IMG/VR virus record: IMGVR_UViG_3300016263_000241
Span: 1 to 56,269 of that record
From: a virus
Lineage: Duplodnaviria; Caudoviricetes
Length of the DNA stretch: 56,269 nt
Reading direction: 5' to 3' (one strand)
Below are positions 1-56,269 of this stretch, in pieces (the first letter of the stretch is position 1; the number at the start of each line of letters is the position of its first letter). The translations under genes were made by a program, and so were the position numbers. The notes under the pieces are model-generated. The model had not been told where the DNA came from, searched no databases, and saw only the letters and a list, made by a program, of their open reading frames with translations.

Positions 1-22
1 CACTGCCAGCGAAGCCACGCCT

Positions 23-271
23 TCATCGGTCTGGTTCCCGTTGAGGGTCGGCGGCGGCCACGTGTTTGGACAGGGCCTGCCGGACGTAGGCGTTCAACTC
101 CAAGAACTCGCGGCGGGACAGCGCCGTGAGTCGGGACATAAGTTCATCGTCCACGCGCACACGCAGGACGGCATTCTTTTTCGGGGGAGGAGCGTTGGGG
201 GTCACAGCGGGGCGCAGGGTGCCGCGCTGGGCTTCGTGGGGGAAGGATATCGGCGTGTGATGTTGTGTCAT
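23..271 (-). CDS. Ribbon-helix-helix (CopG/Arc-like) DNA-binding protein
   Basis: KNAVLRVRVDDELMSRLTALSRREFLELNAYVRQAL fits the RHH strand-helix-helix pattern; divergent from 384..599. Confidence 0.6.
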   Translation of the reverse strand: MTQHHTPISFPHEAQRGTLRPAVTPNAPPPKKNAVLRVRVDDELMSRLTALSRREFLELNAYVRQALSKHVAAADPQREPDR

Positions 272-305
272 GGGAGGAACAGTGTGACACGCCCGGGCCG
301 CTAGG

Positions 306-348
306 TGTCAACGTGGGGTTGACTAAGACTACCCGAGTCGGGTATCGT
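306..348. promoter_or_regulatory. Back-to-back sigma70-like promoters with palindromic operator
   Basis: TTGACA on - strand (306-311) and TTGACT on + strand (319-324); perfect palindrome TACCCGA-G-TCGGGTA at 330-344. Confidence 0.5.
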
Positions 349-383
349 CCTGCCTCCGGTATGTCCCGGAGAAAACAAAACCT

Positions 384-599
384 ATGACCAAGCCCAGCAA
401 AGGAACCCGCGCCGTGGTGCGGGAACTTAACAACATCATCCACAGTCGGAACCTGTATCACCAGTTACACGGCCGGTGCATTCACGCCCACGTCTCTCCC
501 TTTGGGACGGTCGTCGTCGAGCGGCTGCACGACGGAATGACGGTCCCTTACGTCCCGGGCGCGTTCTACGACGGCTACGGCTCACCCGTTGTTTGCTGA
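384..599 (+). CDS. Hypothetical phage early protein
   Basis: ORF after promoter and GGAG; phage-like small gene. Confidence 0.55.
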   Translation: MTKPSKGTRAVVRELNNIIHSRNLYHQLHGRCIHAHVSPFGTVVVERLHDGMTVPYVPGAFYDGYGSPVVC

Positions 600-611
600 A
601 CACTCCTACCC

Positions 612-950
612 ATGAACCATATGACCAACGATACCACCCCGCGCTGGGACTCCACTGAACACGTCCGGCCTCCTGACTTTGACATCCTCGACTACAGCGA
701 CTTGTTCGACGACCTGCCCTTGGCGGCGCAGGCCTTTGACACCTGTCAGATGACCGCGTCGTGGGGCGACAATGACCTCACGCTCATCCACCCCAGACGC
801 ATTCGCCGGGCTCTCGACGACGTTCTGCCGAACTACGACGAGGGCGACGGCCGGGCCACAGAGCAGATTGAAGAGGCTATCCGTCGCCTCGATGTCATCG
901 AGCAATACGCGGCCGAGGGAGCCTACGTCTACATCGACATGGAATCGTAA
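612..950 (+). CDS. Hypothetical acidic phage protein
   Basis: 112 aa ORF in series with its neighbours, strong GC3 bias. Confidence 0.6.
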   Translation: MNHMTNDTTPRWDSTEHVRPPDFDILDYSDLFDDLPLAAQAFDTCQMTASWGDNDLTLIHPRRIRRALDDVLPNYDEGDGRATEQIEEAIRRLDVIEQYAAEGAYVYIDMES

Positions 951-1001
951 CCGTGCCCTCCAAGAGCCCCGGCCACGGCCGGGGCTCCATGGAGGGCATG
1001 G
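951..1001. repeat. Long GC-rich inverted repeat
   Basis: CCGTGCCCTCCA..GAGCCCCGGCC-ac-GGCCGGGGCTC..TGGAGGGCATGG. Confidence 0.7.
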
Positions 1002-1042
1002 TGCCCACCCCGGCGTGACAGCCGGTCAACCAGACCAACAGC

Positions 1043-1145
1043 ATGAATACACTCGAAATCCGAAACCACCACGGCCACTGGCAGTATCGCGTCCGCTCTT
1101 CGTCCGGGCGCATCTTGGTTGAGTGGCAGGATGCACCAGACCGGC
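1043..1145 (+). pseudogene. 5' part of a small phage gene (MNTLEIRNHHGHWQYRVRSSSGRILVEWQ), apparently cut by a junction near 1125-1145
   Basis: Protein-like N-terminus; the rest of the track ORF (to 1342) overlaps two better frames. Confidence 0.4.
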
Positions 1146-1502
1146 AAGCCGACTACGGACGCTCAGAAGGCGGCTGCAGCGGCTACTCTGGCCAAGCTGC
1201 GCACTCCCAAGGATGGACGCTGCCTTCAGTGCGGCGCCGGGTTTATCTCTTTGTCCGTTGGGCGGGTTGGTTCCTTCTGTTCTCGCGATTGCACGGAGCG
1301 GTGGCGGCGCAACGTGTTCCAGCCAGAGCAGCGGGCTTGTGAGGTCTGCCGCGGCGCGTACATCGCGACGAAGCGATTCCAGCGGTACTGCTGCCGGGCG
1401 TGCAACAACCGATCCAAGGTGCGGACCTATCGCAGTCAGCCAACTGGCGGTACGCCGCGTCGAACGCTTGCCCAATGCCCTGACGTACAACCTGACCGTT
1501 GA
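1119..1502 (+). CDS. C-terminal part of a Zn-ribbon (HNH-associated) homing-endonuclease-like protein, nested out of frame in the intein
   Basis: CLQC..FCSRDC and CEVC..YCCRAC tandem Zn ribbons; different frame from the terminase ORF; 5' end missing. Confidence 0.6.
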   Translation: MSGRMHQTGKPTTDAQKAAAAATLAKLRTPKDGRCLQCGAGFISLSVGRVGSFCSRDCTERWRRNVFQPEQRACEVCRGAYIATKRFQRYCCRACNNRSKVRTYRSQPTGGTPRRTLAQCPDVQPDR

Positions 1503-1545
1503 GGGTGAGCACGAATTCATCGCCAATGGCATCGTCGTCCACAAC
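1123..1545 (+). mobile_element. Intein (C-terminal part) in terminase large subunit
   Basis: Blocks F/G TYNLTVEGEHEFIANGIVVHN ending at 1545, +1 Cys at 1546 directly before the Walker B DE. Confidence 0.9.
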
Positions 1546-2565
1546 TGCGACGAGCTCGCCGCCTGGGACTACCTGCAGGAAAGCTGGGACCAGATCCAGT
1601 TCGGCGTGCGCCTGGGGGCGAAGACGCGGACGGTGATCACGACGACGCCGAAGCCCAAGGACTTGATCATCGAACTGCTGGCCCGGGAGGGCGACGACGT
1701 CGTGGTCACTCGTGCGTCGACGTATGCCAACCTGGGCAACCTGAGCGACAACTTCCGCCGGCAGATCGAGCAGTACGAGGGCACGACGCTCGGCAGGCAG
1801 GAGCTGTACTTCGAGCTGATCGACCCCGAGGAGAGCGGTGTCATCAAGCGGAGCTGGTTTCGCCTGTGGCCAGCGAAGAACCCGCTGCCGCGCTTCGACT
1901 GGATCATCATGTCGCTGGATACTGCCTTTACCGAGGCGACGTTCGACAAGCGCACGGGTGATCCTGACGCCACCGCCTGCACGGTCTGGGGCGTGTTCTT
2001 CCACGAGAAGCGCAACAACATCATGCTGCTGGACTGTTGGGAAGACCACCTTGGCATGCCGGATCTCATCCGCCGCGTGCGCAAAGAGATGGCAATCCCT
2101 TATGGTGACGACGCAGACCAAGCCCTGATCAAGCCCATGTTTGGCTCGAGCAAGCCCATGACCAGCGGACGCAAGCCTGACATCCTGCTGATTGAAGACA
2201 AGGGATCGGGGATCTCCCTGCGCCAGATGCTCGAGCGCGAAGGCGTCGAGGCCTATGCCTATAATCCCGGCCGGGCTGACAAGTTAACCCGCCTGCACAT
2301 GGTAAGCCCTGTCTTTGCACGCCGCATGGTCTGGCTGCCTGAGAGCGACAAGCATGAGGGCCGACCGAAGAACTGGATTGAGCCCATGCTTGCGCAATTG
2401 TGCGCCTTTACGGGACCGGGCAGCATCAAGCATGACGATTATGTGGACAGTGTGACGCAGGCGATCAGGCTTTGCATGGACAAAAACATGCTAGATGCTG
2501 TACAAGCACGCAAAGATGAGGTTGGGCCGCCACCTAAGCGCGTCGCCAACCCCTACGCCATTTAA
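1123..2565 (+). CDS. terL: Terminase large subunit, 5'-truncated, intein-containing
   Basis: C-DELAAW Walker B, TTTPKP coupling motif, RQEL, nuclease SLDTA..D, IEDKGSG, HDDYVDS; Walker A absent (TGA at 1120-1122). Confidence 0.9.
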   Translation: MAGCTRPASRLRTLRRRLQRLLWPSCALPRMDAAFSAAPGLSLCPLGGLVPSVLAIARSGGGATCSSQSSGLVRSAAARTSRRSDSSGTAAGRATTDPRCGPIAVSQLAVRRVERLPNALTYNLTVEGEHEFIANGIVVHNCDELAAWDYLQESWDQIQFGVRLGAKTRTVITTTPKPKDLIIELLAREGDDVVVTRASTYANLGNLSDNFRRQIEQYEGTTLGRQELYFELIDPEESGVIKRSWFRLWPAKNPLPRFDWIIMSLDTAFTEATFDKRTGDPDATACTVWGVFFHEKRNNIMLLDCWEDHLGMPDLIRRVRKEMAIPYGDDADQALIKPMFGSSKPMTSGRKPDILLIEDKGSGISLRQMLEREGVEAYAYNPGRADKLTRLHMVSPVFARRMVWLPESDKHEGRPKNWIEPMLAQLCAFTGPGSIKHDDYVDSVTQAIRLCMDKNMLDAVQARKDEVGPPPKRVANPYAI

Positions 2566-2577
2566 AAGGATCAGGCG

Positions 2578-5103
2578 ATGGACGAAGACGAGAACATCCC
2601 AGCGGGCGAAGTCATCGAAATGGAAGATGATGAGGACGAAGATGTTGTCGATACCGATGACGGTGGTGCCATCGTCAGTCTGGACGAAGAGGAAGCGCCC
2701 CGCTCAGAGGACTTCTATGCGAACCTTGCTGAAGACATGCCTGAGAGCGATCTCAGCAGGATCGGCCAAGAGTTCCTTGACCTGATCTCGAAGGACAAGG
2801 AAGCCCGCAAGAAGCGCGACGAGCAATATGAAGAGGGCATCCGCCGCACTGGTCTGGGCGATGACGCTCCCGGCGGCGCTGATTTCCAAGGCGCGTCTAA
2901 GGTCGTGCATCCCATGCTCACCGAAGCCTGCATCGACTTTGCGTCTCGCGCCATCAAGGAGCTGCTGCCGCCTCAGGGGCCAGTGAAAGACTTTATCCCC
3001 GGCGACGTGACAGCCGAGAAGGTGAAGAAGGCCCAGCGCAAGACCAAGTTCATGAACTGGCAGCTCACGGTGCAAAGCCCTGAGTTCCGCGCCGAGCTCG
3101 AGCAGTTGCTGACGCAGGTGCCACTGGGCGGCGTGCAGTATCTCAAGACCACGTGGAAAGAGACACGCAACCGGCCGGAGTTTCTATTCGTCGGCGTGGA
3201 CGAAATGTACCTGCCGTTCGCTGCGACCAATTTCTACACGGCACAGCGCAAGACGCACGTCCAGTATCTGACCGCCATCGACTACCAGAAGCGCGTCAAA
3301 GAGGGCATGTACCGCGACGTGGATCTCGGCCCGGTGTCGATGGAACCCGACATGAGCTTGGCTGAGAAGGCCAACAACAAGATCGAGGGCCGCGACGAGA
3401 GCAGCTACAACGAGGATGGTCTGCGTACCGTCTATGAGGTGTATGCTCTGGCCGACATCGAGGGTGAGGGCGCTCTCCCCTACATCATCAGCATCGACAA
3501 GCCGTCGGGCAAGGTGCTGAGCATCTACCGCAACTGGGATGAGCTGGACGAAGCCAAGGAAGAGCTCCAGTGGTTTGTTGAGTTCCCGTTCGTGCCGTGG
3601 CGCGGAGCTTACCCGATTGGTCTGCCGCACATGATCGGCGGCCTGTCTGCGGCGTCAACTGGTGCTTTACGCGCATTGATGGATGCAGCTCACGTCAGCA
3701 ACAGCCAGACCATGCTGAAGCTGAAGGGCGGCTCGAAGGGTGGTCAGTCTCTCGAGATCCAGCCGACACAGGTCATGGAGATCGAAGGCGGCTTGGCGGC
3801 AGATGACATCCGCAAGCTTGTCATGCCCCTGCCCTATAACCCGCCGAACCCGGTATTGTTCCAGCTTCTGGGCTTCCTGATCGACGCAGGCAAGGGCGTT
3901 GTCCGCACGACACTGGACGACATTGCTGACGGCAACCCGAATGCTCCGGTGGGCACGACGCTTGCTAAGCTTGAGCAGGGCATGGTTGTGTTCAGCGCAA
4001 TCCACGCTCGTCTGCATAATGCTATGCAGAAGCTGCTCGCCATCCTGCACCGCCTCAACGCGATGTACCTCAATGATGAGGAGATCGAAGAAGAAGTTGG
4101 TGAAGAGCTGGCTACACGTGAGGACTTTGAGGGCCCGCTGGACGTTGTGCCGGTGTCCGACCCGAACATCTTCTCGGAAGCCCAGCGCTTTGCCCAGATC
4201 CAAGCAGTGGCGCAGCGCGCAGGCACGATGCCGCAGCTCTACAACTTGCGTAAGGTTGAAGAGCGCATCCTTGAGACGCTGAAGATCCCGAACGCCAAGG
4301 ATCTGCTCAACCCGGCGATGGAGCCCAAAGAGCAGAACGCGGTGAACGAGAACGTGGCTGCAACCATGGGACGCCCGATTGTGGCATTCCCTGAGCAGGA
4401 CCACATCGCGCACCTCAAGACGCACCTTGCGTATCTGATCAACCCGGCATTCGGCATGAACCCGCTGATTGCGCCGACCTACATCCCGACCATCCTGAAC
4501 CACATCAAGGAGCACATGGCTCTCTGGTATGCGTCCAGCGTGTTCGATCTGGGTAATGAGGCCACCGGCAAAGACATTGGTGATATGCTCAAAGAGATCA
4601 AAGATCCCGATGAGAAGAAGGCCTTTGACGCTATGCTGGCTGAGGCGTCTCAGTCTGTTGTGGCGCAAGCCGATCAGGTCTTCGCATCGCTGCCGCCGGT
4701 CATTCAGCAGGCACAGCAGATCATGCAGCAGCTTGCACCTCAGCCTCCGATGGACCCGAGCATTCAACTGGCTCAGGCTCAGCTTCAGGCGCAGGCCCAG
4801 CGTGACCAGCAACGCGCCCAGATTGACGCTCAGAAACTCCAGCTCACGGCACAGGACAGCCAGCAGCAGGCGCAGATTGATGCCGCAAGGCTTCAGCTCA
4901 CAGCGCAGGAGATGCAACAGCGCGCGGTCGAAGAGCAGCAGCGCCAACAGGCCGAGACGCAGCGTAAGCTTGCTGAACTACAAGCGCGTCAGGCTATGAA
5001 CACGCAAGACAACCTGACGGCCTTGGAGCTCGCAAAGCTTGAGGTCGAGACAGGCGAACGCATCGCGGTGTCCACTGGCACCGGGATAAACCCGCAACCG
5101 TAA
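2578..5103 (+). CDS. Portal protein (P22-like, with C-terminal Gln-rich barrel)
   Basis: Follows TerL; 841 aa; GASKVVHPMLTEAC, PVGTTLAKLEQG, PVSDPNIFSEAQR; Q-rich coiled-coil tail. Confidence 0.85.
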   Translation: MDEDENIPAGEVIEMEDDEDEDVVDTDDGGAIVSLDEEEAPRSEDFYANLAEDMPESDLSRIGQEFLDLISKDKEARKKRDEQYEEGIRRTGLGDDAPGGADFQGASKVVHPMLTEACIDFASRAIKELLPPQGPVKDFIPGDVTAEKVKKAQRKTKFMNWQLTVQSPEFRAELEQLLTQVPLGGVQYLKTTWKETRNRPEFLFVGVDEMYLPFAATNFYTAQRKTHVQYLTAIDYQKRVKEGMYRDVDLGPVSMEPDMSLAEKANNKIEGRDESSYNEDGLRTVYEVYALADIEGEGALPYIISIDKPSGKVLSIYRNWDELDEAKEELQWFVEFPFVPWRGAYPIGLPHMIGGLSAASTGALRALMDAAHVSNSQTMLKLKGGSKGGQSLEIQPTQVMEIEGGLAADDIRKLVMPLPYNPPNPVLFQLLGFLIDAGKGVVRTTLDDIADGNPNAPVGTTLAKLEQGMVVFSAIHARLHNAMQKLLAILHRLNAMYLNDEEIEEEVGEELATREDFEGPLDVVPVSDPNIFSEAQRFAQIQAVAQRAGTMPQLYNLRKVEERILETLKIPNAKDLLNPAMEPKEQNAVNENVAATMGRPIVAFPEQDHIAHLKTHLAYLINPAFGMNPLIAPTYIPTILNHIKEHMALWYASSVFDLGNEATGKDIGDMLKEIKDPDEKKAFDAMLAEASQSVVAQADQVFASLPPVIQQAQQIMQQLAPQPPMDPSIQLAQAQLQAQAQRDQQRAQIDAQKLQLTAQDSQQQAQIDAARLQLTAQEMQQRAVEEQQRQQAETQRKLAELQARQAMNTQDNLTALELAKLEVETGERIAVSTGTGINPQP

Positions 5104-5113
5104 GGAGGCCGTG

Positions 5114-5239
5114 ATGGCTAAGAGCGATAAGCCGAACACAAATGACGTTGCCCAGAAGGGCGAAGGCGTGAAGCAGCACAAGCGGATGGCCATGGGTGAA
5201 ATGCCCAAGGTTCCGTCAATGCCGAAGACGCCTGCATGA
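5114..5239 (+). CDS. Small basic hypothetical protein (41 aa)
   Basis: AAGGAGG RBS; MAKSDKPN..QHKRMAMG; not in ORF track. Confidence 0.6.
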   Translation: MAKSDKPNTNDVAQKGEGVKQHKRMAMGEMPKVPSMPKTPA

Positions 5240-5430
5240 GAATTGAGACTTTGTTGCAGCGACTGGAGCAATCGCAGACCGATCTGGCCCGCGATGCGTT
5301 GCAACAACCTCAAGGCCGTGACCTTTACGAATATGGTAAGGTGATCGGCATGTACGCTGGCCTAGAGCTTGCCAAGACCACGCTACTCAACATGGTCGCG
5401 GAAGAAGAGCGAAAAGGCTTTGATCTATAA
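5236..5430 (+). CDS. Hypothetical helical protein between portal and GroES
   Basis: ATGA overlap; YGKVIGMYAGLELA. Confidence 0.7.
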   Translation: MRIETLLQRLEQSQTDLARDALQQPQGRDLYEYGKVIGMYAGLELAKTTLLNMVAEEERKGFDL

Positions 5431-5448
5431 CTTGCGGGAAGGAGCACC

Positions 5449-5877
5449 ATGCAAGACTTTGTACTAAACAAGGTTCAATTCACTTACGAAAACCTCGATG
5501 AGGCTTTTCCAGCGATTGATCCGGGCGTGGAGCCTTTTGGTTCCCGTGTGCTTTGCCAGATCCGTTTGGCGAAGAAAAAGACCGCAGGCGGTATCATCCT
5601 GACCGGCGACACCAAGGACACAGAGACTTGGAACACGCAGGTTGCAAAGGTGGTGGCTGTTGGGTCTCTCGCCTTCAAAAACCGTAACACGCAGGAGCCT
5701 TGGCCCGAGGGGTCATGGTGTTCTCCGGGGGATTTTGTCCGCGTCCCCAAGTACGGCGGCGACAAATGGACTGTTAAGATAAACGACGATGAAGAAATCA
5801 TCTTCGTAATTTTAAACGATCTGGATCTGATTGGTCGAGTTACGGGCGATCCGCTCGCAATGAAGGCCTTCGTCTGA
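5449..5877 (+). CDS. groES: GroES/Cpn10-like co-chaperonin
   Basis: PFGSRVL, KTAGGIIL, KVVAVG, GDFV..PKYGG, ILNDLDLIG. Confidence 0.85.
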   Translation: MQDFVLNKVQFTYENLDEAFPAIDPGVEPFGSRVLCQIRLAKKKTAGGIILTGDTKDTETWNTQVAKVVAVGSLAFKNRNTQEPWPEGSWCSPGDFVRVPKYGGDKWTVKINDDEEIIFVILNDLDLIGRVTGDPLAMKAFV

Positions 5878-5905
5878 TCCATAAGGCTGATGAAAGGAGC
5901 CGGTC

Positions 5906-6862
5906 ATGGCTGAAGATGTATTTAACGAGAATGACGATGATGATCTCGTCGTTGTAGAGACGGAAGATGAAAAAATCCCCGTTGTCGAGGATGACGCCCC
6001 TACGGCTGAAGAGCCTGATGAGCAGCCTGAGGAAGACGATGAGGATGATGAAGAGCGGATGGGTGTGTCTGAAGAGGACACAGACCAAGAGGTCACCAAG
6101 CGCCAGACGCGCGACCGCCGCACCCGTCGTGAGATCCAGAAGCGCGCACGCGACAATGCCAAGCGCGAGCTAGAGTTTCTGCGTCAACAGAACGCCGAGC
6201 TCATGCAGCGCATGTCTGCGATTGAGGGCAACACCCTTACGCAGCAGGCCCAGACCATTGAGCAGCAGTATCAGCAAGCCTTGTATGAAAAACAGCAGGC
6301 TGAACTGATCATTGCGAAAGCTGTTGAGGCTGGCAATGGCGACGACGTGACGCAGGCGCTGCGCATCCGTGATGAGGCAAACTATCGCGCTCAGCAACTA
6401 GCGGCTCAGAAAACGCAGGCTGAGCAATACGCCCAGCAGGCAACGCAGCCCCGCCCAGATCCGCGTGTCGTGGACTATGCTAAGCAGTGGATGGATGCCA
6501 ACCCATGGTACAATCCCAACGGCCGGGACGAAGACAGCCAGATCACCAAGGCTATTGATAGCTCTTTGGCGGCTGATGGCTACAACCCTGCATCGGAAGA
6601 ATACTGGCACGAACTGACACGTCGTGTCGCTGCTCGCATTGGTGGTGACGAGGCTCCGGCCCGTGAAGCTGCCCCGCGTCGGAAGGCTCCGCCAACCGGC
6701 AACACCCGTGAACATGCGCCTGTTTCCACTCGGAAAGAAGTGTACGTGACACCGGAAAGAAAACAGGCTATGATCGAAGCTGGCGTTTGGGACGACCCTG
6801 TCGCTCGCAAGCGCTACTTGAAGGCGTATCAGGCCTACGACCGTAACAATACAGCTCGCTAA
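5906..6862 (+). CDS. Capsid scaffolding protein
   Basis: Acidic N-terminus, long coiled coil, WMDANPWY, position before capsid. Confidence 0.7.
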   Translation: MAEDVFNENDDDDLVVVETEDEKIPVVEDDAPTAEEPDEQPEEDDEDDEERMGVSEEDTDQEVTKRQTRDRRTRREIQKRARDNAKRELEFLRQQNAELMQRMSAIEGNTLTQQAQTIEQQYQQALYEKQQAELIIAKAVEAGNGDDVTQALRIRDEANYRAQQLAAQKTQAEQYAQQATQPRPDPRVVDYAKQWMDANPWYNPNGRDEDSQITKAIDSSLAADGYNPASEEYWHELTRRVAARIGGDEAPAREAAPRRKAPPTGNTREHAPVSTRKEVYVTPERKQAMIEAGVWDDPVARKRYLKAYQAYDRNNTAR

Positions 6863-6877
6863 TAGAGGAGAGAGCTA

Positions 6878-7420
6878 ATGACCGAAGAACGTATGGATGA
6901 ACGCCTAAAGCGTGAACTGGATGATAGCCGTCGCCCTCGTGCTGCCTCTGATCGCCAAGCGACAGAGAACCGCGAGTTAAGTGATGACGAGCGGCTCGAA
7001 ATGTTCCGTATGAACCTATACAACGACCGCTTACCGAATATCCCCGACATTCCGGGTTATCATGTCTGCTGGCTCACGACGACCAATCCCTCTGACACCA
7101 TTCAAACGCGTGTTCGCCTCGGTTACGAGTTGATCCGCGCTGAAGACGTGCCGGGCATGGAACTGGTTACGCAAAAGACTGGCGAATACGCTGGTTGCAT
7201 TGCGGTCAATGAGATGCTTGCGGCTAAGCTGCCCTTGTCCCTGTATTACAGGTACATGCAGGAGGCTCACCACGACGCACCATTGCGTGAGGAAGATAAG
7301 CTCGAAGAGACCGCGCAGTTGATGCGTGAGCAAGCTGAACGAGCTGGTGGCAGGCTGCTGGAAAGTGATGGGATGCGGGAAGTGGGCGATTACGCTCCGG
7401 CCAGAGGTATTTTCGACTGA
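6878..7420 (+). CDS. Conserved head-module protein
   Basis: GAGGAG RBS; PDIPGYHVCWL..GYELI. Confidence 0.7.
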   Translation: MTEERMDERLKRELDDSRRPRAASDRQATENRELSDDERLEMFRMNLYNDRLPNIPDIPGYHVCWLTTTNPSDTIQTRVRLGYELIRAEDVPGMELVTQKTGEYAGCIAVNEMLAAKLPLSLYYRYMQEAHHDAPLREEDKLEETAQLMREQAERAGGRLLESDGMREVGDYAPARGIFD

Positions 7421-7449
7421 TGGCCGGTCTCTCAACCATCAAGAGGTAA

Positions 7450-8031
7450 ATGGCTATGACTACTACTGCTCAGCCGTTTGGCCTGCGTCCTTCATCGCAC
7501 CCCTCGGGTACGATCCGTCCGGTGGCTTACACCATCGCGTCGGGCTACGCAGCCAATATCTTCCAGAACCAGCCGGTTCGTATTGCCCCCTCCACTGGCG
7601 CTGGCCAAACTGAAGGCACAATCGTTGCTGCTGCAACGGGTGAAGCTTTTGTCGGCACGTTTCAGGGTGTGGAGTTCACCGACAGCGACGGCCGCTATCG
7701 CGTGAGCAACAAGTGGACTGCTTCCACTTCGGCAACCAACATCACTTGCTACGTCACGACCGACCCGACGATTGTCTACGAAGTGCAGACAAACGCCAAC
7801 GTCGTCACCGCTGACATCGGCAAACAGTATGACTTCGCCAACACCACGTCGGGTAACACCACGACTGGTCTGTCGTCGGCATCGCTGGATGTTGCTTCGG
7901 CTGCTTCGAACGCTTCCGTCCGTCTCATCGGCCTCAGCGACGCTGTGGAAGATACGGCGACCGATAGCTATCTCACTGTTCAGGTCCAGATCAGCGAACA
8001 TCAGTTCATCGCTGACAAGGCCGCTATCTAA
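7450..8031 (+). CDS. Head decoration/cement protein
   Basis: PFGLRP, VGTFQGVEFTD, DPTIVYEVQ; immediately upstream of the MCP. Confidence 0.65.
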   Translation: MAMTTTAQPFGLRPSSHPSGTIRPVAYTIASGYAANIFQNQPVRIAPSTGAGQTEGTIVAAATGEAFVGTFQGVEFTDSDGRYRVSNKWTASTSATNITCYVTTDPTIVYEVQTNANVVTADIGKQYDFANTTSGNTTTGLSSASLDVASAASNASVRLIGLSDAVEDTATDSYLTVQVQISEHQFIADKAAI

Positions 8032-8045
8032 GGAGGGCTTGAACT

Positions 8046-8963
8046 ATGGCTACGCCAATGCGTTCAACTGATTTCCGCTCTATCGTAGAGCCTATTTTGA
8101 ACGAAGAGTTCAATGGCATCTACGATCAGCGGGCCGATGAGTATGCACAGGTTTTCAAGACCTTCCAAGGCATTGCTCGCAACTACCATGAAGAACCCGT
8201 CCTGTACGGCTTCGGCGCTGCGCCGGAACTGCCGGACGGCATGCCGGTCACCTATCAGTCGGGTGGCGTGCTCTTCATTCAGCGTTACGTCTACAAGGTC
8301 TACGGCCTTGCATTCGCGCTGACGAAGGTGCTCGTCGAAGACGGCGACCACATTCGTATCGGTCAGACCTATGCGCGTCACCTCGCACAGTCGCTGATCG
8401 AAACGAAGGAAACCCTTGGCGCTAACATCCTGAACCGTGCTTTCAACGGTTCGTATGTCGGCGGCGACGGCGTTTCGCTCGTGGCCACCAACCACCCGCT
8501 GGCAAACGGTGCCACCTTCAGCAACCAGCTCAACACGGCTGCGGCTCTGTCGCAAACGTCGCTTGAGCAGCTTCTCATTCAGATCCGCAACGCTGTTGAC
8601 AACAACGGCAAGCGCATTCGTCTGACGCCGAAGAAGATCGTCGCTGGTCCCAGCAACGTCTTCCAAGCTGAAGTTCTGCTGAAGTCGGTCCTGCGTGCAG
8701 GCACGGCTGACAACGACATCAACCCCGTGAAATCCATGGGGCTGCTGGCCGAAGGTCAAGCCAACCTGTCGCGTATCACTTCGTCCACCGCATGGTGGGT
8801 GGAAACCGATGCACCAGAAGGTCTGAAGCTCGCTATGCGCCGTGGTCTGGAAAAGTCCATGGAAGGCGACTTCGAAACCGACAGCATGCGCTACAAGGCC
8901 ACCGAACGTTATGCGTTTGGCTGGACCGATCCGCGCGGCATCTACGGTACGCCGGGCGTGTAA
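8046..8963 (+). CDS. Major capsid protein (HK97 fold)
   Basis: 305 aa; GGDGVSL..HP, MEGDFETDSMRYKATERYAFGWTDPRGIYG; followed by terminator. Confidence 0.85.
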   Translation: MATPMRSTDFRSIVEPILNEEFNGIYDQRADEYAQVFKTFQGIARNYHEEPVLYGFGAAPELPDGMPVTYQSGGVLFIQRYVYKVYGLAFALTKVLVEDGDHIRIGQTYARHLAQSLIETKETLGANILNRAFNGSYVGGDGVSLVATNHPLANGATFSNQLNTAAALSQTSLEQLLIQIRNAVDNNGKRIRLTPKKIVAGPSNVFQAEVLLKSVLRAGTADNDINPVKSMGLLAEGQANLSRITSSTAWWVETDAPEGLKLAMRRGLEKSMEGDFETDSMRYKATERYAFGWTDPRGIYGTPGV

Positions 8964-8989
8964 TCACGCTGACCATTTGGTCAAAGGGA

Positions 8990-9023
8990 GCCCCTCTTGG
9001 TTCGCCAAGGGGGGTTTTCTTTT
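8990..9023 (+). terminator. Rho-independent terminator after MCP
   Basis: GC-rich stem CCCCTCTTGG-ttcg-CCAAGGGGGG followed by TTTTCTTTT. Confidence 0.8.
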
Positions 9024-9064
9024 GTGCGCTATGCAGAGGCCTATCTCTTATGCTATGGAGGGGC

Positions 9065-9131
9065 TCTGGGATTAATAGCTTGCCAGACCGCCCCAGCGGA
9101 CGATGCACAGACTGGTAAGCGACTTGTGCAT
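9065..9131 (+). ncRNA. Candidate structured leader RNA with two possible pseudoknots
   Basis: P1 9078-86/9112-20; CTGGG 9066-70 with CCCAG 9092-96; ATGCACA 9103-09 with TGTGCAT 9125-31. Confidence 0.5.
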
Positions 9132-9144
9132 AAAGGATATGAAC

Positions 9145-9552
9145 ATGGGTTCTACAACTTTCTCCGGTCCGGTTACCTCCACCAACGGCTTCGTCGGCGC
9201 TGTTACCGGCAACATCACTGGCAACGTTACAGGTAACGTTACAGGCGACCTCACCGGCCGCGTGTTTGGCACTGTCACGACCCGCTCGGGCGCTGGCGCT
9301 GTTCCGATCACGGCTGGCACTGTCCGCCTCACCACGACTGGTGCTGACGCCCTGACGCTAGCTAACGGCGCGAATGGTCAGATCCTGACAATTGTGATGG
9401 TTGTTGACGGCGGCGACGGCACTCTGACCCCGACCACGAAGACTGGTTTCTCGACCATCACCTTCAACGACGTGGGCGATAGCGTCACCCTTCAGTATTT
9501 CACAACGCTGGGTTGGATGATCGTTTCCAACTATGGCGCGACGGTTGCCTAA
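9145..9552 (+). CDS. Capsid decoration/spike protein
   Basis: MGSTTFSGPV, GNVT repeats, C-terminal beta domain; AAGGA RBS. Confidence 0.7.
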   Translation: MGSTTFSGPVTSTNGFVGAVTGNITGNVTGNVTGDLTGRVFGTVTTRSGAGAVPITAGTVRLTTTGADALTLANGANGQILTIVMVVDGGDGTLTPTTKTGFSTITFNDVGDSVTLQYFTTLGWMIVSNYGATVA

Positions 9553-9587
9553 GGCATATCGCCTTTCGCAATTGATGTGATATAAGC

Positions 9588-9648
9588 AGGCGACCGTCTG
9601 AGGCCCCCTACCCCTCAAGCCTTAGGCGGTCACCTTCTCCGAAGGAGA
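9588..9648 (+). promoter_or_regulatory. 17-bp hairpin with C-rich loop plus RBS-sequestering mini hairpin
   Basis: AGGCGACCGTCTGAGGC/GCCTTAGGCGGTCACCT, loop CCCCTACCCCTCAA; TCTCC-GAA-GGAGA. Confidence 0.5.
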
Positions 9649-9655
9649 TTTCAAC

Positions 9656-9922
9656 ATGATGGGTGATAAACTTGGCTATCAAGTGGTTAACAACACAACC
9701 ACCACGATTAAGCCCACCCCGGCCGGTTTCTTCGGCCTGTCCGTCACTGGCGCTGGCAACGTAACCGTCTACGATAACGCATCTGCTGCAAGCGGCGTGG
9801 TGCTGTACACTAAGACTGGTGCAACGGCTGGTGAGACAGTACACTTTGGCGGCAACGGCATCGCAGCCAACAACGGCCTGACTGTCATCACGACCGGCAC
9901 CGTTGTGGTGATGTACACGTAA
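9656..9922 (+). CDS. Small virion beta-protein
   Basis: VTVYDNASAASG..GIAANNGL, typical head-module gene. Confidence 0.7.
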   Translation: MMGDKLGYQVVNNTTTTIKPTPAGFFGLSVTGAGNVTVYDNASAASGVVLYTKTGATAGETVHFGGNGIAANNGLTVITTGTVVVMYT

Positions 9923-9934
9923 GGGTAAACGAGC

Positions 9935-10552
9935 ATGGCTAACGTCAAGATTACAGATCTCACAGCGGCCTCTACCCCGCTTGCCGGGACAGAGCTTTTT
10001 GAGACTGTTCAGGGCGGCACCAGCAAGAAAGTAGCAGCAAGCGACATTGGCAACAGCGCCAACGCGCTTCCCTACGCCTCGCTCTCTGGCCGTGCTTATA
10101 TTTCTGCGCAGAGCAACACTGACCAGACGGGCAGCGTGTCTGCGGCAACGGCTGTTAAAATCGAGACCACCGACTTTAGCTCTGGCATCTCGATTGCAAA
10201 CAACGGGTCGGGTAACCCAACGCGCATCACGTTTGCGGCTGCGGGTACATACATGATTGCACCGAGCATTCAATTTAAGAACACTGATACCAGCGACCAC
10301 GATGCGACTGTCTGGTTCCGCAAAAACGGCACCGATATTGCCAGTTCTGCCACAATAGTGAACGTGCCCAAAGACGCTGATGGCGGTGCTGCGTTCTTCC
10401 AGATTGTGTTTTACGTCCAAGTGACGGCTGCCCAATATGTTGAAGTTATGTGGCTGCCAGAGAACGCAAACGTCACGCTGGACTATATCGCCGCTGGGGC
10501 AATTGCTCCTGCCATTCCTTCTGTCATTGTTTGCTCTGAACGGATCGCCTGA
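9935..10552 (+). CDS. Auxiliary fibre/decoration protein with C1q/BclA-like C-terminal domain
   Basis: MANVKITDL N-terminus; RITFAAAGTYMI..VWFRKNGTDI..YVEVMW. Confidence 0.65.
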   Translation: MANVKITDLTAASTPLAGTELFETVQGGTSKKVAASDIGNSANALPYASLSGRAYISAQSNTDQTGSVSAATAVKIETTDFSSGISIANNGSGNPTRITFAAAGTYMIAPSIQFKNTDTSDHDATVWFRKNGTDIASSATIVNVPKDADGGAAFFQIVFYVQVTAAQYVEVMWLPENANVTLDYIAAGAIAPAIPSVIVCSERIA

Positions 10553-11358
10553 TGCCAAGTGGTTTCACCTTCGACCTAAAAGCACGTCAGGCGCGGGATG
10601 AAATCAATGACGCCCTTGGGCAGCGCATAAAGGATCTTGGCCCTCCGCCTAACCAGCAGCCAATGCAATTGCCCGGCAATCCGCAGATCACGCCGCAAGG
10701 CATGGCGTTTTCTGGTCAGCAGCAGATCGGCCCCGGCATGCTTAGCGGCAATGCTATGATGGGCCCCAGTGGCTTTCAGGGTGCATCAGCAAACTACGGC
10801 ATGCCTTTGGCTGGCGGTCAGCTCAATGTTGGCGCATCTATGGACCCGCGCATGCAGATGGGTCAATTGAACGCCCAGTATCAGCGTGGCCCCTTCAGCG
10901 CTGGTGTAAACTATCAGCCCGGACAAGGTGTTTCTGGCGGTCTGCAATATCGCCGCGCCTTCCAAGAGGGCGGTCTGGCCACATCGCTGCGCAATGACCC
11001 TGTATACCATGACCGTGACGTTGAGTTCCTCAACACGCGCAACCAGCGCATGCGTGAGGTCGCTGGCAAAGAGCCATACGCTAAGGGCGGTCTCGCTATG
11101 GCTGAGGGCGGTGCATGGACACGCAAGGAAGGCAAGAACCCTGAGGGCGGCCTCAATGCCAAGGGGCGTGCGTCTCTGAAGGCGCAGGGCCATGACATCA
11201 AGCCACCAGTTTCGGCCAAGCAGGCCAAAAAGTCTCCCAAGGCGGCCGCTCGTCGTAAGAGCTTCTGCGCTCGGATGAGCGGCATGCCCGGACCAATGAA
11301 GGACGAGAAGGGTCGCCCGACGCGCAAGGCCCTGTCTCTTAGAAAGTGGGACTGCTAA
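10552..11358 (+). CDS. Composite virion protein: amphipathic beta region, GG motifs and a basic C-terminal domain (DUF6321-like)
   Basis: AWTRKEGKNPEGGLNAKGRAS..RRKSFCARM..RKWDC. Confidence 0.7.
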   Translation: MPSGFTFDLKARQARDEINDALGQRIKDLGPPPNQQPMQLPGNPQITPQGMAFSGQQQIGPGMLSGNAMMGPSGFQGASANYGMPLAGGQLNVGASMDPRMQMGQLNAQYQRGPFSAGVNYQPGQGVSGGLQYRRAFQEGGLATSLRNDPVYHDRDVEFLNTRNQRMREVAGKEPYAKGGLAMAEGGAWTRKEGKNPEGGLNAKGRASLKAQGHDIKPPVSAKQAKKSPKAAARRKSFCARMSGMPGPMKDEKGRPTRKALSLRKWDC

Positions 11359-11534
11359 TGAGCGACTTTGCTGTAAAACCCGTTTGGGAAAAGAAGCGGC
11401 CGAAGGATCTCGGCAAGCCTAAGTCATTGTCTGTAAAGAAGAAAAAGTCTGCCAAGGCGCGTGCTGCTGCTGCTGGCCGACCCTACCCCAACCTCATTGA
11501 TAATATGGCGGCAGCCCGCAAGAAAGGTAAGTAA
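11358..11534 (+). CDS. Small basic (Lys-rich) protein
   Basis: TAATG overlap; AGRPYPNLIDNM. Confidence 0.7.
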   Translation: MSDFAVKPVWEKKRPKDLGKPKSLSVKKKKSAKARAAAAGRPYPNLIDNMAAARKKGK

Positions 11535-11535
11535 C

Positions 11536-12315
11536 ATGGACGGTTTTAAGAACACGACCAAGACGCAATACACCACCACTGCGGGCCGCGCTTTTGCCCG
11601 TGGCGGCATGACTGTCAGCCGCGCTGATATGCCCGATGGCGAAGGCCCGATGAACAAGCCTGCCATGGTTGCCAAGTACGCCAAGGGTGGTCACGTCAAG
11701 AAGGCTGAGCAGAAGATCGGCCGGGTGATGGAAGAGTTCACCAAAGGCAAGCTGCACAGCGGCTCGAAGGAAGGCCCGAAGGTCAAGAGCACCAAGCAGG
11801 CTGTGGCCATCGCTCTGAACGAAGCCCGCGCTGCCGGTGCCAAGATCCCGCGCGTGAAGAAGAACTTGGGAGGCGCAATCACTGAAGCTGAATATAGCGC
11901 AATGAAGAACGCAATGAAGTCTGCTGAAGCTGATGACGCGTTGATGGCTCGCATGACGCCAAAAGAATTGGCTATGGGCCTGAAGGGCATTCGCATGGCT
12001 CGTGAGCGTCTCGGCAAGCGCGAAAGCGGCAAAGCTTCGCCTGAAATGGTTGTGCGCAAATATGAAAGCGTAGTGGCTGAACCAATTGGCAAAAACCTTC
12101 GTGGTTTGGGTGCGATCACTGAGAAAGAGCGGAGCGCAATGCAAGCTGCAATGCCCGCTCGCAAAGGTGTTCCCGCTTCTAGCCGTGAGCCAATCATCTC
12201 TGATCGCATGCGTGAAGTCGGCCGGTCCATTGGCATGAACAAGGGTGGCATGGCTTGCGGCTACAAAAAGGGCGGCCTATCGGTTATGCCGAAGGGTAAA
12301 GGCGGTAAGTGCTAA
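11536..12315 (+). CDS. Basic internal/core protein with DUF6496-like segment and repeated GG motifs
   Basis: KIGRVMEEFTKGKLHSGS..KQAVAIALNEAR. Confidence 0.7.
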   Translation: MDGFKNTTKTQYTTTAGRAFARGGMTVSRADMPDGEGPMNKPAMVAKYAKGGHVKKAEQKIGRVMEEFTKGKLHSGSKEGPKVKSTKQAVAIALNEARAAGAKIPRVKKNLGGAITEAEYSAMKNAMKSAEADDALMARMTPKELAMGLKGIRMARERLGKRESGKASPEMVVRKYESVVAEPIGKNLRGLGAITEKERSAMQAAMPARKGVPASSREPIISDRMREVGRSIGMNKGGMACGYKKGGLSVMPKGKGGKC

Positions 12316-12338
12316 ACAAGGGATATGGGGCGGTTGAC

Positions 12339-12426
12339 TTGTGATCGACCGCCTCTTCCTGTATAACCCTGATGCCAGAAATGCCTGCTCAAGCTAGTAG
12401 GCTGCTGACTAAAACCAGCGAGCAGG
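12339..12426 (+). promoter_or_regulatory. Promoter plus three-way-junction leader
   Basis: TTGTGA-N17-TATAAC; stem CCTGCTC 12384-90/GAGCAGG 12420-26 enclosing two hairpins. Confidence 0.45.
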
Positions 12427-12430
12427 ATTG

Positions 12431-13417
12431 ATGGCTTACAGCAACACGGTATCTCAGACGGTCTTTAACACGCGGAAGGTGATCGAAAACGCCATCCGCC
12501 GCTGCAAGCTGCCTGCTGAAAGCATTACCGCTGAATACGTCGATATTGCGAACGATCAGCTCTATCTGCTGCTGTCGGATCTCGCTAACCAAGGCGCGCC
12601 TCTGTGGTGCATCGAGAAGCAAATCATCCCGCTTTATGATGGATATGGCGATGTCACCCTTGATACCAAGGTCGTTGACATCCTGAACAGCAATTTCCGC
12701 CAGCTTCAGACCGTTAGCGGTACGAATACAACGACATCGACCACGCACACCATCTCGTTTGGCGGTGATACGTTCGTCACGACGGTCGGCATCAAGTGGA
12801 CCGCTGCATCTGTGCCGATTGCTATTGAGCGCTCGGAAGATAATATCACTTGGACAATCATTCAGACCGAAACACCAGTTGCTACGTCAGGTGAGTGGAC
12901 TTGGTACGATCTCGAAAGCTCTATCGCCACGCCGTATTTCCGCGTGCGGGCAACAACCGGCACTCTAAGTTTCTCTCAGATTTACACCGGCAACACGCCG
13001 ACCGAGATCCCGTTGGCGCGCATGAACCGCGACGACTACACGAACCTGCCGAACAAGAGCTTTCAGAGCAATCGTCCCCTGCAATACTGGTACGACCGCC
13101 TCATTCCGAACCCGATTATGCACTTGTGGCCGGTTCCGAACAGCGGCGCTGACACTTGCCAGCTTGTTTTGTGGATACAGCGCTACATTATGGACGTTGG
13201 CACCATGACGCAGGAGATTGAGGTGCCTCAGCGCTGGTATGAAGCCCTTGTGGCCATGCTGGCAGCCAAAATGGCGATGGAAATTGTCGAAGTTGACGTG
13301 AATATGATCGGTTTGTTGGACGCAAAGGCCCAGCAGGCGCTGTATGTGGCGCAGGCAGAGGAGCGCGACAACTCTCCGATGATGATTGCGCCGAATATCA
13401 GCATGTATACGAGGTAA
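12431..13417 (+). CDS. Head-tail adaptor (tail tubular A-like) with inserted domain
   Basis: LANQGAPLW, RMNRDDYTNLPNK..PLQYWYDR..LWPVP, EVPQRWYEA. Confidence 0.7.
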   Translation: MAYSNTVSQTVFNTRKVIENAIRRCKLPAESITAEYVDIANDQLYLLLSDLANQGAPLWCIEKQIIPLYDGYGDVTLDTKVVDILNSNFRQLQTVSGTNTTTSTTHTISFGGDTFVTTVGIKWTAASVPIAIERSEDNITWTIIQTETPVATSGEWTWYDLESSIATPYFRVRATTGTLSFSQIYTGNTPTEIPLARMNRDDYTNLPNKSFQSNRPLQYWYDRLIPNPIMHLWPVPNSGADTCQLVLWIQRYIMDVGTMTQEIEVPQRWYEALVAMLAAKMAMEIVEVDVNMIGLLDAKAQQALYVAQAEERDNSPMMIAPNISMYTR

Positions 13418-13418
13418 T

Positions 13419-13721
13419 ATGGGAATTTATCTCGACACACGTGGCAAAAGCACCCTTGGGATCGGGATCTGCGGCCGTTGCTCGCGTAAATTCTCGCTGG
13501 ATGAGCTCTATTCGGACCCAAATTACCCCGGATTGAAGGTCTGCAAGGTAGATATGGACGAATATGACCCATATCGCCTGCCTGCACGCCAGCCTGAGAA
13601 GATTGCGCTGCGTTTTGCGCGTCCTGACACGCCAATCAACACAGATCCGCTCGGTTTACCGACCGAAGACGACAGCTATTTCCTCGTCACAGAGGATTAC
13701 GAAGATTATTTGGAGCCGTAA
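13419..13721 (+). CDS. Zn-finger head-completion-like protein
   Basis: ICGRCSRKF..LKVC..ALRFARPD. Confidence 0.7.
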   Translation: MGIYLDTRGKSTLGIGICGRCSRKFSLDELYSDPNYPGLKVCKVDMDEYDPYRLPARQPEKIALRFARPDTPINTDPLGLPTEDDSYFLVTEDYEDYLEP

Positions 13722-16460
13722 ATGACAACAGTTCCCTCAAATCTGGTTCCGACGCGCATTTCGCAGCTCACCGAGTACGACGGTCTGAGCCAAGATGGGT
13801 ATCTGCCTTATGTCCTCAACGGCGTCACTTATAAGGTCCGCTTCGGCAACATCGCGTCTGTCGGCGCTGTGCCATCGAGCCGCACAATCACTGGCGGCGG
13901 CGGTCTCACTGGTGGCGGCGATCTTACTGCTAACCGCGTCATTTCTATTGCTAATGGCGGGGTGGGCTATTCTCAGCTTGCTGATAGCGGCGTCGTTGCT
14001 GGCACCTACGGCTCGGCTTCTGAGATCCCGGTTTTACAAATTGATGCAAAGGGCCGCGTAGAGATTGCCTCTACCACGCCGATCAGCCTGTCTGGTTACG
14101 TTCCGACTAGCCGCTCTATCACTGCCGGTGATGGTTTGACGGGTGGTGGTACGCTGGCTGCTGACCGCACCATTTCGCTTATTCTGTCTACTGCCACGCC
14201 ACAATCTGGCGGCAACCCGTCTGCTGGTACAAGCACCACGGCTGCGCGTGATGACCACGCTCACCCGGCTGTCGATCTATCGAATGCTGCGGAAACCACA
14301 GGAGTGCTCCCCTTGGACCGTGGCGGCACCGGCAGCAGTTTATCCCCTGTTGCCGGTGCCATCCTATACAGCGATGGCTCGAATGTTAACATGTCCAATC
14401 CGGGCAGTAACAATCAAGTCTTTTTCTCAACGGGCGGTAGCGCACCGACTTGGCGCACCATTACGACTAGCGTTTCAGGTCTGTCTTTTGGCATTTCTGG
14501 TGCTAATTGGTCGCTATCTGGGACGCTTGGTATAGCCAGTGGGGGTACGGGCGCAACAACTGTTGATGCTGCTCGCATTAATCTTCTGCCGAGCTACGGT
14601 GGTAACGGCGGCCGGGTTCTTGGTCTTAACCCAAGCGCAACGGCTGTCGAATGGATTAGCGTTGCTGGGGCTGGCACTGTCACTAGCGTACAAGTTTCTG
14701 GCGGCACGACCGGCCTGACCACAACTGGCGGCCCGATTACGGCTGCTGGTACGATTACTCTGACAGGCACGTTGTTCACGACCAACGGCGGCACAGGCCT
14801 CAGCAGCTACACGGCTGGCGATATGCTGTATTACGCAGCAGGCGACGCCATGACGAAGCTGGCTCTGGGCGCGTCCACGCACATCCTGACATCGAGCGGC
14901 TCTGCCCCTCAGTGGTCTGACCCGACGACGATTACGGTTGGCAATGCGACCAATGCCGTAAACGCAACAAACGCAACGAATGCCACCAACGCGACCAATG
15001 CGACGAACGCTACGACGGCGACCAACATTGCAGGCGGCGCGGCTGGCTCAATCCCGTATCAAACTGCATCTGGCACGACTGCTCTTCTTGCTGCGGGCAC
15101 AGGCGTCCTGATCGGTGGCTCGACACCGTCTTACACTGCCTCGCCCTCGCTGACGCAGGTGACGGTCGCTGCTGACCCGACGCTCGCTCTGCAAGTGGCG
15201 ACCAAGCAGTACGTGGACACGCTGGTGTCGTCTGGCATCACGTACCACCAAGCGGTAAAATATGAGGTGCCGAACAGCACTGGCAACCTCAACGCCACGT
15301 ATAACAACGGCACGGCCGGTGTGGGTGCAACTCTGACCAACGCTGGCACACTGGCTGCATTTGCGCCCGACGGGCCGACTGCACAGGTCGGTGATCGCAT
15401 CCTGATCTACAACCAGACCAATGCCTTCGAGAACGGCGTCTACGAGGTCACAACGGTCGGCAGCGGCTCTGTCGCTTGGGTGCTGACACGCACGACTGAC
15501 GCTGACAGCTACGGCCTGAAAGACCCGAATGCTCTCGGTGAAGGCGACGCCTTCTTCGTCACGTCCGGTAACACGGGCGCTGGTGAAACCTATGTCTGCA
15601 CCACGCAGGGCACGATCACCTTCGGTACGACGGCGATCAACTTCTCGCAGATCTCTTCTGCGCAGATTTACAGCGCTGGCACTGGTCTGACCCTGACTGG
15701 TACCACGTTCAGCCTAACGACCCCGGTTGCGACCACGCTGGGCGGCACGGGCCTGACCACGTTCACTGCAAACGGCGCGGTCTATGCTACGTCAACCAGC
15801 GCGCTGACCACTGGCACCCTGCCGGTTAACGCAGGCGGTACGAGCTTCACCAGCTACACCGACGGCCAAATCCTGATCGGTAAGACGGACGGCTCGCTTG
15901 CTAAGGCAACTGTCACGGCAGGCACAAGCATCTCGGTCACCAACGGCGACGGCAGCATCACGATTGCCAACACGGCTCCCGACCAGACAGTTGTTCTGAC
16001 AGGCGGCACAGGCATCTCGACCAGCGGCACGTACCCGAATTTTACGATCACGAACACCGCGCCAGATCAGGTTGTCGGATTAACTGCTGGTACGAATATC
16101 AGTATCACCGGCACTTATCCAAACTTCACGATTGCCAGCACAGGCGGATCTGGGACGGTCACAAGCGTTTCTGGTACCGGATCGGTCAACGGCATCACGC
16201 TGAGTGGTACGGTAACGTCCAGCGGTTCTATTACGCTGGGTGGCGCTCTAACGGGCGTTAGCCTGACCACACAGGTGACTGGCACGCTGCCAGTTGCCAA
16301 TGGCGGTACGAATAGCACCGCAACACCAAGCGCAGGCGCTGTTGCTTATGGCGACGGCACTGCATACGCATTTACCAGCGCTGGAACTGCTGGGCAGGTT
16401 CTGCTATCTAACGGCACGTCCGCCCCGTCGTTTGGCGGGATTGATGGAGGTACATTCTAA
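13722..16460 (+). CDS. Long tail fibre
   Basis: 912 aa Gly/Thr-rich, GTLPV.NGGT repeats, ATKQYVD, NGVY, ends IDGGTF. Confidence 0.85.
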   Translation: MTTVPSNLVPTRISQLTEYDGLSQDGYLPYVLNGVTYKVRFGNIASVGAVPSSRTITGGGGLTGGGDLTANRVISIANGGVGYSQLADSGVVAGTYGSASEIPVLQIDAKGRVEIASTTPISLSGYVPTSRSITAGDGLTGGGTLAADRTISLILSTATPQSGGNPSAGTSTTAARDDHAHPAVDLSNAAETTGVLPLDRGGTGSSLSPVAGAILYSDGSNVNMSNPGSNNQVFFSTGGSAPTWRTITTSVSGLSFGISGANWSLSGTLGIASGGTGATTVDAARINLLPSYGGNGGRVLGLNPSATAVEWISVAGAGTVTSVQVSGGTTGLTTTGGPITAAGTITLTGTLFTTNGGTGLSSYTAGDMLYYAAGDAMTKLALGASTHILTSSGSAPQWSDPTTITVGNATNAVNATNATNATNATNATNATTATNIAGGAAGSIPYQTASGTTALLAAGTGVLIGGSTPSYTASPSLTQVTVAADPTLALQVATKQYVDTLVSSGITYHQAVKYEVPNSTGNLNATYNNGTAGVGATLTNAGTLAAFAPDGPTAQVGDRILIYNQTNAFENGVYEVTTVGSGSVAWVLTRTTDADSYGLKDPNALGEGDAFFVTSGNTGAGETYVCTTQGTITFGTTAINFSQISSAQIYSAGTGLTLTGTTFSLTTPVATTLGGTGLTTFTANGAVYATSTSALTTGTLPVNAGGTSFTSYTDGQILIGKTDGSLAKATVTAGTSISVTNGDGSITIANTAPDQTVVLTGGTGISTSGTYPNFTITNTAPDQVVGLTAGTNISITGTYPNFTIASTGGSGTVTSVSGTGSVNGITLSGTVTSSGSITLGGALTGVSLTTQVTGTLPVANGGTNSTATPSAGAVAYGDGTAYAFTSAGTAGQVLLSNGTSAPSFGGIDGGTF
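14943..15026 (+). repeat. Asn-Ala-Thr tripeptide repeat in fibre
   Basis: NATNAVNATNATNATNATNATNATTATN with varied codons. Confidence 0.9.
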
Positions 16461-17518
16461 TGGCACAGTCTGGCTACACGCCTATTCAACTTTATCGCAC
16501 ATCGACTGCCAGTGCGATCCCGACTGCTGGCAATTTGGCAGCGGGTGAGCTTGCCATCAACTTGAACGACGAAAAACTGTATTTTAAGAACGCGAGCGGC
16601 ACTGTTACGCTGCTGGCGTCCAGCGCGGGCGCAAGTGGGACGGTTACTAGCGTTGCCTTCAGTACAGGCACAACCGGACTGACAGTTAGCGGATCTCCAA
16701 TTACAAGTTCTGGGACTATCACTCTTGCTGGTACGCTTGCTGTGGCTAACGGTGGCACTGGTGTAACAACCAGCACTGGTTCTGGCTCTGTTGTTCTCTC
16801 TACCTCTCCAGCTCTAACCACGCCAAACTTGGGAACCCCGTCTGCTGCTACGTTGACAAATGCCACAGGCTTGCCCCTAACCACAGGCGTGACTGGCACG
16901 CTTCCGGTCGCAAACGGCGGCACAGGGGTTACGACCTCTACTGGGTCAGGTAATGTCGTTTTGAGCACCAGCCCGACGCTGACAACGCCTGTTTTGGGTG
17001 CTGCATCGGCTACAAGTATCGCATCAGCGCTTGGCGCTGTCGGTACGCCATCTTATACGTTTACTGGCGACCTAGACACCGGGATGTGGTCCCCTGCTGC
17101 AAATACGCTTGCTTTCAGCACTAACGGAGCAGAAGTTGCGAGATTGACTAGCGCGGGCTACTTGGAGGCCGTTTATTCAGACGAGGTAGTGGCTCTAGGT
17201 AATAGCGGCACGGCGACCACGATTAACCTCTCTTCGGGTAACGTCTTTACGGCAACCCTTACTGGAAACTGCACTTTTACGCTGACTGGCGCTAATGCAA
17301 ACTCAAATCGAGGATCTTCCTTGACGCTGATCCTAACAAACGATGGTACCGCTGGGCGTACAGTAGCATGGTCTGGCGGCTCGTTCCGTTTTCCCGGCGG
17401 CGCTGCATCGCTTTCCCGCACCACAACGGCGAATGCTGTTGACATTTGGGTGTTTTTTACGCCAGATCAGGGCACGACATGGTATGGCAACATTTCCATG
17501 AAGAACATGACAGCCTAA
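16460..17518 (+). CDS. Secondary tail fibre with Mtd-N-like N-terminus
   Basis: PTAGNLAAGELAINLNDEKLYFK; PSYTFTGDLDTGMW; C-terminal DQGTTWYG. Confidence 0.8.
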   Translation: MAQSGYTPIQLYRTSTASAIPTAGNLAAGELAINLNDEKLYFKNASGTVTLLASSAGASGTVTSVAFSTGTTGLTVSGSPITSSGTITLAGTLAVANGGTGVTTSTGSGSVVLSTSPALTTPNLGTPSAATLTNATGLPLTTGVTGTLPVANGGTGVTTSTGSGNVVLSTSPTLTTPVLGAASATSIASALGAVGTPSYTFTGDLDTGMWSPAANTLAFSTNGAEVARLTSAGYLEAVYSDEVVALGNSGTATTINLSSGNVFTATLTGNCTFTLTGANANSNRGSSLTLILTNDGTAGRTVAWSGGSFRFPGGAASLSRTTTANAVDIWVFFTPDQGTTWYGNISMKNMTA

Positions 17519-17532
17519 TGGAGGAGCACCCA

Positions 17533-17766
17533 ATGGCTTTGACAACTGATCAAGAAGCGCAAGTTAGCATGCAAATTCAAGTTGAGAATGCGCGCCATGC
17601 TAACCAAATGGCAGCAGAAGCAAGTCGTGTTCGCCTTGAGTTGGTGCGCCTTGCTAAAGAAACACTCATTGAAAACGCGCGCAATAAGCCTGCGGAAGAG
17701 AGTGCTATTTCTGCGGCAGACATCACATCGTTTGCGGAGCAGCTTGCATCATATATTGATGCGTGA
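17533..17766 (+). CDS. Hypothetical helical protein
   Basis: GGAGGAG RBS; RLELVRLAKETLIEN. Confidence 0.7.
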   Translation: MALTTDQEAQVSMQIQVENARHANQMAAEASRVRLELVRLAKETLIENARNKPAEESAISAADITSFAEQLASYIDA

Positions 17767-18359
17767 TGGAAGCGTTCGCTTATTTTCCGGCGCTCGTCTA
17801 TCGTGATGAGCGGCCGGACTTAGCTGAGGCTGTTTTATCTGACTGCGTGCAGCAGTTAAACGCAGTGAGAAATCCCGTTTACGGCTTGTGTCAGTCAAGC
17901 AACCTTCAGCACATTCCGGCATTTAGGCAGATATGCGATTATCTGCTTACCACATCTGTGGGCATTTTGCGCGAGCAGGGCTACGATACGAATAAATACG
18001 ATTTTTATCTTTCTGGCTTGTGGGCGCAAGAAATAGCAAATGGATCGGGTACAAACGTGCATCTGCACAAGAGCAGTCAAATATCAGGTTGGCTGTTCTT
18101 AGAAACGCCATCGTCTTGCGCTTATCCAATTTACTACGACACTCGCGCAAACAAGCCTATGATAGAGTTGGATTTTCAGCAGGGCGACGACATAACAAAT
18201 GCCACAAGCGCGGTGCACTTTGATAATCCGCACCCCGGCTCAGTGTTTTTTGCCAACTCTTGGATGCCGCATCAATTAACCGGCAGTCAGGCGGAAAGCC
18301 CGACGCGTTGCCTGCATTTTATTGTATCTCACAGGGAGCGGTTATGCAGCACCTGCTGA
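17766..18359 (+). CDS. 2OG-Fe(II) oxygenase (TIGR02466-like)
   Basis: HLH..ISGWLFL, SWMPHQ, distal R/F strand. Confidence 0.75.
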   Translation: MEAFAYFPALVYRDERPDLAEAVLSDCVQQLNAVRNPVYGLCQSSNLQHIPAFRQICDYLLTTSVGILREQGYDTNKYDFYLSGLWAQEIANGSGTNVHLHKSSQISGWLFLETPSSCAYPIYYDTRANKPMIELDFQQGDDITNATSAVHFDNPHPGSVFFANSWMPHQLTGSQAESPTRCLHFIVSHRERLCSTC

Positions 18360-18928
18360 CGCCATATTCTACGCGAATTGAGCCATTTGTTTGGTGGGAA
18401 GGCGCGTTTACGGAGGAGCAACTAAACTGGCTTCAACAAAAAGCTCAATCAGCTTCTCAGGAGGCGATTGTTGGTTTGGGAAACAATCAAATTGGTGTTG
18501 AGCCGAAAATTAGACGGTCAAACATTGCGTGGCTGCACAAAAACGATGAATGTGCGTGGGTTTTTGAGATCCTTGCAGACATAGTTTCAGACGTAAACGC
18601 GCGTTATTTTAGGTTTGATTTGACCGGCTTTGGGGAGCCATTGCAGCTCACTAATTACGAACAGGCTGTCCAAGGAATGTACGGGTGGCATCAGGATTAC
18701 AACACCAAGGTAAGCCGTAAACTTAGCTTAGTGGTGCAGTTAACTGATCCTTCGGAATACGAAGGCGGCAATCTCGAAATATGCACACAGGCGGAGCCTC
18801 ACGTTGTTCGCAAGCAGCGGGGGCTTGTTGCTTTGTTTCCGTCTTACGTTCTTCATCAAGTCACCCCTGTCGTAAAAGGAAGCCGCCAATCGTTAGTGGC
18901 ATGGGTGTCTGGGCCAGCGTTTCGATGA
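18344..18928 (+). CDS. 2OG-Fe(II) oxygenase (PKHD/prolyl-hydroxylase type)
   Basis: YGWHQD, RKLSLVVQL..YEGG, FPSYVLHQVTPV..RQSLVAW. Confidence 0.85.
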   Translation: MQHLLTPYSTRIEPFVWWEGAFTEEQLNWLQQKAQSASQEAIVGLGNNQIGVEPKIRRSNIAWLHKNDECAWVFEILADIVSDVNARYFRFDLTGFGEPLQLTNYEQAVQGMYGWHQDYNTKVSRKLSLVVQLTDPSEYEGGNLEICTQAEPHVVRKQRGLVALFPSYVLHQVTPVVKGSRQSLVAWVSGPAFR

Positions 18929-19521
18929 ACATTGAATGCACCGACTTCATTGGAATTTATCGGGATGTGTATCCCGAGGGCTACTGTGAGCATCTCATCG
19001 AGGAGTTTGAACGCTTAATTGGTAACGGAGCTGGTAGTGATCGGCGCGTAAGTGAAGGAGCTATTAAGCATCGCAAAGACGATCTTCAGCTTGGGTTGAA
19101 TTTCGGGGTTCACTCTGTGCGTAATTTCAATGAATTTAACACGACCCGAATGTTTTTCGACGGTCTACAGAAATGCTATGATGACTATTTGCAAAGGTTT
19201 TCTGTTCTATCTGATGGGGTAGTTAGAGGAACTGCAATGAAGCTCCAGCGGACTGATCCGGGGGGTGGTTATCATGTTTGGCATAGTGAGCAGGGTAATG
19301 GCGAACACGCGGATCGCGTTCTCGTATATATGCTTTATCTTAACACGCTTGGCGGAGAAGACGGGGGAGAAACCGAATTTTTATACCAACGCAAGCGTAT
19401 TGGACCTGAAGCCAACACCATGCTATTGTGGCCCGCAACATTTACCCACGCACATCGGGGTAATACGGTTCTTGGGCAGACGAGTAAGTATGTCGTAACC
19501 GGATGGTTTTACTACGAGTGA
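18925..19521 (+). CDS. 2OG-Fe(II) oxygenase (P4H-like)
   Basis: YHVWHSE, YLNT..GGETEF, WPATFTHAHRG..KYVVTGW. Confidence 0.85.
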   Translation: MNIECTDFIGIYRDVYPEGYCEHLIEEFERLIGNGAGSDRRVSEGAIKHRKDDLQLGLNFGVHSVRNFNEFNTTRMFFDGLQKCYDDYLQRFSVLSDGVVRGTAMKLQRTDPGGGYHVWHSEQGNGEHADRVLVYMLYLNTLGGEDGGETEFLYQRKRIGPEANTMLLWPATFTHAHRGNTVLGQTSKYVVTGWFYYE

Positions 19522-19528
19522 GGTTGAT

Positions 19529-20413
19529 ATGGCCATTGGCACTACCAAAGTAACCATGTTTGGCGGCGCTACGCTGACACCGGGCGGATCGCAAACATTT
19601 AACGCATCTGGCACTTGGACCGCGCCTTTGGGGATTAGTTCCGTAACGCTGGTCGGCAGAGGTGGTACGGGAAATCCGGGCTCTAGCGGAAATCCCGGCG
19701 TCCGAGGCGGTGGCGGCGGTGGTGGGGGCGGTGCGGGCCCTGCTGCGGGATATAATTCGCCTGTCTATCAAGGGCAGCCCGGAGGCCCTGCGTATCCCGG
19801 TGGTGGGGGCGGAAGCGCAGGGAGTGCAGGTGGCCCTCCTTTGTACAACACGCCCGGCAATCCGGGTAATCCGGGTGGCAGTGGCGGCCCCGGTTGTAGT
19901 GGAAATCCGGGATCTACCGGAAACCCCGGTCCAGCTTCTAACGCTATTTCTAAGTCTTTTCCCGGCGGCTCGGGAGGCAATGGCGGCTCTGGCGGCGGCG
20001 GAGGTAGCGGAGCTAGTGGCGGCGGCGGCGGCGGCGGAAGCTCTCAAAATGTTTGCGGAACTCCCGGATATGGCGGCGCTGGCTGCCCTTATGGCCCGAG
20101 CACTTATTCATGTTCTGGTGCGCCGGGTTCATGCGGCGCTACTGGTGGAACTAGCCCCTATTGCCCCGGCGGCCCCGGTTTCGGCGGCGGCGGAGGTGGC
20201 GGCGGAAAAGGCGGCGCTGGCGGCGGTGGATACGTAGGTAAAGGTGGCGGCGGAGGTGGCGGAGGCTACCCCGGCAGTGGGGGTAATTCCGGCGGCTCAG
20301 GTCAAGCGGCAAACCCGACAACCCACAATGCAGTCTCTGTAGTAGGCGGTACATCATATCCAATTAACGTCGCTTCTGGCGGTCAAGTAAACGTTTCGTG
20401 GAACCCACAATGA
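19529..20413 (+). CDS. Glycine-rich adhesin/tail-tip protein with collagen-like GNP runs
   Basis: Poly-Gly tracts, GNPGNPGGSGGPG, Cys/Tyr loops; TFNASGTWTAP N-domain. Confidence 0.75.
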   Translation: MAIGTTKVTMFGGATLTPGGSQTFNASGTWTAPLGISSVTLVGRGGTGNPGSSGNPGVRGGGGGGGGGAGPAAGYNSPVYQGQPGGPAYPGGGGGSAGSAGGPPLYNTPGNPGNPGGSGGPGCSGNPGSTGNPGPASNAISKSFPGGSGGNGGSGGGGGSGASGGGGGGGSSQNVCGTPGYGGAGCPYGPSTYSCSGAPGSCGATGGTSPYCPGGPGFGGGGGGGGKGGAGGGGYVGKGGGGGGGGYPGSGGNSGGSGQAANPTTHNAVSVVGGTSYPINVASGGQVNVSWNPQ

Positions 20414-20853
20414 GTAAAAAAGCTATTAGAGAGATGGATCGCCATAACGACGAAATGTCTGTTATGGCTTCCGCAGATAGGTTTAATCGTGCGCGCTCAA
20501 TTACAGTCGGCACTGCGATGAATGGCGCGATTGAGATGATGATGCGCGCAGACGGAAAGCACATCTGGGCTACGCTTAGTCCGGTAGAAGTGGTGGAGTT
20601 AATTCATCAAATGGCGGCCGGTATAGGGTGTCATATCCACATGCAGCCGCGCAATGATTTTGCAAGTTGGCGTAATTGGCGACATGCTGACGGACCTAAC
20701 GGGAATGGCTTTCCGCCATTCAATGTGGGATTTCCTGAGCTTCCGCAGCAGGAAGAGAAGCTTTCTATAGAGACGGAACCAAATGGCGAAACTTTGGCAA
20801 TTGAAGCGCCTAAGCAGCGGCGAAGAGTTAAGCGAGCCGCAGCTACTACCTGA
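20410..20853 (+). CDS. Hypothetical protein
   Basis: RARSITVGTAMNGAIE..PRNDFASWRNW. Confidence 0.7.
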   Translation: MSKKAIREMDRHNDEMSVMASADRFNRARSITVGTAMNGAIEMMMRADGKHIWATLSPVEVVELIHQMAAGIGCHIHMQPRNDFASWRNWRHADGPNGNGFPPFNVGFPELPQQEEKLSIETEPNGETLAIEAPKQRRRVKRAAATT

Positions 20854-21172
20854 AAACTGGGGGCCGGTCTTCGGTCTGGCGAACTTTGAGGATAGGCTTG
20901 GAGACTTGTCGTGGATCGGCCCTGAACACGCCGACACTGGGTGGTTTTATGTTGACGATGAACCGCCTCCACCCGAACCTGCAAGTCGAGAAGATTTGAT
21001 CCGCCAAGAGGCGTGGGATCGGTTACGCGAGTGCGATTATCGCGTTTTGCCAGACGAGCCTATTACTGCGGGTAGGCGAGCTGAATGGGTTGAATATCGT
21101 AGAGAGTTGCGGCGCATCCATCAGATGAAGTCTTTTTCAGAGGACTTCAAACTGCCAAAACCCCCTGAGTGA
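20783..21172 (+). CDS. Tail fibre assembly chaperone-like
   Basis: RLRECDYRVLPD..WVEYRRELR..PKPPE. Confidence 0.7.
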   Translation: MAKLWQLKRLSSGEELSEPQLLPENWGPVFGLANFEDRLGDLSWIGPEHADTGWFYVDDEPPPPEPASREDLIRQEAWDRLRECDYRVLPDEPITAGRRAEWVEYRRELRRIHQMKSFSEDFKLPKPPE

Positions 21173-21393
21173 GCCACTACCTCATCAGATTTAACAAGTC
21201 CGCAGGACAGCCGGGGCGGGGTTCGCACGAGCATGTCTGGCGTGTATTTGAGGACGGACGTGAGTATCTGGCGCGCCACGTTCGTATCCAAGTGCCAAGT
21301 TGGTCTGAGGCTGACGGCCCTGATTGGAACATCGCCTGCGACGGCCGGATGATCTTTTACTCAGACACTGACACCGCTGTTATCATAGCATGA
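21169..21393 (+). CDS. Hypothetical protein
   Basis: IRFNKSAGQPGRG..HVWRVFE. Confidence 0.7.
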   Translation: MSHYLIRFNKSAGQPGRGSHEHVWRVFEDGREYLARHVRIQVPSWSEADGPDWNIACDGRMIFYSDTDTAVIIA

Positions 21394-21451
21394 CACGCGC
21401 CTTTTTTGGTGCTATTAGATGCGGTGTTTCGCAACAAAGAGAGATTGCGCC

Positions 21452-21832
21452 ATGATCGAACAGCTCATCAGCCGGGTCTTCTACGCCCGTAACCTTGCGC
21501 ACTTTGAGCATTGGCGCGTTTCCGACGCAGACGAAGAGTATGGACGCGGCAGCTACGCAAAGCACGTGGCGCTGGGCGCGTTCTACGACGATGTGATTGA
21601 CGCTCTGGATAGCCTCGTGGAGGCCTATCAGGGCGCGTTTAAGCTTATTGGGGCAATCCCAGCCCCAGAAAGTACCCCCAGCGATGCCTTAAAGGCGCTG
21701 GAGGCAGATGCTAAATGGATCGAGGAGCACCATGAAGACATCTGTCAGGGCAATCGGGCTGTCGCTAACCTGATTGATACCCTGACGGGTGTTTACCTGT
21801 CGGCCATCTACAAGTTGAGGAACTTGAAATGA
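21452..21832 (+). CDS. Ferritin/Dps-like four-helix protein (DUF5856-like)
   Basis: AHFEHW, SYAKHVALGAFYD..D.LVEAYQG, YKLRNL. Confidence 0.7.
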   Translation: MIEQLISRVFYARNLAHFEHWRVSDADEEYGRGSYAKHVALGAFYDDVIDALDSLVEAYQGAFKLIGAIPAPESTPSDALKALEADAKWIEEHHEDICQGNRAVANLIDTLTGVYLSAIYKLRNLK

Positions 21833-21844
21833 TGGAGGGTATTG

Positions 21845-22006
21845 GTGGCCTCGTTAAAAGAGCTGGATAACCGACTAACTGCCGTAGAGATCAAAGAGGC
21901 TGAGCACTGGAAAGAGGCCATCATCCGCATCAAGCGGCTGGAGGCTATCCTGATCGCGTGCTCTGGGGGCATTATCGCCCTGCTCGTCAACTATTTGGCT
22001 AAGTGA
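21845..22006 (+). CDS. Small coiled-coil protein with C-terminal TM helix (holin/XhlA-like)
   Basis: GGAGGG RBS, GTG start; RIKRLEAILIACSGGIIALLV; not in ORF track. Confidence 0.6.
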   Translation: MASLKELDNRLTAVEIKEAEHWKEAIIRIKRLEAILIACSGGIIALLVNYLAK

Positions 22007-22007
22007 C

Positions 22008-23000
22008 ATGGTTAATAAACGCTATCTCGCACTTGTCGCTGTGGGCTGGTCGAGCCTTGTGCTCGCTCAAACCACGAACTATGTCTATGACACCACCACC
22101 AACAGCACAGCGACCAGCACAAACACCAACGTCAACACGTCGACCAGCACGGCGACAAACAACAATAATAATGTGAATACCTCGACCAGCACGTCGGTTA
22201 ACACGAACAACAACATCCAGTCTGGAACAGCGACGAACATCAATCAGAACACGTCCACATCGACCGCGACGAACAACAATTTCAACACGGACATTTCGAC
22301 CAGCACCATTAATCAGTCGATAAACAGCACATCGACCAGTACGATTAATAGTACCAACCTCAACACCAATCGTAACTTCAATGACAGCACGTCGTCTTCG
22401 ACGAGCGTCAACACGAACCGCAATTTCAACGATAGCACGTCGACCAGCTCGTCCACATCGACAAACCTGAACACCAACGTGTCGACCAGCGAGAGCACCA
22501 ACCTTAACACGAACATCAACGACAGCCGCTCGGTCAACACGAACGTAAACCAGAGCACGTCGGCCAGCACGTCCGAAAGCACGAACGTCAACAAGAACAC
22601 GAACGTCTCGGACAGCAAGAGTTATAGTGAGAGCAACTCAAACCAGAGCGTGACGCAGAAAATCACCTCTCCGCCACCCTCAGCCATCGCTCCGAGCATG
22701 ATGAGCTACAGCCAAGACCTTTGCACCACAGGCGTCTCTGGAGCCGTCCAAACGCAAATACTCGGCATCTCTGGCGGCAAGACCATCCGCGACAAGAACT
22801 GCGAGGCGCTGAAGCTCTCCAAGACGTTGTACGACATGGGCATGCGCGTGGCTGCTGTGTCTCTGCTTTGTCAGGATGACCGCGTATTTAACGCGATGAA
22901 GATGGCCGGGACACCGTGTCCGTTCGAGGGCAAGATCGGCAAGGAGGCCTCTGCGGCATGGGACGAAAAAGAAAAGTCCAAGCCCTCCTCGCGGCGCTGA
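22008..23000 (+). CDS. Exported Asn/Thr/Ser-rich repeat protein with Cys-containing C-terminal domain
   Basis: Signal peptide ..LVLA-Q; about 190 aa of N/T/S repeats; PPPSAIAP..DLC..NCE..LLCQ..TPCP. Confidence 0.8.
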   Translation: MVNKRYLALVAVGWSSLVLAQTTNYVYDTTTNSTATSTNTNVNTSTSTATNNNNNVNTSTSTSVNTNNNIQSGTATNINQNTSTSTATNNNFNTDISTSTINQSINSTSTSTINSTNLNTNRNFNDSTSSSTSVNTNRNFNDSTSTSSSTSTNLNTNVSTSESTNLNTNINDSRSVNTNVNQSTSASTSESTNVNKNTNVSDSKSYSESNSNQSVTQKITSPPPSAIAPSMMSYSQDLCTTGVSGAVQTQILGISGGKTIRDKNCEALKLSKTLYDMGMRVAAVSLLCQDDRVFNAMKMAGTPCPFEGKIGKEASAAWDEKEKSKPSSRR

Positions 23001-24457
23001 TCGCCACGCCACTGTCGGCGCAGGACAACCTGCTCGTTAACGGTGGCTTTCAGCAGGGCCTTGCGGGTTGGTCGGAAAGCGGCCCCGGCGGCGTTTATGA
23101 CGGCTGCGGCCCGGCCGGTGGGTATTGTTATGTCTTCTCATACGCTACTGGCGTAGTGCAGCAGACCGTGACAACGCAGGCCAATTATACCGGTTTTATC
23201 GTTGGGTTCGAGTATCGCCTGCCCTGCAATAACAGCATCGGCGGGTACTGCACGAACCCTAACGGGCCGCAGGATTGGCTGACGGCAAACCTTAATCTGT
23301 ATCTTGGCGGCGAGCCTGTGCAGTCGGTTCCGCTGTTAAGCGTGCAGGCGTATCAGCCCAACTATTCTGTTTTCTCTCTGTCTGGCACTGCGTCGGCCTT
23401 CGACACGGCGACCATAACCTTCACTGGACAGGACGTTGGCTTCTGGGCTGGGCCGTATGGGCCGCAGATCGACCGCGTCAGTCTGTCGTTTGAGAACGCA
23501 GCACCATTGCCGCAAGAGCCCGCTGTGCCGGTGCCCGACGCAGTTAATCCAGCGCCTGATGTCGCGCCTGATCCTACCGAAGAGGTGACGCAAAGCGAGC
23601 CTGTGCAAGAGATGGCAGTCGAAGAGGCCGTGCAGGAAGAGGTTGTTGTCGCTGAGACGCAGGAAGAAGAGGTCGTTTCTGACGATGTTGTCGTGCAGGA
23701 AGAGGTCGACGAGAACCAAGCAGAAGACGCGAACGACGAGCCGTTAAGCCCTGATCAACTTGCGGCGCTGGCTGCTGGAGATGCACCGGGCGCGCCAACT
23801 GATGCAGAAGTGGCCGAGGCCGTTGACGCCGTAGGGGAACAGGCCGCTGAAGCGGCGCGTGCGGAGCAGTCAGGGCCGGATCAGACCGCCGCCATTACGG
23901 TTGAAACACGCCGAGATCGCAACGTAGAGTTTTTCCAGCGCGAGGCGGTCGAAGAGGCTGACCTGTTCCCGCGCGAGACCGTCCTGCAAGCCAGCCTGCA
24001 AAGCGTGGCATTCGTGGCGCAGGCTGATGCGCAGTACGCCGCGCAATATGGAGAGCAAACCACGACTGAGACGGTCGGCGTGACCTATACGATCCAGCCA
24101 ACTGAGGGTCCGACGTTCGCGCCTGTGATCACGACTGTCATCGGCAGCGACACGACCACGCCGTCTGGGCAGGCGCAGCAGCTTGAATTACTGGGAATGC
24201 AGGGGGAGCTTGCATCTGGAGAGCCCAAGGACATCGGGGACGTAAACACCCAAGACGGTGAGACTATGGCGCAGCTTGCGGCTGTGCCTGCCGGGTACAG
24301 TGCCTACACGCAGGCGCGCATCCCTGATCTGCCGTTCTATCAACCCAAAGACATCTACAAAGGCCGTCGCATACCAGACGCCAATTTGGCCCTATACCGC
24401 ATGATGCAGGGGCAGGATCAGCGCTGGAATGAAATGGTGGAGGACCAATATGAATGA
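22958..24457 (+). CDS. Exported protein: CBM-like jelly-roll, acidic linker and C-terminal domain
   Basis: Signal peptide ..PLSA-Q; NLLVNGGF..GW; GFWAGPYGPQID; FYQPKDIY. Confidence 0.75.
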   Translation: MGRKRKVQALLAALIATPLSAQDNLLVNGGFQQGLAGWSESGPGGVYDGCGPAGGYCYVFSYATGVVQQTVTTQANYTGFIVGFEYRLPCNNSIGGYCTNPNGPQDWLTANLNLYLGGEPVQSVPLLSVQAYQPNYSVFSLSGTASAFDTATITFTGQDVGFWAGPYGPQIDRVSLSFENAAPLPQEPAVPVPDAVNPAPDVAPDPTEEVTQSEPVQEMAVEEAVQEEVVVAETQEEEVVSDDVVVQEEVDENQAEDANDEPLSPDQLAALAAGDAPGAPTDAEVAEAVDAVGEQAAEAARAEQSGPDQTAAITVETRRDRNVEFFQREAVEEADLFPRETVLQASLQSVAFVAQADAQYAAQYGEQTTTETVGVTYTIQPTEGPTFAPVITTVIGSDTTTPSGQAQQLELLGMQGELASGEPKDIGDVNTQDGETMAQLAAVPAGYSAYTQARIPDLPFYQPKDIYKGRRIPDANLALYRMMQGQDQRWNEMVEDQYE

Positions 24458-24965
24458 CGAAGAAAAAACTGAAGGGACTTCAGTTGAGATTGGTGGCATC
24501 AAGTTTACTGGCGGTAAGCTTTTTGTTGTTTTCACTGCTCTCTCTACTGCTGCTGGCTCGCTCTGGGCCGGTTTCGAGGTTTATCAGCAGTTTCTCAATA
24601 TGAAGGAGGTCACTGCGACCTACGCATCTATGGGCGACGAGTTTGCTCAAATGAAAGAACAGCAGGCCAGCAACGAGCGCATGATCCGCATGAACTTGGA
24701 GACCACCAAGTACCTGTCGGACAACCTTGCATCGCTATCCTCGAGCCTTGGTAGCAGCGTGATGAGCGCTCGCCAGACGGTCGATGCCGTGACCGCTCGG
24801 ACCCAAGTGTCAGAGAGGGAGACATTGCAATCTCAACGTGCTATTATACAAGAGCTTCGCGCTCAGGACATTGAGCAGCAGCGCCGGGTTAAAGAATTGG
24901 AAGCGCAGGTGAACGACAAGATCACCAAGACGCTGGCCAACCCGCTGGCCGAAAGGGACAATTGA
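24450..24965 (+). CDS. Single-TM coiled-coil protein (i-spanin-like topology)
   Basis: EIGGIKFTGGK, TM helix, coiled coil ending LANPLA. Confidence 0.7.
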   Translation: MNDEEKTEGTSVEIGGIKFTGGKLFVVFTALSTAAGSLWAGFEVYQQFLNMKEVTATYASMGDEFAQMKEQQASNERMIRMNLETTKYLSDNLASLSSSLGSSVMSARQTVDAVTARTQVSERETLQSQRAIIQELRAQDIEQQRRVKELEAQVNDKITKTLANPLAERDN

Positions 24966-25486
24966 TGAGCTTCTGGGATCGCTTTGAGAGTAAGCAAGAG
25001 GGCATCGAGGACACAATCGAGTTCACGATCCGCATGGCTGTCGTCACGCTGGCGATGGTCATCCTTGTTGTGGTGGCGGCAATGGTCGCTGGTATGTTCG
25101 TGTCGAACGACATTGTGGACAGCGAGAAGGTCTTCGAGATCATCGGTCCCGCGTTCAACACAATTGTGGGGGCCTTTGTGGGCTTGCTGGGCGGCTTGAG
25201 CCTGAATGCCAACGCTCGTGACGCAAAGCCTGAAGAGCCTGTTGAGCCAGCCCCTGTTGATGACAGCCCAGTAGCACCTACACCCGTTGCTGCTAACGAA
25301 ACCTTCTTTTCTAACACCAAAGAAGAGCCTGTCGAGTTGACCGAAGCTGTCGATGACGACGACGATGATGACCTCGCCCCGTGGGAGAAATATCGGAACG
25401 ACCTGCGGTATGACTTGAACGGCGACGGCGTGGTTGATGAAAACGATTTTCCGGCATGGCGCGATAACCTGAGAGGTCCACAATGA
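24965..25486 (+). CDS. Two-TM membrane protein with acidic tail and EF-hand/dockerin-like loop (holin candidate)
   Basis: Two TM helices, PAFNTIVGAFVGLLGG, DLNGDGVVDENDF; directly upstream of endolysin. Confidence 0.7.
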   Translation: MSFWDRFESKQEGIEDTIEFTIRMAVVTLAMVILVVVAAMVAGMFVSNDIVDSEKVFEIIGPAFNTIVGAFVGLLGGLSLNANARDAKPEEPVEPAPVDDSPVAPTPVAANETFFSNTKEEPVELTEAVDDDDDDDLAPWEKYRNDLRYDLNGDGVVDENDFPAWRDNLRGPQ

Positions 25487-26094
25487 GCCTTGTAAACCTT
25501 CAGCAGAAGATCGGAGTAACGGCAGATGGTGCGTTTGGTCCGGGCACGCTTAAAGCGGCTGCCGCTTTTTATAAGCTATCACCTAATCGCGCTGCGCATT
25601 TCTTTGCTCAAACTGCGCATGAAAGCGGGAACTTTAAAACGTTCTCCGAGAACCTAAACTACTCTGCCAAGGGCCTTCGCGGCATCTTCGGCAAGTACTT
25701 CCCGACCGACGCCATGGCCCGCGCGTACGAGCGCCAGCCGCAGAAAATAGCCAACCGCGTTTATGCCAATCGCATGGGCAATGGTGACGAAGCGTCAGGC
25801 GAGGGTTGGCTTTTTCGGGGCAGGGGTGCCCTCCAACTCACGGGCAAGGCGAATTTCAAAGCGTTCTCCGATTACATCAATCGCCCCGATGTGATGACCA
25901 ACCCTGATCTGGTGGCTGGCGAACTCTGCTTTGAAAGCGCCCTGTGGTTCTTCGACAAGAACAAGCTGTGGGGCATCTGCGATCAGGGCATTAACGACGC
26001 TGCCATTTTGGCTCTAACAAGGCGCATTAATGGCGGCACCCATGGTCTTGATGACCGCAAAGCAAAGACCAAGAAGTACGCGACTTGGCTCTAA
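25483..26094 (+). CDS. Endolysin, glycoside hydrolase family 19, with N-terminal PG-binding motif
   Basis: ADGAFGPGT; FAQTAHESG..ENLNYS; RGRGALQLTG; TRRINGG..GLDDR. Confidence 0.9.
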   Translation: MSLVNLQQKIGVTADGAFGPGTLKAAAAFYKLSPNRAAHFFAQTAHESGNFKTFSENLNYSAKGLRGIFGKYFPTDAMARAYERQPQKIANRVYANRMGNGDEASGEGWLFRGRGALQLTGKANFKAFSDYINRPDVMTNPDLVAGELCFESALWFFDKNKLWGICDQGINDAAILALTRRINGGTHGLDDRKAKTKKYATWL

Positions 26095-26104
26095 GGAGAT
26101 CGAC

Positions 26105-26272
26105 ATGAAGATCAAGAACCTCATCAAAGACGTTGTTGCCAAGCAGGCGACTAAGTCTGTCATTGGCAAGACGCTGCCGATTGGTGCTGCGAAGGGCCTA
26201 TCGAAGGGTAAAATGACCTTTGGCGCTCTCGTGGTTGCGATTGCTGCTTTGGTATTTGAGTATCTCTCCTGA
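26105..26272 (+). CDS. Small basic protein with C-terminal TM helix (lysis accessory)
   Basis: AAGGAG RBS; FGALVVAIAALVFEYLS. Confidence 0.6.
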   Translation: MKIKNLIKDVVAKQATKSVIGKTLPIGAAKGLSKGKMTFGALVVAIAALVFEYLS

Positions 26273-26310
26273 CCGTGGCTTTTTGCCATAAAATGCTGTA
26301 GGACACGCCG

Positions 26311-26964
26311 ATGGCACAGACGATGACGTTCACGACGCTCCAAGAGGACATCCGGCGCTATCTGGAGCGCGGTGCCACTTATGCGTCCGACCCTGTTGTT
26401 TACGAGCAGATCCCGCGCCTGATTAACCTTGCAGAGCGGCGCATTTCGCGTGAACTCAAGATCCAAGGTTTCATCAACGTTGTGACCGGCACCCTGACTG
26501 TCGGTCAGTCTGTATATAGCAAGCCTGATCGCTGGCGTGACACGGTGTCGATCAACATCGGCACTGGCAACCAGAACAACACCCGCAAGGTGCTTTTCAG
26601 CCGCGCCTACGAGTATCTCTTGAGCTATTGGCCTGACCGCACGGCAACCGACCAGCCAATCTTCTACAGCGATTATGACTATGATCACTGGCTGATCGCG
26701 CCGACGCCGGACGAAGAATATCCGTTCGAGATCCTGTATTACGAACTGCCGCCGCTGCTTGACGATGTGGTCCAGACCAACTGGCTCACCGAATATGCGC
26801 CGCAGCTTCTGCTTTATGGCTCGCTGCTCGAGGCAACGCCGTTCCTCAAGAATGATGAGCGCATCAACGTCTGGCAGCAGATGTACGACCGCGCAGCCGC
26901 AATGCTCAATGGCGAGGATCTCGCCAAGATACTCGACCGCTCTGCGGTTCGTAAGGAGGCCTAA
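26311..26964 (+). CDS. Tail adaptor (tail tubular A/gp4-like)
   Basis: INLAERRISREL, IAPTPD..Y, TNWL..APQLLLYGSLLEA. Confidence 0.75.
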   Translation: MAQTMTFTTLQEDIRRYLERGATYASDPVVYEQIPRLINLAERRISRELKIQGFINVVTGTLTVGQSVYSKPDRWRDTVSINIGTGNQNNTRKVLFSRAYEYLLSYWPDRTATDQPIFYSDYDYDHWLIAPTPDEEYPFEILYYELPPLLDDVVQTNWLTEYAPQLLLYGSLLEATPFLKNDERINVWQQMYDRAAAMLNGEDLAKILDRSAVRKEA

Positions 26965-28172
26965 TGACCAACACGTACACACAGGTCTTCGGCGGGACGA
27001 CGATTTACCCGTCAGACGTGTCTTATCTGGCGTTGCCACTGACTGCCGACACGCCGCTTGAATGGCCTCTGGAGAGCAGCACGAGCGAATATCCGGCCGC
27101 AAGCATCATTGATGTGACGCCGACTGGCGCATATTCGATCATCATGCCGCCTGCCGATCAGACAGGCACCGGCCAGACCATCCTGTTCAATAATCTTGGT
27201 CCGAACACGATCACGATCAAGAACAACGCGGGCGGCACGCTGGCATCTATCGCGCAGGGCGAGCAATGGCAGCTTTACCTGACGAGCAACACGACGGCGG
27301 CCGGTTCGTGGCGCGTGTTCCGTTATGGCGCAGCAACCGCTCAGGCGCAGGCTTCTGCACTGGCTGGCTACGGGTTGACGGCAACTGGTTCGACCCTGTC
27401 TCAGTCCACCCCTGTCACGCTGTTCAATGCCAACTACACGTCTGGCGCGACTGATCGTGCAAAGGCTTATGTATGGACTGGTGGCCTCGGCACGTTCACG
27501 CTGCCTTCTGCCTCGGCTGTTGGTAACGACTGGTTTGTTTCAGTACGTAACGAGGGTGCTGGTAACTGCGTTATTACGCCTCAGGGCCTTGAGACAGTAA
27601 ACAGTGCGCCGACGCTAACATTGGTGCCGGGCGATAGTATTACGGTCATCACCGATGGCACAAACTGGTTTACGCTGGGTCTCGGCCAAAGCGCTGTCTT
27701 TGCTTTTGACTATACGTCGATCAACATTGCCGGTGAGAGTGGTGATTACGCCCTGACTGGTTCTGAACTGAACCGCATCGCGTATCAGTTTACGGGTGCC
27801 TTGGCTGGTAACGTTGAGATCGTGGTGCCCAAGACGACGCAGCAATACTGGGTCTACAACAACACGACGGGCGGCTCCTATACCCTACGCGTTAAGACCA
27901 ACACTCAAACGCCGGGCGTCCTTGTGGCTCGAGGTTCGCGCGCAATCTTGTATTGCGATGGCTCGGATGTGGTCGATGCTGAAACAGGTGGCATTGCAAC
28001 TCCTATCGCAGTGGCAGATGGCGGCACAGGGGCCACGACAGCAGGCGGAGCGCTGATCAACCTTGGCGGCACATCCGTTGGGATTGGTCTGTTCACCGCA
28101 GCAACGCAAGGCGATGCTTGGACAGCTTTAGGGGTTGCCCCTGCGGGTACTGTCAATGGTGGTGTCTTTTAA
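26964..28172 (+). CDS. Tail structural/spike protein
   Basis: FTLPSASAVGNDW, YCDGSDVV, ends VNGGVF. Confidence 0.7.
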   Translation: MTNTYTQVFGGTTIYPSDVSYLALPLTADTPLEWPLESSTSEYPAASIIDVTPTGAYSIIMPPADQTGTGQTILFNNLGPNTITIKNNAGGTLASIAQGEQWQLYLTSNTTAAGSWRVFRYGAATAQAQASALAGYGLTATGSTLSQSTPVTLFNANYTSGATDRAKAYVWTGGLGTFTLPSASAVGNDWFVSVRNEGAGNCVITPQGLETVNSAPTLTLVPGDSITVITDGTNWFTLGLGQSAVFAFDYTSINIAGESGDYALTGSELNRIAYQFTGALAGNVEIVVPKTTQQYWVYNNTTGGSYTLRVKTNTQTPGVLVARGSRAILYCDGSDVVDAETGGIATPIAVADGGTGATTAGGALINLGGTSVGIGLFTAATQGDAWTALGVAPAGTVNGGVF

Positions 28173-29791
28173 TGGCTGAAAAAATCGTCCAGATTAAGTC
28201 TCTGCCCGGCATCAAGCGGGACGGGACGAAATTTGAGGGCGACAACTACGTTGACGGGCAATGGGTCCGCTTCCAACGTGGCTTGCCCCGTAAGATCGGC
28301 GGTTACCGCTCGATCAGCAAATATCTGCGCGAGATCAGCCGTGCCTTGCACGAATACACGGCAAACAGCCTCACCTATGTTCACAGCGGCTCGGCAAACT
28401 ATGTCGAGCGCTTTTATATTGACGGCAGCTACAACACGTCGGTCATCACGAACCGTACACCATCCACGCTGGTCAACAACGATCAGAATATGTGGCAGTT
28501 TGATGTGGACACGGCTGTGGGCTTGGGTGGCTCTCAAATCGTGGCACAGGTTGCGCCGAACCTTGGGTGCATCTGTAATAACGATGGCGGCCAGCTTTTC
28601 TACGGCCCCCTGCTTGGCACGTCTGCCTTGCAAGAGGTGACCAACCTGCCGACAGGTTACAGCCTGACGGGTGGGGTTGTGGTCCTGCATCCGTATACCA
28701 TGGCATTTGGCGACAATGGCTATGTCATGTGGTCTGTGCCGGGCGATCCGACAGACTTTACAGGTGCCGGATCTGGCGCTGCCAACATCACCGGCCAAAA
28801 GCTCGTGCGCGCCATGCCGCTGCGTGGTGGTCCCGGCAACGCGCCCTCTGGCCTGTTCTGGTCTGCTGACGCCCTTGTGCGCGCCTCCTATGTGGGTGGC
28901 GATGCCATCTTCCAGTTTGACACGATCAGCACGCAAACCTCGATCTTGGGTTCCAACACCGTCATTGAGTATGACGGGATCTTCTACTGGATCGGCACCG
29001 ACCGCTTCCTGATGTTCAATGGCGTTGTTCGTGAAATCGAAAACAACATGAATATCAATCACTTCTTCGATGGCATTAACTTGCAATATCGGCAGAAGGT
29101 GTTTGCGGTAAAGGTGCCGCGCTACGGCGAAATCTGGTGGTGCTATCCTCGTGGGGATGCCACTGAGCCCAGCCATGCGGTGATCTATAACGTCCGCGAG
29201 AACACGTGGTACGATTGCGAGCTGCCGAATGGCGGTCGATCTGCTGGCATCTTCACCAGCGTGTTCCCTAAACCATTGATGACAGGCGTTATTCCGACGA
29301 TCTCTGACGAGCAAATCCGCGTCACCGAAGCGAGCGACACACGCATCACGCAAGATGACAACGTCCGCGTCACGCAGGACAGCGAGATCGAGCAGTACAA
29401 GCTATGGGTGCATGAGGTTGGGACCGATGAGATCGACGGCCTGAACATCCAGCCGGTCTATTCGTTCTTCGAGACGGGCGATCTGTCGCTGCCTGTGACC
29501 AGCCAAGAAAACAAGGCATTACAAGTACTTATGGTCGAGCCTGACTTTGTACAGTCGGGTGATATGACCATGCAGATTGTAGGCCGGGCCAACGCTCGCT
29601 CGCCTGAGGTTGAGACCGAAGAGCATATTATCACTGAGACCGCCAACACGCCGCAAGAGCAGGTTGTGTACTTTAAGACACAGCGCCGTGAGCTGCGCTT
29701 CCGTTTCACCTCGAACACAATCGGCGGTGATTATCAAATGGGTCTGGTTCTGGCGCACGTACAGCCGGGAGACGGGACGGTTATCGGATGA
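28172..29791 (+). CDS. Tail nozzle (tail tubular B / P22 gp10-like beta-propeller)
   Basis: PGIKRDGT..WVRFQRGLPRKIGG; EIWWCYP..VIYNVRENTWYD. Confidence 0.8.
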   Translation: MAEKIVQIKSLPGIKRDGTKFEGDNYVDGQWVRFQRGLPRKIGGYRSISKYLREISRALHEYTANSLTYVHSGSANYVERFYIDGSYNTSVITNRTPSTLVNNDQNMWQFDVDTAVGLGGSQIVAQVAPNLGCICNNDGGQLFYGPLLGTSALQEVTNLPTGYSLTGGVVVLHPYTMAFGDNGYVMWSVPGDPTDFTGAGSGAANITGQKLVRAMPLRGGPGNAPSGLFWSADALVRASYVGGDAIFQFDTISTQTSILGSNTVIEYDGIFYWIGTDRFLMFNGVVREIENNMNINHFFDGINLQYRQKVFAVKVPRYGEIWWCYPRGDATEPSHAVIYNVRENTWYDCELPNGGRSAGIFTSVFPKPLMTGVIPTISDEQIRVTEASDTRITQDDNVRVTQDSEIEQYKLWVHEVGTDEIDGLNIQPVYSFFETGDLSLPVTSQENKALQVLMVEPDFVQSGDMTMQIVGRANARSPEVETEEHIITETANTPQEQVVYFKTQRRELRFRFTSNTIGGDYQMGLVLAHVQPGDGTVIG

Positions 29792-30021
29792 TTGACCCGC
29801 GCGGCATGACTTTACGTGACTGGGCGGATAGTGTTATATTGTCCAACGGAGATGCTTGGTCTTTCGGGAAACTGGAAGATGAGGCTAAATGGCAAGACTG
29901 GGCCGCTGGGTTTGTACGCGCGCAGCCATTTGTGCAGCGCAACCCGCCTAACCCTTATCAATTTAACGACTGGCGGGAATGGGCGATGAGAGCTTACCCG
30001 ATGCTTGAAGGAAACGGTTAA
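29788..30021 (+). CDS. Small Trp-rich tail protein
   Basis: DPRGMTLRDWA..WQDWA..PYQFNDWREWA. Confidence 0.7.
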   Translation: MIDPRGMTLRDWADSVILSNGDAWSFGKLEDEAKWQDWAAGFVRAQPFVQRNPPNPYQFNDWREWAMRAYPMLEGNG

Positions 30022-32540
30022 TGGCAAGTCCCCTTCCGCCTGAAGAACTTTCGGCTCAAGATCAATTTCTGATGACGATGCCTCTTGAGGAGCGGCAGGC
30101 CTATATGGCCGGTCTGGACGCGGCTAAGAACTTTGACCTTGGTGCATATCAGGCACAGTACCAAAAGGCTCAGGCTGCCCAAGATGCCGCGCTGAAGGCT
30201 GCGCAGGCGACAGGTCTTTCTGATCAATACACCCAGCTTTATGGTGGTGCGGACATTGTCCCCGGCATGACGCAGGGCATCTTGTCCAATCTCGGCATCG
30301 AAAACCCCTATCTTCCTGTCTACACGCTGCGTGGAAGCGCTAACAAGGGCGAGATGAGCGCAAACGAGCGTATGTCTTTTGCCCCACTTCCGGGCATGGA
30401 ATATCGTCTGGTGGATAAAAACACCGGACAGGTGACGACTGCTTCCACACCTGAAGAGATCAAAGCACTGGCCGAGGCCGCGAATGCTCTCGGCAAGTCC
30501 GGCGGCGCGATGGCCAACTATGCCATCGAAAGCGGCCAAGGCGGCAATTACTCAACGATGTACGAAGATCGGCCGGACATTTCTAAGTTCGACCGTTTGG
30601 CTGGTATGGCATTGCCTGTTGCGGTTAGCTTGATCCCCGGGCTGCAAGGTGTTGGTGCTGTTTTGGCGGGTACTGGGGCTGGCGCTGCTGGGTCTGCAAT
30701 TGCTGGTGGTGACCCACTCAAGGGCGCTCTTATGGGAGGTCTGACGGCTGCTGGCACGCAATTCCTTGGCCCCGTTGTGCAAAGCGCTCCAAATGCCGCT
30801 GGAAACGTTGTTGCAACAAACCTCGGTCGTGCGGTCGGTGCAGGCGCTGGCGCTACCGCTGGTGGGATTGTCACTGGTCAGCCGATTGAAAAAGCACTGA
30901 TGGGCGGTGCCTTGGCTGGTGGCACAACTTACCTTGGGGGTGAGTTGTTTGGCGGCGAAGATACGCTTGCCAATAAGGTCGCTGCAAACAACCGTCTTGC
31001 GTTGTCCAATTTGGATGCAGGCATTTACAATGCTGGCTTTGATATTAATTCAGCGCTTGCACCTTATGCCGCCGGTCAGGGTGCGTTTGCGCCTCCGGGG
31101 AGCCCCGCTGTTACCCCTTGGACTGGTGGGAAAGTGCCGTCTTATACGACAAGCACTGCTCCGGCATCTGATTATGTCGTTACCGGAACTGGCGCTGGCG
31201 CTCGTCCGTCATTTACAGTTGCTCCAGCCGCAAGCACTACTCCTCGTTCTGACTATGTCGTCACCGGCAAGGAGGTTGCGAAAGAAACAACACCTACTCT
31301 TGCAGTAATTCCGGCTGCAACGACAACTAGCCCTGAAACGGTTGTTACTGGCAAGCGGGTGACCGAGGAAACAAAGCCTACGGTAACCATGCCCCCTGCA
31401 ACGACAACTAGCCCAGAAACTGTCGTGACAGGAAAAAGAGAAACAACAACAACTGAGAAGCCGACGGCCACGCCGGTAGTGGGCGCGACAACTGCTCCCG
31501 GCGAAATCGTTGTTACAGCCAAAAAACCCGCAGAGCCGACTGGCCCGACAATGGTTCTTACGGTTCCCGGCGTAAAACCTTTGCCGCAGGACATTGTGGA
31601 TCTTGCTGAAAAAGACACGGGTGCTGACGATAAAAGCAAATTGGATGCCAAAAAAGTGTTGGCGGCGGCCACTTTGTTGAGCGCTATCGGCGGCAGTGGC
31701 GGCGGCGGTGGTACTGGCACGGGTACTGGCACCGGAAAACTTCAGTCGATCTTTTCCGCTAAGCTTCCGAAGCCGGGTGAAGGTGGTGCATTTCAGGTTG
31801 GTGGGCTCGGTCCTCGCACGGCAGGTCCGGGTGGCACATTCTCTGCACGCCCGACAACCGACTGGTATCGCTACGGCATGGGCCCCGCCATGGACATCCC
31901 CGCTGGCACTGATCTGAGCCGGGCAACGTCGCCTTATGCTGGCTATGGACCCGGCACGCTGGGTGAAGAGACATTCCGCCGGGTAAGTGGCGCATACTCA
32001 CCCTTTGCTGCACGCCATCAGTTGTTGCCCAATATGGTTAGCTCTTTAGGTCGTGACGCAACGTCTGGCGAAATTGAGGCCGCTTTGACTGGCGCAAAGA
32101 CGGCTGAAGAGGCGCGTCGCATCAATCCCGGCACGGCGTATTTCGACATTGATGCTGGCACGGCACAGGCCCTCGGAGATCCGTCTCTGGTCGGCACTGT
32201 CATGTCGATCCAAGACTTGCAGCGCCGCATGGCCGCGCGTCCGATGGCGCATGGTGGTAGCATGGGCTATGCTCGTGGTTCGTCACGTAAAAGCTTTGCG
32301 GTCGAAGGCCCCGGCACTGGCCGCTCGGATGACATTCCGGCCGTCCTGAGCGATGGCGAATATGTGATTGATGCTGAGACTGTCGCTCTGTTGGGTGACG
32401 GCTCAAGCAAAGCTGGCGCGAAGAAGCTCGATGAGATGCGCGTCAATCTTCGTAAACACAAAGGCCGCAACTTGGCGAAAGGCAAGTTTAGTGTTAATGC
32501 TAAACGGCCAGAGAAATATCTGTCAGGAGGACGCACATAA
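30021..32540 (+). CDS. Internal virion/ejection protein with Gly-zipper helices, five TonB-box-like repeats and a C-terminal GPGTGRSDDIPA domain
   Basis: First gene after the nozzle module; GPGTGRSDDIPAVLSDGEYVIDA. Confidence 0.8.
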   Translation: MASPLPPEELSAQDQFLMTMPLEERQAYMAGLDAAKNFDLGAYQAQYQKAQAAQDAALKAAQATGLSDQYTQLYGGADIVPGMTQGILSNLGIENPYLPVYTLRGSANKGEMSANERMSFAPLPGMEYRLVDKNTGQVTTASTPEEIKALAEAANALGKSGGAMANYAIESGQGGNYSTMYEDRPDISKFDRLAGMALPVAVSLIPGLQGVGAVLAGTGAGAAGSAIAGGDPLKGALMGGLTAAGTQFLGPVVQSAPNAAGNVVATNLGRAVGAGAGATAGGIVTGQPIEKALMGGALAGGTTYLGGELFGGEDTLANKVAANNRLALSNLDAGIYNAGFDINSALAPYAAGQGAFAPPGSPAVTPWTGGKVPSYTTSTAPASDYVVTGTGAGARPSFTVAPAASTTPRSDYVVTGKEVAKETTPTLAVIPAATTTSPETVVTGKRVTEETKPTVTMPPATTTSPETVVTGKRETTTTEKPTATPVVGATTAPGEIVVTAKKPAEPTGPTMVLTVPGVKPLPQDIVDLAEKDTGADDKSKLDAKKVLAAATLLSAIGGSGGGGGTGTGTGTGKLQSIFSAKLPKPGEGGAFQVGGLGPRTAGPGGTFSARPTTDWYRYGMGPAMDIPAGTDLSRATSPYAGYGPGTLGEETFRRVSGAYSPFAARHQLLPNMVSSLGRDATSGEIEAALTGAKTAEEARRINPGTAYFDIDAGTAQALGDPSLVGTVMSIQDLQRRMAARPMAHGGSMGYARGSSRKSFAVEGPGTGRSDDIPAVLSDGEYVIDAETVALLGDGSSKAGAKKLDEMRVNLRKHKGRNLAKGKFSVNAKRPEKYLSGGRT
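31170..31526 (+). repeat. Five [DE]xVVT[GA] repeats, 27-29 aa period
   Basis: DYVVTG 31170, DYVVTGK 31251, ETVVTGKR 31335, ETVVTGKR 31416, EIVVTAKK 31503. Confidence 0.9.
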
Positions 32541-33688
32541 TGGGACTTTTTGACTTCCTGACCGAAGGCAAACCGCCCACCGCCGTGCCGGTCTCCTCGA
32601 CCGAGCAAACGGTGCTGCCGGATTGGTATACTAACTATGCCATGGATATTCTGGCCAACCAGCAAGCCATCGCCGCGCGCCCGTTTCAGGCGTATGTCGA
32701 TGCCAGTGGCAAGCCGATCCCGCGCATTGCTGACTTTGCGCCTGATCAGCAGCAAGGATTTCAGGCGGCCCGTGAGGGTGCGTTTGCTTTCCGACCAGAA
32801 ATGGGTCAGGCGTCAAATCTGGCGCAGGCGACAACCGGCCGATCCTCTTTGGGCGCTGCACAGCCTAATTTGCAGCAGGCAGGCCAATACGCCGCATCGA
32901 GCGCTACACCGACCGGCTTGAGCATGGCACAGCCCTTCCTTGGGCAAGCAGGCCAAACATCTGTGTCGAACATCGGCGCATACATGAACCCCTACACTGA
33001 GCAGGTTGTGAACCGCATCGGTGCCTTGGGTGCGCGCACGCTGCAAGAGCAGCTTATTCCGGGCATTCAAAGCCAGATGATCGCCGCTGGCCAGTTTGGC
33101 GGTACGCGTCAGGCTGAATTGATGGGCCGCGCTCTGCGTGACACCATGGAGGGTATTTCCGCTCAGCAGGCACAGGCATTGCAGCAGGGCTATGGTCAGG
33201 CAGCAGGCCTGTCTCAGGCGGATCTTGAGCGTCAGGCGCAGCTTGCATCGACTGCTGGCAGCTTGGGCTTCCAACAGCAGGGTGCATTGGCGCGAGCTGG
33301 TGAGCAAATGGGCGCTCTGGGTCAGCAGATCGGTAGCCTCTACGGCGCTGATACGGCTAATCAGATGGCGCTCGCACGTCAGTTGGCAGATCTCGCTCAG
33401 CAGCGTCAGACGCAAGAGCTTACGGGCGCTGGTGCATTGCAGCAAATCGGCGCTCAGCAACAGGCGATTGCGCAGAAGAACCTCGACTTTGCTCGTGAAG
33501 AGTTCATGCGCGAACAAGAATATCCGCAGCAGCAAGTTACGGGCATGTTGGGTGCGCTTCAAGGCGTTGGCCCGGCTGTTCCGAAGGGCGCAATGAAGGA
33601 AGGCACCGAAGTGCCGGGTACATATCAACCGTCGCTACTCGCTACGCTTGGTCAGGCATTTGCAACTTACAAGGGGTTGACGGGATAA
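32540..33688 (+). CDS. DNA ejection/pilot protein (Gln/Ala/Gly-rich)
   Basis: YMNPYTEQVV, AGQFGGTRQ, EYPQQQ. Confidence 0.75.
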   Translation: MGLFDFLTEGKPPTAVPVSSTEQTVLPDWYTNYAMDILANQQAIAARPFQAYVDASGKPIPRIADFAPDQQQGFQAAREGAFAFRPEMGQASNLAQATTGRSSLGAAQPNLQQAGQYAASSATPTGLSMAQPFLGQAGQTSVSNIGAYMNPYTEQVVNRIGALGARTLQEQLIPGIQSQMIAAGQFGGTRQAELMGRALRDTMEGISAQQAQALQQGYGQAAGLSQADLERQAQLASTAGSLGFQQQGALARAGEQMGALGQQIGSLYGADTANQMALARQLADLAQQRQTQELTGAGALQQIGAQQQAIAQKNLDFAREEFMREQEYPQQQVTGMLGALQGVGPAVPKGAMKEGTEVPGTYQPSLLATLGQAFATYKGLTG

Positions 33689-34869
33689 TGGTTGATCCAA
33701 TCGACGGCACTGAAGGCGATGAAGAAAAAGAAGGCACGTCGCTGTCTGTAAAGCCTAACGCCGATTACACTGCTCCCGGCGGCCTTTCTATTGGGGAGGC
33801 CTTGAGCGCGTATACGCAACGGCAGGGCGCTCTTTCGGAGCAGGGTGCGGCTAATCTTTCATTGTTGACCAAGGCCATGGAAGACTTGCGTGCGCAGCGC
33901 GTAGGTCCGTCTAAGAGCGAAAAGTGGCTGGCGTTGGCTGCTGCTTTGGGTCAGCCGACCAAGACTGGTGCATTTGGCGAAACATTGGGCAACGTCGCTC
34001 AGACGCTTGGCAAGTACAAAGCCGCTGGCCGGGAGGCTGAGCAAGAGAAGCAAAATCTTCTCATGAAATACGGCCTTGAGATCGGCACTGAGCGCTACAA
34101 GCAGCTTCAGGAGGCCGCCAATCAGGCTGGGCAGGTATATCGTACTGTGGCCTCAGCCAGCAAAGCCCCGGCGTTGCGGCCGATTGGCACGACGACCGAA
34201 GGCGGCAAGACCTTAGCCGTGCTTCTTGACCCTACGACAAACACCGTGTCTACGGTGCCGATTGGCGAAGCGCCGCTTGATCTTCAGCCTACAAATCTAA
34301 CATCTCAGGGCCAGCCGGTGTTTAACAGTCCTAAGGGGCCCGTCCTTGCCGATGGCACGCCGGTCAGGCAGTTTGATGAAAAGAAGACGGAGCTTTCTCA
34401 GACTGAATTGCGGGAAATCTTCAAGACTGAGGATGCTCTTAACACGGGCTTGTCCACGATTAATTCGCTCGAGCAGGCGCTTGTGCTTAGCGACAAGGCT
34501 TACGAGGGCTCCTTGTCTGATTTCCGCAAGTTGGCAGGACGTTTCCTTAACAGCAACGACCCGGCGTACATTGCGACTGAGGACTTCGACAATTTGCAAA
34601 TTGCTTCGGCCATCGGCAACCTCAAGAACATCTTCCCCGGCGCGATCTCGAACGATGAGCGCAAGGCATTTAATGATCTACAGGCTGTGTCGAAGTATCC
34701 GCGAGAAGTGCGTTCTCGTATAATTAATCGCGCATTGGCAGCAGCTAAGAGCTTGGTCTCCCGTGAAACTGCTCGCTTGGAGCGTCTCAAGCGTGGTGAT
34801 TACAGCAGACGCAGTGGCACTCCTACTCAACAACCGTCGCCTCCGCGCGTCCTTAATTGGGGGAAATAA
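33688..34869 (+). CDS. Ejection protein (periplasmic tunnel-like)
   Basis: PTKTGAFGETLG; FPGAISNDE. Confidence 0.7.
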   Translation: MVDPIDGTEGDEEKEGTSLSVKPNADYTAPGGLSIGEALSAYTQRQGALSEQGAANLSLLTKAMEDLRAQRVGPSKSEKWLALAAALGQPTKTGAFGETLGNVAQTLGKYKAAGREAEQEKQNLLMKYGLEIGTERYKQLQEAANQAGQVYRTVASASKAPALRPIGTTTEGGKTLAVLLDPTTNTVSTVPIGEAPLDLQPTNLTSQGQPVFNSPKGPVLADGTPVRQFDEKKTELSQTELREIFKTEDALNTGLSTINSLEQALVLSDKAYEGSLSDFRKLAGRFLNSNDPAYIATEDFDNLQIASAIGNLKNIFPGAISNDERKAFNDLQAVSKYPREVRSRIINRALAAAKSLVSRETARLERLKRGDYSRRSGTPTQQPSPPRVLNWGK

Positions 34870-37814
34870 TGGCGCGAGATGTCACCGTAAAACTGAGCAA
34901 TGGCGAAACCCTTATTTACAAGGGCGTCCCTAGAGACGTAACGCCTGATCAAATTGCAGCCAAAGCGAAAGCTGATGGTGGCGCTGACGTTGTTGAGATT
35001 GATGGCGGTGACAGGTCTCAAGGTGAGCCTGCGCCTGAAGCGCCTGCTGCACCCAAAAAGCCCTCTGGGCCGGATACCGCTGGGTTCCAAAAGGAGCTGG
35101 GTGCCTATTATCAGGGCCTCAAGGGCAAGCCGCTCGACACGTCTGTAATCTCGTCTTTGGCTGAGAAATATCAGGTTGGCACCCCGCTAAACCTTGAGGA
35201 CATTGAGGCTTTTTACACAAAGACTGGTCGCCTCAATCCGCAGGTGTTGATGACGGGGCCGAAAGCACCAGCTCCTGCGGCTGAAGATCCAAATATGATT
35301 GTCGCCACAGTCCCCAAGGCTGGCGATATGACGCAGCGCGCCCGCGCCTTTGGTAAGGGCCTGCTTTTTGACTTTGCTGATGAGCTTGAAGCTGCTGGCC
35401 GCATGGTTGCCAGTGGCGAGCTGAGCGCTGACGAATACTATAAGATCAAAGATCAGATTAACGCTGACTATCAGAATTGGGCCAAGGCCAACCCCGGCGA
35501 AGCGCTTGGTTTGGAAGTTGGTGGCGGCATTGCGGGTGCCTTTATCCCCGGCCTTGGCGCTATCGGAACAGGCATGCGCGGCGCTCGTGCTGCTGAAGCC
35601 GCTGGCAGCGTTGCATTGCAGGGCGTCCGCTCCGGCGCGATTACTGGCGGTCTTTCAGGCCTTGGACAGGCCGAAACTATGTCGCCGGGCGATATTATCC
35701 CATCATTGGCCATGGGTGTTGGCACGGGCGGCATTTTTGGCGGAACGTTTGCAAAGGGCGCTGAGCTCGGAGGCCGTGGCTTTGCCGCAGCGCGTGACGC
35801 TATCTTGCGCCGCATGGGCCGCCAAACAGGCGATGCTGTTGATCGCCGCGTGGCAGAGGTTCTGTATGGCAGCACACAATCGCCTGAGCGCGCTATCGGC
35901 CAGACTATCCGGTCAGGCAAATATAATGTCCCGACACCTTTGGGCCTTGCCAATCCCGAACTAGCCGCGCTGACTGAAAGGGTTCTTGCTAAGCCCACCG
36001 TAAGTCGTGAAGGCCGCGAGGCATTGGCGACGCAAATTGCCGAGACGCAGGGTGATGCGAGCAAGCGCGTGCAAGAGCAGGTTCAGGAGGCGCTTCCCGG
36101 CGCGAAGGATTACTTTGATGCCGAGGATGCCATTACGGCAAACCTGCGTAGGATTGGCGACACCGAATACAAAAAAGCTTTTGATGTTGGTGTGGTGAAC
36201 GACAGAGAGCTGATCAACCTTGCCAATAATCCAGAATTGAGCAGCATCTGGGCAAAGGCGCAGCGTCTCGCACGTCTTGAAGGGCGCGAGCTGCCGATCA
36301 AAATGGAGGCCGTCGTCAACGAGGCTGGCGATACAGTTGGCCTGCGTGCGACAGATCAGACCATTCCCGACGTGCAGTCTCTGCACTACCTCAAGCGTGC
36401 GCTGGATGACACGATTGACGCAGGCTTCCGTGGTAGTGCGGGTGTCGGTAAGGCGGAGGCCTCGGTTCTCAAAGAGAGCATCCGCAACCCGCTCGTCGCT
36501 CGCCTTGACAAGATCGTCCCTGAGTACGCCGAAGCCCGCAAGCTTTACGCTGGGGATTTGGAAGTCCGCGACGCGCTACGCCTTGGACGCGACATTATGA
36601 AAGGCAAGCTGCGTTCGCAGCAACTTGCGCGCGAAGTGAACGGCATTCCGGGCAAGAAAAACCCCATGTCTGACGCTGAACGTGAGGCGCTTAGGACGGG
36701 TGCTCGACAGTCCATCTTTGAGCCGCTGGAAGATGCCGCGACCAATCGCAACTTTGCGCAGCGCCTGCGTGGCATTCGCGGTGACAGCGATACCATGGCG
36801 AAGCTCAAGCTGGTTATGGAGCCGCAAGAGTTCCGGTTCTTTGACCGCGCGCTGAAGCTTGAGGATGAGCTCTTCAAGCGTGGCTCCAAGGTTATGGGCG
36901 GATCGCGCACTGTGCCGCTGTCGCAAGGCCTGCAAACGCTGGACGACATGATCAGCGGCGGGAACATTTCTCAGGCGGTCGATTTTGTCTTGGCTCCTAC
37001 TCCGGGTCGCATTGCAACACTCGCGCGCTGGGTCGCAAACCTGAACCCCGGCAAAGAGTTTGGCGACAAGGTCTACACACGACTGAGCCAAGTTCTGTCG
37101 GCTAAAAATCCTGATGAGTTGATCGGCGTCTTGGACATGCTGGCTCGTAGCCGCAGCTATGGTGCTTACATGGCTAAGGTCAAGGATGCTGCAACTGGCA
37201 TTGTGGCTGGCGTCTCAGGCAACGTGGCACCGACGATCACTGAAAATAAAAGCGTGATCAACCCGCCGCGCGTTACGGTGGGAGAGCCGGGTGCGCAAGC
37301 CGCTGGTGAAGACGTTGTCGAAGCCGCTAAGCGCGCAATTGATCTGAACCCGGAAGACAATGCTGGCCTTGTGACCGCCCTTCCAACGGAGGTAGCCGAC
37401 GAAGGCAATCCCCCTTTTAGCGATGGCAAAGCCTCTGTAGCCGAGCGCAATAACAATCCGGGCAACCTGATCGTCTCTGCATGGACCAAGACGCTTCCGG
37501 GCTACATTGGTCCGGGTGAGGGCAAAAATGAGCAGGGCATTCCGTTTGCCAAGTTTGGCAGCATGCAGGCTGGCAAGGACGCTAAGATCCGCCTGATCGT
37601 CAACAAGGTTAACAAGGGTTATCAAACGCCTCGTGCGCTTGTTAAAAGCTGGCTGAGCCCAACAAATGCTCGCGCCAATCCGAAGGTCTTCAATAACTAC
37701 GTTGATTACGTTGCCAGCCGCGTAGGGATTGGTCCTAACGACAAGATCTCGCAAAACGATATTCAGCGGGTAGCGCAGGCGATCTACGAGTTTGAGAGTG
37801 GCGATAGGCCGTAA
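34869..37814 (+). CDS. Large ejection protein with C-terminal lysozyme-like domain
   Basis: Gly-rich TM region; RNNNPGNL..FAKF..YVDYVA..AIYEFES. Confidence 0.75.
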   Translation: MARDVTVKLSNGETLIYKGVPRDVTPDQIAAKAKADGGADVVEIDGGDRSQGEPAPEAPAAPKKPSGPDTAGFQKELGAYYQGLKGKPLDTSVISSLAEKYQVGTPLNLEDIEAFYTKTGRLNPQVLMTGPKAPAPAAEDPNMIVATVPKAGDMTQRARAFGKGLLFDFADELEAAGRMVASGELSADEYYKIKDQINADYQNWAKANPGEALGLEVGGGIAGAFIPGLGAIGTGMRGARAAEAAGSVALQGVRSGAITGGLSGLGQAETMSPGDIIPSLAMGVGTGGIFGGTFAKGAELGGRGFAAARDAILRRMGRQTGDAVDRRVAEVLYGSTQSPERAIGQTIRSGKYNVPTPLGLANPELAALTERVLAKPTVSREGREALATQIAETQGDASKRVQEQVQEALPGAKDYFDAEDAITANLRRIGDTEYKKAFDVGVVNDRELINLANNPELSSIWAKAQRLARLEGRELPIKMEAVVNEAGDTVGLRATDQTIPDVQSLHYLKRALDDTIDAGFRGSAGVGKAEASVLKESIRNPLVARLDKIVPEYAEARKLYAGDLEVRDALRLGRDIMKGKLRSQQLAREVNGIPGKKNPMSDAEREALRTGARQSIFEPLEDAATNRNFAQRLRGIRGDSDTMAKLKLVMEPQEFRFFDRALKLEDELFKRGSKVMGGSRTVPLSQGLQTLDDMISGGNISQAVDFVLAPTPGRIATLARWVANLNPGKEFGDKVYTRLSQVLSAKNPDELIGVLDMLARSRSYGAYMAKVKDAATGIVAGVSGNVAPTITENKSVINPPRVTVGEPGAQAAGEDVVEAAKRAIDLNPEDNAGLVTALPTEVADEGNPPFSDGKASVAERNNNPGNLIVSAWTKTLPGYIGPGEGKNEQGIPFAKFGSMQAGKDAKIRLIVNKVNKGYQTPRALVKSWLSPTNARANPKVFNNYVDYVASRVGIGPNDKISQNDIQRVAQAIYEFESGDRP

Positions 37815-37832
37815 AATAGGATAAAAGCATCC

Positions 37833-38396
37833 ATGCCCAACAAACTCTCTGTCCGCAAAGAAGCCACGATGAGCCCGTTTAACGTGCCCAACGCTGGGCG
37901 CACGTTTGCGCAGGGCCTGACATTTGGGTTTAGCGATGAGATGGAAGCTGCCATTCGTGCGGCCGCGCAGGGAGATCCGGCGCGCTATCGGGCAATTGTG
38001 AACCAAATCCGCGCGCAACAAGAGCGTTATGCAAAAGACAACCCCAAGGCTGCATTAGGTCTGGAGATGGCTGGCATCCTTGGTGGTGCGCTTGCAACCC
38101 CTCAGGTGGCCGCTGCAAAGGCTCTGGGGCCTTTGGGTAGGTTTATTGTTGGTGGGGCTGAAGATGCGGCTCAGGGCGCTCTGTACGCCGCTGGGCAGGC
38201 TAAGGACATTCGAGACATTCCTCGCTCGATCAAGGAGGAGGCACCTGTCAACGCCGCTTTCTACACTGGGGCGGCTGGCGCTGGCGCTGGGGCAAAGGCT
38301 GTCGGTCGTGCTGCTGCAAAGCCGATCCTGTCTACGCAACGCGGATACAATACGGCTCTGAAACTACAACAGCTTCTGTCTAAATTGGGGAGGTAA
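37833..38396 (+). CDS. Stand-alone paralogue of the membrane domain of the large ejection protein
   Basis: AQGLTFGFSDEMEAA..AKDNPKAALGLE versus GKGLLFDFADELEAA..AKANPGEALGLE. Confidence 0.7.
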   Translation: MPNKLSVRKEATMSPFNVPNAGRTFAQGLTFGFSDEMEAAIRAAAQGDPARYRAIVNQIRAQQERYAKDNPKAALGLEMAGILGGALATPQVAAAKALGPLGRFIVGGAEDAAQGALYAAGQAKDIRDIPRSIKEEAPVNAAFYTGAAGAGAGAKAVGRAAAKPILSTQRGYNTALKLQQLLSKLGR

Positions 38397-38398
38397 GT

Positions 38399-40171
38399 GT
38401 GGCAAAGAGCCCCCGACGCCGGATCGTTGACTTTGCCATTCGCGCCCTTCCTGACGCGATTGAGGACGATGCACGACGCATTTTAGGCCTTGAGGTAAAG
38501 CGCACAGCCCGTGCTGCGCCTAAGGCCCTCCCAGCGCCCCCTAAGCCCCTTGCGCTGCCAGCTCCGGGTCCGGGGCTGCCTCCGCTTGCGTCGAAACCTC
38601 GTGGCGGCCAGTGGTGGGCTGACCGGGAGATTGCTGGTGTTAATTCATCTCCAGAAGCAATCGCGCGTAAGCAGGCTGGGGATGTTGGCTACCGTTTTCT
38701 GGAATGGCAACCTGACGATGATTACGGCCTTGTGTCGTTGCAAGTTCCAGACATTCCAAAAGAGCAGTTTAAGGTACAAGACTGGCTGGCGCGTGCATTG
38801 GCTAAATATTACAAAAATGACTTTGGCGCGCCGGATGATCCCTTGCGTGGACTAGCCGAGCGCGGGCTTCATTATGACCCAGACATGACGCCTGAAAAAT
38901 GGAATGCGACGGTCAACTCTTACCTCATGGAAGATCCAATCCAGAGCATCCTTTTCCCACCCAATTTGCAAGGCGGTATGCCCGGAGCTGGCAGCGATTT
39001 GCGCGGAGAGACGTTGGCCGCAATGCCTTGGTTGGCCAAGCAACCAGTTACGGAGAAGGTATACGGTATCAGTGGCGGCCTCGACCTTGAGCACTTTGCT
39101 GATGAGTTTTACAACGCACTACACCCCGAGGTGTCGGGCTTGCCGATGAGCCTTGCGGTCCGCCCCGAAAGCCTTGATCGCATGACATTTGCGCAGGCGG
39201 CGGAGCACGTCGGCAAGATCAACCAATATCGTGCCAAGGAAATGCAGAGGGCTGCTCTGGCGGCGCAAGATAGCCCGGCGGTATGGCCTTACAAAACCTA
39301 TTCTGAAAACAACCCGCGCGGCTTACGCTGGGTTGAGTTGAAAGCACCTGAGAACGTCGAGAACCTACTCGACGACGCTGATCGTGAGCGCCTCAGCCTT
39401 GCAGCCCAAGAGGGTCGCCTTAATCCGCAAGACAAAGAAACTATCCTGAGAGTACGCGCACAGCGCGCCCTTGAGGATGCCCTTAAATACGAAGGCGACA
39501 CAATGGGCCACTGCGTTGGTGGTTATTGCCCCGACGTTATGTCAGGCCGCAGCCGCATCTTCTCCCTGCGTGATGCCAAGGGTGAGCCGCATGTGACGAT
39601 TGAGACGCAGCGGGGTTTATCGCCTATACAAGACTTACCCTACGATCAAATTCCGGAAGACTTGCAATCCGCATATCAAAACTACACCGTTAGTCCGATA
39701 CGCGAGACATCACATATTACGACAGGGTTCCCCGGATGGCTTCGTAAAAATGACCCGGATTTGTTTGAGCGTTATTCAGAATTGCTAACGCCTTCCGAAA
39801 ACATCATCCAGATCAAGGGCAAACAAAACCGCGCCCCCAAGGACGACTATCTTCCCTTCGTGCAGGACTTCGTGAAGAGCCAGCAATTCGGCAACGTCGG
39901 CGATCTGGCCAACACTGGCCTCGTTCGCTTGCCTGACGGACGGTATCTGACGCATGATCAGATGGACGAAATCATCCGCAATGAAAGCCTCGACGATAGG
40001 TATCAGTCCTATGATTTCAATGCACGAGGCTTCCCACGTGATCCGGCATATATGGACCCAGAAGATTGGGCTCAATTCCAGCGTCACTTCGAGGGCTACG
40101 CAATTGGTGGCCGTGTAGACGCAGACCGTTGTTTCTGTCATAATCCCCTCAGTGTGAAAAAGGGTCGGTAG
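38399..40171 (+). CDS. Putative injected effector with PcfJ-like domain
   Basis: LKYEGDTMGHCVGGY..IFSLRD..PHVTIE..IIQIKGKQN. Confidence 0.75.
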   Translation: MAKSPRRRIVDFAIRALPDAIEDDARRILGLEVKRTARAAPKALPAPPKPLALPAPGPGLPPLASKPRGGQWWADREIAGVNSSPEAIARKQAGDVGYRFLEWQPDDDYGLVSLQVPDIPKEQFKVQDWLARALAKYYKNDFGAPDDPLRGLAERGLHYDPDMTPEKWNATVNSYLMEDPIQSILFPPNLQGGMPGAGSDLRGETLAAMPWLAKQPVTEKVYGISGGLDLEHFADEFYNALHPEVSGLPMSLAVRPESLDRMTFAQAAEHVGKINQYRAKEMQRAALAAQDSPAVWPYKTYSENNPRGLRWVELKAPENVENLLDDADRERLSLAAQEGRLNPQDKETILRVRAQRALEDALKYEGDTMGHCVGGYCPDVMSGRSRIFSLRDAKGEPHVTIETQRGLSPIQDLPYDQIPEDLQSAYQNYTVSPIRETSHITTGFPGWLRKNDPDLFERYSELLTPSENIIQIKGKQNRAPKDDYLPFVQDFVKSQQFGNVGDLANTGLVRLPDGRYLTHDQMDEIIRNESLDDRYQSYDFNARGFPRDPAYMDPEDWAQFQRHFEGYAIGGRVDADRCFCHNPLSVKKGR

Positions 40172-40173
40172 CC

Positions 40174-42207
40174 ATGGCTAAAAGTGCAAAACGCCAAGTA
40201 GTTGAGGGGTTGGCCGATCTTATCTCTGAATATGGCAAGCCATTCGTCAACCGCGTGATAAATGCGCTTGGAGCTGATGTTGACGCTGCAACCGCCAGAA
40301 AAGCCGTTCAGCGCGAGGCAAAAAAGGCAGCCGCAAAACCAGCAAAGCCACAGCGCGGCATTTTGAACACGCCCGATTTGCGCAAGATGGACACAAAGCA
40401 GGCCATCAAGACGGCGAAAACAGAACCTCACCTCATTAAGGACAAGTCTGGCCAATACGTTGGCGCGCCACGCGGTATGTCCTCTCCCTTAGCTGTGAAG
40501 GAAATGCGCAAAAGCTTTGATGAGGATGTGGCCACTGGTGCCGAGGGTGGCGATTGGTACACCCGTGCCCGCGCCACCAATCAAGAGTGGGCTGGCCCAG
40601 ATCCTGCACGGCAGCGTCTAATCGCTCGGGAGCAAGCTTTGTGGTCCGCGCAAGCAACCCCAGATACCAACATGAATTTTGCTCTACAGGGGCATAACGC
40701 GTATGAAATGGGCTCGCCGCTCGACAAGGTTCGCACTGGTCAACAGGCGCGCACCTATCAGCAGGCGCGCGATATGGGCGTTGACATCCCGCTGGGTAAA
40801 AAGACCGGCATTTACGGCGAGCATCTCGACCCGACTATCCCTCACGCAACCACCGGCACAAATGACATTTGGCACGCTCGCGGCTTTGGCTACACTAACA
40901 GCGACGGCGGCGTATTTTCACGCGCACTATCACCCCAAGAGCATCGTTTCCTTGATTATGAAACCATGCTTGCTGTGGATCGCGCCAATACATCTGGCCT
41001 AGCCGGTCGATCAGACTGGGGCGCACACGAGATCCAAGCCGCGCCATGGGTTGCCGGTAAGGGCCGCGCACTTGCAGAGCGCAAATTTAAAAAGGGCCGG
41101 TTCTTTAAGCCAGAGCCCGGTCCAAATGGCGGCCCCGGTCTTGACGATGAAGCTGCGCGTGAGCTGACACCCGACGAACTGGCTTGGGGCATCTCGGAAG
41201 CTTCAAAAACATATCCCGATTACGCGGGTAAATATACGGCTTACGGCACCAGTGAGCGCGTGCCTTATGTTGGCTCCGGTCAACTTTCAGACATTGTAGG
41301 GGGCGATGACGCCCTTAGGGCGGCCTACAGCAGCGATCCGAGAGCTTCTTGGTCACCAGAGGGCCGGGACATCCTTATCGACGCTCTGGGAGGCTACCAG
41401 CGGGCTCCATTGGAGGCTACGGGCTTTTACACACCGCCCGGCGGGGTGCTGGAGATCAATCCGGCTACTGTGACGCGCCCCTTGGTTGGTATCACCGAAG
41501 GTGGTGTCGATCCTGCATCGCGCGGCATGATGGATGTTTCTGAGGCTGTGCGTGCATACATTGATGCTCAAGGCTCGGGCGCATGGCATAAGACCATGGC
41601 CAACGCCAAGCCGGGTGAAATGGGATCTGTGTTCATTCCTATGGAAGGCAAGACGAGTGGGGATCTGCTCGTGGCCCTGCGTGAACTGAGTAAAGACTAT
41701 GGGCTCCCCGATGTCGTGGATACGGGTCAGGGTATTACGCTCACAAACTTCGATCCTGACGTTGGACCTCCAAGCGGTGCTGCGATGGGTAAGGCTCTAA
41801 AGGGTGATCTTGGTCGCCAAATTGCTGAGCTCACCGGATCTTCGCCTATGCGCGTCAAGATCGACAGTGGCTATCTGCCGACGTTTGAGCTGGAAAAGAC
41901 GCCCGGATCTGGTGTTGTCACGAGCAACCTGCGCGACATGCTGTCAAAGTATCCTGAGGCGGTTCTGCAAAAGCTTGATGAGAACGAAGCCCTCCGTCAG
42001 CGCGCCTTGTCTGGCGCTGAGCTCGATGAGGAAATGGCCTCAAAGGGATACGGCGAGGCACGGGAAGACATCCAGCGCGCTCGCCGCATCATTGGTGAAA
42101 AGGGCTTCAAAGGTCTTTTTGATGCTCTTGATCGTGGTGTTGTTCTGCCGGGTCTTGCTGGCTTGATGGCAACTTACGGTCTGACGGACGGCGAGGAACG
42201 CTACTAA
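40174..42207 (+). CDS. Putative injected effector with HhH-GPD-glycosylase-like domain
   Basis: DWY..ALWSAQ..N..KT..TNDIWHAR..QAAPW motif series. Confidence 0.6.
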   Translation: MAKSAKRQVVEGLADLISEYGKPFVNRVINALGADVDAATARKAVQREAKKAAAKPAKPQRGILNTPDLRKMDTKQAIKTAKTEPHLIKDKSGQYVGAPRGMSSPLAVKEMRKSFDEDVATGAEGGDWYTRARATNQEWAGPDPARQRLIAREQALWSAQATPDTNMNFALQGHNAYEMGSPLDKVRTGQQARTYQQARDMGVDIPLGKKTGIYGEHLDPTIPHATTGTNDIWHARGFGYTNSDGGVFSRALSPQEHRFLDYETMLAVDRANTSGLAGRSDWGAHEIQAAPWVAGKGRALAERKFKKGRFFKPEPGPNGGPGLDDEAARELTPDELAWGISEASKTYPDYAGKYTAYGTSERVPYVGSGQLSDIVGGDDALRAAYSSDPRASWSPEGRDILIDALGGYQRAPLEATGFYTPPGGVLEINPATVTRPLVGITEGGVDPASRGMMDVSEAVRAYIDAQGSGAWHKTMANAKPGEMGSVFIPMEGKTSGDLLVALRELSKDYGLPDVVDTGQGITLTNFDPDVGPPSGAAMGKALKGDLGRQIAELTGSSPMRVKIDSGYLPTFELEKTPGSGVVTSNLRDMLSKYPEAVLQKLDENEALRQRALSGAELDEEMASKGYGEAREDIQRARRIIGEKGFKGLFDALDRGVVLPGLAGLMATYGLTDGEERY

Positions 42208-42307
42208 AAGAGACAACGCCGTCTGTGCGGCGGTAAATCTCTAACTGCTCTTCTTCGGTATATGGGGGCTCCAAAAGGAACCCCCAATCTGTTTTTACTA
42301 TCGGCAT
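42107..42307 (-). CDS. Small protein overlapping the 3' end of the effector gene in antisense
   Basis: TGATG coupling to the upstream gene; EPPYTEEEQLEIYRR. Confidence 0.55.
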   Translation of the reverse strand: MPIVKTDWGFLLEPPYTEEEQLEIYRRTDGVVSFSSVPRRPSDRKLPSSQQDPAEQHHDQEHQKDL

Positions 42308-42507
42308 CAATTAACCTCTTCATATTCGTAAGCCAGCCCATAAGGGCGCTCAACGCGATTGCCCAAGCTGTCGGTGTTGTATTGGCGGCACAATTCTCGT
42401 GCCCCCTCTTCGCTGGCCGTCCACGCTACGTGCGTCTTACGACCGATGCCCGGCTCGGTGCATTTAGCGTCTTTCCACCAGCGACGTTTGAATACTTGAT
42501 ATGCCAT
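42307..42507 (-). CDS. Hypothetical early protein
   Basis: GAGGG RBS; YQVFKRRWWK..EEGARELC. Confidence 0.7.
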   Translation of the reverse strand: MAYQVFKRRWWKDAKCTEPGIGRKTHVAWTASEEGARELCRQYNTDSLGNRVERPYGLAYEYEEVN

Positions 42508-42509
42508 GT

Positions 42510-42716
42510 TTAACCCCTCACAATGATAAGCTTGCCGCTGTTGATTGCGGACTGAACGAGATCCTGCTCTGCCCAGACTTGGTCTAAGTCATAGTCAAAG
42601 TCTTTGGCTTCCTTGCGTGCCCGAGCGATGCCGTCCTCTGCCGGACCCCACCACGTAAAGCACTTCATGACGTTGCCGTTGGTTTTGCGGCCCCAGATTG
42701 TCCAATGCTGAACCAT
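42510..42716 (-). CDS. Hypothetical early protein
   Basis: AAGGAGG RBS before MVQHWTIW. Confidence 0.65.
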   Translation of the reverse strand: MVQHWTIWGRKTNGNVMKCFTWWGPAEDGIARARKEAKDFDYDLDQVWAEQDLVQSAINSGKLIIVRG

Positions 42717-42726
42717 GATAGCCTCC

Positions 42727-42900
42727 TTAAAAGTTCCATGGGGTTGCGTTGAGATCCTTGGCCCACTTGCGCGCCGAACGCTTGCCACGCGGGATGACGA
42801 TTTCATCGACTTGCTCACGAACACCGTTGCCGATGTTCTCGATGACCAGCACGGCGTATTGGCCGCTGCGATAGTCGTAGTAAGATGCTGCACGAACCAT
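42727..42900 (-). CDS. Hypothetical early protein
   Basis: AAGGAG RBS; GKRSARKWAKDLNATPWNF. Confidence 0.65.
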   Translation of the reverse strand: MVRAASYYDYRSGQYAVLVIENIGNGVREQVDEIVIPRGKRSARKWAKDLNATPWNF

Positions 42901-42911
42901 TTGAGTTCTCC

Positions 42912-43121
42912 TTATGCAAAGACCGACCAAGGCTGCGGGAAGTGGTTCTCCGCGCCTGCGTTGTTCAACCATTCCTGCGTCAGAGCGGGATTGGCACCCT
43001 TCACGTAGAGGCGGCCGCCAACGTACCAGCGAAGCTGAATGCCACGGCGCGTCTGGACATAGCGCGCGGTGCGCTTGCCGACCGGCGTGAAGTCATAACC
43101 TGTGTCGATAGTGATCTGCAT
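42912..43121 (-). CDS. Hypothetical early protein
   Basis: GGAGAC RBS after hairpin leader. Confidence 0.7.
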   Translation of the reverse strand: MQITIDTGYDFTPVGKRTARYVQTRRGIQLRWYVGGRLYVKGANPALTQEWLNNAGAENHFPQPWSVFA

Positions 43122-43191
43122 GTCGCGTCTCCATTTTGTGGGCCATCGGCCCTGACAAAGCCCTCCTACGCGCTGTATTTACCTTTGTAAA
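43122..43191 (-). promoter_or_regulatory. Early promoter plus hairpin leader (copy A)
   Basis: TTTACA-N17-TAGGAG; GGGCC-gat-GGCCC-ACA-aaat-GGAGAC. Confidence 0.6.
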
Positions 43192-43192
43192 G

Positions 43193-43417
43193 TTAAAAAA
43201 TGCAATCTTCGTTATATTTTTTGAGGCGTTCTTTCAAAACGTCGATCTCGTCCATCTGCTCAATAAGCTGCTGGAACATGTCGGCTTTCTGCTTGAGAAG
43301 CTCTTTCAGCCTGTCATGTGCCGCCATAAGCAGGTCATAAGAGACTGCCGCCCCCGGCTGTGTGGCAGCCAAGAGAGCGGCAAGGAGGGCTTCATCTTCC
43401 TGATTGGTCCTGATCAT
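43193..43417 (-). CDS. Hypothetical coiled-coil protein
   Basis: ATGA overlap with 43414..43647. Confidence 0.6.
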   Translation of the reverse strand: MIRTNQEDEALLAALLAATQPGAAVSYDLLMAAHDRLKELLKQKADMFQQLIEQMDEIDVLKERLKKYNEDCIF

Positions 43418-43647
43418 TTGCTTTTCTTTACCATACGCCCCGTCTTCGGATCTCGAGGCTGAGTGTTTTCCATGAGGTAGCGGACATCCCTGCGCAACAT
43501 CTCGTTTTCCCTTCTCAGGGATGCGTTGAGGATCTGAAGCTTCTGGATCTCCAAGGTGCCTTGCTTGCGGTGCTCCGCGCAAAGGTTCAGCTCCTCATTG
43601 AGTTCCTTCAAGCGCTTTGTGTTCTCAAAGATATTCCACCACCCCAT
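43414..43647 (-). CDS. Hypothetical coiled-coil protein ending RDPKTGRM
   Basis: GAGGAG RBS. Confidence 0.65.
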   Translation of the reverse strand: MGWWNIFENTKRLKELNEELNLCAEHRKQGTLEIQKLQILNASLRRENEMLRRDVRYLMENTQPRDPKTGRMVKKSK

Positions 43648-43658
43648 GTCTCATCTCC

Positions 43659-44018
43659 TCAAAATGGAACGTCGTCCGATAGATCGTCAAACGCAGGAGC
43701 GGCCGGTCGGCTCTCAGCCTTGGGCGCGCCAATAAAATTAACGTGATTTGCGTCGGCCACGTCAACATCAAAGCTTGGCTTACCTTGGTATTCGCTAACT
43801 TTAAGGTTGCCCATGGCAATAACCGTCACGCCCTTTACGGCCTTGGGGAGTAGTGTCTGGGCCATCTTGCCCCACACCTGCACCCGGTACCAGTTGGTTG
43901 ACGTGTTATCGCCATAACCCTGCTTTACGCCGACAGAAAACGACAGCACGTCACGGCCGCGCACCTCTTTAACGGTACCATCCTTGCCGACGTTTCCTTT
44001 AATTGTGATTACCTGCAT
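43659..44018 (-). CDS. ssb: Single-stranded DNA-binding protein
   Basis: GNVGKD, FSVGV, TNWYRVQVWG, acidic tail DDLSDDVPF. Confidence 0.9.
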   Translation of the reverse strand: MQVITIKGNVGKDGTVKEVRGRDVLSFSVGVKQGYGDNTSTNWYRVQVWGKMAQTLLPKAVKGVTVIAMGNLKVSEYQGKPSFDVDVADANHVNFIGAPKAESRPAAPAFDDLSDDVPF

Positions 44019-44020
44019 GA

Positions 44021-44257
44021 TTAGATCCCCAATGCTGCGCGATAGGTGTCCAGAAGCATATCAGCTTCCTGACGGGCGTGGGCTTCCATCTTCCGCAGGC
44101 GGACGATCTGGCGCATGATCTTGGTGTCATAGCCCCGTGATTTAGCTTCGCTGTACGTGTCTTTCACGTCGTCCGCGATGCCCTGCTTTTCAGCCTCCAG
44201 TGTCTCGATCCTCTCGATCAGCAGGCGGAGTTCATCAGCACTAACTTGTTCGCTCAT
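44021..44257 (-). CDS. gapR: GapR (DUF2312/UPF0335) nucleoid-associated protein homologue
   Basis: LRLLIERIETLEAEK..DDVKDTYSEAKSRGYDTKIMRQIVRLRK..YRAALG. Confidence 0.85.
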   Translation of the reverse strand: MSEQVSADELRLLIERIETLEAEKQGIADDVKDTYSEAKSRGYDTKIMRQIVRLRKMEAHARQEADMLLDTYRAALGI

Positions 44258-44661
44258 TTGTTGTTTCTTTCTTCGATAAGGACATGCGTATAGTCTCGCC
44301 ATACGATGCCGTGGTTTGCTCCAAACGCATAGATACACTCGATCAGATCGGAGAATTGGCTGACCGATAAAGTCGATGATTTCGGCGGGATCACAACCAT
44401 GCCGTCCCCGCCAAGGTTTGGCTCGAAACGTGCCTTGATGCCGATCTCGAACAGGAAGACTGCCTTCCATGTTTCCTTGTCCAGATCCCGGCCGCCGGGC
44501 TTTGCATCCGCAATGTCTTCCAATAGCGCCCACATGAGCGCATTTTGGTCGAGGCTGCGGGTGCGCTCTTTGAACGAGACCACATAATTGTCTGGGGCTT
44601 CGTCAATGAGCTGCTTGGCATAGTCACGCTGCGCCTTCGTTTTTAGAATTATGCTCTTCAT
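44254..44661 (-). CDS. ninB: NinB/Orf-family recombination protein
   Basis: RSLDQNALMWALLEDIA, WKAVF, SSTLSVSQFSDLIECIYAFGA. Confidence 0.85.
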   Translation of the reverse strand: MKSIILKTKAQRDYAKQLIDEAPDNYVVSFKERTRSLDQNALMWALLEDIADAKPGGRDLDKETWKAVFLFEIGIKARFEPNLGGDGMVVIPPKSSTLSVSQFSDLIECIYAFGANHGIVWRDYTHVLIEERNNK

Positions 44662-44977
44662 TCCACTGCTCCCAAAGCCTTTCGGCCTCGGCCAGAAGAT
44701 CAACGCCCCAGCGTTCCTTGAACCCCTTATGACCCAGAGCCTCAACCGATATGGTGGGCCCGTGCTGGATCAGGTGATGCATGGCGCACAGGGGAGCCAA
44801 TCTCTTATGACTGCGGGCAATCCGTTTGTGGCCATCGCTGGTCACGTGATGAAGGGTCACCGGACGGCGTCCACAGGCAAGGCAGGCACACTCTGCCACC
44901 CAGCCCATGAAGCGCCGCTCTTCAGCCGTAGGGGCCGCACCGGCCTTTGGCTTCATCCGTTTATGATTGACCTTCAT
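44624..44977 (-). CDS. Ref/DUF968-like HNH Zn-finger nuclease
   Basis: CLACG..LHH..APLCAMHH. Confidence 0.7.
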   Translation of the reverse strand: MKVNHKRMKPKAGAAPTAEERRFMGWVAECACLACGRRPVTLHHVTSDGHKRIARSHKRLAPLCAMHHLIQHGPTISVEALGHKGFKERWGVDLLAEAERLWEQWNEEHNSKNEGAA

Positions 44978-45575
44978 CGAGCGCCTTCAAGTCTGCTTCG
45001 ACCTCGGCCAGAAACTCAGCCACATCCTTTTCCAGTTCAGCGATGCGCTTATTGTCCCGCTCGATCCGCTGGATGAATACCTGATGCTGCTCAGGGAAGC
45101 GTGGGTCATAGCTGACAAAGTCGCACCACTTACGGCCTGTGACAGCCATCTGCCACTGCATCTGGGTGATATATTTGGCCGGAACCTTCTTGCTCAGCAG
45201 CGTGTCGAGATGCGTGGCCGAATTGGGGCACTTGATCTCTACGAGGCCATCTTCGCCCACAAGGCGGTCAGGAGAGGCGTGCGTGCCCTCAATAGACGGG
45301 TGCTTATAGATACCGCACACCTCAGTCGGGTTGCCCGTTAGGAAGACATAGGCGATGGCTGCGTTATCTTCCTGATCATGGCCCCACTGCATGGCAGCGT
45401 TGGTGAAGCTTTCCTGCGGCGTGCCTGTGAGGCGCTCCAGCACGATACGAGCCTTTGCGTTGGCTCGGCCAGCGCCCCAGCCAGACTTGGTCTTGGCAAG
45501 GGCTTCATGGACGGCGGAGGCACCCAGAGAGCCGCAACGGGCCTGATGCCATTCGGGTGTGTTCTGCTCAATCAT
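44961..45575 (-). CDS. YqaJ/lambda-exonuclease family
   Basis: EQNTPEWHQAR, ASPDRLV, EIKCP, QMQWQM, WCDFVSYDPR. Confidence 0.9.
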   Translation of the reverse strand: MIEQNTPEWHQARCGSLGASAVHEALAKTKSGWGAGRANAKARIVLERLTGTPQESFTNAAMQWGHDQEDNAAIAYVFLTGNPTEVCGIYKHPSIEGTHASPDRLVGEDGLVEIKCPNSATHLDTLLSKKVPAKYITQMQWQMAVTGRKWCDFVSYDPRFPEQHQVFIQRIERDNKRIAELEKDVAEFLAEVEADLKALDEGQS

Positions 45576-46135
45576 TTCGACACTTTCTTCTTAACGGACG
45601 CAATTGCGTGATCGGCCTGATCCTTGGTCAACTGCTTGATGCTATCAACCTTGTAGAAGCGGCACAGTGTTGCAACGTCGGTGTTGGTAACCTCGATCAT
45701 GGTGATCAGCTCGGCAATCTGCGCGTCGCTGGCCAGAACCTTCTTCGGCTCAGGTGCGTCGCGGCCGGTGGTGGCTTCCAGAGCATCTCGCTCCACGATT
45801 TCGAGCGCGGTCGTCCAGAGATAGCGGCGCTGGTAGGTTTCAACCGCGCCAATGTTCTGCACCTCGTGGCAACCCTTCAAGGATGCGCTGCCCATCGGAG
45901 AGGTGATGACGATCTCTTCGCCAGTCTCAACGTCCACAATCCGCATGGTCGCATATTCGTTGTCGAATGAGACGACAGCACACAGGCCAAGCAGCTCAAA
46001 TGCGTTCAGGGCAGGGATCAGAAAGTCGGATAGTTCGAAATAGTCGTAGTTCGCAAAGCTGTTGCGACCAGACTTCTTCAACGACTGCGAATGCACCATC
46101 GTGCGGGCATCGTTGAGCTTCTTATACACACTCAT
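45572..46135 (-). CDS. ERF-family ssDNA annealing protein
   Basis: KSGRNSFANYDYFELSDF, QNIGAVETYQRRYL. Confidence 0.85.
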   Translation of the reverse strand: MSVYKKLNDARTMVHSQSLKKSGRNSFANYDYFELSDFLIPALNAFELLGLCAVVSFDNEYATMRIVDVETGEEIVITSPMGSASLKGCHEVQNIGAVETYQRRYLWTTALEIVERDALEATTGRDAPEPKKVLASDAQIAELITMIEVTNTDVATLCRFYKVDSIKQLTKDQADHAIASVKKKVSK

Positions 46136-46168
46136 AACGGTCTCCAGTTCTATTTGTTTGAGGGCTGC

Positions 46169-46232
46169 ACCATAGCAGCGCCAACCCCAAGGTCAATAAA
46201 AAAATTGCATTGGGTGTAAAACGATGTATACG
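46169..46232. promoter_or_regulatory. Divergent PL/PR-like promoters
   Basis: - strand TTGACC-N16-TATGGT; + strand TTGCAT-N16-TATACG; A-tract between. Confidence 0.6.
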
Positions 46233-46254
46233 CCGCCGTGAAAAGGAGAAAACC

Positions 46255-46452
46255 ATGAGCGATGATGTAACCCATCTGATCAACAAGCTTTACGCCGACA
46301 TGGCCATGCACAACATCCGCGCGTACCAGCTTGCCCAGCGGGCCAAGATCGGTGCCAACGTGCTGAGCAACTGGCGCACTGGCAAGCAGTCACCGACCCT
46401 TGCAATGTACGTCCATGTGCGGCGCGTGCTGGATGACATGATCAGTGAGTAA
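46255..46452 (+). CDS. Cro/XRE-like HTH regulator
   Basis: LAQRAKIGANVLSNWRTGKQSPTL. Confidence 0.8.
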   Translation: MSDDVTHLINKLYADMAMHNIRAYQLAQRAKIGANVLSNWRTGKQSPTLAMYVHVRRVLDDMISE

Positions 46453-46777
46453 GTACGGGGCCAAGAAATCCCAATGCCTGCATGGTCACACCCATGACAG
46501 CATCAAGGAGGCCAAGCGCTGCAACGATCTGCACCTGCTCCAGCGGGCGGGTCAGATCACCCACTTGGTGGTGCAGCCGCAGTTTTGGTTCCAGATCGAC
46601 GGCCGCCAGATCAAGCATGACAATGGTCGGCGCGTCGGCATGAAGCCAGACTTTCAGTATTTTGAGGGGGACAAGAACGTGGTCGAGGATGTGAAGGGCT
46701 TCAAAACAGCCGAGTACACCTTGCGTAAGGCCATCTTCAAAGCCCTGTTCCCGCACATAACCTTTGTGGAGAGCTGA
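46445..46777 (+). CDS. DUF1064 PD-(D/E)XK nuclease (resolvase-like)
   Basis: SKYGAKK, DSIKEAKR, PDFQY..VVEDVKG. Confidence 0.85.
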   Translation: MSKYGAKKSQCLHGHTHDSIKEAKRCNDLHLLQRAGQITHLVVQPQFWFQIDGRQIKHDNGRRVGMKPDFQYFEGDKNVVEDVKGFKTAEYTLRKAIFKALFPHITFVES

Positions 46778-47131
46778 ATGATACGGATGACCAAAAACCT
46801 AACGCGCCGCAAAATGACGCTGGAAGAGTTCCTAAAGATGCCGATCATCGTGCCAGAGGAGGTGGAGGTGCCCCCCGAGCTTCGTCCGATTGCGGATGAG
46901 GTGTGCGACCGGCACAACGTTATGCCTCGGCATATCTTTGGCAACGGCCGGGATAAGCAGTGCGTTGAGGCTCGAGCCGACTTTGTGCGGACCCTGCATT
47001 TCAAGCACCGCCACACCGCGCAGGACATCGCGCACATCATGAAAATGGACCCGACAAGCGTCAAGCATTACCTTGGTTTGCGGTCAAAATCCAAAGTCAA
47101 ATATGATGACTTGCGCTTAATGTATGGTTGA
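46778..47131 (+). CDS. DnaA C-terminal-like HTH protein
   Basis: IADEVCDRHNV..R..AR..IAHIMKMDPTSVKH. Confidence 0.6.
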   Translation: MIRMTKNLTRRKMTLEEFLKMPIIVPEEVEVPPELRPIADEVCDRHNVMPRHIFGNGRDKQCVEARADFVRTLHFKHRHTAQDIAHIMKMDPTSVKHYLGLRSKSKVKYDDLRLMYG

Positions 47132-47176
47132 CATGGTTTTTGGTTTTGGTTTACGAACCACAAACCAGAAATCATG
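47128..47176 (+). promoter_or_regulatory. TTGACA promoter overlapping a 20-bp inverted repeat of TGGTT units
   Basis: CATGGTTTTTGGTTTTGGTT-TACG-AACCACAAACCAGAAATCATG. Confidence 0.55.
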
Positions 47177-47185
47177 GAGGGGTAT

Positions 47186-47386
47186 ATGCATCCACGACAA
47201 AAAGCCGCAATGCAAGGTGAGCCAACCTATGATGGCAATCCTTGCAAGACCTGTGGAAACACCAAGCGACGCACAATTAACGCAACCTGCATTAAGTGCG
47301 GGAATGAATTGAGCAAGCGGCTTGTTAACCGCCGTAGACAGGAAATTAAATCATTACTGTCTCCCTCAGAGGGGGGTGGCCAATGA
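47186..47386 (+). CDS. Small Zn-binding protein
   Basis: GGAGG RBS; YDGNPCKTCG..R..CIKC. Confidence 0.65.
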   Translation: MHPRQKAAMQGEPTYDGNPCKTCGNTKRRTINATCIKCGNELSKRLVNRRRQEIKSLLSPSEGGGQ

Positions 47387-48066
47387 GATTAATTCCTAAA
47401 AACTGGAAGGCATTCCAGCATTATAATGATCGCTGTCCGCCGTGGATAAAGCTTCATCGTGACTTGCTGAATGATCGCGCTTTCATGTCGCTACCAATTG
47501 CTAGCAAGGCGCTAGCGCCATTAATGTGGCTGCTAGCAAGTGAGAGCAAGGATGGTTCATTTGATGCCTCAACCGAAGAGTTGGCCTTTCGCTTGCGATT
47601 GTCGGTCTCTGAGATTGAGGCTGGACTTAAACCATTGATAAACAGCGGTTTTTTCCTTGATGCTAGCACGCTGCTAGCGCCATGCTTGCAGGTTGCTACC
47701 CCAGAGACAGAGACAGAGACAGAGACAAAGAGAGAGGGAAAGGCAGATATACTCTCTAACGAGAGTATGCCTGAAACAGACGTTTCAGACGACGACAAGT
47801 TTCTTCCGAAGCACGTAGTTGAGGTTTGGAACGAGCTTGCCATGAGGATTGGTAAGCCGAAGGTAAGGGATTTGACGCCTGAACGTCAGCAGCTCTTGAA
47901 AGGCCGCATGTCGCAGTATGGCATTGATGACTTCGCGCTGGTGTTCAACAACATCGAGCGGAGCCCGTTCCTGCGCGGCGATCACGGTTGGCGGGGATGT
48001 ACCTTCGACTGGGTGTTCAAGAAATCGAATTTCCAAAAGATACTGGAAGGCAACTACAATGACTAA
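47383..48066 (+). CDS. Replication initiator (lambda O-like organisation)
   Basis: NWKAFQHY..PPWIKLHR; ETETET linker; FDWVFKKSNFQKILEGNY. Confidence 0.8.
   Translation: MRLIPKNWKAFQHYNDRCPPWIKLHRDLLNDRAFMSLPIASKALAPLMWLLASESKDGSFDASTEELAFRLRLSVSEIEAGLKPLINSGFFLDASTLLAPCLQVATPETETETETKREGKADILSNESMPETDVSDDDKFLPKHVVEVWNELAMRIGKPKVRDLTPERQQLLKGRMSQYGIDDFALVFNNIERSPFLRGDHGWRGCTFDWVFKKSNFQKILEGNYND
47500..47727. repeat. GCTAGC iteron-like palindromes and GAGACA repeats (probable origin)
   Basis: GCTAGC at 47500, 47511, 47532, 47662 and 47673; degenerate copies at 47684 and 47695. Confidence 0.55.
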
Positions 48067-48247
48067 CGCGCTGAAGAAGAACATGGGTGAGACGCAGGCG
48101 GCCCGCTACGGGATCGACGCCCTGCAAAACCACTGCGCCAACCTGAACAAGCTCAATTGGGTGATCGCCAGCGGCCGCCCGTATTTCGTCAACCGCCGGG
48201 AGGGTTCCGACGGTACCTTCACGCATTTCGTGGACCGCAGCGCTTAA
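48059..48247 (+). CDS. Hypothetical protein
   Basis: Overlaps the initiator stop. Confidence 0.55.
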   Translation: MTNALKKNMGETQAARYGIDALQNHCANLNKLNWVIASGRPYFVNRREGSDGTFTHFVDRSA

Positions 48248-48420
48248 TGCCAGTTAACAGGGGGCGAATGCCGGATCTTGAGAGGGTCGATTTCATCTTC
48301 CGCAATGGACAGGTGCGGCGCGATCAAGATCCGGCAAAGTGGAGGTGGAAGCCTTTGGACTTTGAGAGCGACTGGGACATCGTCCGATACCAGCCATCAC
48401 TCTCTAACGAAAAAAAATAG
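48247..48420 (+). CDS. Hypothetical protein
   Basis: TAATG coupling; FRNG..WRW..WDIVRY. Confidence 0.65.
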   Translation: MPVNRGRMPDLERVDFIFRNGQVRRDQDPAKWRWKPLDFESDWDIVRYQPSLSNEKK

Positions 48421-48492
48421 TTGACTAGGGTTTTATCTGCGGCTAACCGGGGAAGGTCAGAGGGCATTGGTGCCCACAACAAGGAGACTGAC
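48421..48492 (+). promoter_or_regulatory. Early promoter plus hairpin leader (copy B)
   Basis: TTGACT-N17-TAACCG; GGGCA-ttgg-TGCCC-ACA-acaa-GGAGAC. Confidence 0.6.
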
Positions 48493-48738
48493 ATGACGAC
48501 GATTACGAACTTCGCAGACGACATCTTCAGCATCACGCGGACCAAGCCTGTGCGTAAGCCACGCCAGTACAAGGCCACGTGGCCGTGCGGGTCTACTTGG
48601 GAGTTTGACCGCTTCGACCTCGAGGTGCCGGACTTTCACAACGGCGAGCAGAATGGCGTGACCTACTGTTACCGCACACTGCGCGAGGCAATCGACGGCC
48701 TCAAGTCGCTCGGCTGCACAGTCGAGAAGGATGCCTGA
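48493..48738 (+). CDS. Hypothetical early protein
   Basis: GGAGAC RBS. Confidence 0.7.
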   Translation: MTTITNFADDIFSITRTKPVRKPRQYKATWPCGSTWEFDRFDLEVPDFHNGEQNGVTYCYRTLREAIDGLKSLGCTVEKDA

Positions 48739-48985
48739 GATGAAATATCTCACCGCTCAATACATCCGCGATGCGATTGCTAACGACCCCCGCTTCGACC
48801 CGAACATCGAGCTGGACGAACCGGGCAAGGCAATTGTCTGGCTGGCCGACGGTTACACATGGGAACGCAACGACGGCAACCGCAGCGTCGAGGGCTTCAT
48901 TATCGCAGCAGACAACAGCGACAATGCGCCACGCGACACGGTGCCGTATTGGAACCAGTGCGTCGCTAACATCGAAGAGATTTAA
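48731..48985 (+). CDS. Hypothetical early protein
   Basis: Coupled ORF; VWLADGYTW. Confidence 0.65.
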   Translation: MPEMKYLTAQYIRDAIANDPRFDPNIELDEPGKAIVWLADGYTWERNDGNRSVEGFIIAADNSDNAPRDTVPYWNQCVANIEEI

Positions 48986-49025
48986 TCAACCGGGGGCTTC
49001 GGCCCCCCAACCCTCGGAGGGTAGT

Positions 49026-49217
49026 ATGATCAAGTTCGAAATCATCAAGCACACAGCCCAAGACATCAATGGCCGCACCGAGTGGATTGCCACCGTTGCG
49101 CATACAGAGACTTGGTCTGATGCCGTGTGCCTCGCCATGGAGCTGGAGGCTGCCGATCGCGGCAAGCTGCATAACGGCCGGGCAATTCAATATGACGTTA
49201 TTTCACTGGGAGCATGA
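49026..49217 (+). CDS. Hypothetical early protein
   Basis: GGAGG RBS after GGGGGC-ttcg-GCCCCC hairpin. Confidence 0.65.
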   Translation: MIKFEIIKHTAQDINGRTEWIATVAHTETWSDAVCLAMELEAADRGKLHNGRAIQYDVISLGA

Positions 49218-49639
49218 GCATGTATTACGATTGGAAACACAAACCCGTATCTCTGGCCATCAAGAGCAAGCTGCGCGCAGAGCTCGTAGAGGCTGGTTTC
49301 AAGACCGTTGGCGATCTGGTTAACGCAGATCCCGCAGACATCGCTGCAAAGGTACACAACATCGGTATCAAGCGGGCTGAAAAGATCCGCAATGCAGCAC
49401 TGGCAGATGCCATTGCAGATGTTTCGGAAAAAAAGCCTAAGCAGCGCAAGCCCCGCCAGCCTCGTAAGCCGGTAGATCCTTTTGTCCTTCAATTGCCGAA
49501 GGAGACGCAAAAGCAGGCTGAGCCCATCATCATCCAGATGCCGCGAGAACCATTCTCTTACCTGACGTTTGCTGCGACGGTTTTGGTAACTGCCGCCATC
49601 GTGTTCAGTGTCAGCTTCCTGATCGAGGCCATCGTATGA
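49214..49639 (+). CDS. RNAP alpha-CTD/HhH-like domain with C-terminal TM helix
   Basis: LVEAGFKTVGDLV..NIGIKRAEKI; FAATVLVTAAIVFSVSFLI. Confidence 0.6.
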   Translation: MSMYYDWKHKPVSLAIKSKLRAELVEAGFKTVGDLVNADPADIAAKVHNIGIKRAEKIRNAALADAIADVSEKKPKQRKPRQPRKPVDPFVLQLPKETQKQAEPIIIQMPREPFSYLTFAATVLVTAAIVFSVSFLIEAIV

Positions 49640-49914
49640 GCAAGAAGACAATACCCGAGATCCGCGAGGAGATGCTGGAGCTGTCCGCGCAAATGCAGCT
49701 CATGGCGCGTCGCATGAAGTTTCTGGCACAGGAAACCTACCGGCGCTCCTACGAGCGGGCACCAACACGCAGTCGGCGTATCACGCAAAAGCTTCGGACG
49801 GAGATCGAGGTCTATAGGTTCCAGAACCCGACGGCATCGTTTCAAGACGTTGCGAACGCCTTTGGGGTTAATCCCGGCCGCGTGAGCGAGATTATACATG
49901 GGAAGCGCGGATGA
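49636..49914 (+). CDS. HTH protein
   Basis: SFQDVANAFGVNPGRVSEII. Confidence 0.75.
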   Translation: MSKKTIPEIREEMLELSAQMQLMARRMKFLAQETYRRSYERAPTRSRRITQKLRTEIEVYRFQNPTASFQDVANAFGVNPGRVSEIIHGKRG

Positions 49915-50156
49915 CCGCAGAAGAGTTTAAGGCAGCGCGCAAGCAGCTCGGCATGACGGTTCGCCAGATGGCCGACGCCCTGCGCCTGTCCACCACAAAT
50001 GGTTACCGGATGATCCGGCGTATCGAGAGCGGCGAGATTGCAGTCTCTGGCCCGATCTCGGTGGCTGTTGAAGCCATGCTCGCCGGGTTCGTCTGGGTCG
50101 AAGACGACATGTTTGAGGAGAATGAGGGTGAACGATATTTTGAAGAGGGCTTCTAA
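49911..50156 (+). CDS. XRE-like HTH protein
   Basis: MTAEEFKAARKQLGMTVRQMADAL..IRRIESG. Confidence 0.8.
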   Translation: MTAEEFKAARKQLGMTVRQMADALRLSTTNGYRMIRRIESGEIAVSGPISVAVEAMLAGFVWVEDDMFEENEGERYFEEGF

Positions 50157-50319
50157 GGCCTTTGCCAAATACGACCGTCTCAAGGCTGAGATGGCAATCT
50201 TGGAGCGTGAGCTGACCAGCATGTGCCGCGAATATGACATGGCATCTGGCTGCCGGGGAACGCGTGTTGAAAGCCTGCGCCAACGTGCAGGGGAACGTAT
50301 GGGAAGGAAAGTCGCATGA
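50128..50319 (+). CDS. Hypothetical protein
   Basis: GAGGAG RBS, GTG start. Confidence 0.55.
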   Translation: MNDILKRASKAFAKYDRLKAEMAILERELTSMCREYDMASGCRGTRVESLRQRAGERMGRKVA

Positions 50320-50495
50320 ATATCGAGATTGTTGCTTTGATCGCCATCGGCGTGGCTTTTGCGGCAGGCTTTGGATTTGGCTGGCTGCATCGCAACAAAG
50401 CCTACAAGACACTGCTAGAAGAGTACCACACCCTGACTGACCGCGATGAAAAGGGCCGGTTCAAAAAGTCGATGCGGGTGCTGAAAGATGGTTAG
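50316..50495 (+). CDS. Small membrane protein ending RDEKGRF
   Basis: N-terminal TM helix; not in ORF track. Confidence 0.6.
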   Translation: MNIEIVALIAIGVAFAAGFGFGWLHRNKAYKTLLEEYHTLTDRDEKGRFKKSMRVLKDG

Positions 50496-50697
50496 TGACC
50501 GCTGCGATGAGTTCTTTAAACAGGACCAAAACCTGCAAGCCCGGCGTCGGAAGCTGGAGGACGGCTCAAGGCAGCTCTGTAAGGCCATACTGGAGACCGG
50601 CAAGGTGTATCGCCGCATGACGATATACGAGCAGGAAGAGGCCAAGGTTTATGCGGGGCTGTCACCTAACGGCACATATTTGGGATTGATCAAATGA
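50488..50697 (+). CDS. Hypothetical protein
   Basis: Coupled ORF. Confidence 0.55.
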   Translation: MVSDRCDEFFKQDQNLQARRRKLEDGSRQLCKAILETGKVYRRMTIYEQEEAKVYAGLSPNGTYLGLIK

Positions 50698-51059
50698 AAA
50701 AGCTATTACTGCCGCTGGCGCTGCTGGTGCCGACAGAGGCTGCGGCCGCCACATGGCGCAAGGCTGCTGAGAGCCAAGACGAAAGAACCACAGGCTGGGT
50801 CGATGTGAGCAGCATTAGGACCAGCAAGACTGGCAAGACCGCATGGGTCAGGCTGAACCTTGATAGCGGCGGCTGGGCCACAAGCTTCATCGCCGTGCGT
50901 TGCTCTGTCAAAACTTACTACGAGGCCAAGGTGGTTTATTACGAGCCAGACGGCAATTCGAGCGATCTGACGGCCGATCAGCCTAAGTGGAAGCTGGCAA
51001 CGCCTGACAGCATCATGGATGGCATTCTGGACATGGTTTGCGACGATACGTCGTATTGA
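50694..51059 (+). CDS. Exported protein (surface-adhesin-E-like)
   Basis: Signal peptide; WVDVSSIR..AWVR..C..PDS..VC. Confidence 0.65.
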   Translation: MKKLLLPLALLVPTEAAAATWRKAAESQDERTTGWVDVSSIRTSKTGKTAWVRLNLDSGGWATSFIAVRCSVKTYYEAKVVYYEPDGNSSDLTADQPKWKLATPDSIMDGILDMVCDDTSY

Positions 51060-51069
51060 GGGGGATGAT

Positions 51070-51360
51070 ATGATTGAGATTGGATTAGAGCGCGCCAAGC
51101 AGGCGGCAGATCACGCAGGGGATGAATGGAAGGCGGCGGCCTATCAAGCCTTTGTGCAGTACGCGCGTGAGCATAAGACGTTCACCACAGAAGAGGTTCG
51201 CAAGGCCAACCCAGATCTGCCTGTTGCGCCCGATCAAAGGGCGTGGGGGCATATTGCAAAATCTGCTGAAAAAGCGGAGATTGTTGAGGCTGTTGGGTTC
51301 AAGCGAGCTCAGAGCTCAAACGGAAGGGTATCGGTCCTGTGGGGAAGCACTCTGATTTAG
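51070..51360 (+). CDS. Hypothetical winged-helix-like protein
   Basis: FTTEEVR..DQRAWG..LW.S. Confidence 0.65.
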   Translation: MIEIGLERAKQAADHAGDEWKAAAYQAFVQYAREHKTFTTEEVRKANPDLPVAPDQRAWGHIAKSAEKAEIVEAVGFKRAQSSNGRVSVLWGSTLI

Positions 51361-51530
51361 TGTCTCGCATCGTGGCTGATCTGCGTGATGAGGCGCACAT
51401 GGCGATATGCAAGGCCATGGAAGTGCCTCACATTGATCTGAAGGCCACAGAGGCCAATTGCCAGATGATAGAGACCGTCGCGGACTATATCGAGGAAAGG
51501 TACGCCCATGACGCCTACACAACTGGGTGA
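51339..51530 (+). CDS. Hypothetical protein
   Basis: Fills the gap in a coupled gene run. Confidence 0.45.
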   Translation: MGKHSDLVSRIVADLRDEAHMAICKAMEVPHIDLKATEANCQMIETVADYIEERYAHDAYTTG

Positions 51531-51690
51531 GGTGATCTTCGAGTTCATCTCCCGGCTAGAAGATGCTGAGACAGAGTTATGGGATGAGATGGCATTTGTT
51601 GAGGGCCACCTCCACCTGACTGTCCCCTTTTGTGATGGCAAGTGGGCTATCATCATAACCAGACCAGATGAAATGGACACAGTGCAATGA
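51508..51690 (+). CDS. Hypothetical protein
   Basis: AGGAAAGG RBS. Confidence 0.5.
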   Translation: MTPTQLGEVIFEFISRLEDAETELWDEMAFVEGHLHLTVPFCDGKWAIIITRPDEMDTVQ

Positions 51691-51875
51691 CCGATCCTGT
51701 TATGAAGGCGCGTGAAGATCTGATTGCCGAGCGGGAGGCAGAGGGCCGTCCCTTGAGTGATGTGGTGCAACGGGGCATCCGCTCAGGCCAATGGGACAAC
51801 GGTGACCTGATCCGCAGGCACGTCAAAAATAATATCGAAAACCCCTTGCGCGGTGATAAAATAGTTGTACAGTGA
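51687..51875 (+). CDS. Hypothetical protein
   Basis: ATGA coupling; IRSGQWD. Confidence 0.6.
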   Translation: MTDPVMKAREDLIAEREAEGRPLSDVVQRGIRSGQWDNGDLIRRHVKNNIENPLRGDKIVVQ

Positions 51876-51916
51876 GCATATCAACAGGGCCAGTGGCCCA
51901 CATTTGGAGACGTGAA
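51846..51916 (+). promoter_or_regulatory. Early promoter plus hairpin leader (copy C)
   Basis: TTGCGC-N16-TACAGT; GGGCC-agt-GGCCC-ACA-ttt-GGAGAC. Confidence 0.6.
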
Positions 51917-52507
51917 ATGGCTTATTCAGAAACGTACATCGAGAATGAAGTCCGTTACGAAGCGGGCAAGCAGCGCCGTATTGCTGAGAACCGCCGCAAG
52001 TCTGGCCGTGCCAAGTGGTTTGCCGCGCACGAAGATGCACAGGCAATTTATGACTGGCTGTTTGATCAGGAGCACGCGCTGGCCTTTTACGCTAAGGGCG
52101 ACTTTCTCAACAAAATTCGCAACACAATTGACGAGTGGGGCGGCCTGACTGACGGTCAGCATACAGCCGTTGCTAAGTCTTATGCTCGCGCGCAAGAGCT
52201 TGAAGCCACTCGCAACCAGCGTCGTGAAGAGCAGGCGGCCGCTGATCGCAACGGCTCGAAGCACGTTGGCTCTGTAGGAGAGCGCATTGATCTGACCGTC
52301 ACTTGTGAGCGCAATTTCTCATATGAGACTGATTTCGGCATCACTTACATCAATGTCTGCCGCGACGCAGACGGCAACATCATCATCTATAAGGGCACTA
52401 AGAGCTTGTTTAAGGGCAGCACCTATACGGGTAAGGCCACGATCAAGGCTCACAGTGTGCGTGAAGGCGTTGCTCAGACGCTAATCGCTCGGCCTAAGTT
52501 TGACTGA
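51917..52507 (+). CDS. Early protein with C-terminal OB-fold-like domain
   Basis: WGGLTDGQ; HVGSVGER..DADGNIIIYKG..KATIKAH..QTLIARP. Confidence 0.75.
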   Translation: MAYSETYIENEVRYEAGKQRRIAENRRKSGRAKWFAAHEDAQAIYDWLFDQEHALAFYAKGDFLNKIRNTIDEWGGLTDGQHTAVAKSYARAQELEATRNQRREEQAAADRNGSKHVGSVGERIDLTVTCERNFSYETDFGITYINVCRDADGNIIIYKGTKSLFKGSTYTGKATIKAHSVREGVAQTLIARPKFD

Positions 52508-52519
52508 GTGGGGGGTATC

Positions 52520-52738
52520 ATGATCCGCTTTGAAAACTATAGCATTGACAGTGGCCCTAAGGGTGCCACGTTCGTCAACCACATCACAAATGAGGTCCGT
52601 AACTTCGCATTTGGCGATGAAGAGGGTGAGTTCTTCGACCTGATGGACCACATTGAAGACAACGACTGGGATGAGGAGAACGAGCCTTATTCGGTCGTCC
52701 TTGATCGCCTATGGGAGCGTACTGGCGATAAATCATGA
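52520..52738 (+). CDS. Hypothetical acidic protein
   Basis: GGGGG RBS; acidic C-terminal half. Confidence 0.55.
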   Translation: MIRFENYSIDSGPKGATFVNHITNEVRNFAFGDEEGEFFDLMDHIEDNDWDEENEPYSVVLDRLWERTGDKS

Positions 52739-52899
52739 CAGAGAAGCAAGAAAAGTTCCTGCGGTATCGGGAGAAGGCTCTTCCGATCCAGTTAGACAGA
52801 GCGCGCCGTAGGTATCACGCATTGGTGCGAGAAGCCCGGCGCATGAAGATGCACTCGCTGCTCACCAACAAAGAGATGGTTGGAAAAGAATATGACTAA
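52735..52899 (+). CDS. Hypothetical basic protein
   Basis: ATGA coupling; LPIQLDRARRRY; not in ORF track. Confidence 0.55.
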   Translation: MTEKQEKFLRYREKALPIQLDRARRRYHALVREARRMKMHSLLTNKEMVGKEYD

Positions 52900-53059
52900 A
52901 GAAGAGCGCATAGGAGATCTGGAGGCGGTCCTGCGAGACATCCTGCCTGCCTTGAGAGATTATCAGGAGATCGCTTTGGACAATGGCCACCCAGAATTTG
53001 TTGGGCGAGCAACGATAGCTTTGCATTTGGCTGAAAAGGTTTTGGGAGAAGCGAAATGA
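52892..53059 (+). CDS. Hypothetical protein
   Basis: MTKEERIGDLEAVLR..LGEAK; not in ORF track. Confidence 0.55.
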   Translation: MTKEERIGDLEAVLRDILPALRDYQEIALDNGHPEFVGRATIALHLAEKVLGEAK

Positions 53060-53250
53060 GCATACTGTCTACTGATGCAGAGGGAAGGGCAGCGATACGT
53101 CTTCAAAAACGTATCAGCGCAGCCATCAAGGAGGCTAAAACATCAGGCATGATGGATGTCTGTAAAAGCCTTAAAATCATTAAAGGCCAAGTGGATCGAA
53201 CTATCTTCTATATGGAGAAAAGTTACGCAGCGGAGAGGCAAAATGGCTGA
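53056..53250 (+). CDS. Hypothetical protein
   Basis: ATGA coupling, GGAG RBS. Confidence 0.55.
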   Translation: MSILSTDAEGRAAIRLQKRISAAIKEAKTSGMMDVCKSLKIIKGQVDRTIFYMEKSYAAERQNG

Positions 53251-53371
53251 CAATCTATTGGCGCTGGTCGTTCTGGTTATCGTTGGAACCACAGTCTGGC
53301 TTCTGGCGACCAATCAGGTGACACCAGAAGAGCGTGACGCGATGCTGCGTGATGAGGAGATGTGGCCGTGA
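53243..53371 (+). CDS. Small membrane protein
   Basis: GGAGAGG RBS; LLALVVLVIVGTTVWLL. Confidence 0.55.
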   Translation: MADNLLALVVLVIVGTTVWLLATNQVTPEERDAMLRDEEMWP

Positions 53372-53670
53372 CTGACGATGACAAGGCGCTGGTGGAGCGG
53401 CTGCGGGGCGACTGGCCTGAGATACTGGTCGAAAAGCACTGGATGATGGACAGCGATGCCATCGACAAACAACGCGAAGAAGCCGCAGACCGCATCGAAG
53501 CCCTAAGCAAAGAGAATGATCGGCTGCGTGAGGCGGGAAAGGATTTAGGGTTTTATGCTGGACATGACGATAGCTGCGACTGCGTGAAAGGTTGGGCAAA
53601 AGGCCCGTGCAACTGTGGATACACGGAAACTTGGAAGCAGTGGAGCGCAGCCTTGGGGGAAACGGAATGA
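53368..53670 (+). CDS. Hypothetical modular protein (EAADRIE..AALGETE)
   Basis: GAGGAG RBS; shared terminal modules. Confidence 0.65.
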   Translation: MTDDDKALVERLRGDWPEILVEKHWMMDSDAIDKQREEAADRIEALSKENDRLREAGKDLGFYAGHDDSCDCVKGWAKGPCNCGYTETWKQWSAALGETE

Positions 53671-53936
53671 CTGAGATTACACAGGCTGACCGGGATGCGG
53701 CGGCAAGAGCGTGGGCAGAGGACAACGACGAGCCATTGGATTGCCACATCTGCGAACAAATACGCGCAGGGTATGGCGATAATTCTTTGGATGTCATTCG
53801 CTTCGCCCGTCACCGCATGGAAGAACGCGCTGCGATTGTCGCGTGGCTGCGGGGCGATAGGATCGTGCTGAGTATGGACGGAAGCAAAGAGGATGTGGTG
53901 GCAAGCGCCATCGAAGCAGGGGAACATTTGAAATGA
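53667..53936 (+). CDS. Hypothetical modular protein (..AIEAGEHLK)
   Basis: ITQADRDAAA, FARHR, ERAAIVAWLR. Confidence 0.65.
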   Translation: MTEITQADRDAAARAWAEDNDEPLDCHICEQIRAGYGDNSLDVIRFARHRMEERAAIVAWLRGDRIVLSMDGSKEDVVASAIEAGEHLK

Positions 53937-54229
53937 AAAACTTTAACAATCTTATTGAGGCTCTTGAAGAACGCGCAGAGATTTTACGCTCAGAGAATGA
54001 AGCCGATTTGCTTTGGGTGCTGCTGGACGATGCGGCGGATGCCATCAAGGTGCTGACAGGAAAACAGCATCTTGACCGCCTTTTATCTCATGGAACAGCC
54101 GATCAGCTTACCGAAACTCTCGACCGCTTAGTATTTATCAACAATGTGATTGACCATGACGAAAACGTATCCGTTCAATGGATATATACCGAGATTGAAA
54201 ACCTTTTGTCGGGGGATCATTTGAAATGA
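53933..54229 (+). CDS. Hypothetical modular protein (..SGDHLK)
   Basis: ATGA coupling. Confidence 0.6.
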   Translation: MKNFNNLIEALEERAEILRSENEADLLWVLLDDAADAIKVLTGKQHLDRLLSHGTADQLTETLDRLVFINNVIDHDENVSVQWIYTEIENLLSGDHLK

Positions 54230-54516
54230 CCAACATTGAACAAAAGGCGCTGGAACTGGTGAATAGCACGTTCCTTGAACCTTATTATAAAGATTGGGCG
54301 GAAGTCCCCCAAGGTTGCCTGTCTAACGCGCTTATCCGCGCCATTGAGGAACGTGAAACCCTAAGCGCAGAGAACGAGCGGCTGCGTGAGTTGCTAGCCC
54401 GCAATATTAATGATGAGCCTTGCTGGCGTGACCATCACGGATACTGCCAAGCGCATTATCTGGAAACGGATTGTAGCGTATCCGCCGCCCGCGCAGCCTT
54501 GGGAGAAACGAAATGA
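54226..54516 (+). CDS. Hypothetical modular protein with CxxDHHGYCQAH motif (..AALGETK)
   Basis: ATGA coupling. Confidence 0.65.
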   Translation: MTNIEQKALELVNSTFLEPYYKDWAEVPQGCLSNALIRAIEERETLSAENERLRELLARNINDEPCWRDHHGYCQAHYLETDCSVSAARAALGETK

Positions 54517-54641
54517 GCAACCGCCCAGCATGGTATGGCGGGAACAAGATCCCCGACAGCTATCTCAAAAAGTTTCAGAAGAGCGTAGAGGATGAGGGCA
54601 TCCCCTATGACCTGCGCGTGTTTCTGGACAAACTGAAATGA
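54513..54641 (+). CDS. Small hypothetical protein
   Basis: ATGA coupling at both ends; not in ORF track. Confidence 0.45.
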   Translation: MSNRPAWYGGNKIPDSYLKKFQKSVEDEGIPYDLRVFLDKLK

Positions 54642-54817
54642 GCCCACAAGAGCGGATCACAGCCCTGCAAGACAGGGTGCGTATATGCTGGGAGATGGCA
54701 GGGGTCTTCCTGCAAGCCAAAGACGCACATGGCCTGCATGACATGGGGGTGGAAATCCAAGGTCTAAACTGGGCGATCAGGGAGCTCGAAGCCCTATCGA
54801 AAAAAAATGAAGTTTAG
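54638..54817 (+). CDS. Hypothetical protein
   Basis: KDAHGLHDMGVEIQ; not in ORF track. Confidence 0.55.
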   Translation: MSPQERITALQDRVRICWEMAGVFLQAKDAHGLHDMGVEIQGLNWAIRELEALSKKNEV

Positions 54818-54830
54818 TGCATTTTTCCTA

Positions 54831-54902
54831 TTGTAATGTGAATAAACATCGTTCAAAGAGAAATGGTCATCGGGGCTTCGGCCCCACAACTGGAGACTAA
54901 AC
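54831..54902 (+). promoter_or_regulatory. Early promoter region plus hairpin leader (copy D)
   Basis: AT-rich, TTGTAA; GGGGC-ttcg-GCCCC-ACA-act-GGAGAC. Confidence 0.55.
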
Positions 54903-55160
54903 GTGAGCTACTCAGCAGAATACATCGCCCGCTACCGCGCTATCGCTAAGGTTTACGTAACCGATTACCGCACGTCTAAGGAGACATGGGGCTTCGACAG
55001 TTTCCACACCGACACCGCGCGCATCTTGGCTCTGGGTCAGATCCAGTACGCCAAGAAGGTTGCAGGCAAGCATGTTACGTCACGCGATTATGCACCAGAG
55101 CGCACACGCCGTGCCGGGCTGAGCCGCATACTTGCGAAGGCGGATCGGAAGGCTGCATAA
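54903..55160 (+). CDS. Hypothetical early protein
   Basis: GGAGAC RBS, GTG start. Confidence 0.65.
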   Translation: MSYSAEYIARYRAIAKVYVTDYRTSKETWGFDSFHTDTARILALGQIQYAKKVAGKHVTSRDYAPERTRRAGLSRILAKADRKAA

Positions 55161-55738
55161 TGATCGTTTTCATAGACAAGATTGGTGATGACATCCCTGA
55201 TGGCGCAGACTACGCGATTTACCGCGTGGCCCGTCATGAGGCCATTGTGATCTCAAAGCAGCTAAATGGAAGCTGGGAACGCACCGGTCGTTTGTATGTC
55301 GATCTGCTGTGGCAGTTGGTAGATGGCTGGGAAGTCAACGGAAAGGCTGTCTGGGACTTAGACAATCAACGCTTCATTGCTGGCACAAAACGGCAGAAAT
55401 CCTTTATTCCTAAGCCTAAGCCTGTTATAGTTGAGGAGAAGCCTGAGCCAAAGAACAAGCCACAGGGGGATCGCAACGCAGAGATCTGGCGTCTCGCCCG
55501 AGAGCACGGGTTGATGTACAAGGACATTGGCAAGAAATTCGGTATCACTGGCGGTCGCGTTTACGGATTGCTCACAAGGTACGACAGGATGATCAAGAAC
55601 GCCGTCCACTGGGGGCACAGGTCAGATTGCAGCATCCGCCCAGACGTAATGAAGGCGCTGGATGGTGTGGAGATCGTGCATACCGTGGACCAGAAGCACT
55701 ATCTCGTTTTCCCTAATGGCAAAGAGTTTAAGGTTTAG
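55160..55738 (+). CDS. Protein with sigma70 region-4-like HTH
   Basis: RNAEIWRL..GLMYKDIGKKFGITGGRVYGLL. Confidence 0.7.
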   Translation: MIVFIDKIGDDIPDGADYAIYRVARHEAIVISKQLNGSWERTGRLYVDLLWQLVDGWEVNGKAVWDLDNQRFIAGTKRQKSFIPKPKPVIVEEKPEPKNKPQGDRNAEIWRLAREHGLMYKDIGKKFGITGGRVYGLLTRYDRMIKNAVHWGHRSDCSIRPDVMKALDGVEIVHTVDQKHYLVFPNGKEFKV

Positions 55739-55747
55739 GAGCACAAC

Positions 55748-56038
55748 ATGAAACGCTTAGACGTAGCCCAGAGGCTCAGAGAAGAAATTAAAGAGGAAGA
55801 TCGCTTGGCCACCCTTCACGTAATGATAGAGGGTCAGATCAACGCATTAGAGCGATTGATGGAAACCAACGCAACTCATGTGAAAGATCCCGGCGCATGG
55901 AACATCCTTGCTGGGTACATGGATCAATTGCGCTTTTGGGCACCGCGTGTGTTCTATACCTCAGAGGTTAACGCAGACTTTGCTGAGAAACAGGAGGGCG
56001 TCCCTGCTCACCCGATGTTTGGCAAATTCTACGATTAA
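55748..56038 (+). CDS. Hypothetical protein
   Basis: AGGAG RBS. Confidence 0.65.
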   Translation: MKRLDVAQRLREEIKEEDRLATLHVMIEGQINALERLMETNATHVKDPGAWNILAGYMDQLRFWAPRVFYTSEVNADFAEKQEGVPAHPMFGKFYD

Positions 56039-56184
56039 GCTTCCGTAGCACCACAAGACAGCGTATAACCCTAAGTGGAAGTCCGCCCGCTGGCATATCG
56101 GGTTCAACATATGCCATTTGCATTGACGGGGTCGAGGAGTGATCCACTTCGACTTAAACAAGAGGGAGACAATTCCGCCCGCCA

Positions 56185-56213
56185 TTGCATCTAACGCGGC
56201 CTCACGCTACATA
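56185..56213 (+). promoter_or_regulatory. Putative promoter for next (late?) gene
   Basis: TTGCAT-N17-TACATA. Confidence 0.4.
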
Positions 56214-56251
56214 TGCCCTATCGGAAGCCCTGTCCCGATGCGGAGCAAGCG

Positions 56252-56269
56252 ATGAGTAAAGAACCCAAG
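56252..56269 (+). CDS. 5' end of a gene cut by the window edge (MSKEPK), possibly the terminase small subunit
   Basis: GGAG RBS and ATG; identity is positional inference only. Confidence 0.3.

Follow-up and report, generated by a model that had tools for sequence, protein, structure and literature searches.

The window, by which we mean the whole 56,269-nucleotide stretch analysed here (Duplodnaviria, Caudoviricetes; IMG/VR record IMGVR_UViG_3300016263_000241), carries on its plus strand a run of structural genes that includes the 839-residue protein P0001, encoded at 30021..32540. Upstream lies the gene for a nozzle-like tail protein (28118..29791), which matches a virion structural protein family (phrog_3287, E value 5.5e-32) and, in PDB sequence searches, both the podophage 'nozzle gp16' chain 8zkk_O (at 28169-29791, E value 7e-10) and chain 9nwi_Y (E value 2.4e-15). 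Whereas the sequence-only reading took P0001 for the first gene after the nozzle, a 77-residue open reading frame (29788..30021), whose ends overlap the nozzle and P0001 genes, sits between the two and makes P0001 the second. This small frame has no match in family profile and PHROG searches, and Caulobacter phage RW carries a 78-residue frame, RW_GP067c, in the equivalent position.

Downstream, on the same strand, follow a 382-residue protein of a 'DNA ejection protein' family (32540..33688; phrog_4287, E value 3.2e-5), a 393-residue protein of the same module that is syntenic with RW_GP064c (33688..34869; phrog_24990, E value 5.7e-12) and a 985-residue protein with an endolysin-like C terminus (34857..37814; phrog_5880, E value 1.5e-39). 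Residues 851-983 of the last resemble phrog_873, annotated as 'endolysin' (E value 2.1e-8), and this similarity suggests that it is probably a wall-degrading ejection protein. The gene order around P0001 matches that of phage RW.

With a structural module around it, a nozzle homologue nearby and ejection-type genes downstream, P0001 is a probable podophage ejection (internal virion) protein and would be located in the virion. A role as tail tape measure protein was rejected, as the phage encodes a podophage nozzle homologue and about 245 residues of P0001 are predicted to be disordered. No tail-tube or tape-measure chaperone genes were found among the subset of window frames scanned, and PHROG 'tape measure' families were matched weakly and by residues 692-794 only (E values 3e-5 to 2e-3). 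The 'tape measure' label of the GB2A homologue is an annotation by similarity.

In the AF2 model, P0001 begins with a predicted folded alpha/beta domain (residues 10-190; 30048..30590), whose mean pLDDT in blocks of ten residues ranges from 41 to 92 over residues 11-190 and is mostly 72-92, with low-confidence loops in residues 61-120. Gly/Ala-rich hydrophobic helices follow at residues 187-309 (30579..30947), modelled at 187-203, 211-227, 232-254, 267-284 and 289-309; they include a Kyte-Doolittle hydrophobic segment at residues 187-229 and are presumed to be the membrane-inserting part of the protein. Many of their columns are invariant in an alignment of nine sequences (A1), and in an alignment of 96 (A2) conservation reaches 90% or more at a few Gly positions. 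Next comes a Thr/Pro/Val-rich linker (residues 305-550; 30933..31670) that is predicted to be disordered, with block mean pLDDT of roughly 28-44, almost no secondary structure and none at the motifs described below.

The linker gives way to a short hydrophobic helix and a Gly run (helix at residues 544-556, modelled by AF2 at 544-553; 31650..31688), then to a conserved Gly/Pro/aromatic region (residues 574-660; 31740..32000) in which many columns are at least 90% conserved and pLDDT is low, and finally to a hyper-conserved C-terminal domain (residues 745-839; 32253..32537) in which nearly all columns reach that level. This last domain is 94-97% identical between proteins that are about 40% identical elsewhere, and it is the sole part of P0001 that matches the PHROG 'tape measure' families and the Caulobacter phage RW cluster. 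P0001 belongs to no Pfam or NCBIfam family, Foldseek returned no PDB match to its fold at an E value ≤ 1e-3, a PDB sequence search gave no relevant match and a structure search of BFVD found uncharacterised phage proteins only.

A five-copy motif array in the linker

Five [DE]xVVT[GA] motifs lie in the translation of 30021..32540, precisely where the sequence-only reading had placed them: DYVVTGTG at residue 384 (31170..31193), DYVVTGKE at 411 (31251..31274), ETVVTGKR at 439 (31335..31358), ETVVTGKR again at 466 (31416..31439) and EIVVTAKK at 495 (31503..31526), all on the plus strand. That reading's further description of the array also held. The claimed spacing of 27-29 residues was measured as 27, 28, 27 and 29; the linkers between the motifs are rich in Pro and Thr (38 Thr, 21 Val, 20 Pro and 17 Ala among the 151 residues of region 370-520) and disordered in the AF2 model; and the array follows the Gly-rich helices (residues 187-309), with about 75 residues between these and the first motif. 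Codons and linkers differ from copy to copy as well, with no DNA repeat detected by Tandem Repeats Finder in 31000-31700 and synonymous variation among the VVTG codons.

When aligned, the five repeat units have a mean column identity of 62%. Among 20,000 shuffles of region 370-520 that preserved its composition, none contained at least five VVT[GA] matches (maximum 3, mean 0.13), and [DE]xVVT[GA] occurs nowhere else in the window's frames of at least 100 residues (36,920 residues, both strands). Judged from these sequence statistics, the array in P0001 is real and selected.

The motif across relatives and its likeness to receptor TonB boxes

Of 7,999 candidates scored, 910 are relatives of P0001 at an E value ≤ 1e-3, and, at the same threshold, part or all of it is found in 5,855 clusters built at 50% identity. 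In eight close relatives, identity to P0001 is 53% in the motif columns compared to 39% in the linker columns, and at least 90% of 96 aligned relatives retain Val498, within motif 5; motif 5 is the copy best conserved within the family. With a relaxed pattern, at least one copy is found in 103 of the 120 relatives listed, and the number ranges from 0 to 7, which bears out the expectation that homologues would keep the motif yet vary its copy number. The pattern is absent from 45 of 258 relatives of at least 500 residues; all 14 of those viewed by eye bear variants such as DLIKVTGSRV, EEILVNARET and EDIVVDATKR. A Bacteroidota-style box ending in G-[YF]-G was found in none of the 258. Many proteins that share the C-terminal domain function without an array, so the array is not essential to this type of protein, a point against the TonB-box reading.

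The commonest spacing of motifs in the family is 25-30 residues, and such regularity, together with the 27-29 residues in P0001, would suit a structural role in which strands from many subunits pair to form a periplasm-spanning sheet or tube within an oligomeric ejectosome. Ejection proteins are known to form oligomeric conduits, which also speaks for it. Against it stand the strands themselves, just five or six residues long and separated by Pro-rich linkers of at least 20 residues, as well as the variation from 0 to 7 copies among relatives. The AF2 monomer is unstructured there, which likewise argues against it, although a fold formed only in the oligomer would escape a monomer model. We consider this structural role improbable.

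A de novo search of 118 non-redundant relatives recovered the family motif as x-D-[ED]-I-V-V-T-[GA]-x-[RK], with motif 5 as the site chosen in P0001. Of 194 unique instances in the family, 122 have an acidic residue ahead of the hydrophobic core, a position that would also fit maturation or processing sites at which a prohead or periplasmic protease cuts beside the acidic residue (SPE|T, PGE|I, ASD|Y). Some phages do cleave internal proteins after Glu in short motifs. The strongest conservation, however, lies beyond the putative cut (V-T-[GA]-x-[RK]), where a cleavage motif would not explain it, and no prohead protease was found among the subset of window proteins scanned; processing is the least probable of the explanations that we weighed.

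To place the family motif beside receptor TonB boxes, we used 70 TonB-dependent receptors from five Pseudomonadota genomes, which are not those of the phage host, and searched de novo the 45 residues preceding their Plug domain. The resulting motif, L-D-x-[VI]-x-V-T-[GA]-[ST]-R, lines up with that of the phage proteins across 11 of 11 columns at offset 0, and the mean column correlation (r) is 0.58, a value matched by 1 of 2,000 column permutations when the central regions of 118 phage proteins are compared with the receptor motif. A matrix built from 194 phage 12-mers was scored against 30 receptor frames of about 630-700 residues and had its best match inside the 41-residue pre-plug window in 16 of them, compared to 6% expected.

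In the opposite direction, matches to the receptor matrix are enriched among the relatives. At 8 bits or more, 120 relatives yield 1.63 per 1,000 residues and the background of other phage frames, 191,677 residues in all, yields 0.135, an excess of 12-fold that rises to 50-fold at 12 bits or more. The best 150 representatives (at most 50% identical) include 117 of at least 500 residues, of which 63 have at least one match and 32 at least two; LDDIVVTGVRN, DDELVVTGNRI and LSDITVTGTRL are examples of these matches. A small receptor-box HMM placed eight full-length relatives ahead of all others among 804 frames (E values 0.011-0.83), and, as a control, receptor-box matches were found in seven of nine full-length-type relatives on viral contigs compared to 1 of 58 proteins with the C-terminal domain only. 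As sequence, the resemblance of the family motif to receptor TonB boxes is supported.

The five copies in P0001 itself fare differently. They score 2.2-4.3 bits with a 30-receptor matrix and -1.2 to 5.5 bits with the 70-receptor matrix, neither built from the host's own receptors; with the latter, motif 3 reaches 0.8 bits and motif 4, the best of the five, 5.5 bits. Shuffled versions of P0001 average 1.45 matches at the fifth-best observed score, and HMMER scores P0001 at -7.5 bits with the receptor-box HMM after a composition correction of 11.5. Compared with receptor boxes the copies are degenerate, without the leading Asp and, in four of the five, with Thr or Tyr in place of the receptor Val or Ile at the first hydrophobic position. 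With receptor-model scores at background, the proposal that P0001's own copies are statistically TonB-box-like in isolation was dropped. The TonB-box reading made from the sequence is partly supported: across the family the motif resembles receptor boxes in both search directions, and the window's five copies, taken by themselves, do not score above background. For P0001 itself the TonB-box claim is weakly supported, and draws on the better boxes of its homologous relatives and on the 6-mer EIVVTA of motif 5, which is identical to a box in the receptor sample (L124).

A complex prediction for residues 484-520 of P0001 with a stand-in TonB, run without controls, gave ipSAE values of 0.05 and 0.02, compared to a mark of 0.32, a result that speaks neither for nor against binding. 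Its input was residues 105-199 of an exbBD-linked TonB from genome G202, with a 13-row alignment (A4), and alignment A1 on the P0001 side.

The background-level scores of P0001's own copies with the receptor models speak for an explanation in which the motif is a short linear motif whose beta-strand pairs with some protein that is not TonB, and its likeness to TonB boxes is convergent. Such a partner could be another periplasmic host protein, a neighbouring ejection protein or the portal and core stack in the capsid. The motif is short, and its pattern of acidic residue, hydrophobic strand, Gly and basic residue is generic. In T7 and P22, moreover, ejection proteins must be packed into the capsid in an ordered arrangement and must assemble with one another after ejection. 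Convergence has to account, however, for an in-register match over 11 columns that includes the Thr, the Gly or Ala and the Arg or Lys two positions on, and for the preference of the phage matrix, in the same 16 of 30 receptors, for the TonB box over the other strands of a 22-stranded barrel and plug. To our knowledge, TonB-family domains are also the sole described readers of the TonB-box motif. On balance we regard a non-TonB partner as unlikely.

Candidate capture of an ejection protein by host TonB

The reading that we favour, at somewhat less than an even chance, is that the linker of P0001 would be an array of TonB-box mimics exposed in the periplasm and captured by TonB much as group B colicins are. 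Once P0001 is ejected from the podophage virion, its Gly-rich helices would enter the host membrane, and the disordered, Thr/Pro-rich linker of about 245 residues would then be periplasmic. The short beta-strand motifs of the linker would mimic receptor TonB boxes, such that the C-terminal domain of host TonB could grip at least one of them through beta-strand pairing, the way in which it takes hold of receptor plugs and of the disordered translocation domains in group B colicins, pyocins and klebicin C. Capture would couple the ejected protein to the ExbB-ExbD-TonB complex, driven by the proton-motive force, which would either draw the unfolded P0001 chain from the tail channel or tether the trans-envelope conduit, as it forms, toward the inner membrane. 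Periplasmic exposure, TonB binding and pulling or ratcheting of P0001 are all steps that we infer. A broader version, in which genuine TonB-box ladders would occur throughout a large, mostly uncultured family of ejection proteins and TonB-ExbBD would pull protein and conduit box by box, is, in our view, doubtful.

The same sequence evidence would serve equally if the motifs bound TonB close to the site of entry for interference, either to block receptors against superinfecting phages and bacteriocins or to disturb nutrient uptake. Ejection proteins are present in few copies per virion in T7 and P22, which argues against titration of TonB by them, and protective functions are usually expressed from the infecting genome, not borne by the particle. 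We judge interference highly improbable.

The viral record, a complete viral contig, holds no tRNA. Matches to P0001 in the genome collection were limited to three contigs, all from metagenome bins (Opitutae, Methylomonas and Flavipsychrobacter by label); the relatives on them are without the motif, and one of the contigs is about the size of a phage genome. In cultured phages, tblastn searches with P0001 and P0126 gave C-terminal matches only, in Caulobacter RW-cluster phages and a few others, and the RW cluster has in common with P0001 the C-terminal domain, synteny and one box of 9.6 bits. The sphingomonad or caulobacter host of the sequence-only reading is a guess. The motif is common in phages from freshwater metagenomes, and so could mark a type of host envelope.

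For podophage ejection proteins, exit from the capsid in unfolded form, crossing of the outer membrane and assembly of the conduit lack a settled energy source. If TonB capture of P0001 is true, a phage-borne TonB box would identify a host motor for the crossing, and TonB-box ladders would constitute a colicin-style import step within genome delivery by tailed phages. It would also predict tonB and exbBD as phage-resistance loci independent of receptor identity. The motif is short and mutable, which makes a direct test of the TonB idea possible.

Comparison with known TonB-dependent and ejection systems

The sequence-only reading knew of no TonB boxes described for ejectosomes, and our literature search, with subscription journals and supplements outside its reach, likewise found none in phage ejection or virion proteins; papers that mention both TonB boxes and tape measures dealt, as judged by title, with T5 and FhuA. 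Infection by phages T1 and phi80 requires TonB and energised cells, according to a passage of PMC11658791. This dependence is ascribed to the receptor FhuA, unlike the phage-borne box proposed here, and the T1 tape measure, tail-tip and J proteins contain no TonB-box-like motif (best scores 2.5-5.7 bits), so the known dependence of phages on TonB is no precedent for boxes of their own.

With the ejection proteins gp14-gp16 of T7 and gp7, gp20 and gp16 of P22, P0001 shares a place among the consecutive large genes that follow the tail or nozzle, hydrophobic helices and an endolysin-like neighbour, whereas it has no detectable similarity in sequence or fold to any solved protein. A phage protein that acts on a periplasm-spanning host protein has a parallel in filamentous phages, whose g3p binds TolA, a periplasm-spanning co-receptor linked to the proton-motive force. 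That system differs in using Tol instead of Ton, a folded domain instead of a linear motif and a different type of virus.

Receptor TonB boxes agree with the phage family motif in register of consensus and in their setting, an unstructured segment in both cases, from which TonB boxes are described as acting in passages of PMC11658791 and PMC7142613. A receptor has one box, ahead of its plug domain, whereas the phage motif occurs in arrays of up to seven in a phage protein and not ahead of a plug.

A further likeness is to the TonB-dependent bacteriocins (group B colicins, pyocins, klebicin C and colicins 5 and 10), which bring their own TonB box in a disordered segment that reaches the periplasm and is pulled by TonB. 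As described in a passage of PMC11658791, klebicin C, like colicins 5 and 10, enters via TolC and Tsx, a conduit that is no TonB-dependent transporter and has no TonB box; this is a precedent for a box carried by the cargo, and on that description the conduit parallels the phage tail channel. Bacteriocins carry one N-terminal box together with receptor-binding and toxin domains; P0001 has a central array, neither domain and no homology to them. Membership of the group B colicin-type translocation proteins was rejected on the same architecture, the array lying at residues 384-502 of 839 and not at the N terminus, and searches of Pfam, NCBIfam and PHROGs found no bacteriocin domains. P0001 may nevertheless function like a bacteriocin without being a member of that class. 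If so, parasitism of TonB would extend from bacteriocins to tailed phages, and the cargo, in contrast to theirs, would be a virion protein that forms a channel and, in the end, DNA.

Genomic setting of P0001

The 56,269-bp window is a complete viral contig (CheckV 100%) with a GC content of about 0.56, in which we found no tRNA genes. Its products include a large terminase (1123-2565) and a capsid protein (8046-8963), as well as a weak match to an SU10-adaptor-like protein (12428-13417), tail fibres (13722-17518) and, further along, an endolysin (25483-26094). With the Intein_splicing model the terminase also gives a weak match that, at 20.9 bits (E 3.3e-4), stays below the cut-off of 35.8 and is probably noise.

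Upstream of the gene for P0001, an 839-aa protein (30021-32540), lies a nozzle homologue (28118-29791) that matches the solved podophage nozzle 8zkk_O ('nozzle gp16') with an E value of 7e-10. The sequence-only reading had placed P0001 directly after the nozzle, but a 77-aa ORF (29788-30021), which has no family match, intervenes and overlaps both genes. Its position is filled by a 78-aa ORF in the cultured Caulobacter phage RW, where similar-sized genes follow the same order across the nozzle and ejection region. Downstream of P0001 come a 382-aa member of a 'DNA ejection protein' family, a 393-aa protein and a 985-aa protein (34857-37814) whose C terminus is endolysin-like (aa 851-983 match phrog_873, E 2.1e-8) and whose long N-terminal portion falls in phrog_5880; the last has no match in PDB or NCBIfam and is probably a wall-degrading ejection protein. 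Given this neighbourhood and its conserved order in phage RW, P0001 is best read as a predicted podophage ejection protein. A tape measure assignment was rejected, as the neighbours are a podophage nozzle homologue and ejection-type genes. Immediately 3′ of the ejection module, a 590-aa protein (38399-40171) carries a PcfJ-like domain (PF14284, E 3.2e-8).

The motif array and the predicted structure of P0001

Five copies of [DE]xVVT[GA] (DYVVTG, DYVVTGK, ETVVTGKR, ETVVTGKR and EIVVTAKK) lie exactly where they had been reported, at aa 384, 411, 439, 466 and 495 (spacing 27-29 aa), and the window's reading frames (36,920 residues) hold no others. When the surrounding 151 residues were shuffled, none of 20,000 shuffles reached five VVT[GA] (maximum three). 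Tandem Repeats Finder detected no DNA tandem repeat at the units and their VVTG codons differ synonymously from one to the next, so the units do not reflect a recent DNA duplication. Identity to P0001 in eight close relatives is 53% in motif columns compared with 39% in linker columns, which together with the codon differences upholds the earlier observation that the motif is kept while codons and linkers vary; variants at the same positions include DYTVTG, ITVTGT, PEIVATA and PETTVTGKR. That these repeats serve as protease sites is the least probable of the readings we considered. On the minus strand, antisense to the repeats, a 159-aa open frame (31253-31732) is most likely not a gene but a consequence of the Thr/Val/Pro richness encoded opposite it.

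In an AlphaFold2 model built with 96 relatives, a folded N-terminal domain (aa 10-190) and Gly-rich helices (aa 187-309) precede an unstructured stretch (aa 305-550, block mean pLDDT around 30) that contains all five motifs, in agreement with their proposed location in disordered linkers C-terminal to such helices. A short hydrophobic helix (aa 544-553), a small folded domain (about aa 675-740) and a further helix (aa 796-819) follow. It is improbable that the motifs form strands that act only as oligomer structure. No solved fold or curated family matched P0001.

The last helix is the only confidently modelled part of a C-terminal domain of roughly 95 aa (aa 745-839; window 32253-32537) that is 94-97% identical between proteins whose remainder is only around 40% identical, with nearly all columns at least 90% conserved, and that also terminates proteins of other phages bearing a tape-measure annotation. 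Conservation this extreme suggests either that its partner is tightly constrained or that the module is often exchanged.

Resemblance to receptor TonB boxes across the family

Among 7,999 candidates scored, 910 are relatives of P0001 at E ≤ 1e-3 (a larger library yields 5,855 clusters of relatives at 50% identity), many sharing only the C-terminal domain with it. When the pattern is relaxed, one to seven copies are seen in mid-protein in 103 of the 120 relatives listed (median relative position 0.50, commonest spacing 25-30 aa), as expected of a conserved but copy-variable repeat, and all 14 inspected by eye of 45 pattern-negative members hold missed variants such as DLIKVTGSRV, EEILVNARET and EDIVVDATKR. 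In the phage RW orthologue, VDEIVVTPSQP scores 9.6 bits and is accompanied by two degenerate copies. Matches in the genome collection are confined to three contigs in metagenome bins, whose relatives share the C-terminal domain and have no TonB-box-like array; as one of them (54,632 bp, Methylomonas-labelled bin) is about the length of a phage genome, they may be binned phage contigs instead of prophages, unsuited to host assignment.

As reference we used 70 TonB-dependent receptors, identified through their Plug domain in five Pseudomonadota genomes other than the host's. De novo motif searches returned L-D-x-[VI]-x-V-T-[GA]-[ST]-R from the 45 residues N-terminal to the plug and x-D-[ED]-I-V-V-T-[GA]-x-[RK] from 118 central regions of the family; the two align in register (offset 0) across the full 11 columns, with a mean r of 0.58 that one of 2,000 column permutations equalled. 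Receptor-matrix matches in relatives are 12-fold (≥8 bits) to 50-fold (≥12 bits) above a background of 191,677 residues from other frames of phages, with at least one in 63 and at least two in 32 of 117 non-redundant representatives no shorter than 500 aa; they occur in 7 of 9 full-length-type relatives compared with 1 of 58 C-terminal-domain-only proteins, which served as a control. The top eight of 804 frames scored with a small receptor-box HMM are full-length relatives and, conversely, a phage-derived matrix scores highest within the pre-plug window for 16 of 30 receptor ORFs (6% expected). Three tests thus agree on a strong, reproducible family-level resemblance.

As a sequence resemblance the TonB-box reading is supported at this level, but it is weak for P0001's own copies: they are degenerate, scoring at most 5.5 bits with either receptor matrix, as shuffled sequence does, and P0001 falls below zero in HMMER after composition correction. 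The leading Asp is missing, and Thr or Tyr occupies the receptor Val/Ile position in all but one copy. A sampled receptor box contains the 6-mer EIVVTA of the fifth copy, and ETVV is similar to ETVIV, the classical consensus pentapeptide given in PMC7142613. As these copies score at background, the case for P0001 rests on homology to clearer boxes in relatives. Pairing by β-strand with a partner other than TonB is unlikely, though the most probable of the alternatives.

A candidate role and known TonB-dependent systems

The best-supported reading, which we hold tentatively, is that the array mimics TonB boxes: the TonB C-terminal domain would capture the mimics in the disordered linker, presumably exposed to the periplasm, with the phage tail channel as conduit in a role like that of TolC or Tsx. 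TonB might then pull, ratchet or tether the protein, or merely be blocked; binding for the sake of interference is very improbable. In G202, the genome whose exbBD-linked TonB stood in for the host's, four adjoining ORFs of about 344-355 aa (contig C1, ~2,268,881-2,273,290) each encode two TonB_C domains; eight matches in 4.4 kb make this an unusual tandem arrangement of TonB-like proteins with paired domains.

Phage T1 is TonB-dependent, yet sets no precedent for a phage-borne box: its tape measure, tail-tip and J proteins (19547-28561) have no TonB-box-like motif with the 70-receptor matrix (best 2.5-5.7 bits), and the only genome match of at least 8 bits is in orf31 (8.0 bits). Within open-access text we found no account of a TonB box in an ejection or tail protein of any phage. 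Bacteriocins that depend on TonB offer the nearest parallel: according to a 2024 review by Braun (PMC11658791), klebicin C, colicin 5 and colicin 10 pass through TolC/Tsx, conduits without a TonB box, and offer their own box on an unstructured end to TonB, the driver of their import. P0001 would be like them in carrying a putative box of its own in a disordered segment; a cargo-borne TonB box is thus of an already known kind, of which the array, its function putative and the parallel partly supported at the sequence level, would be a variant in a phage protein.
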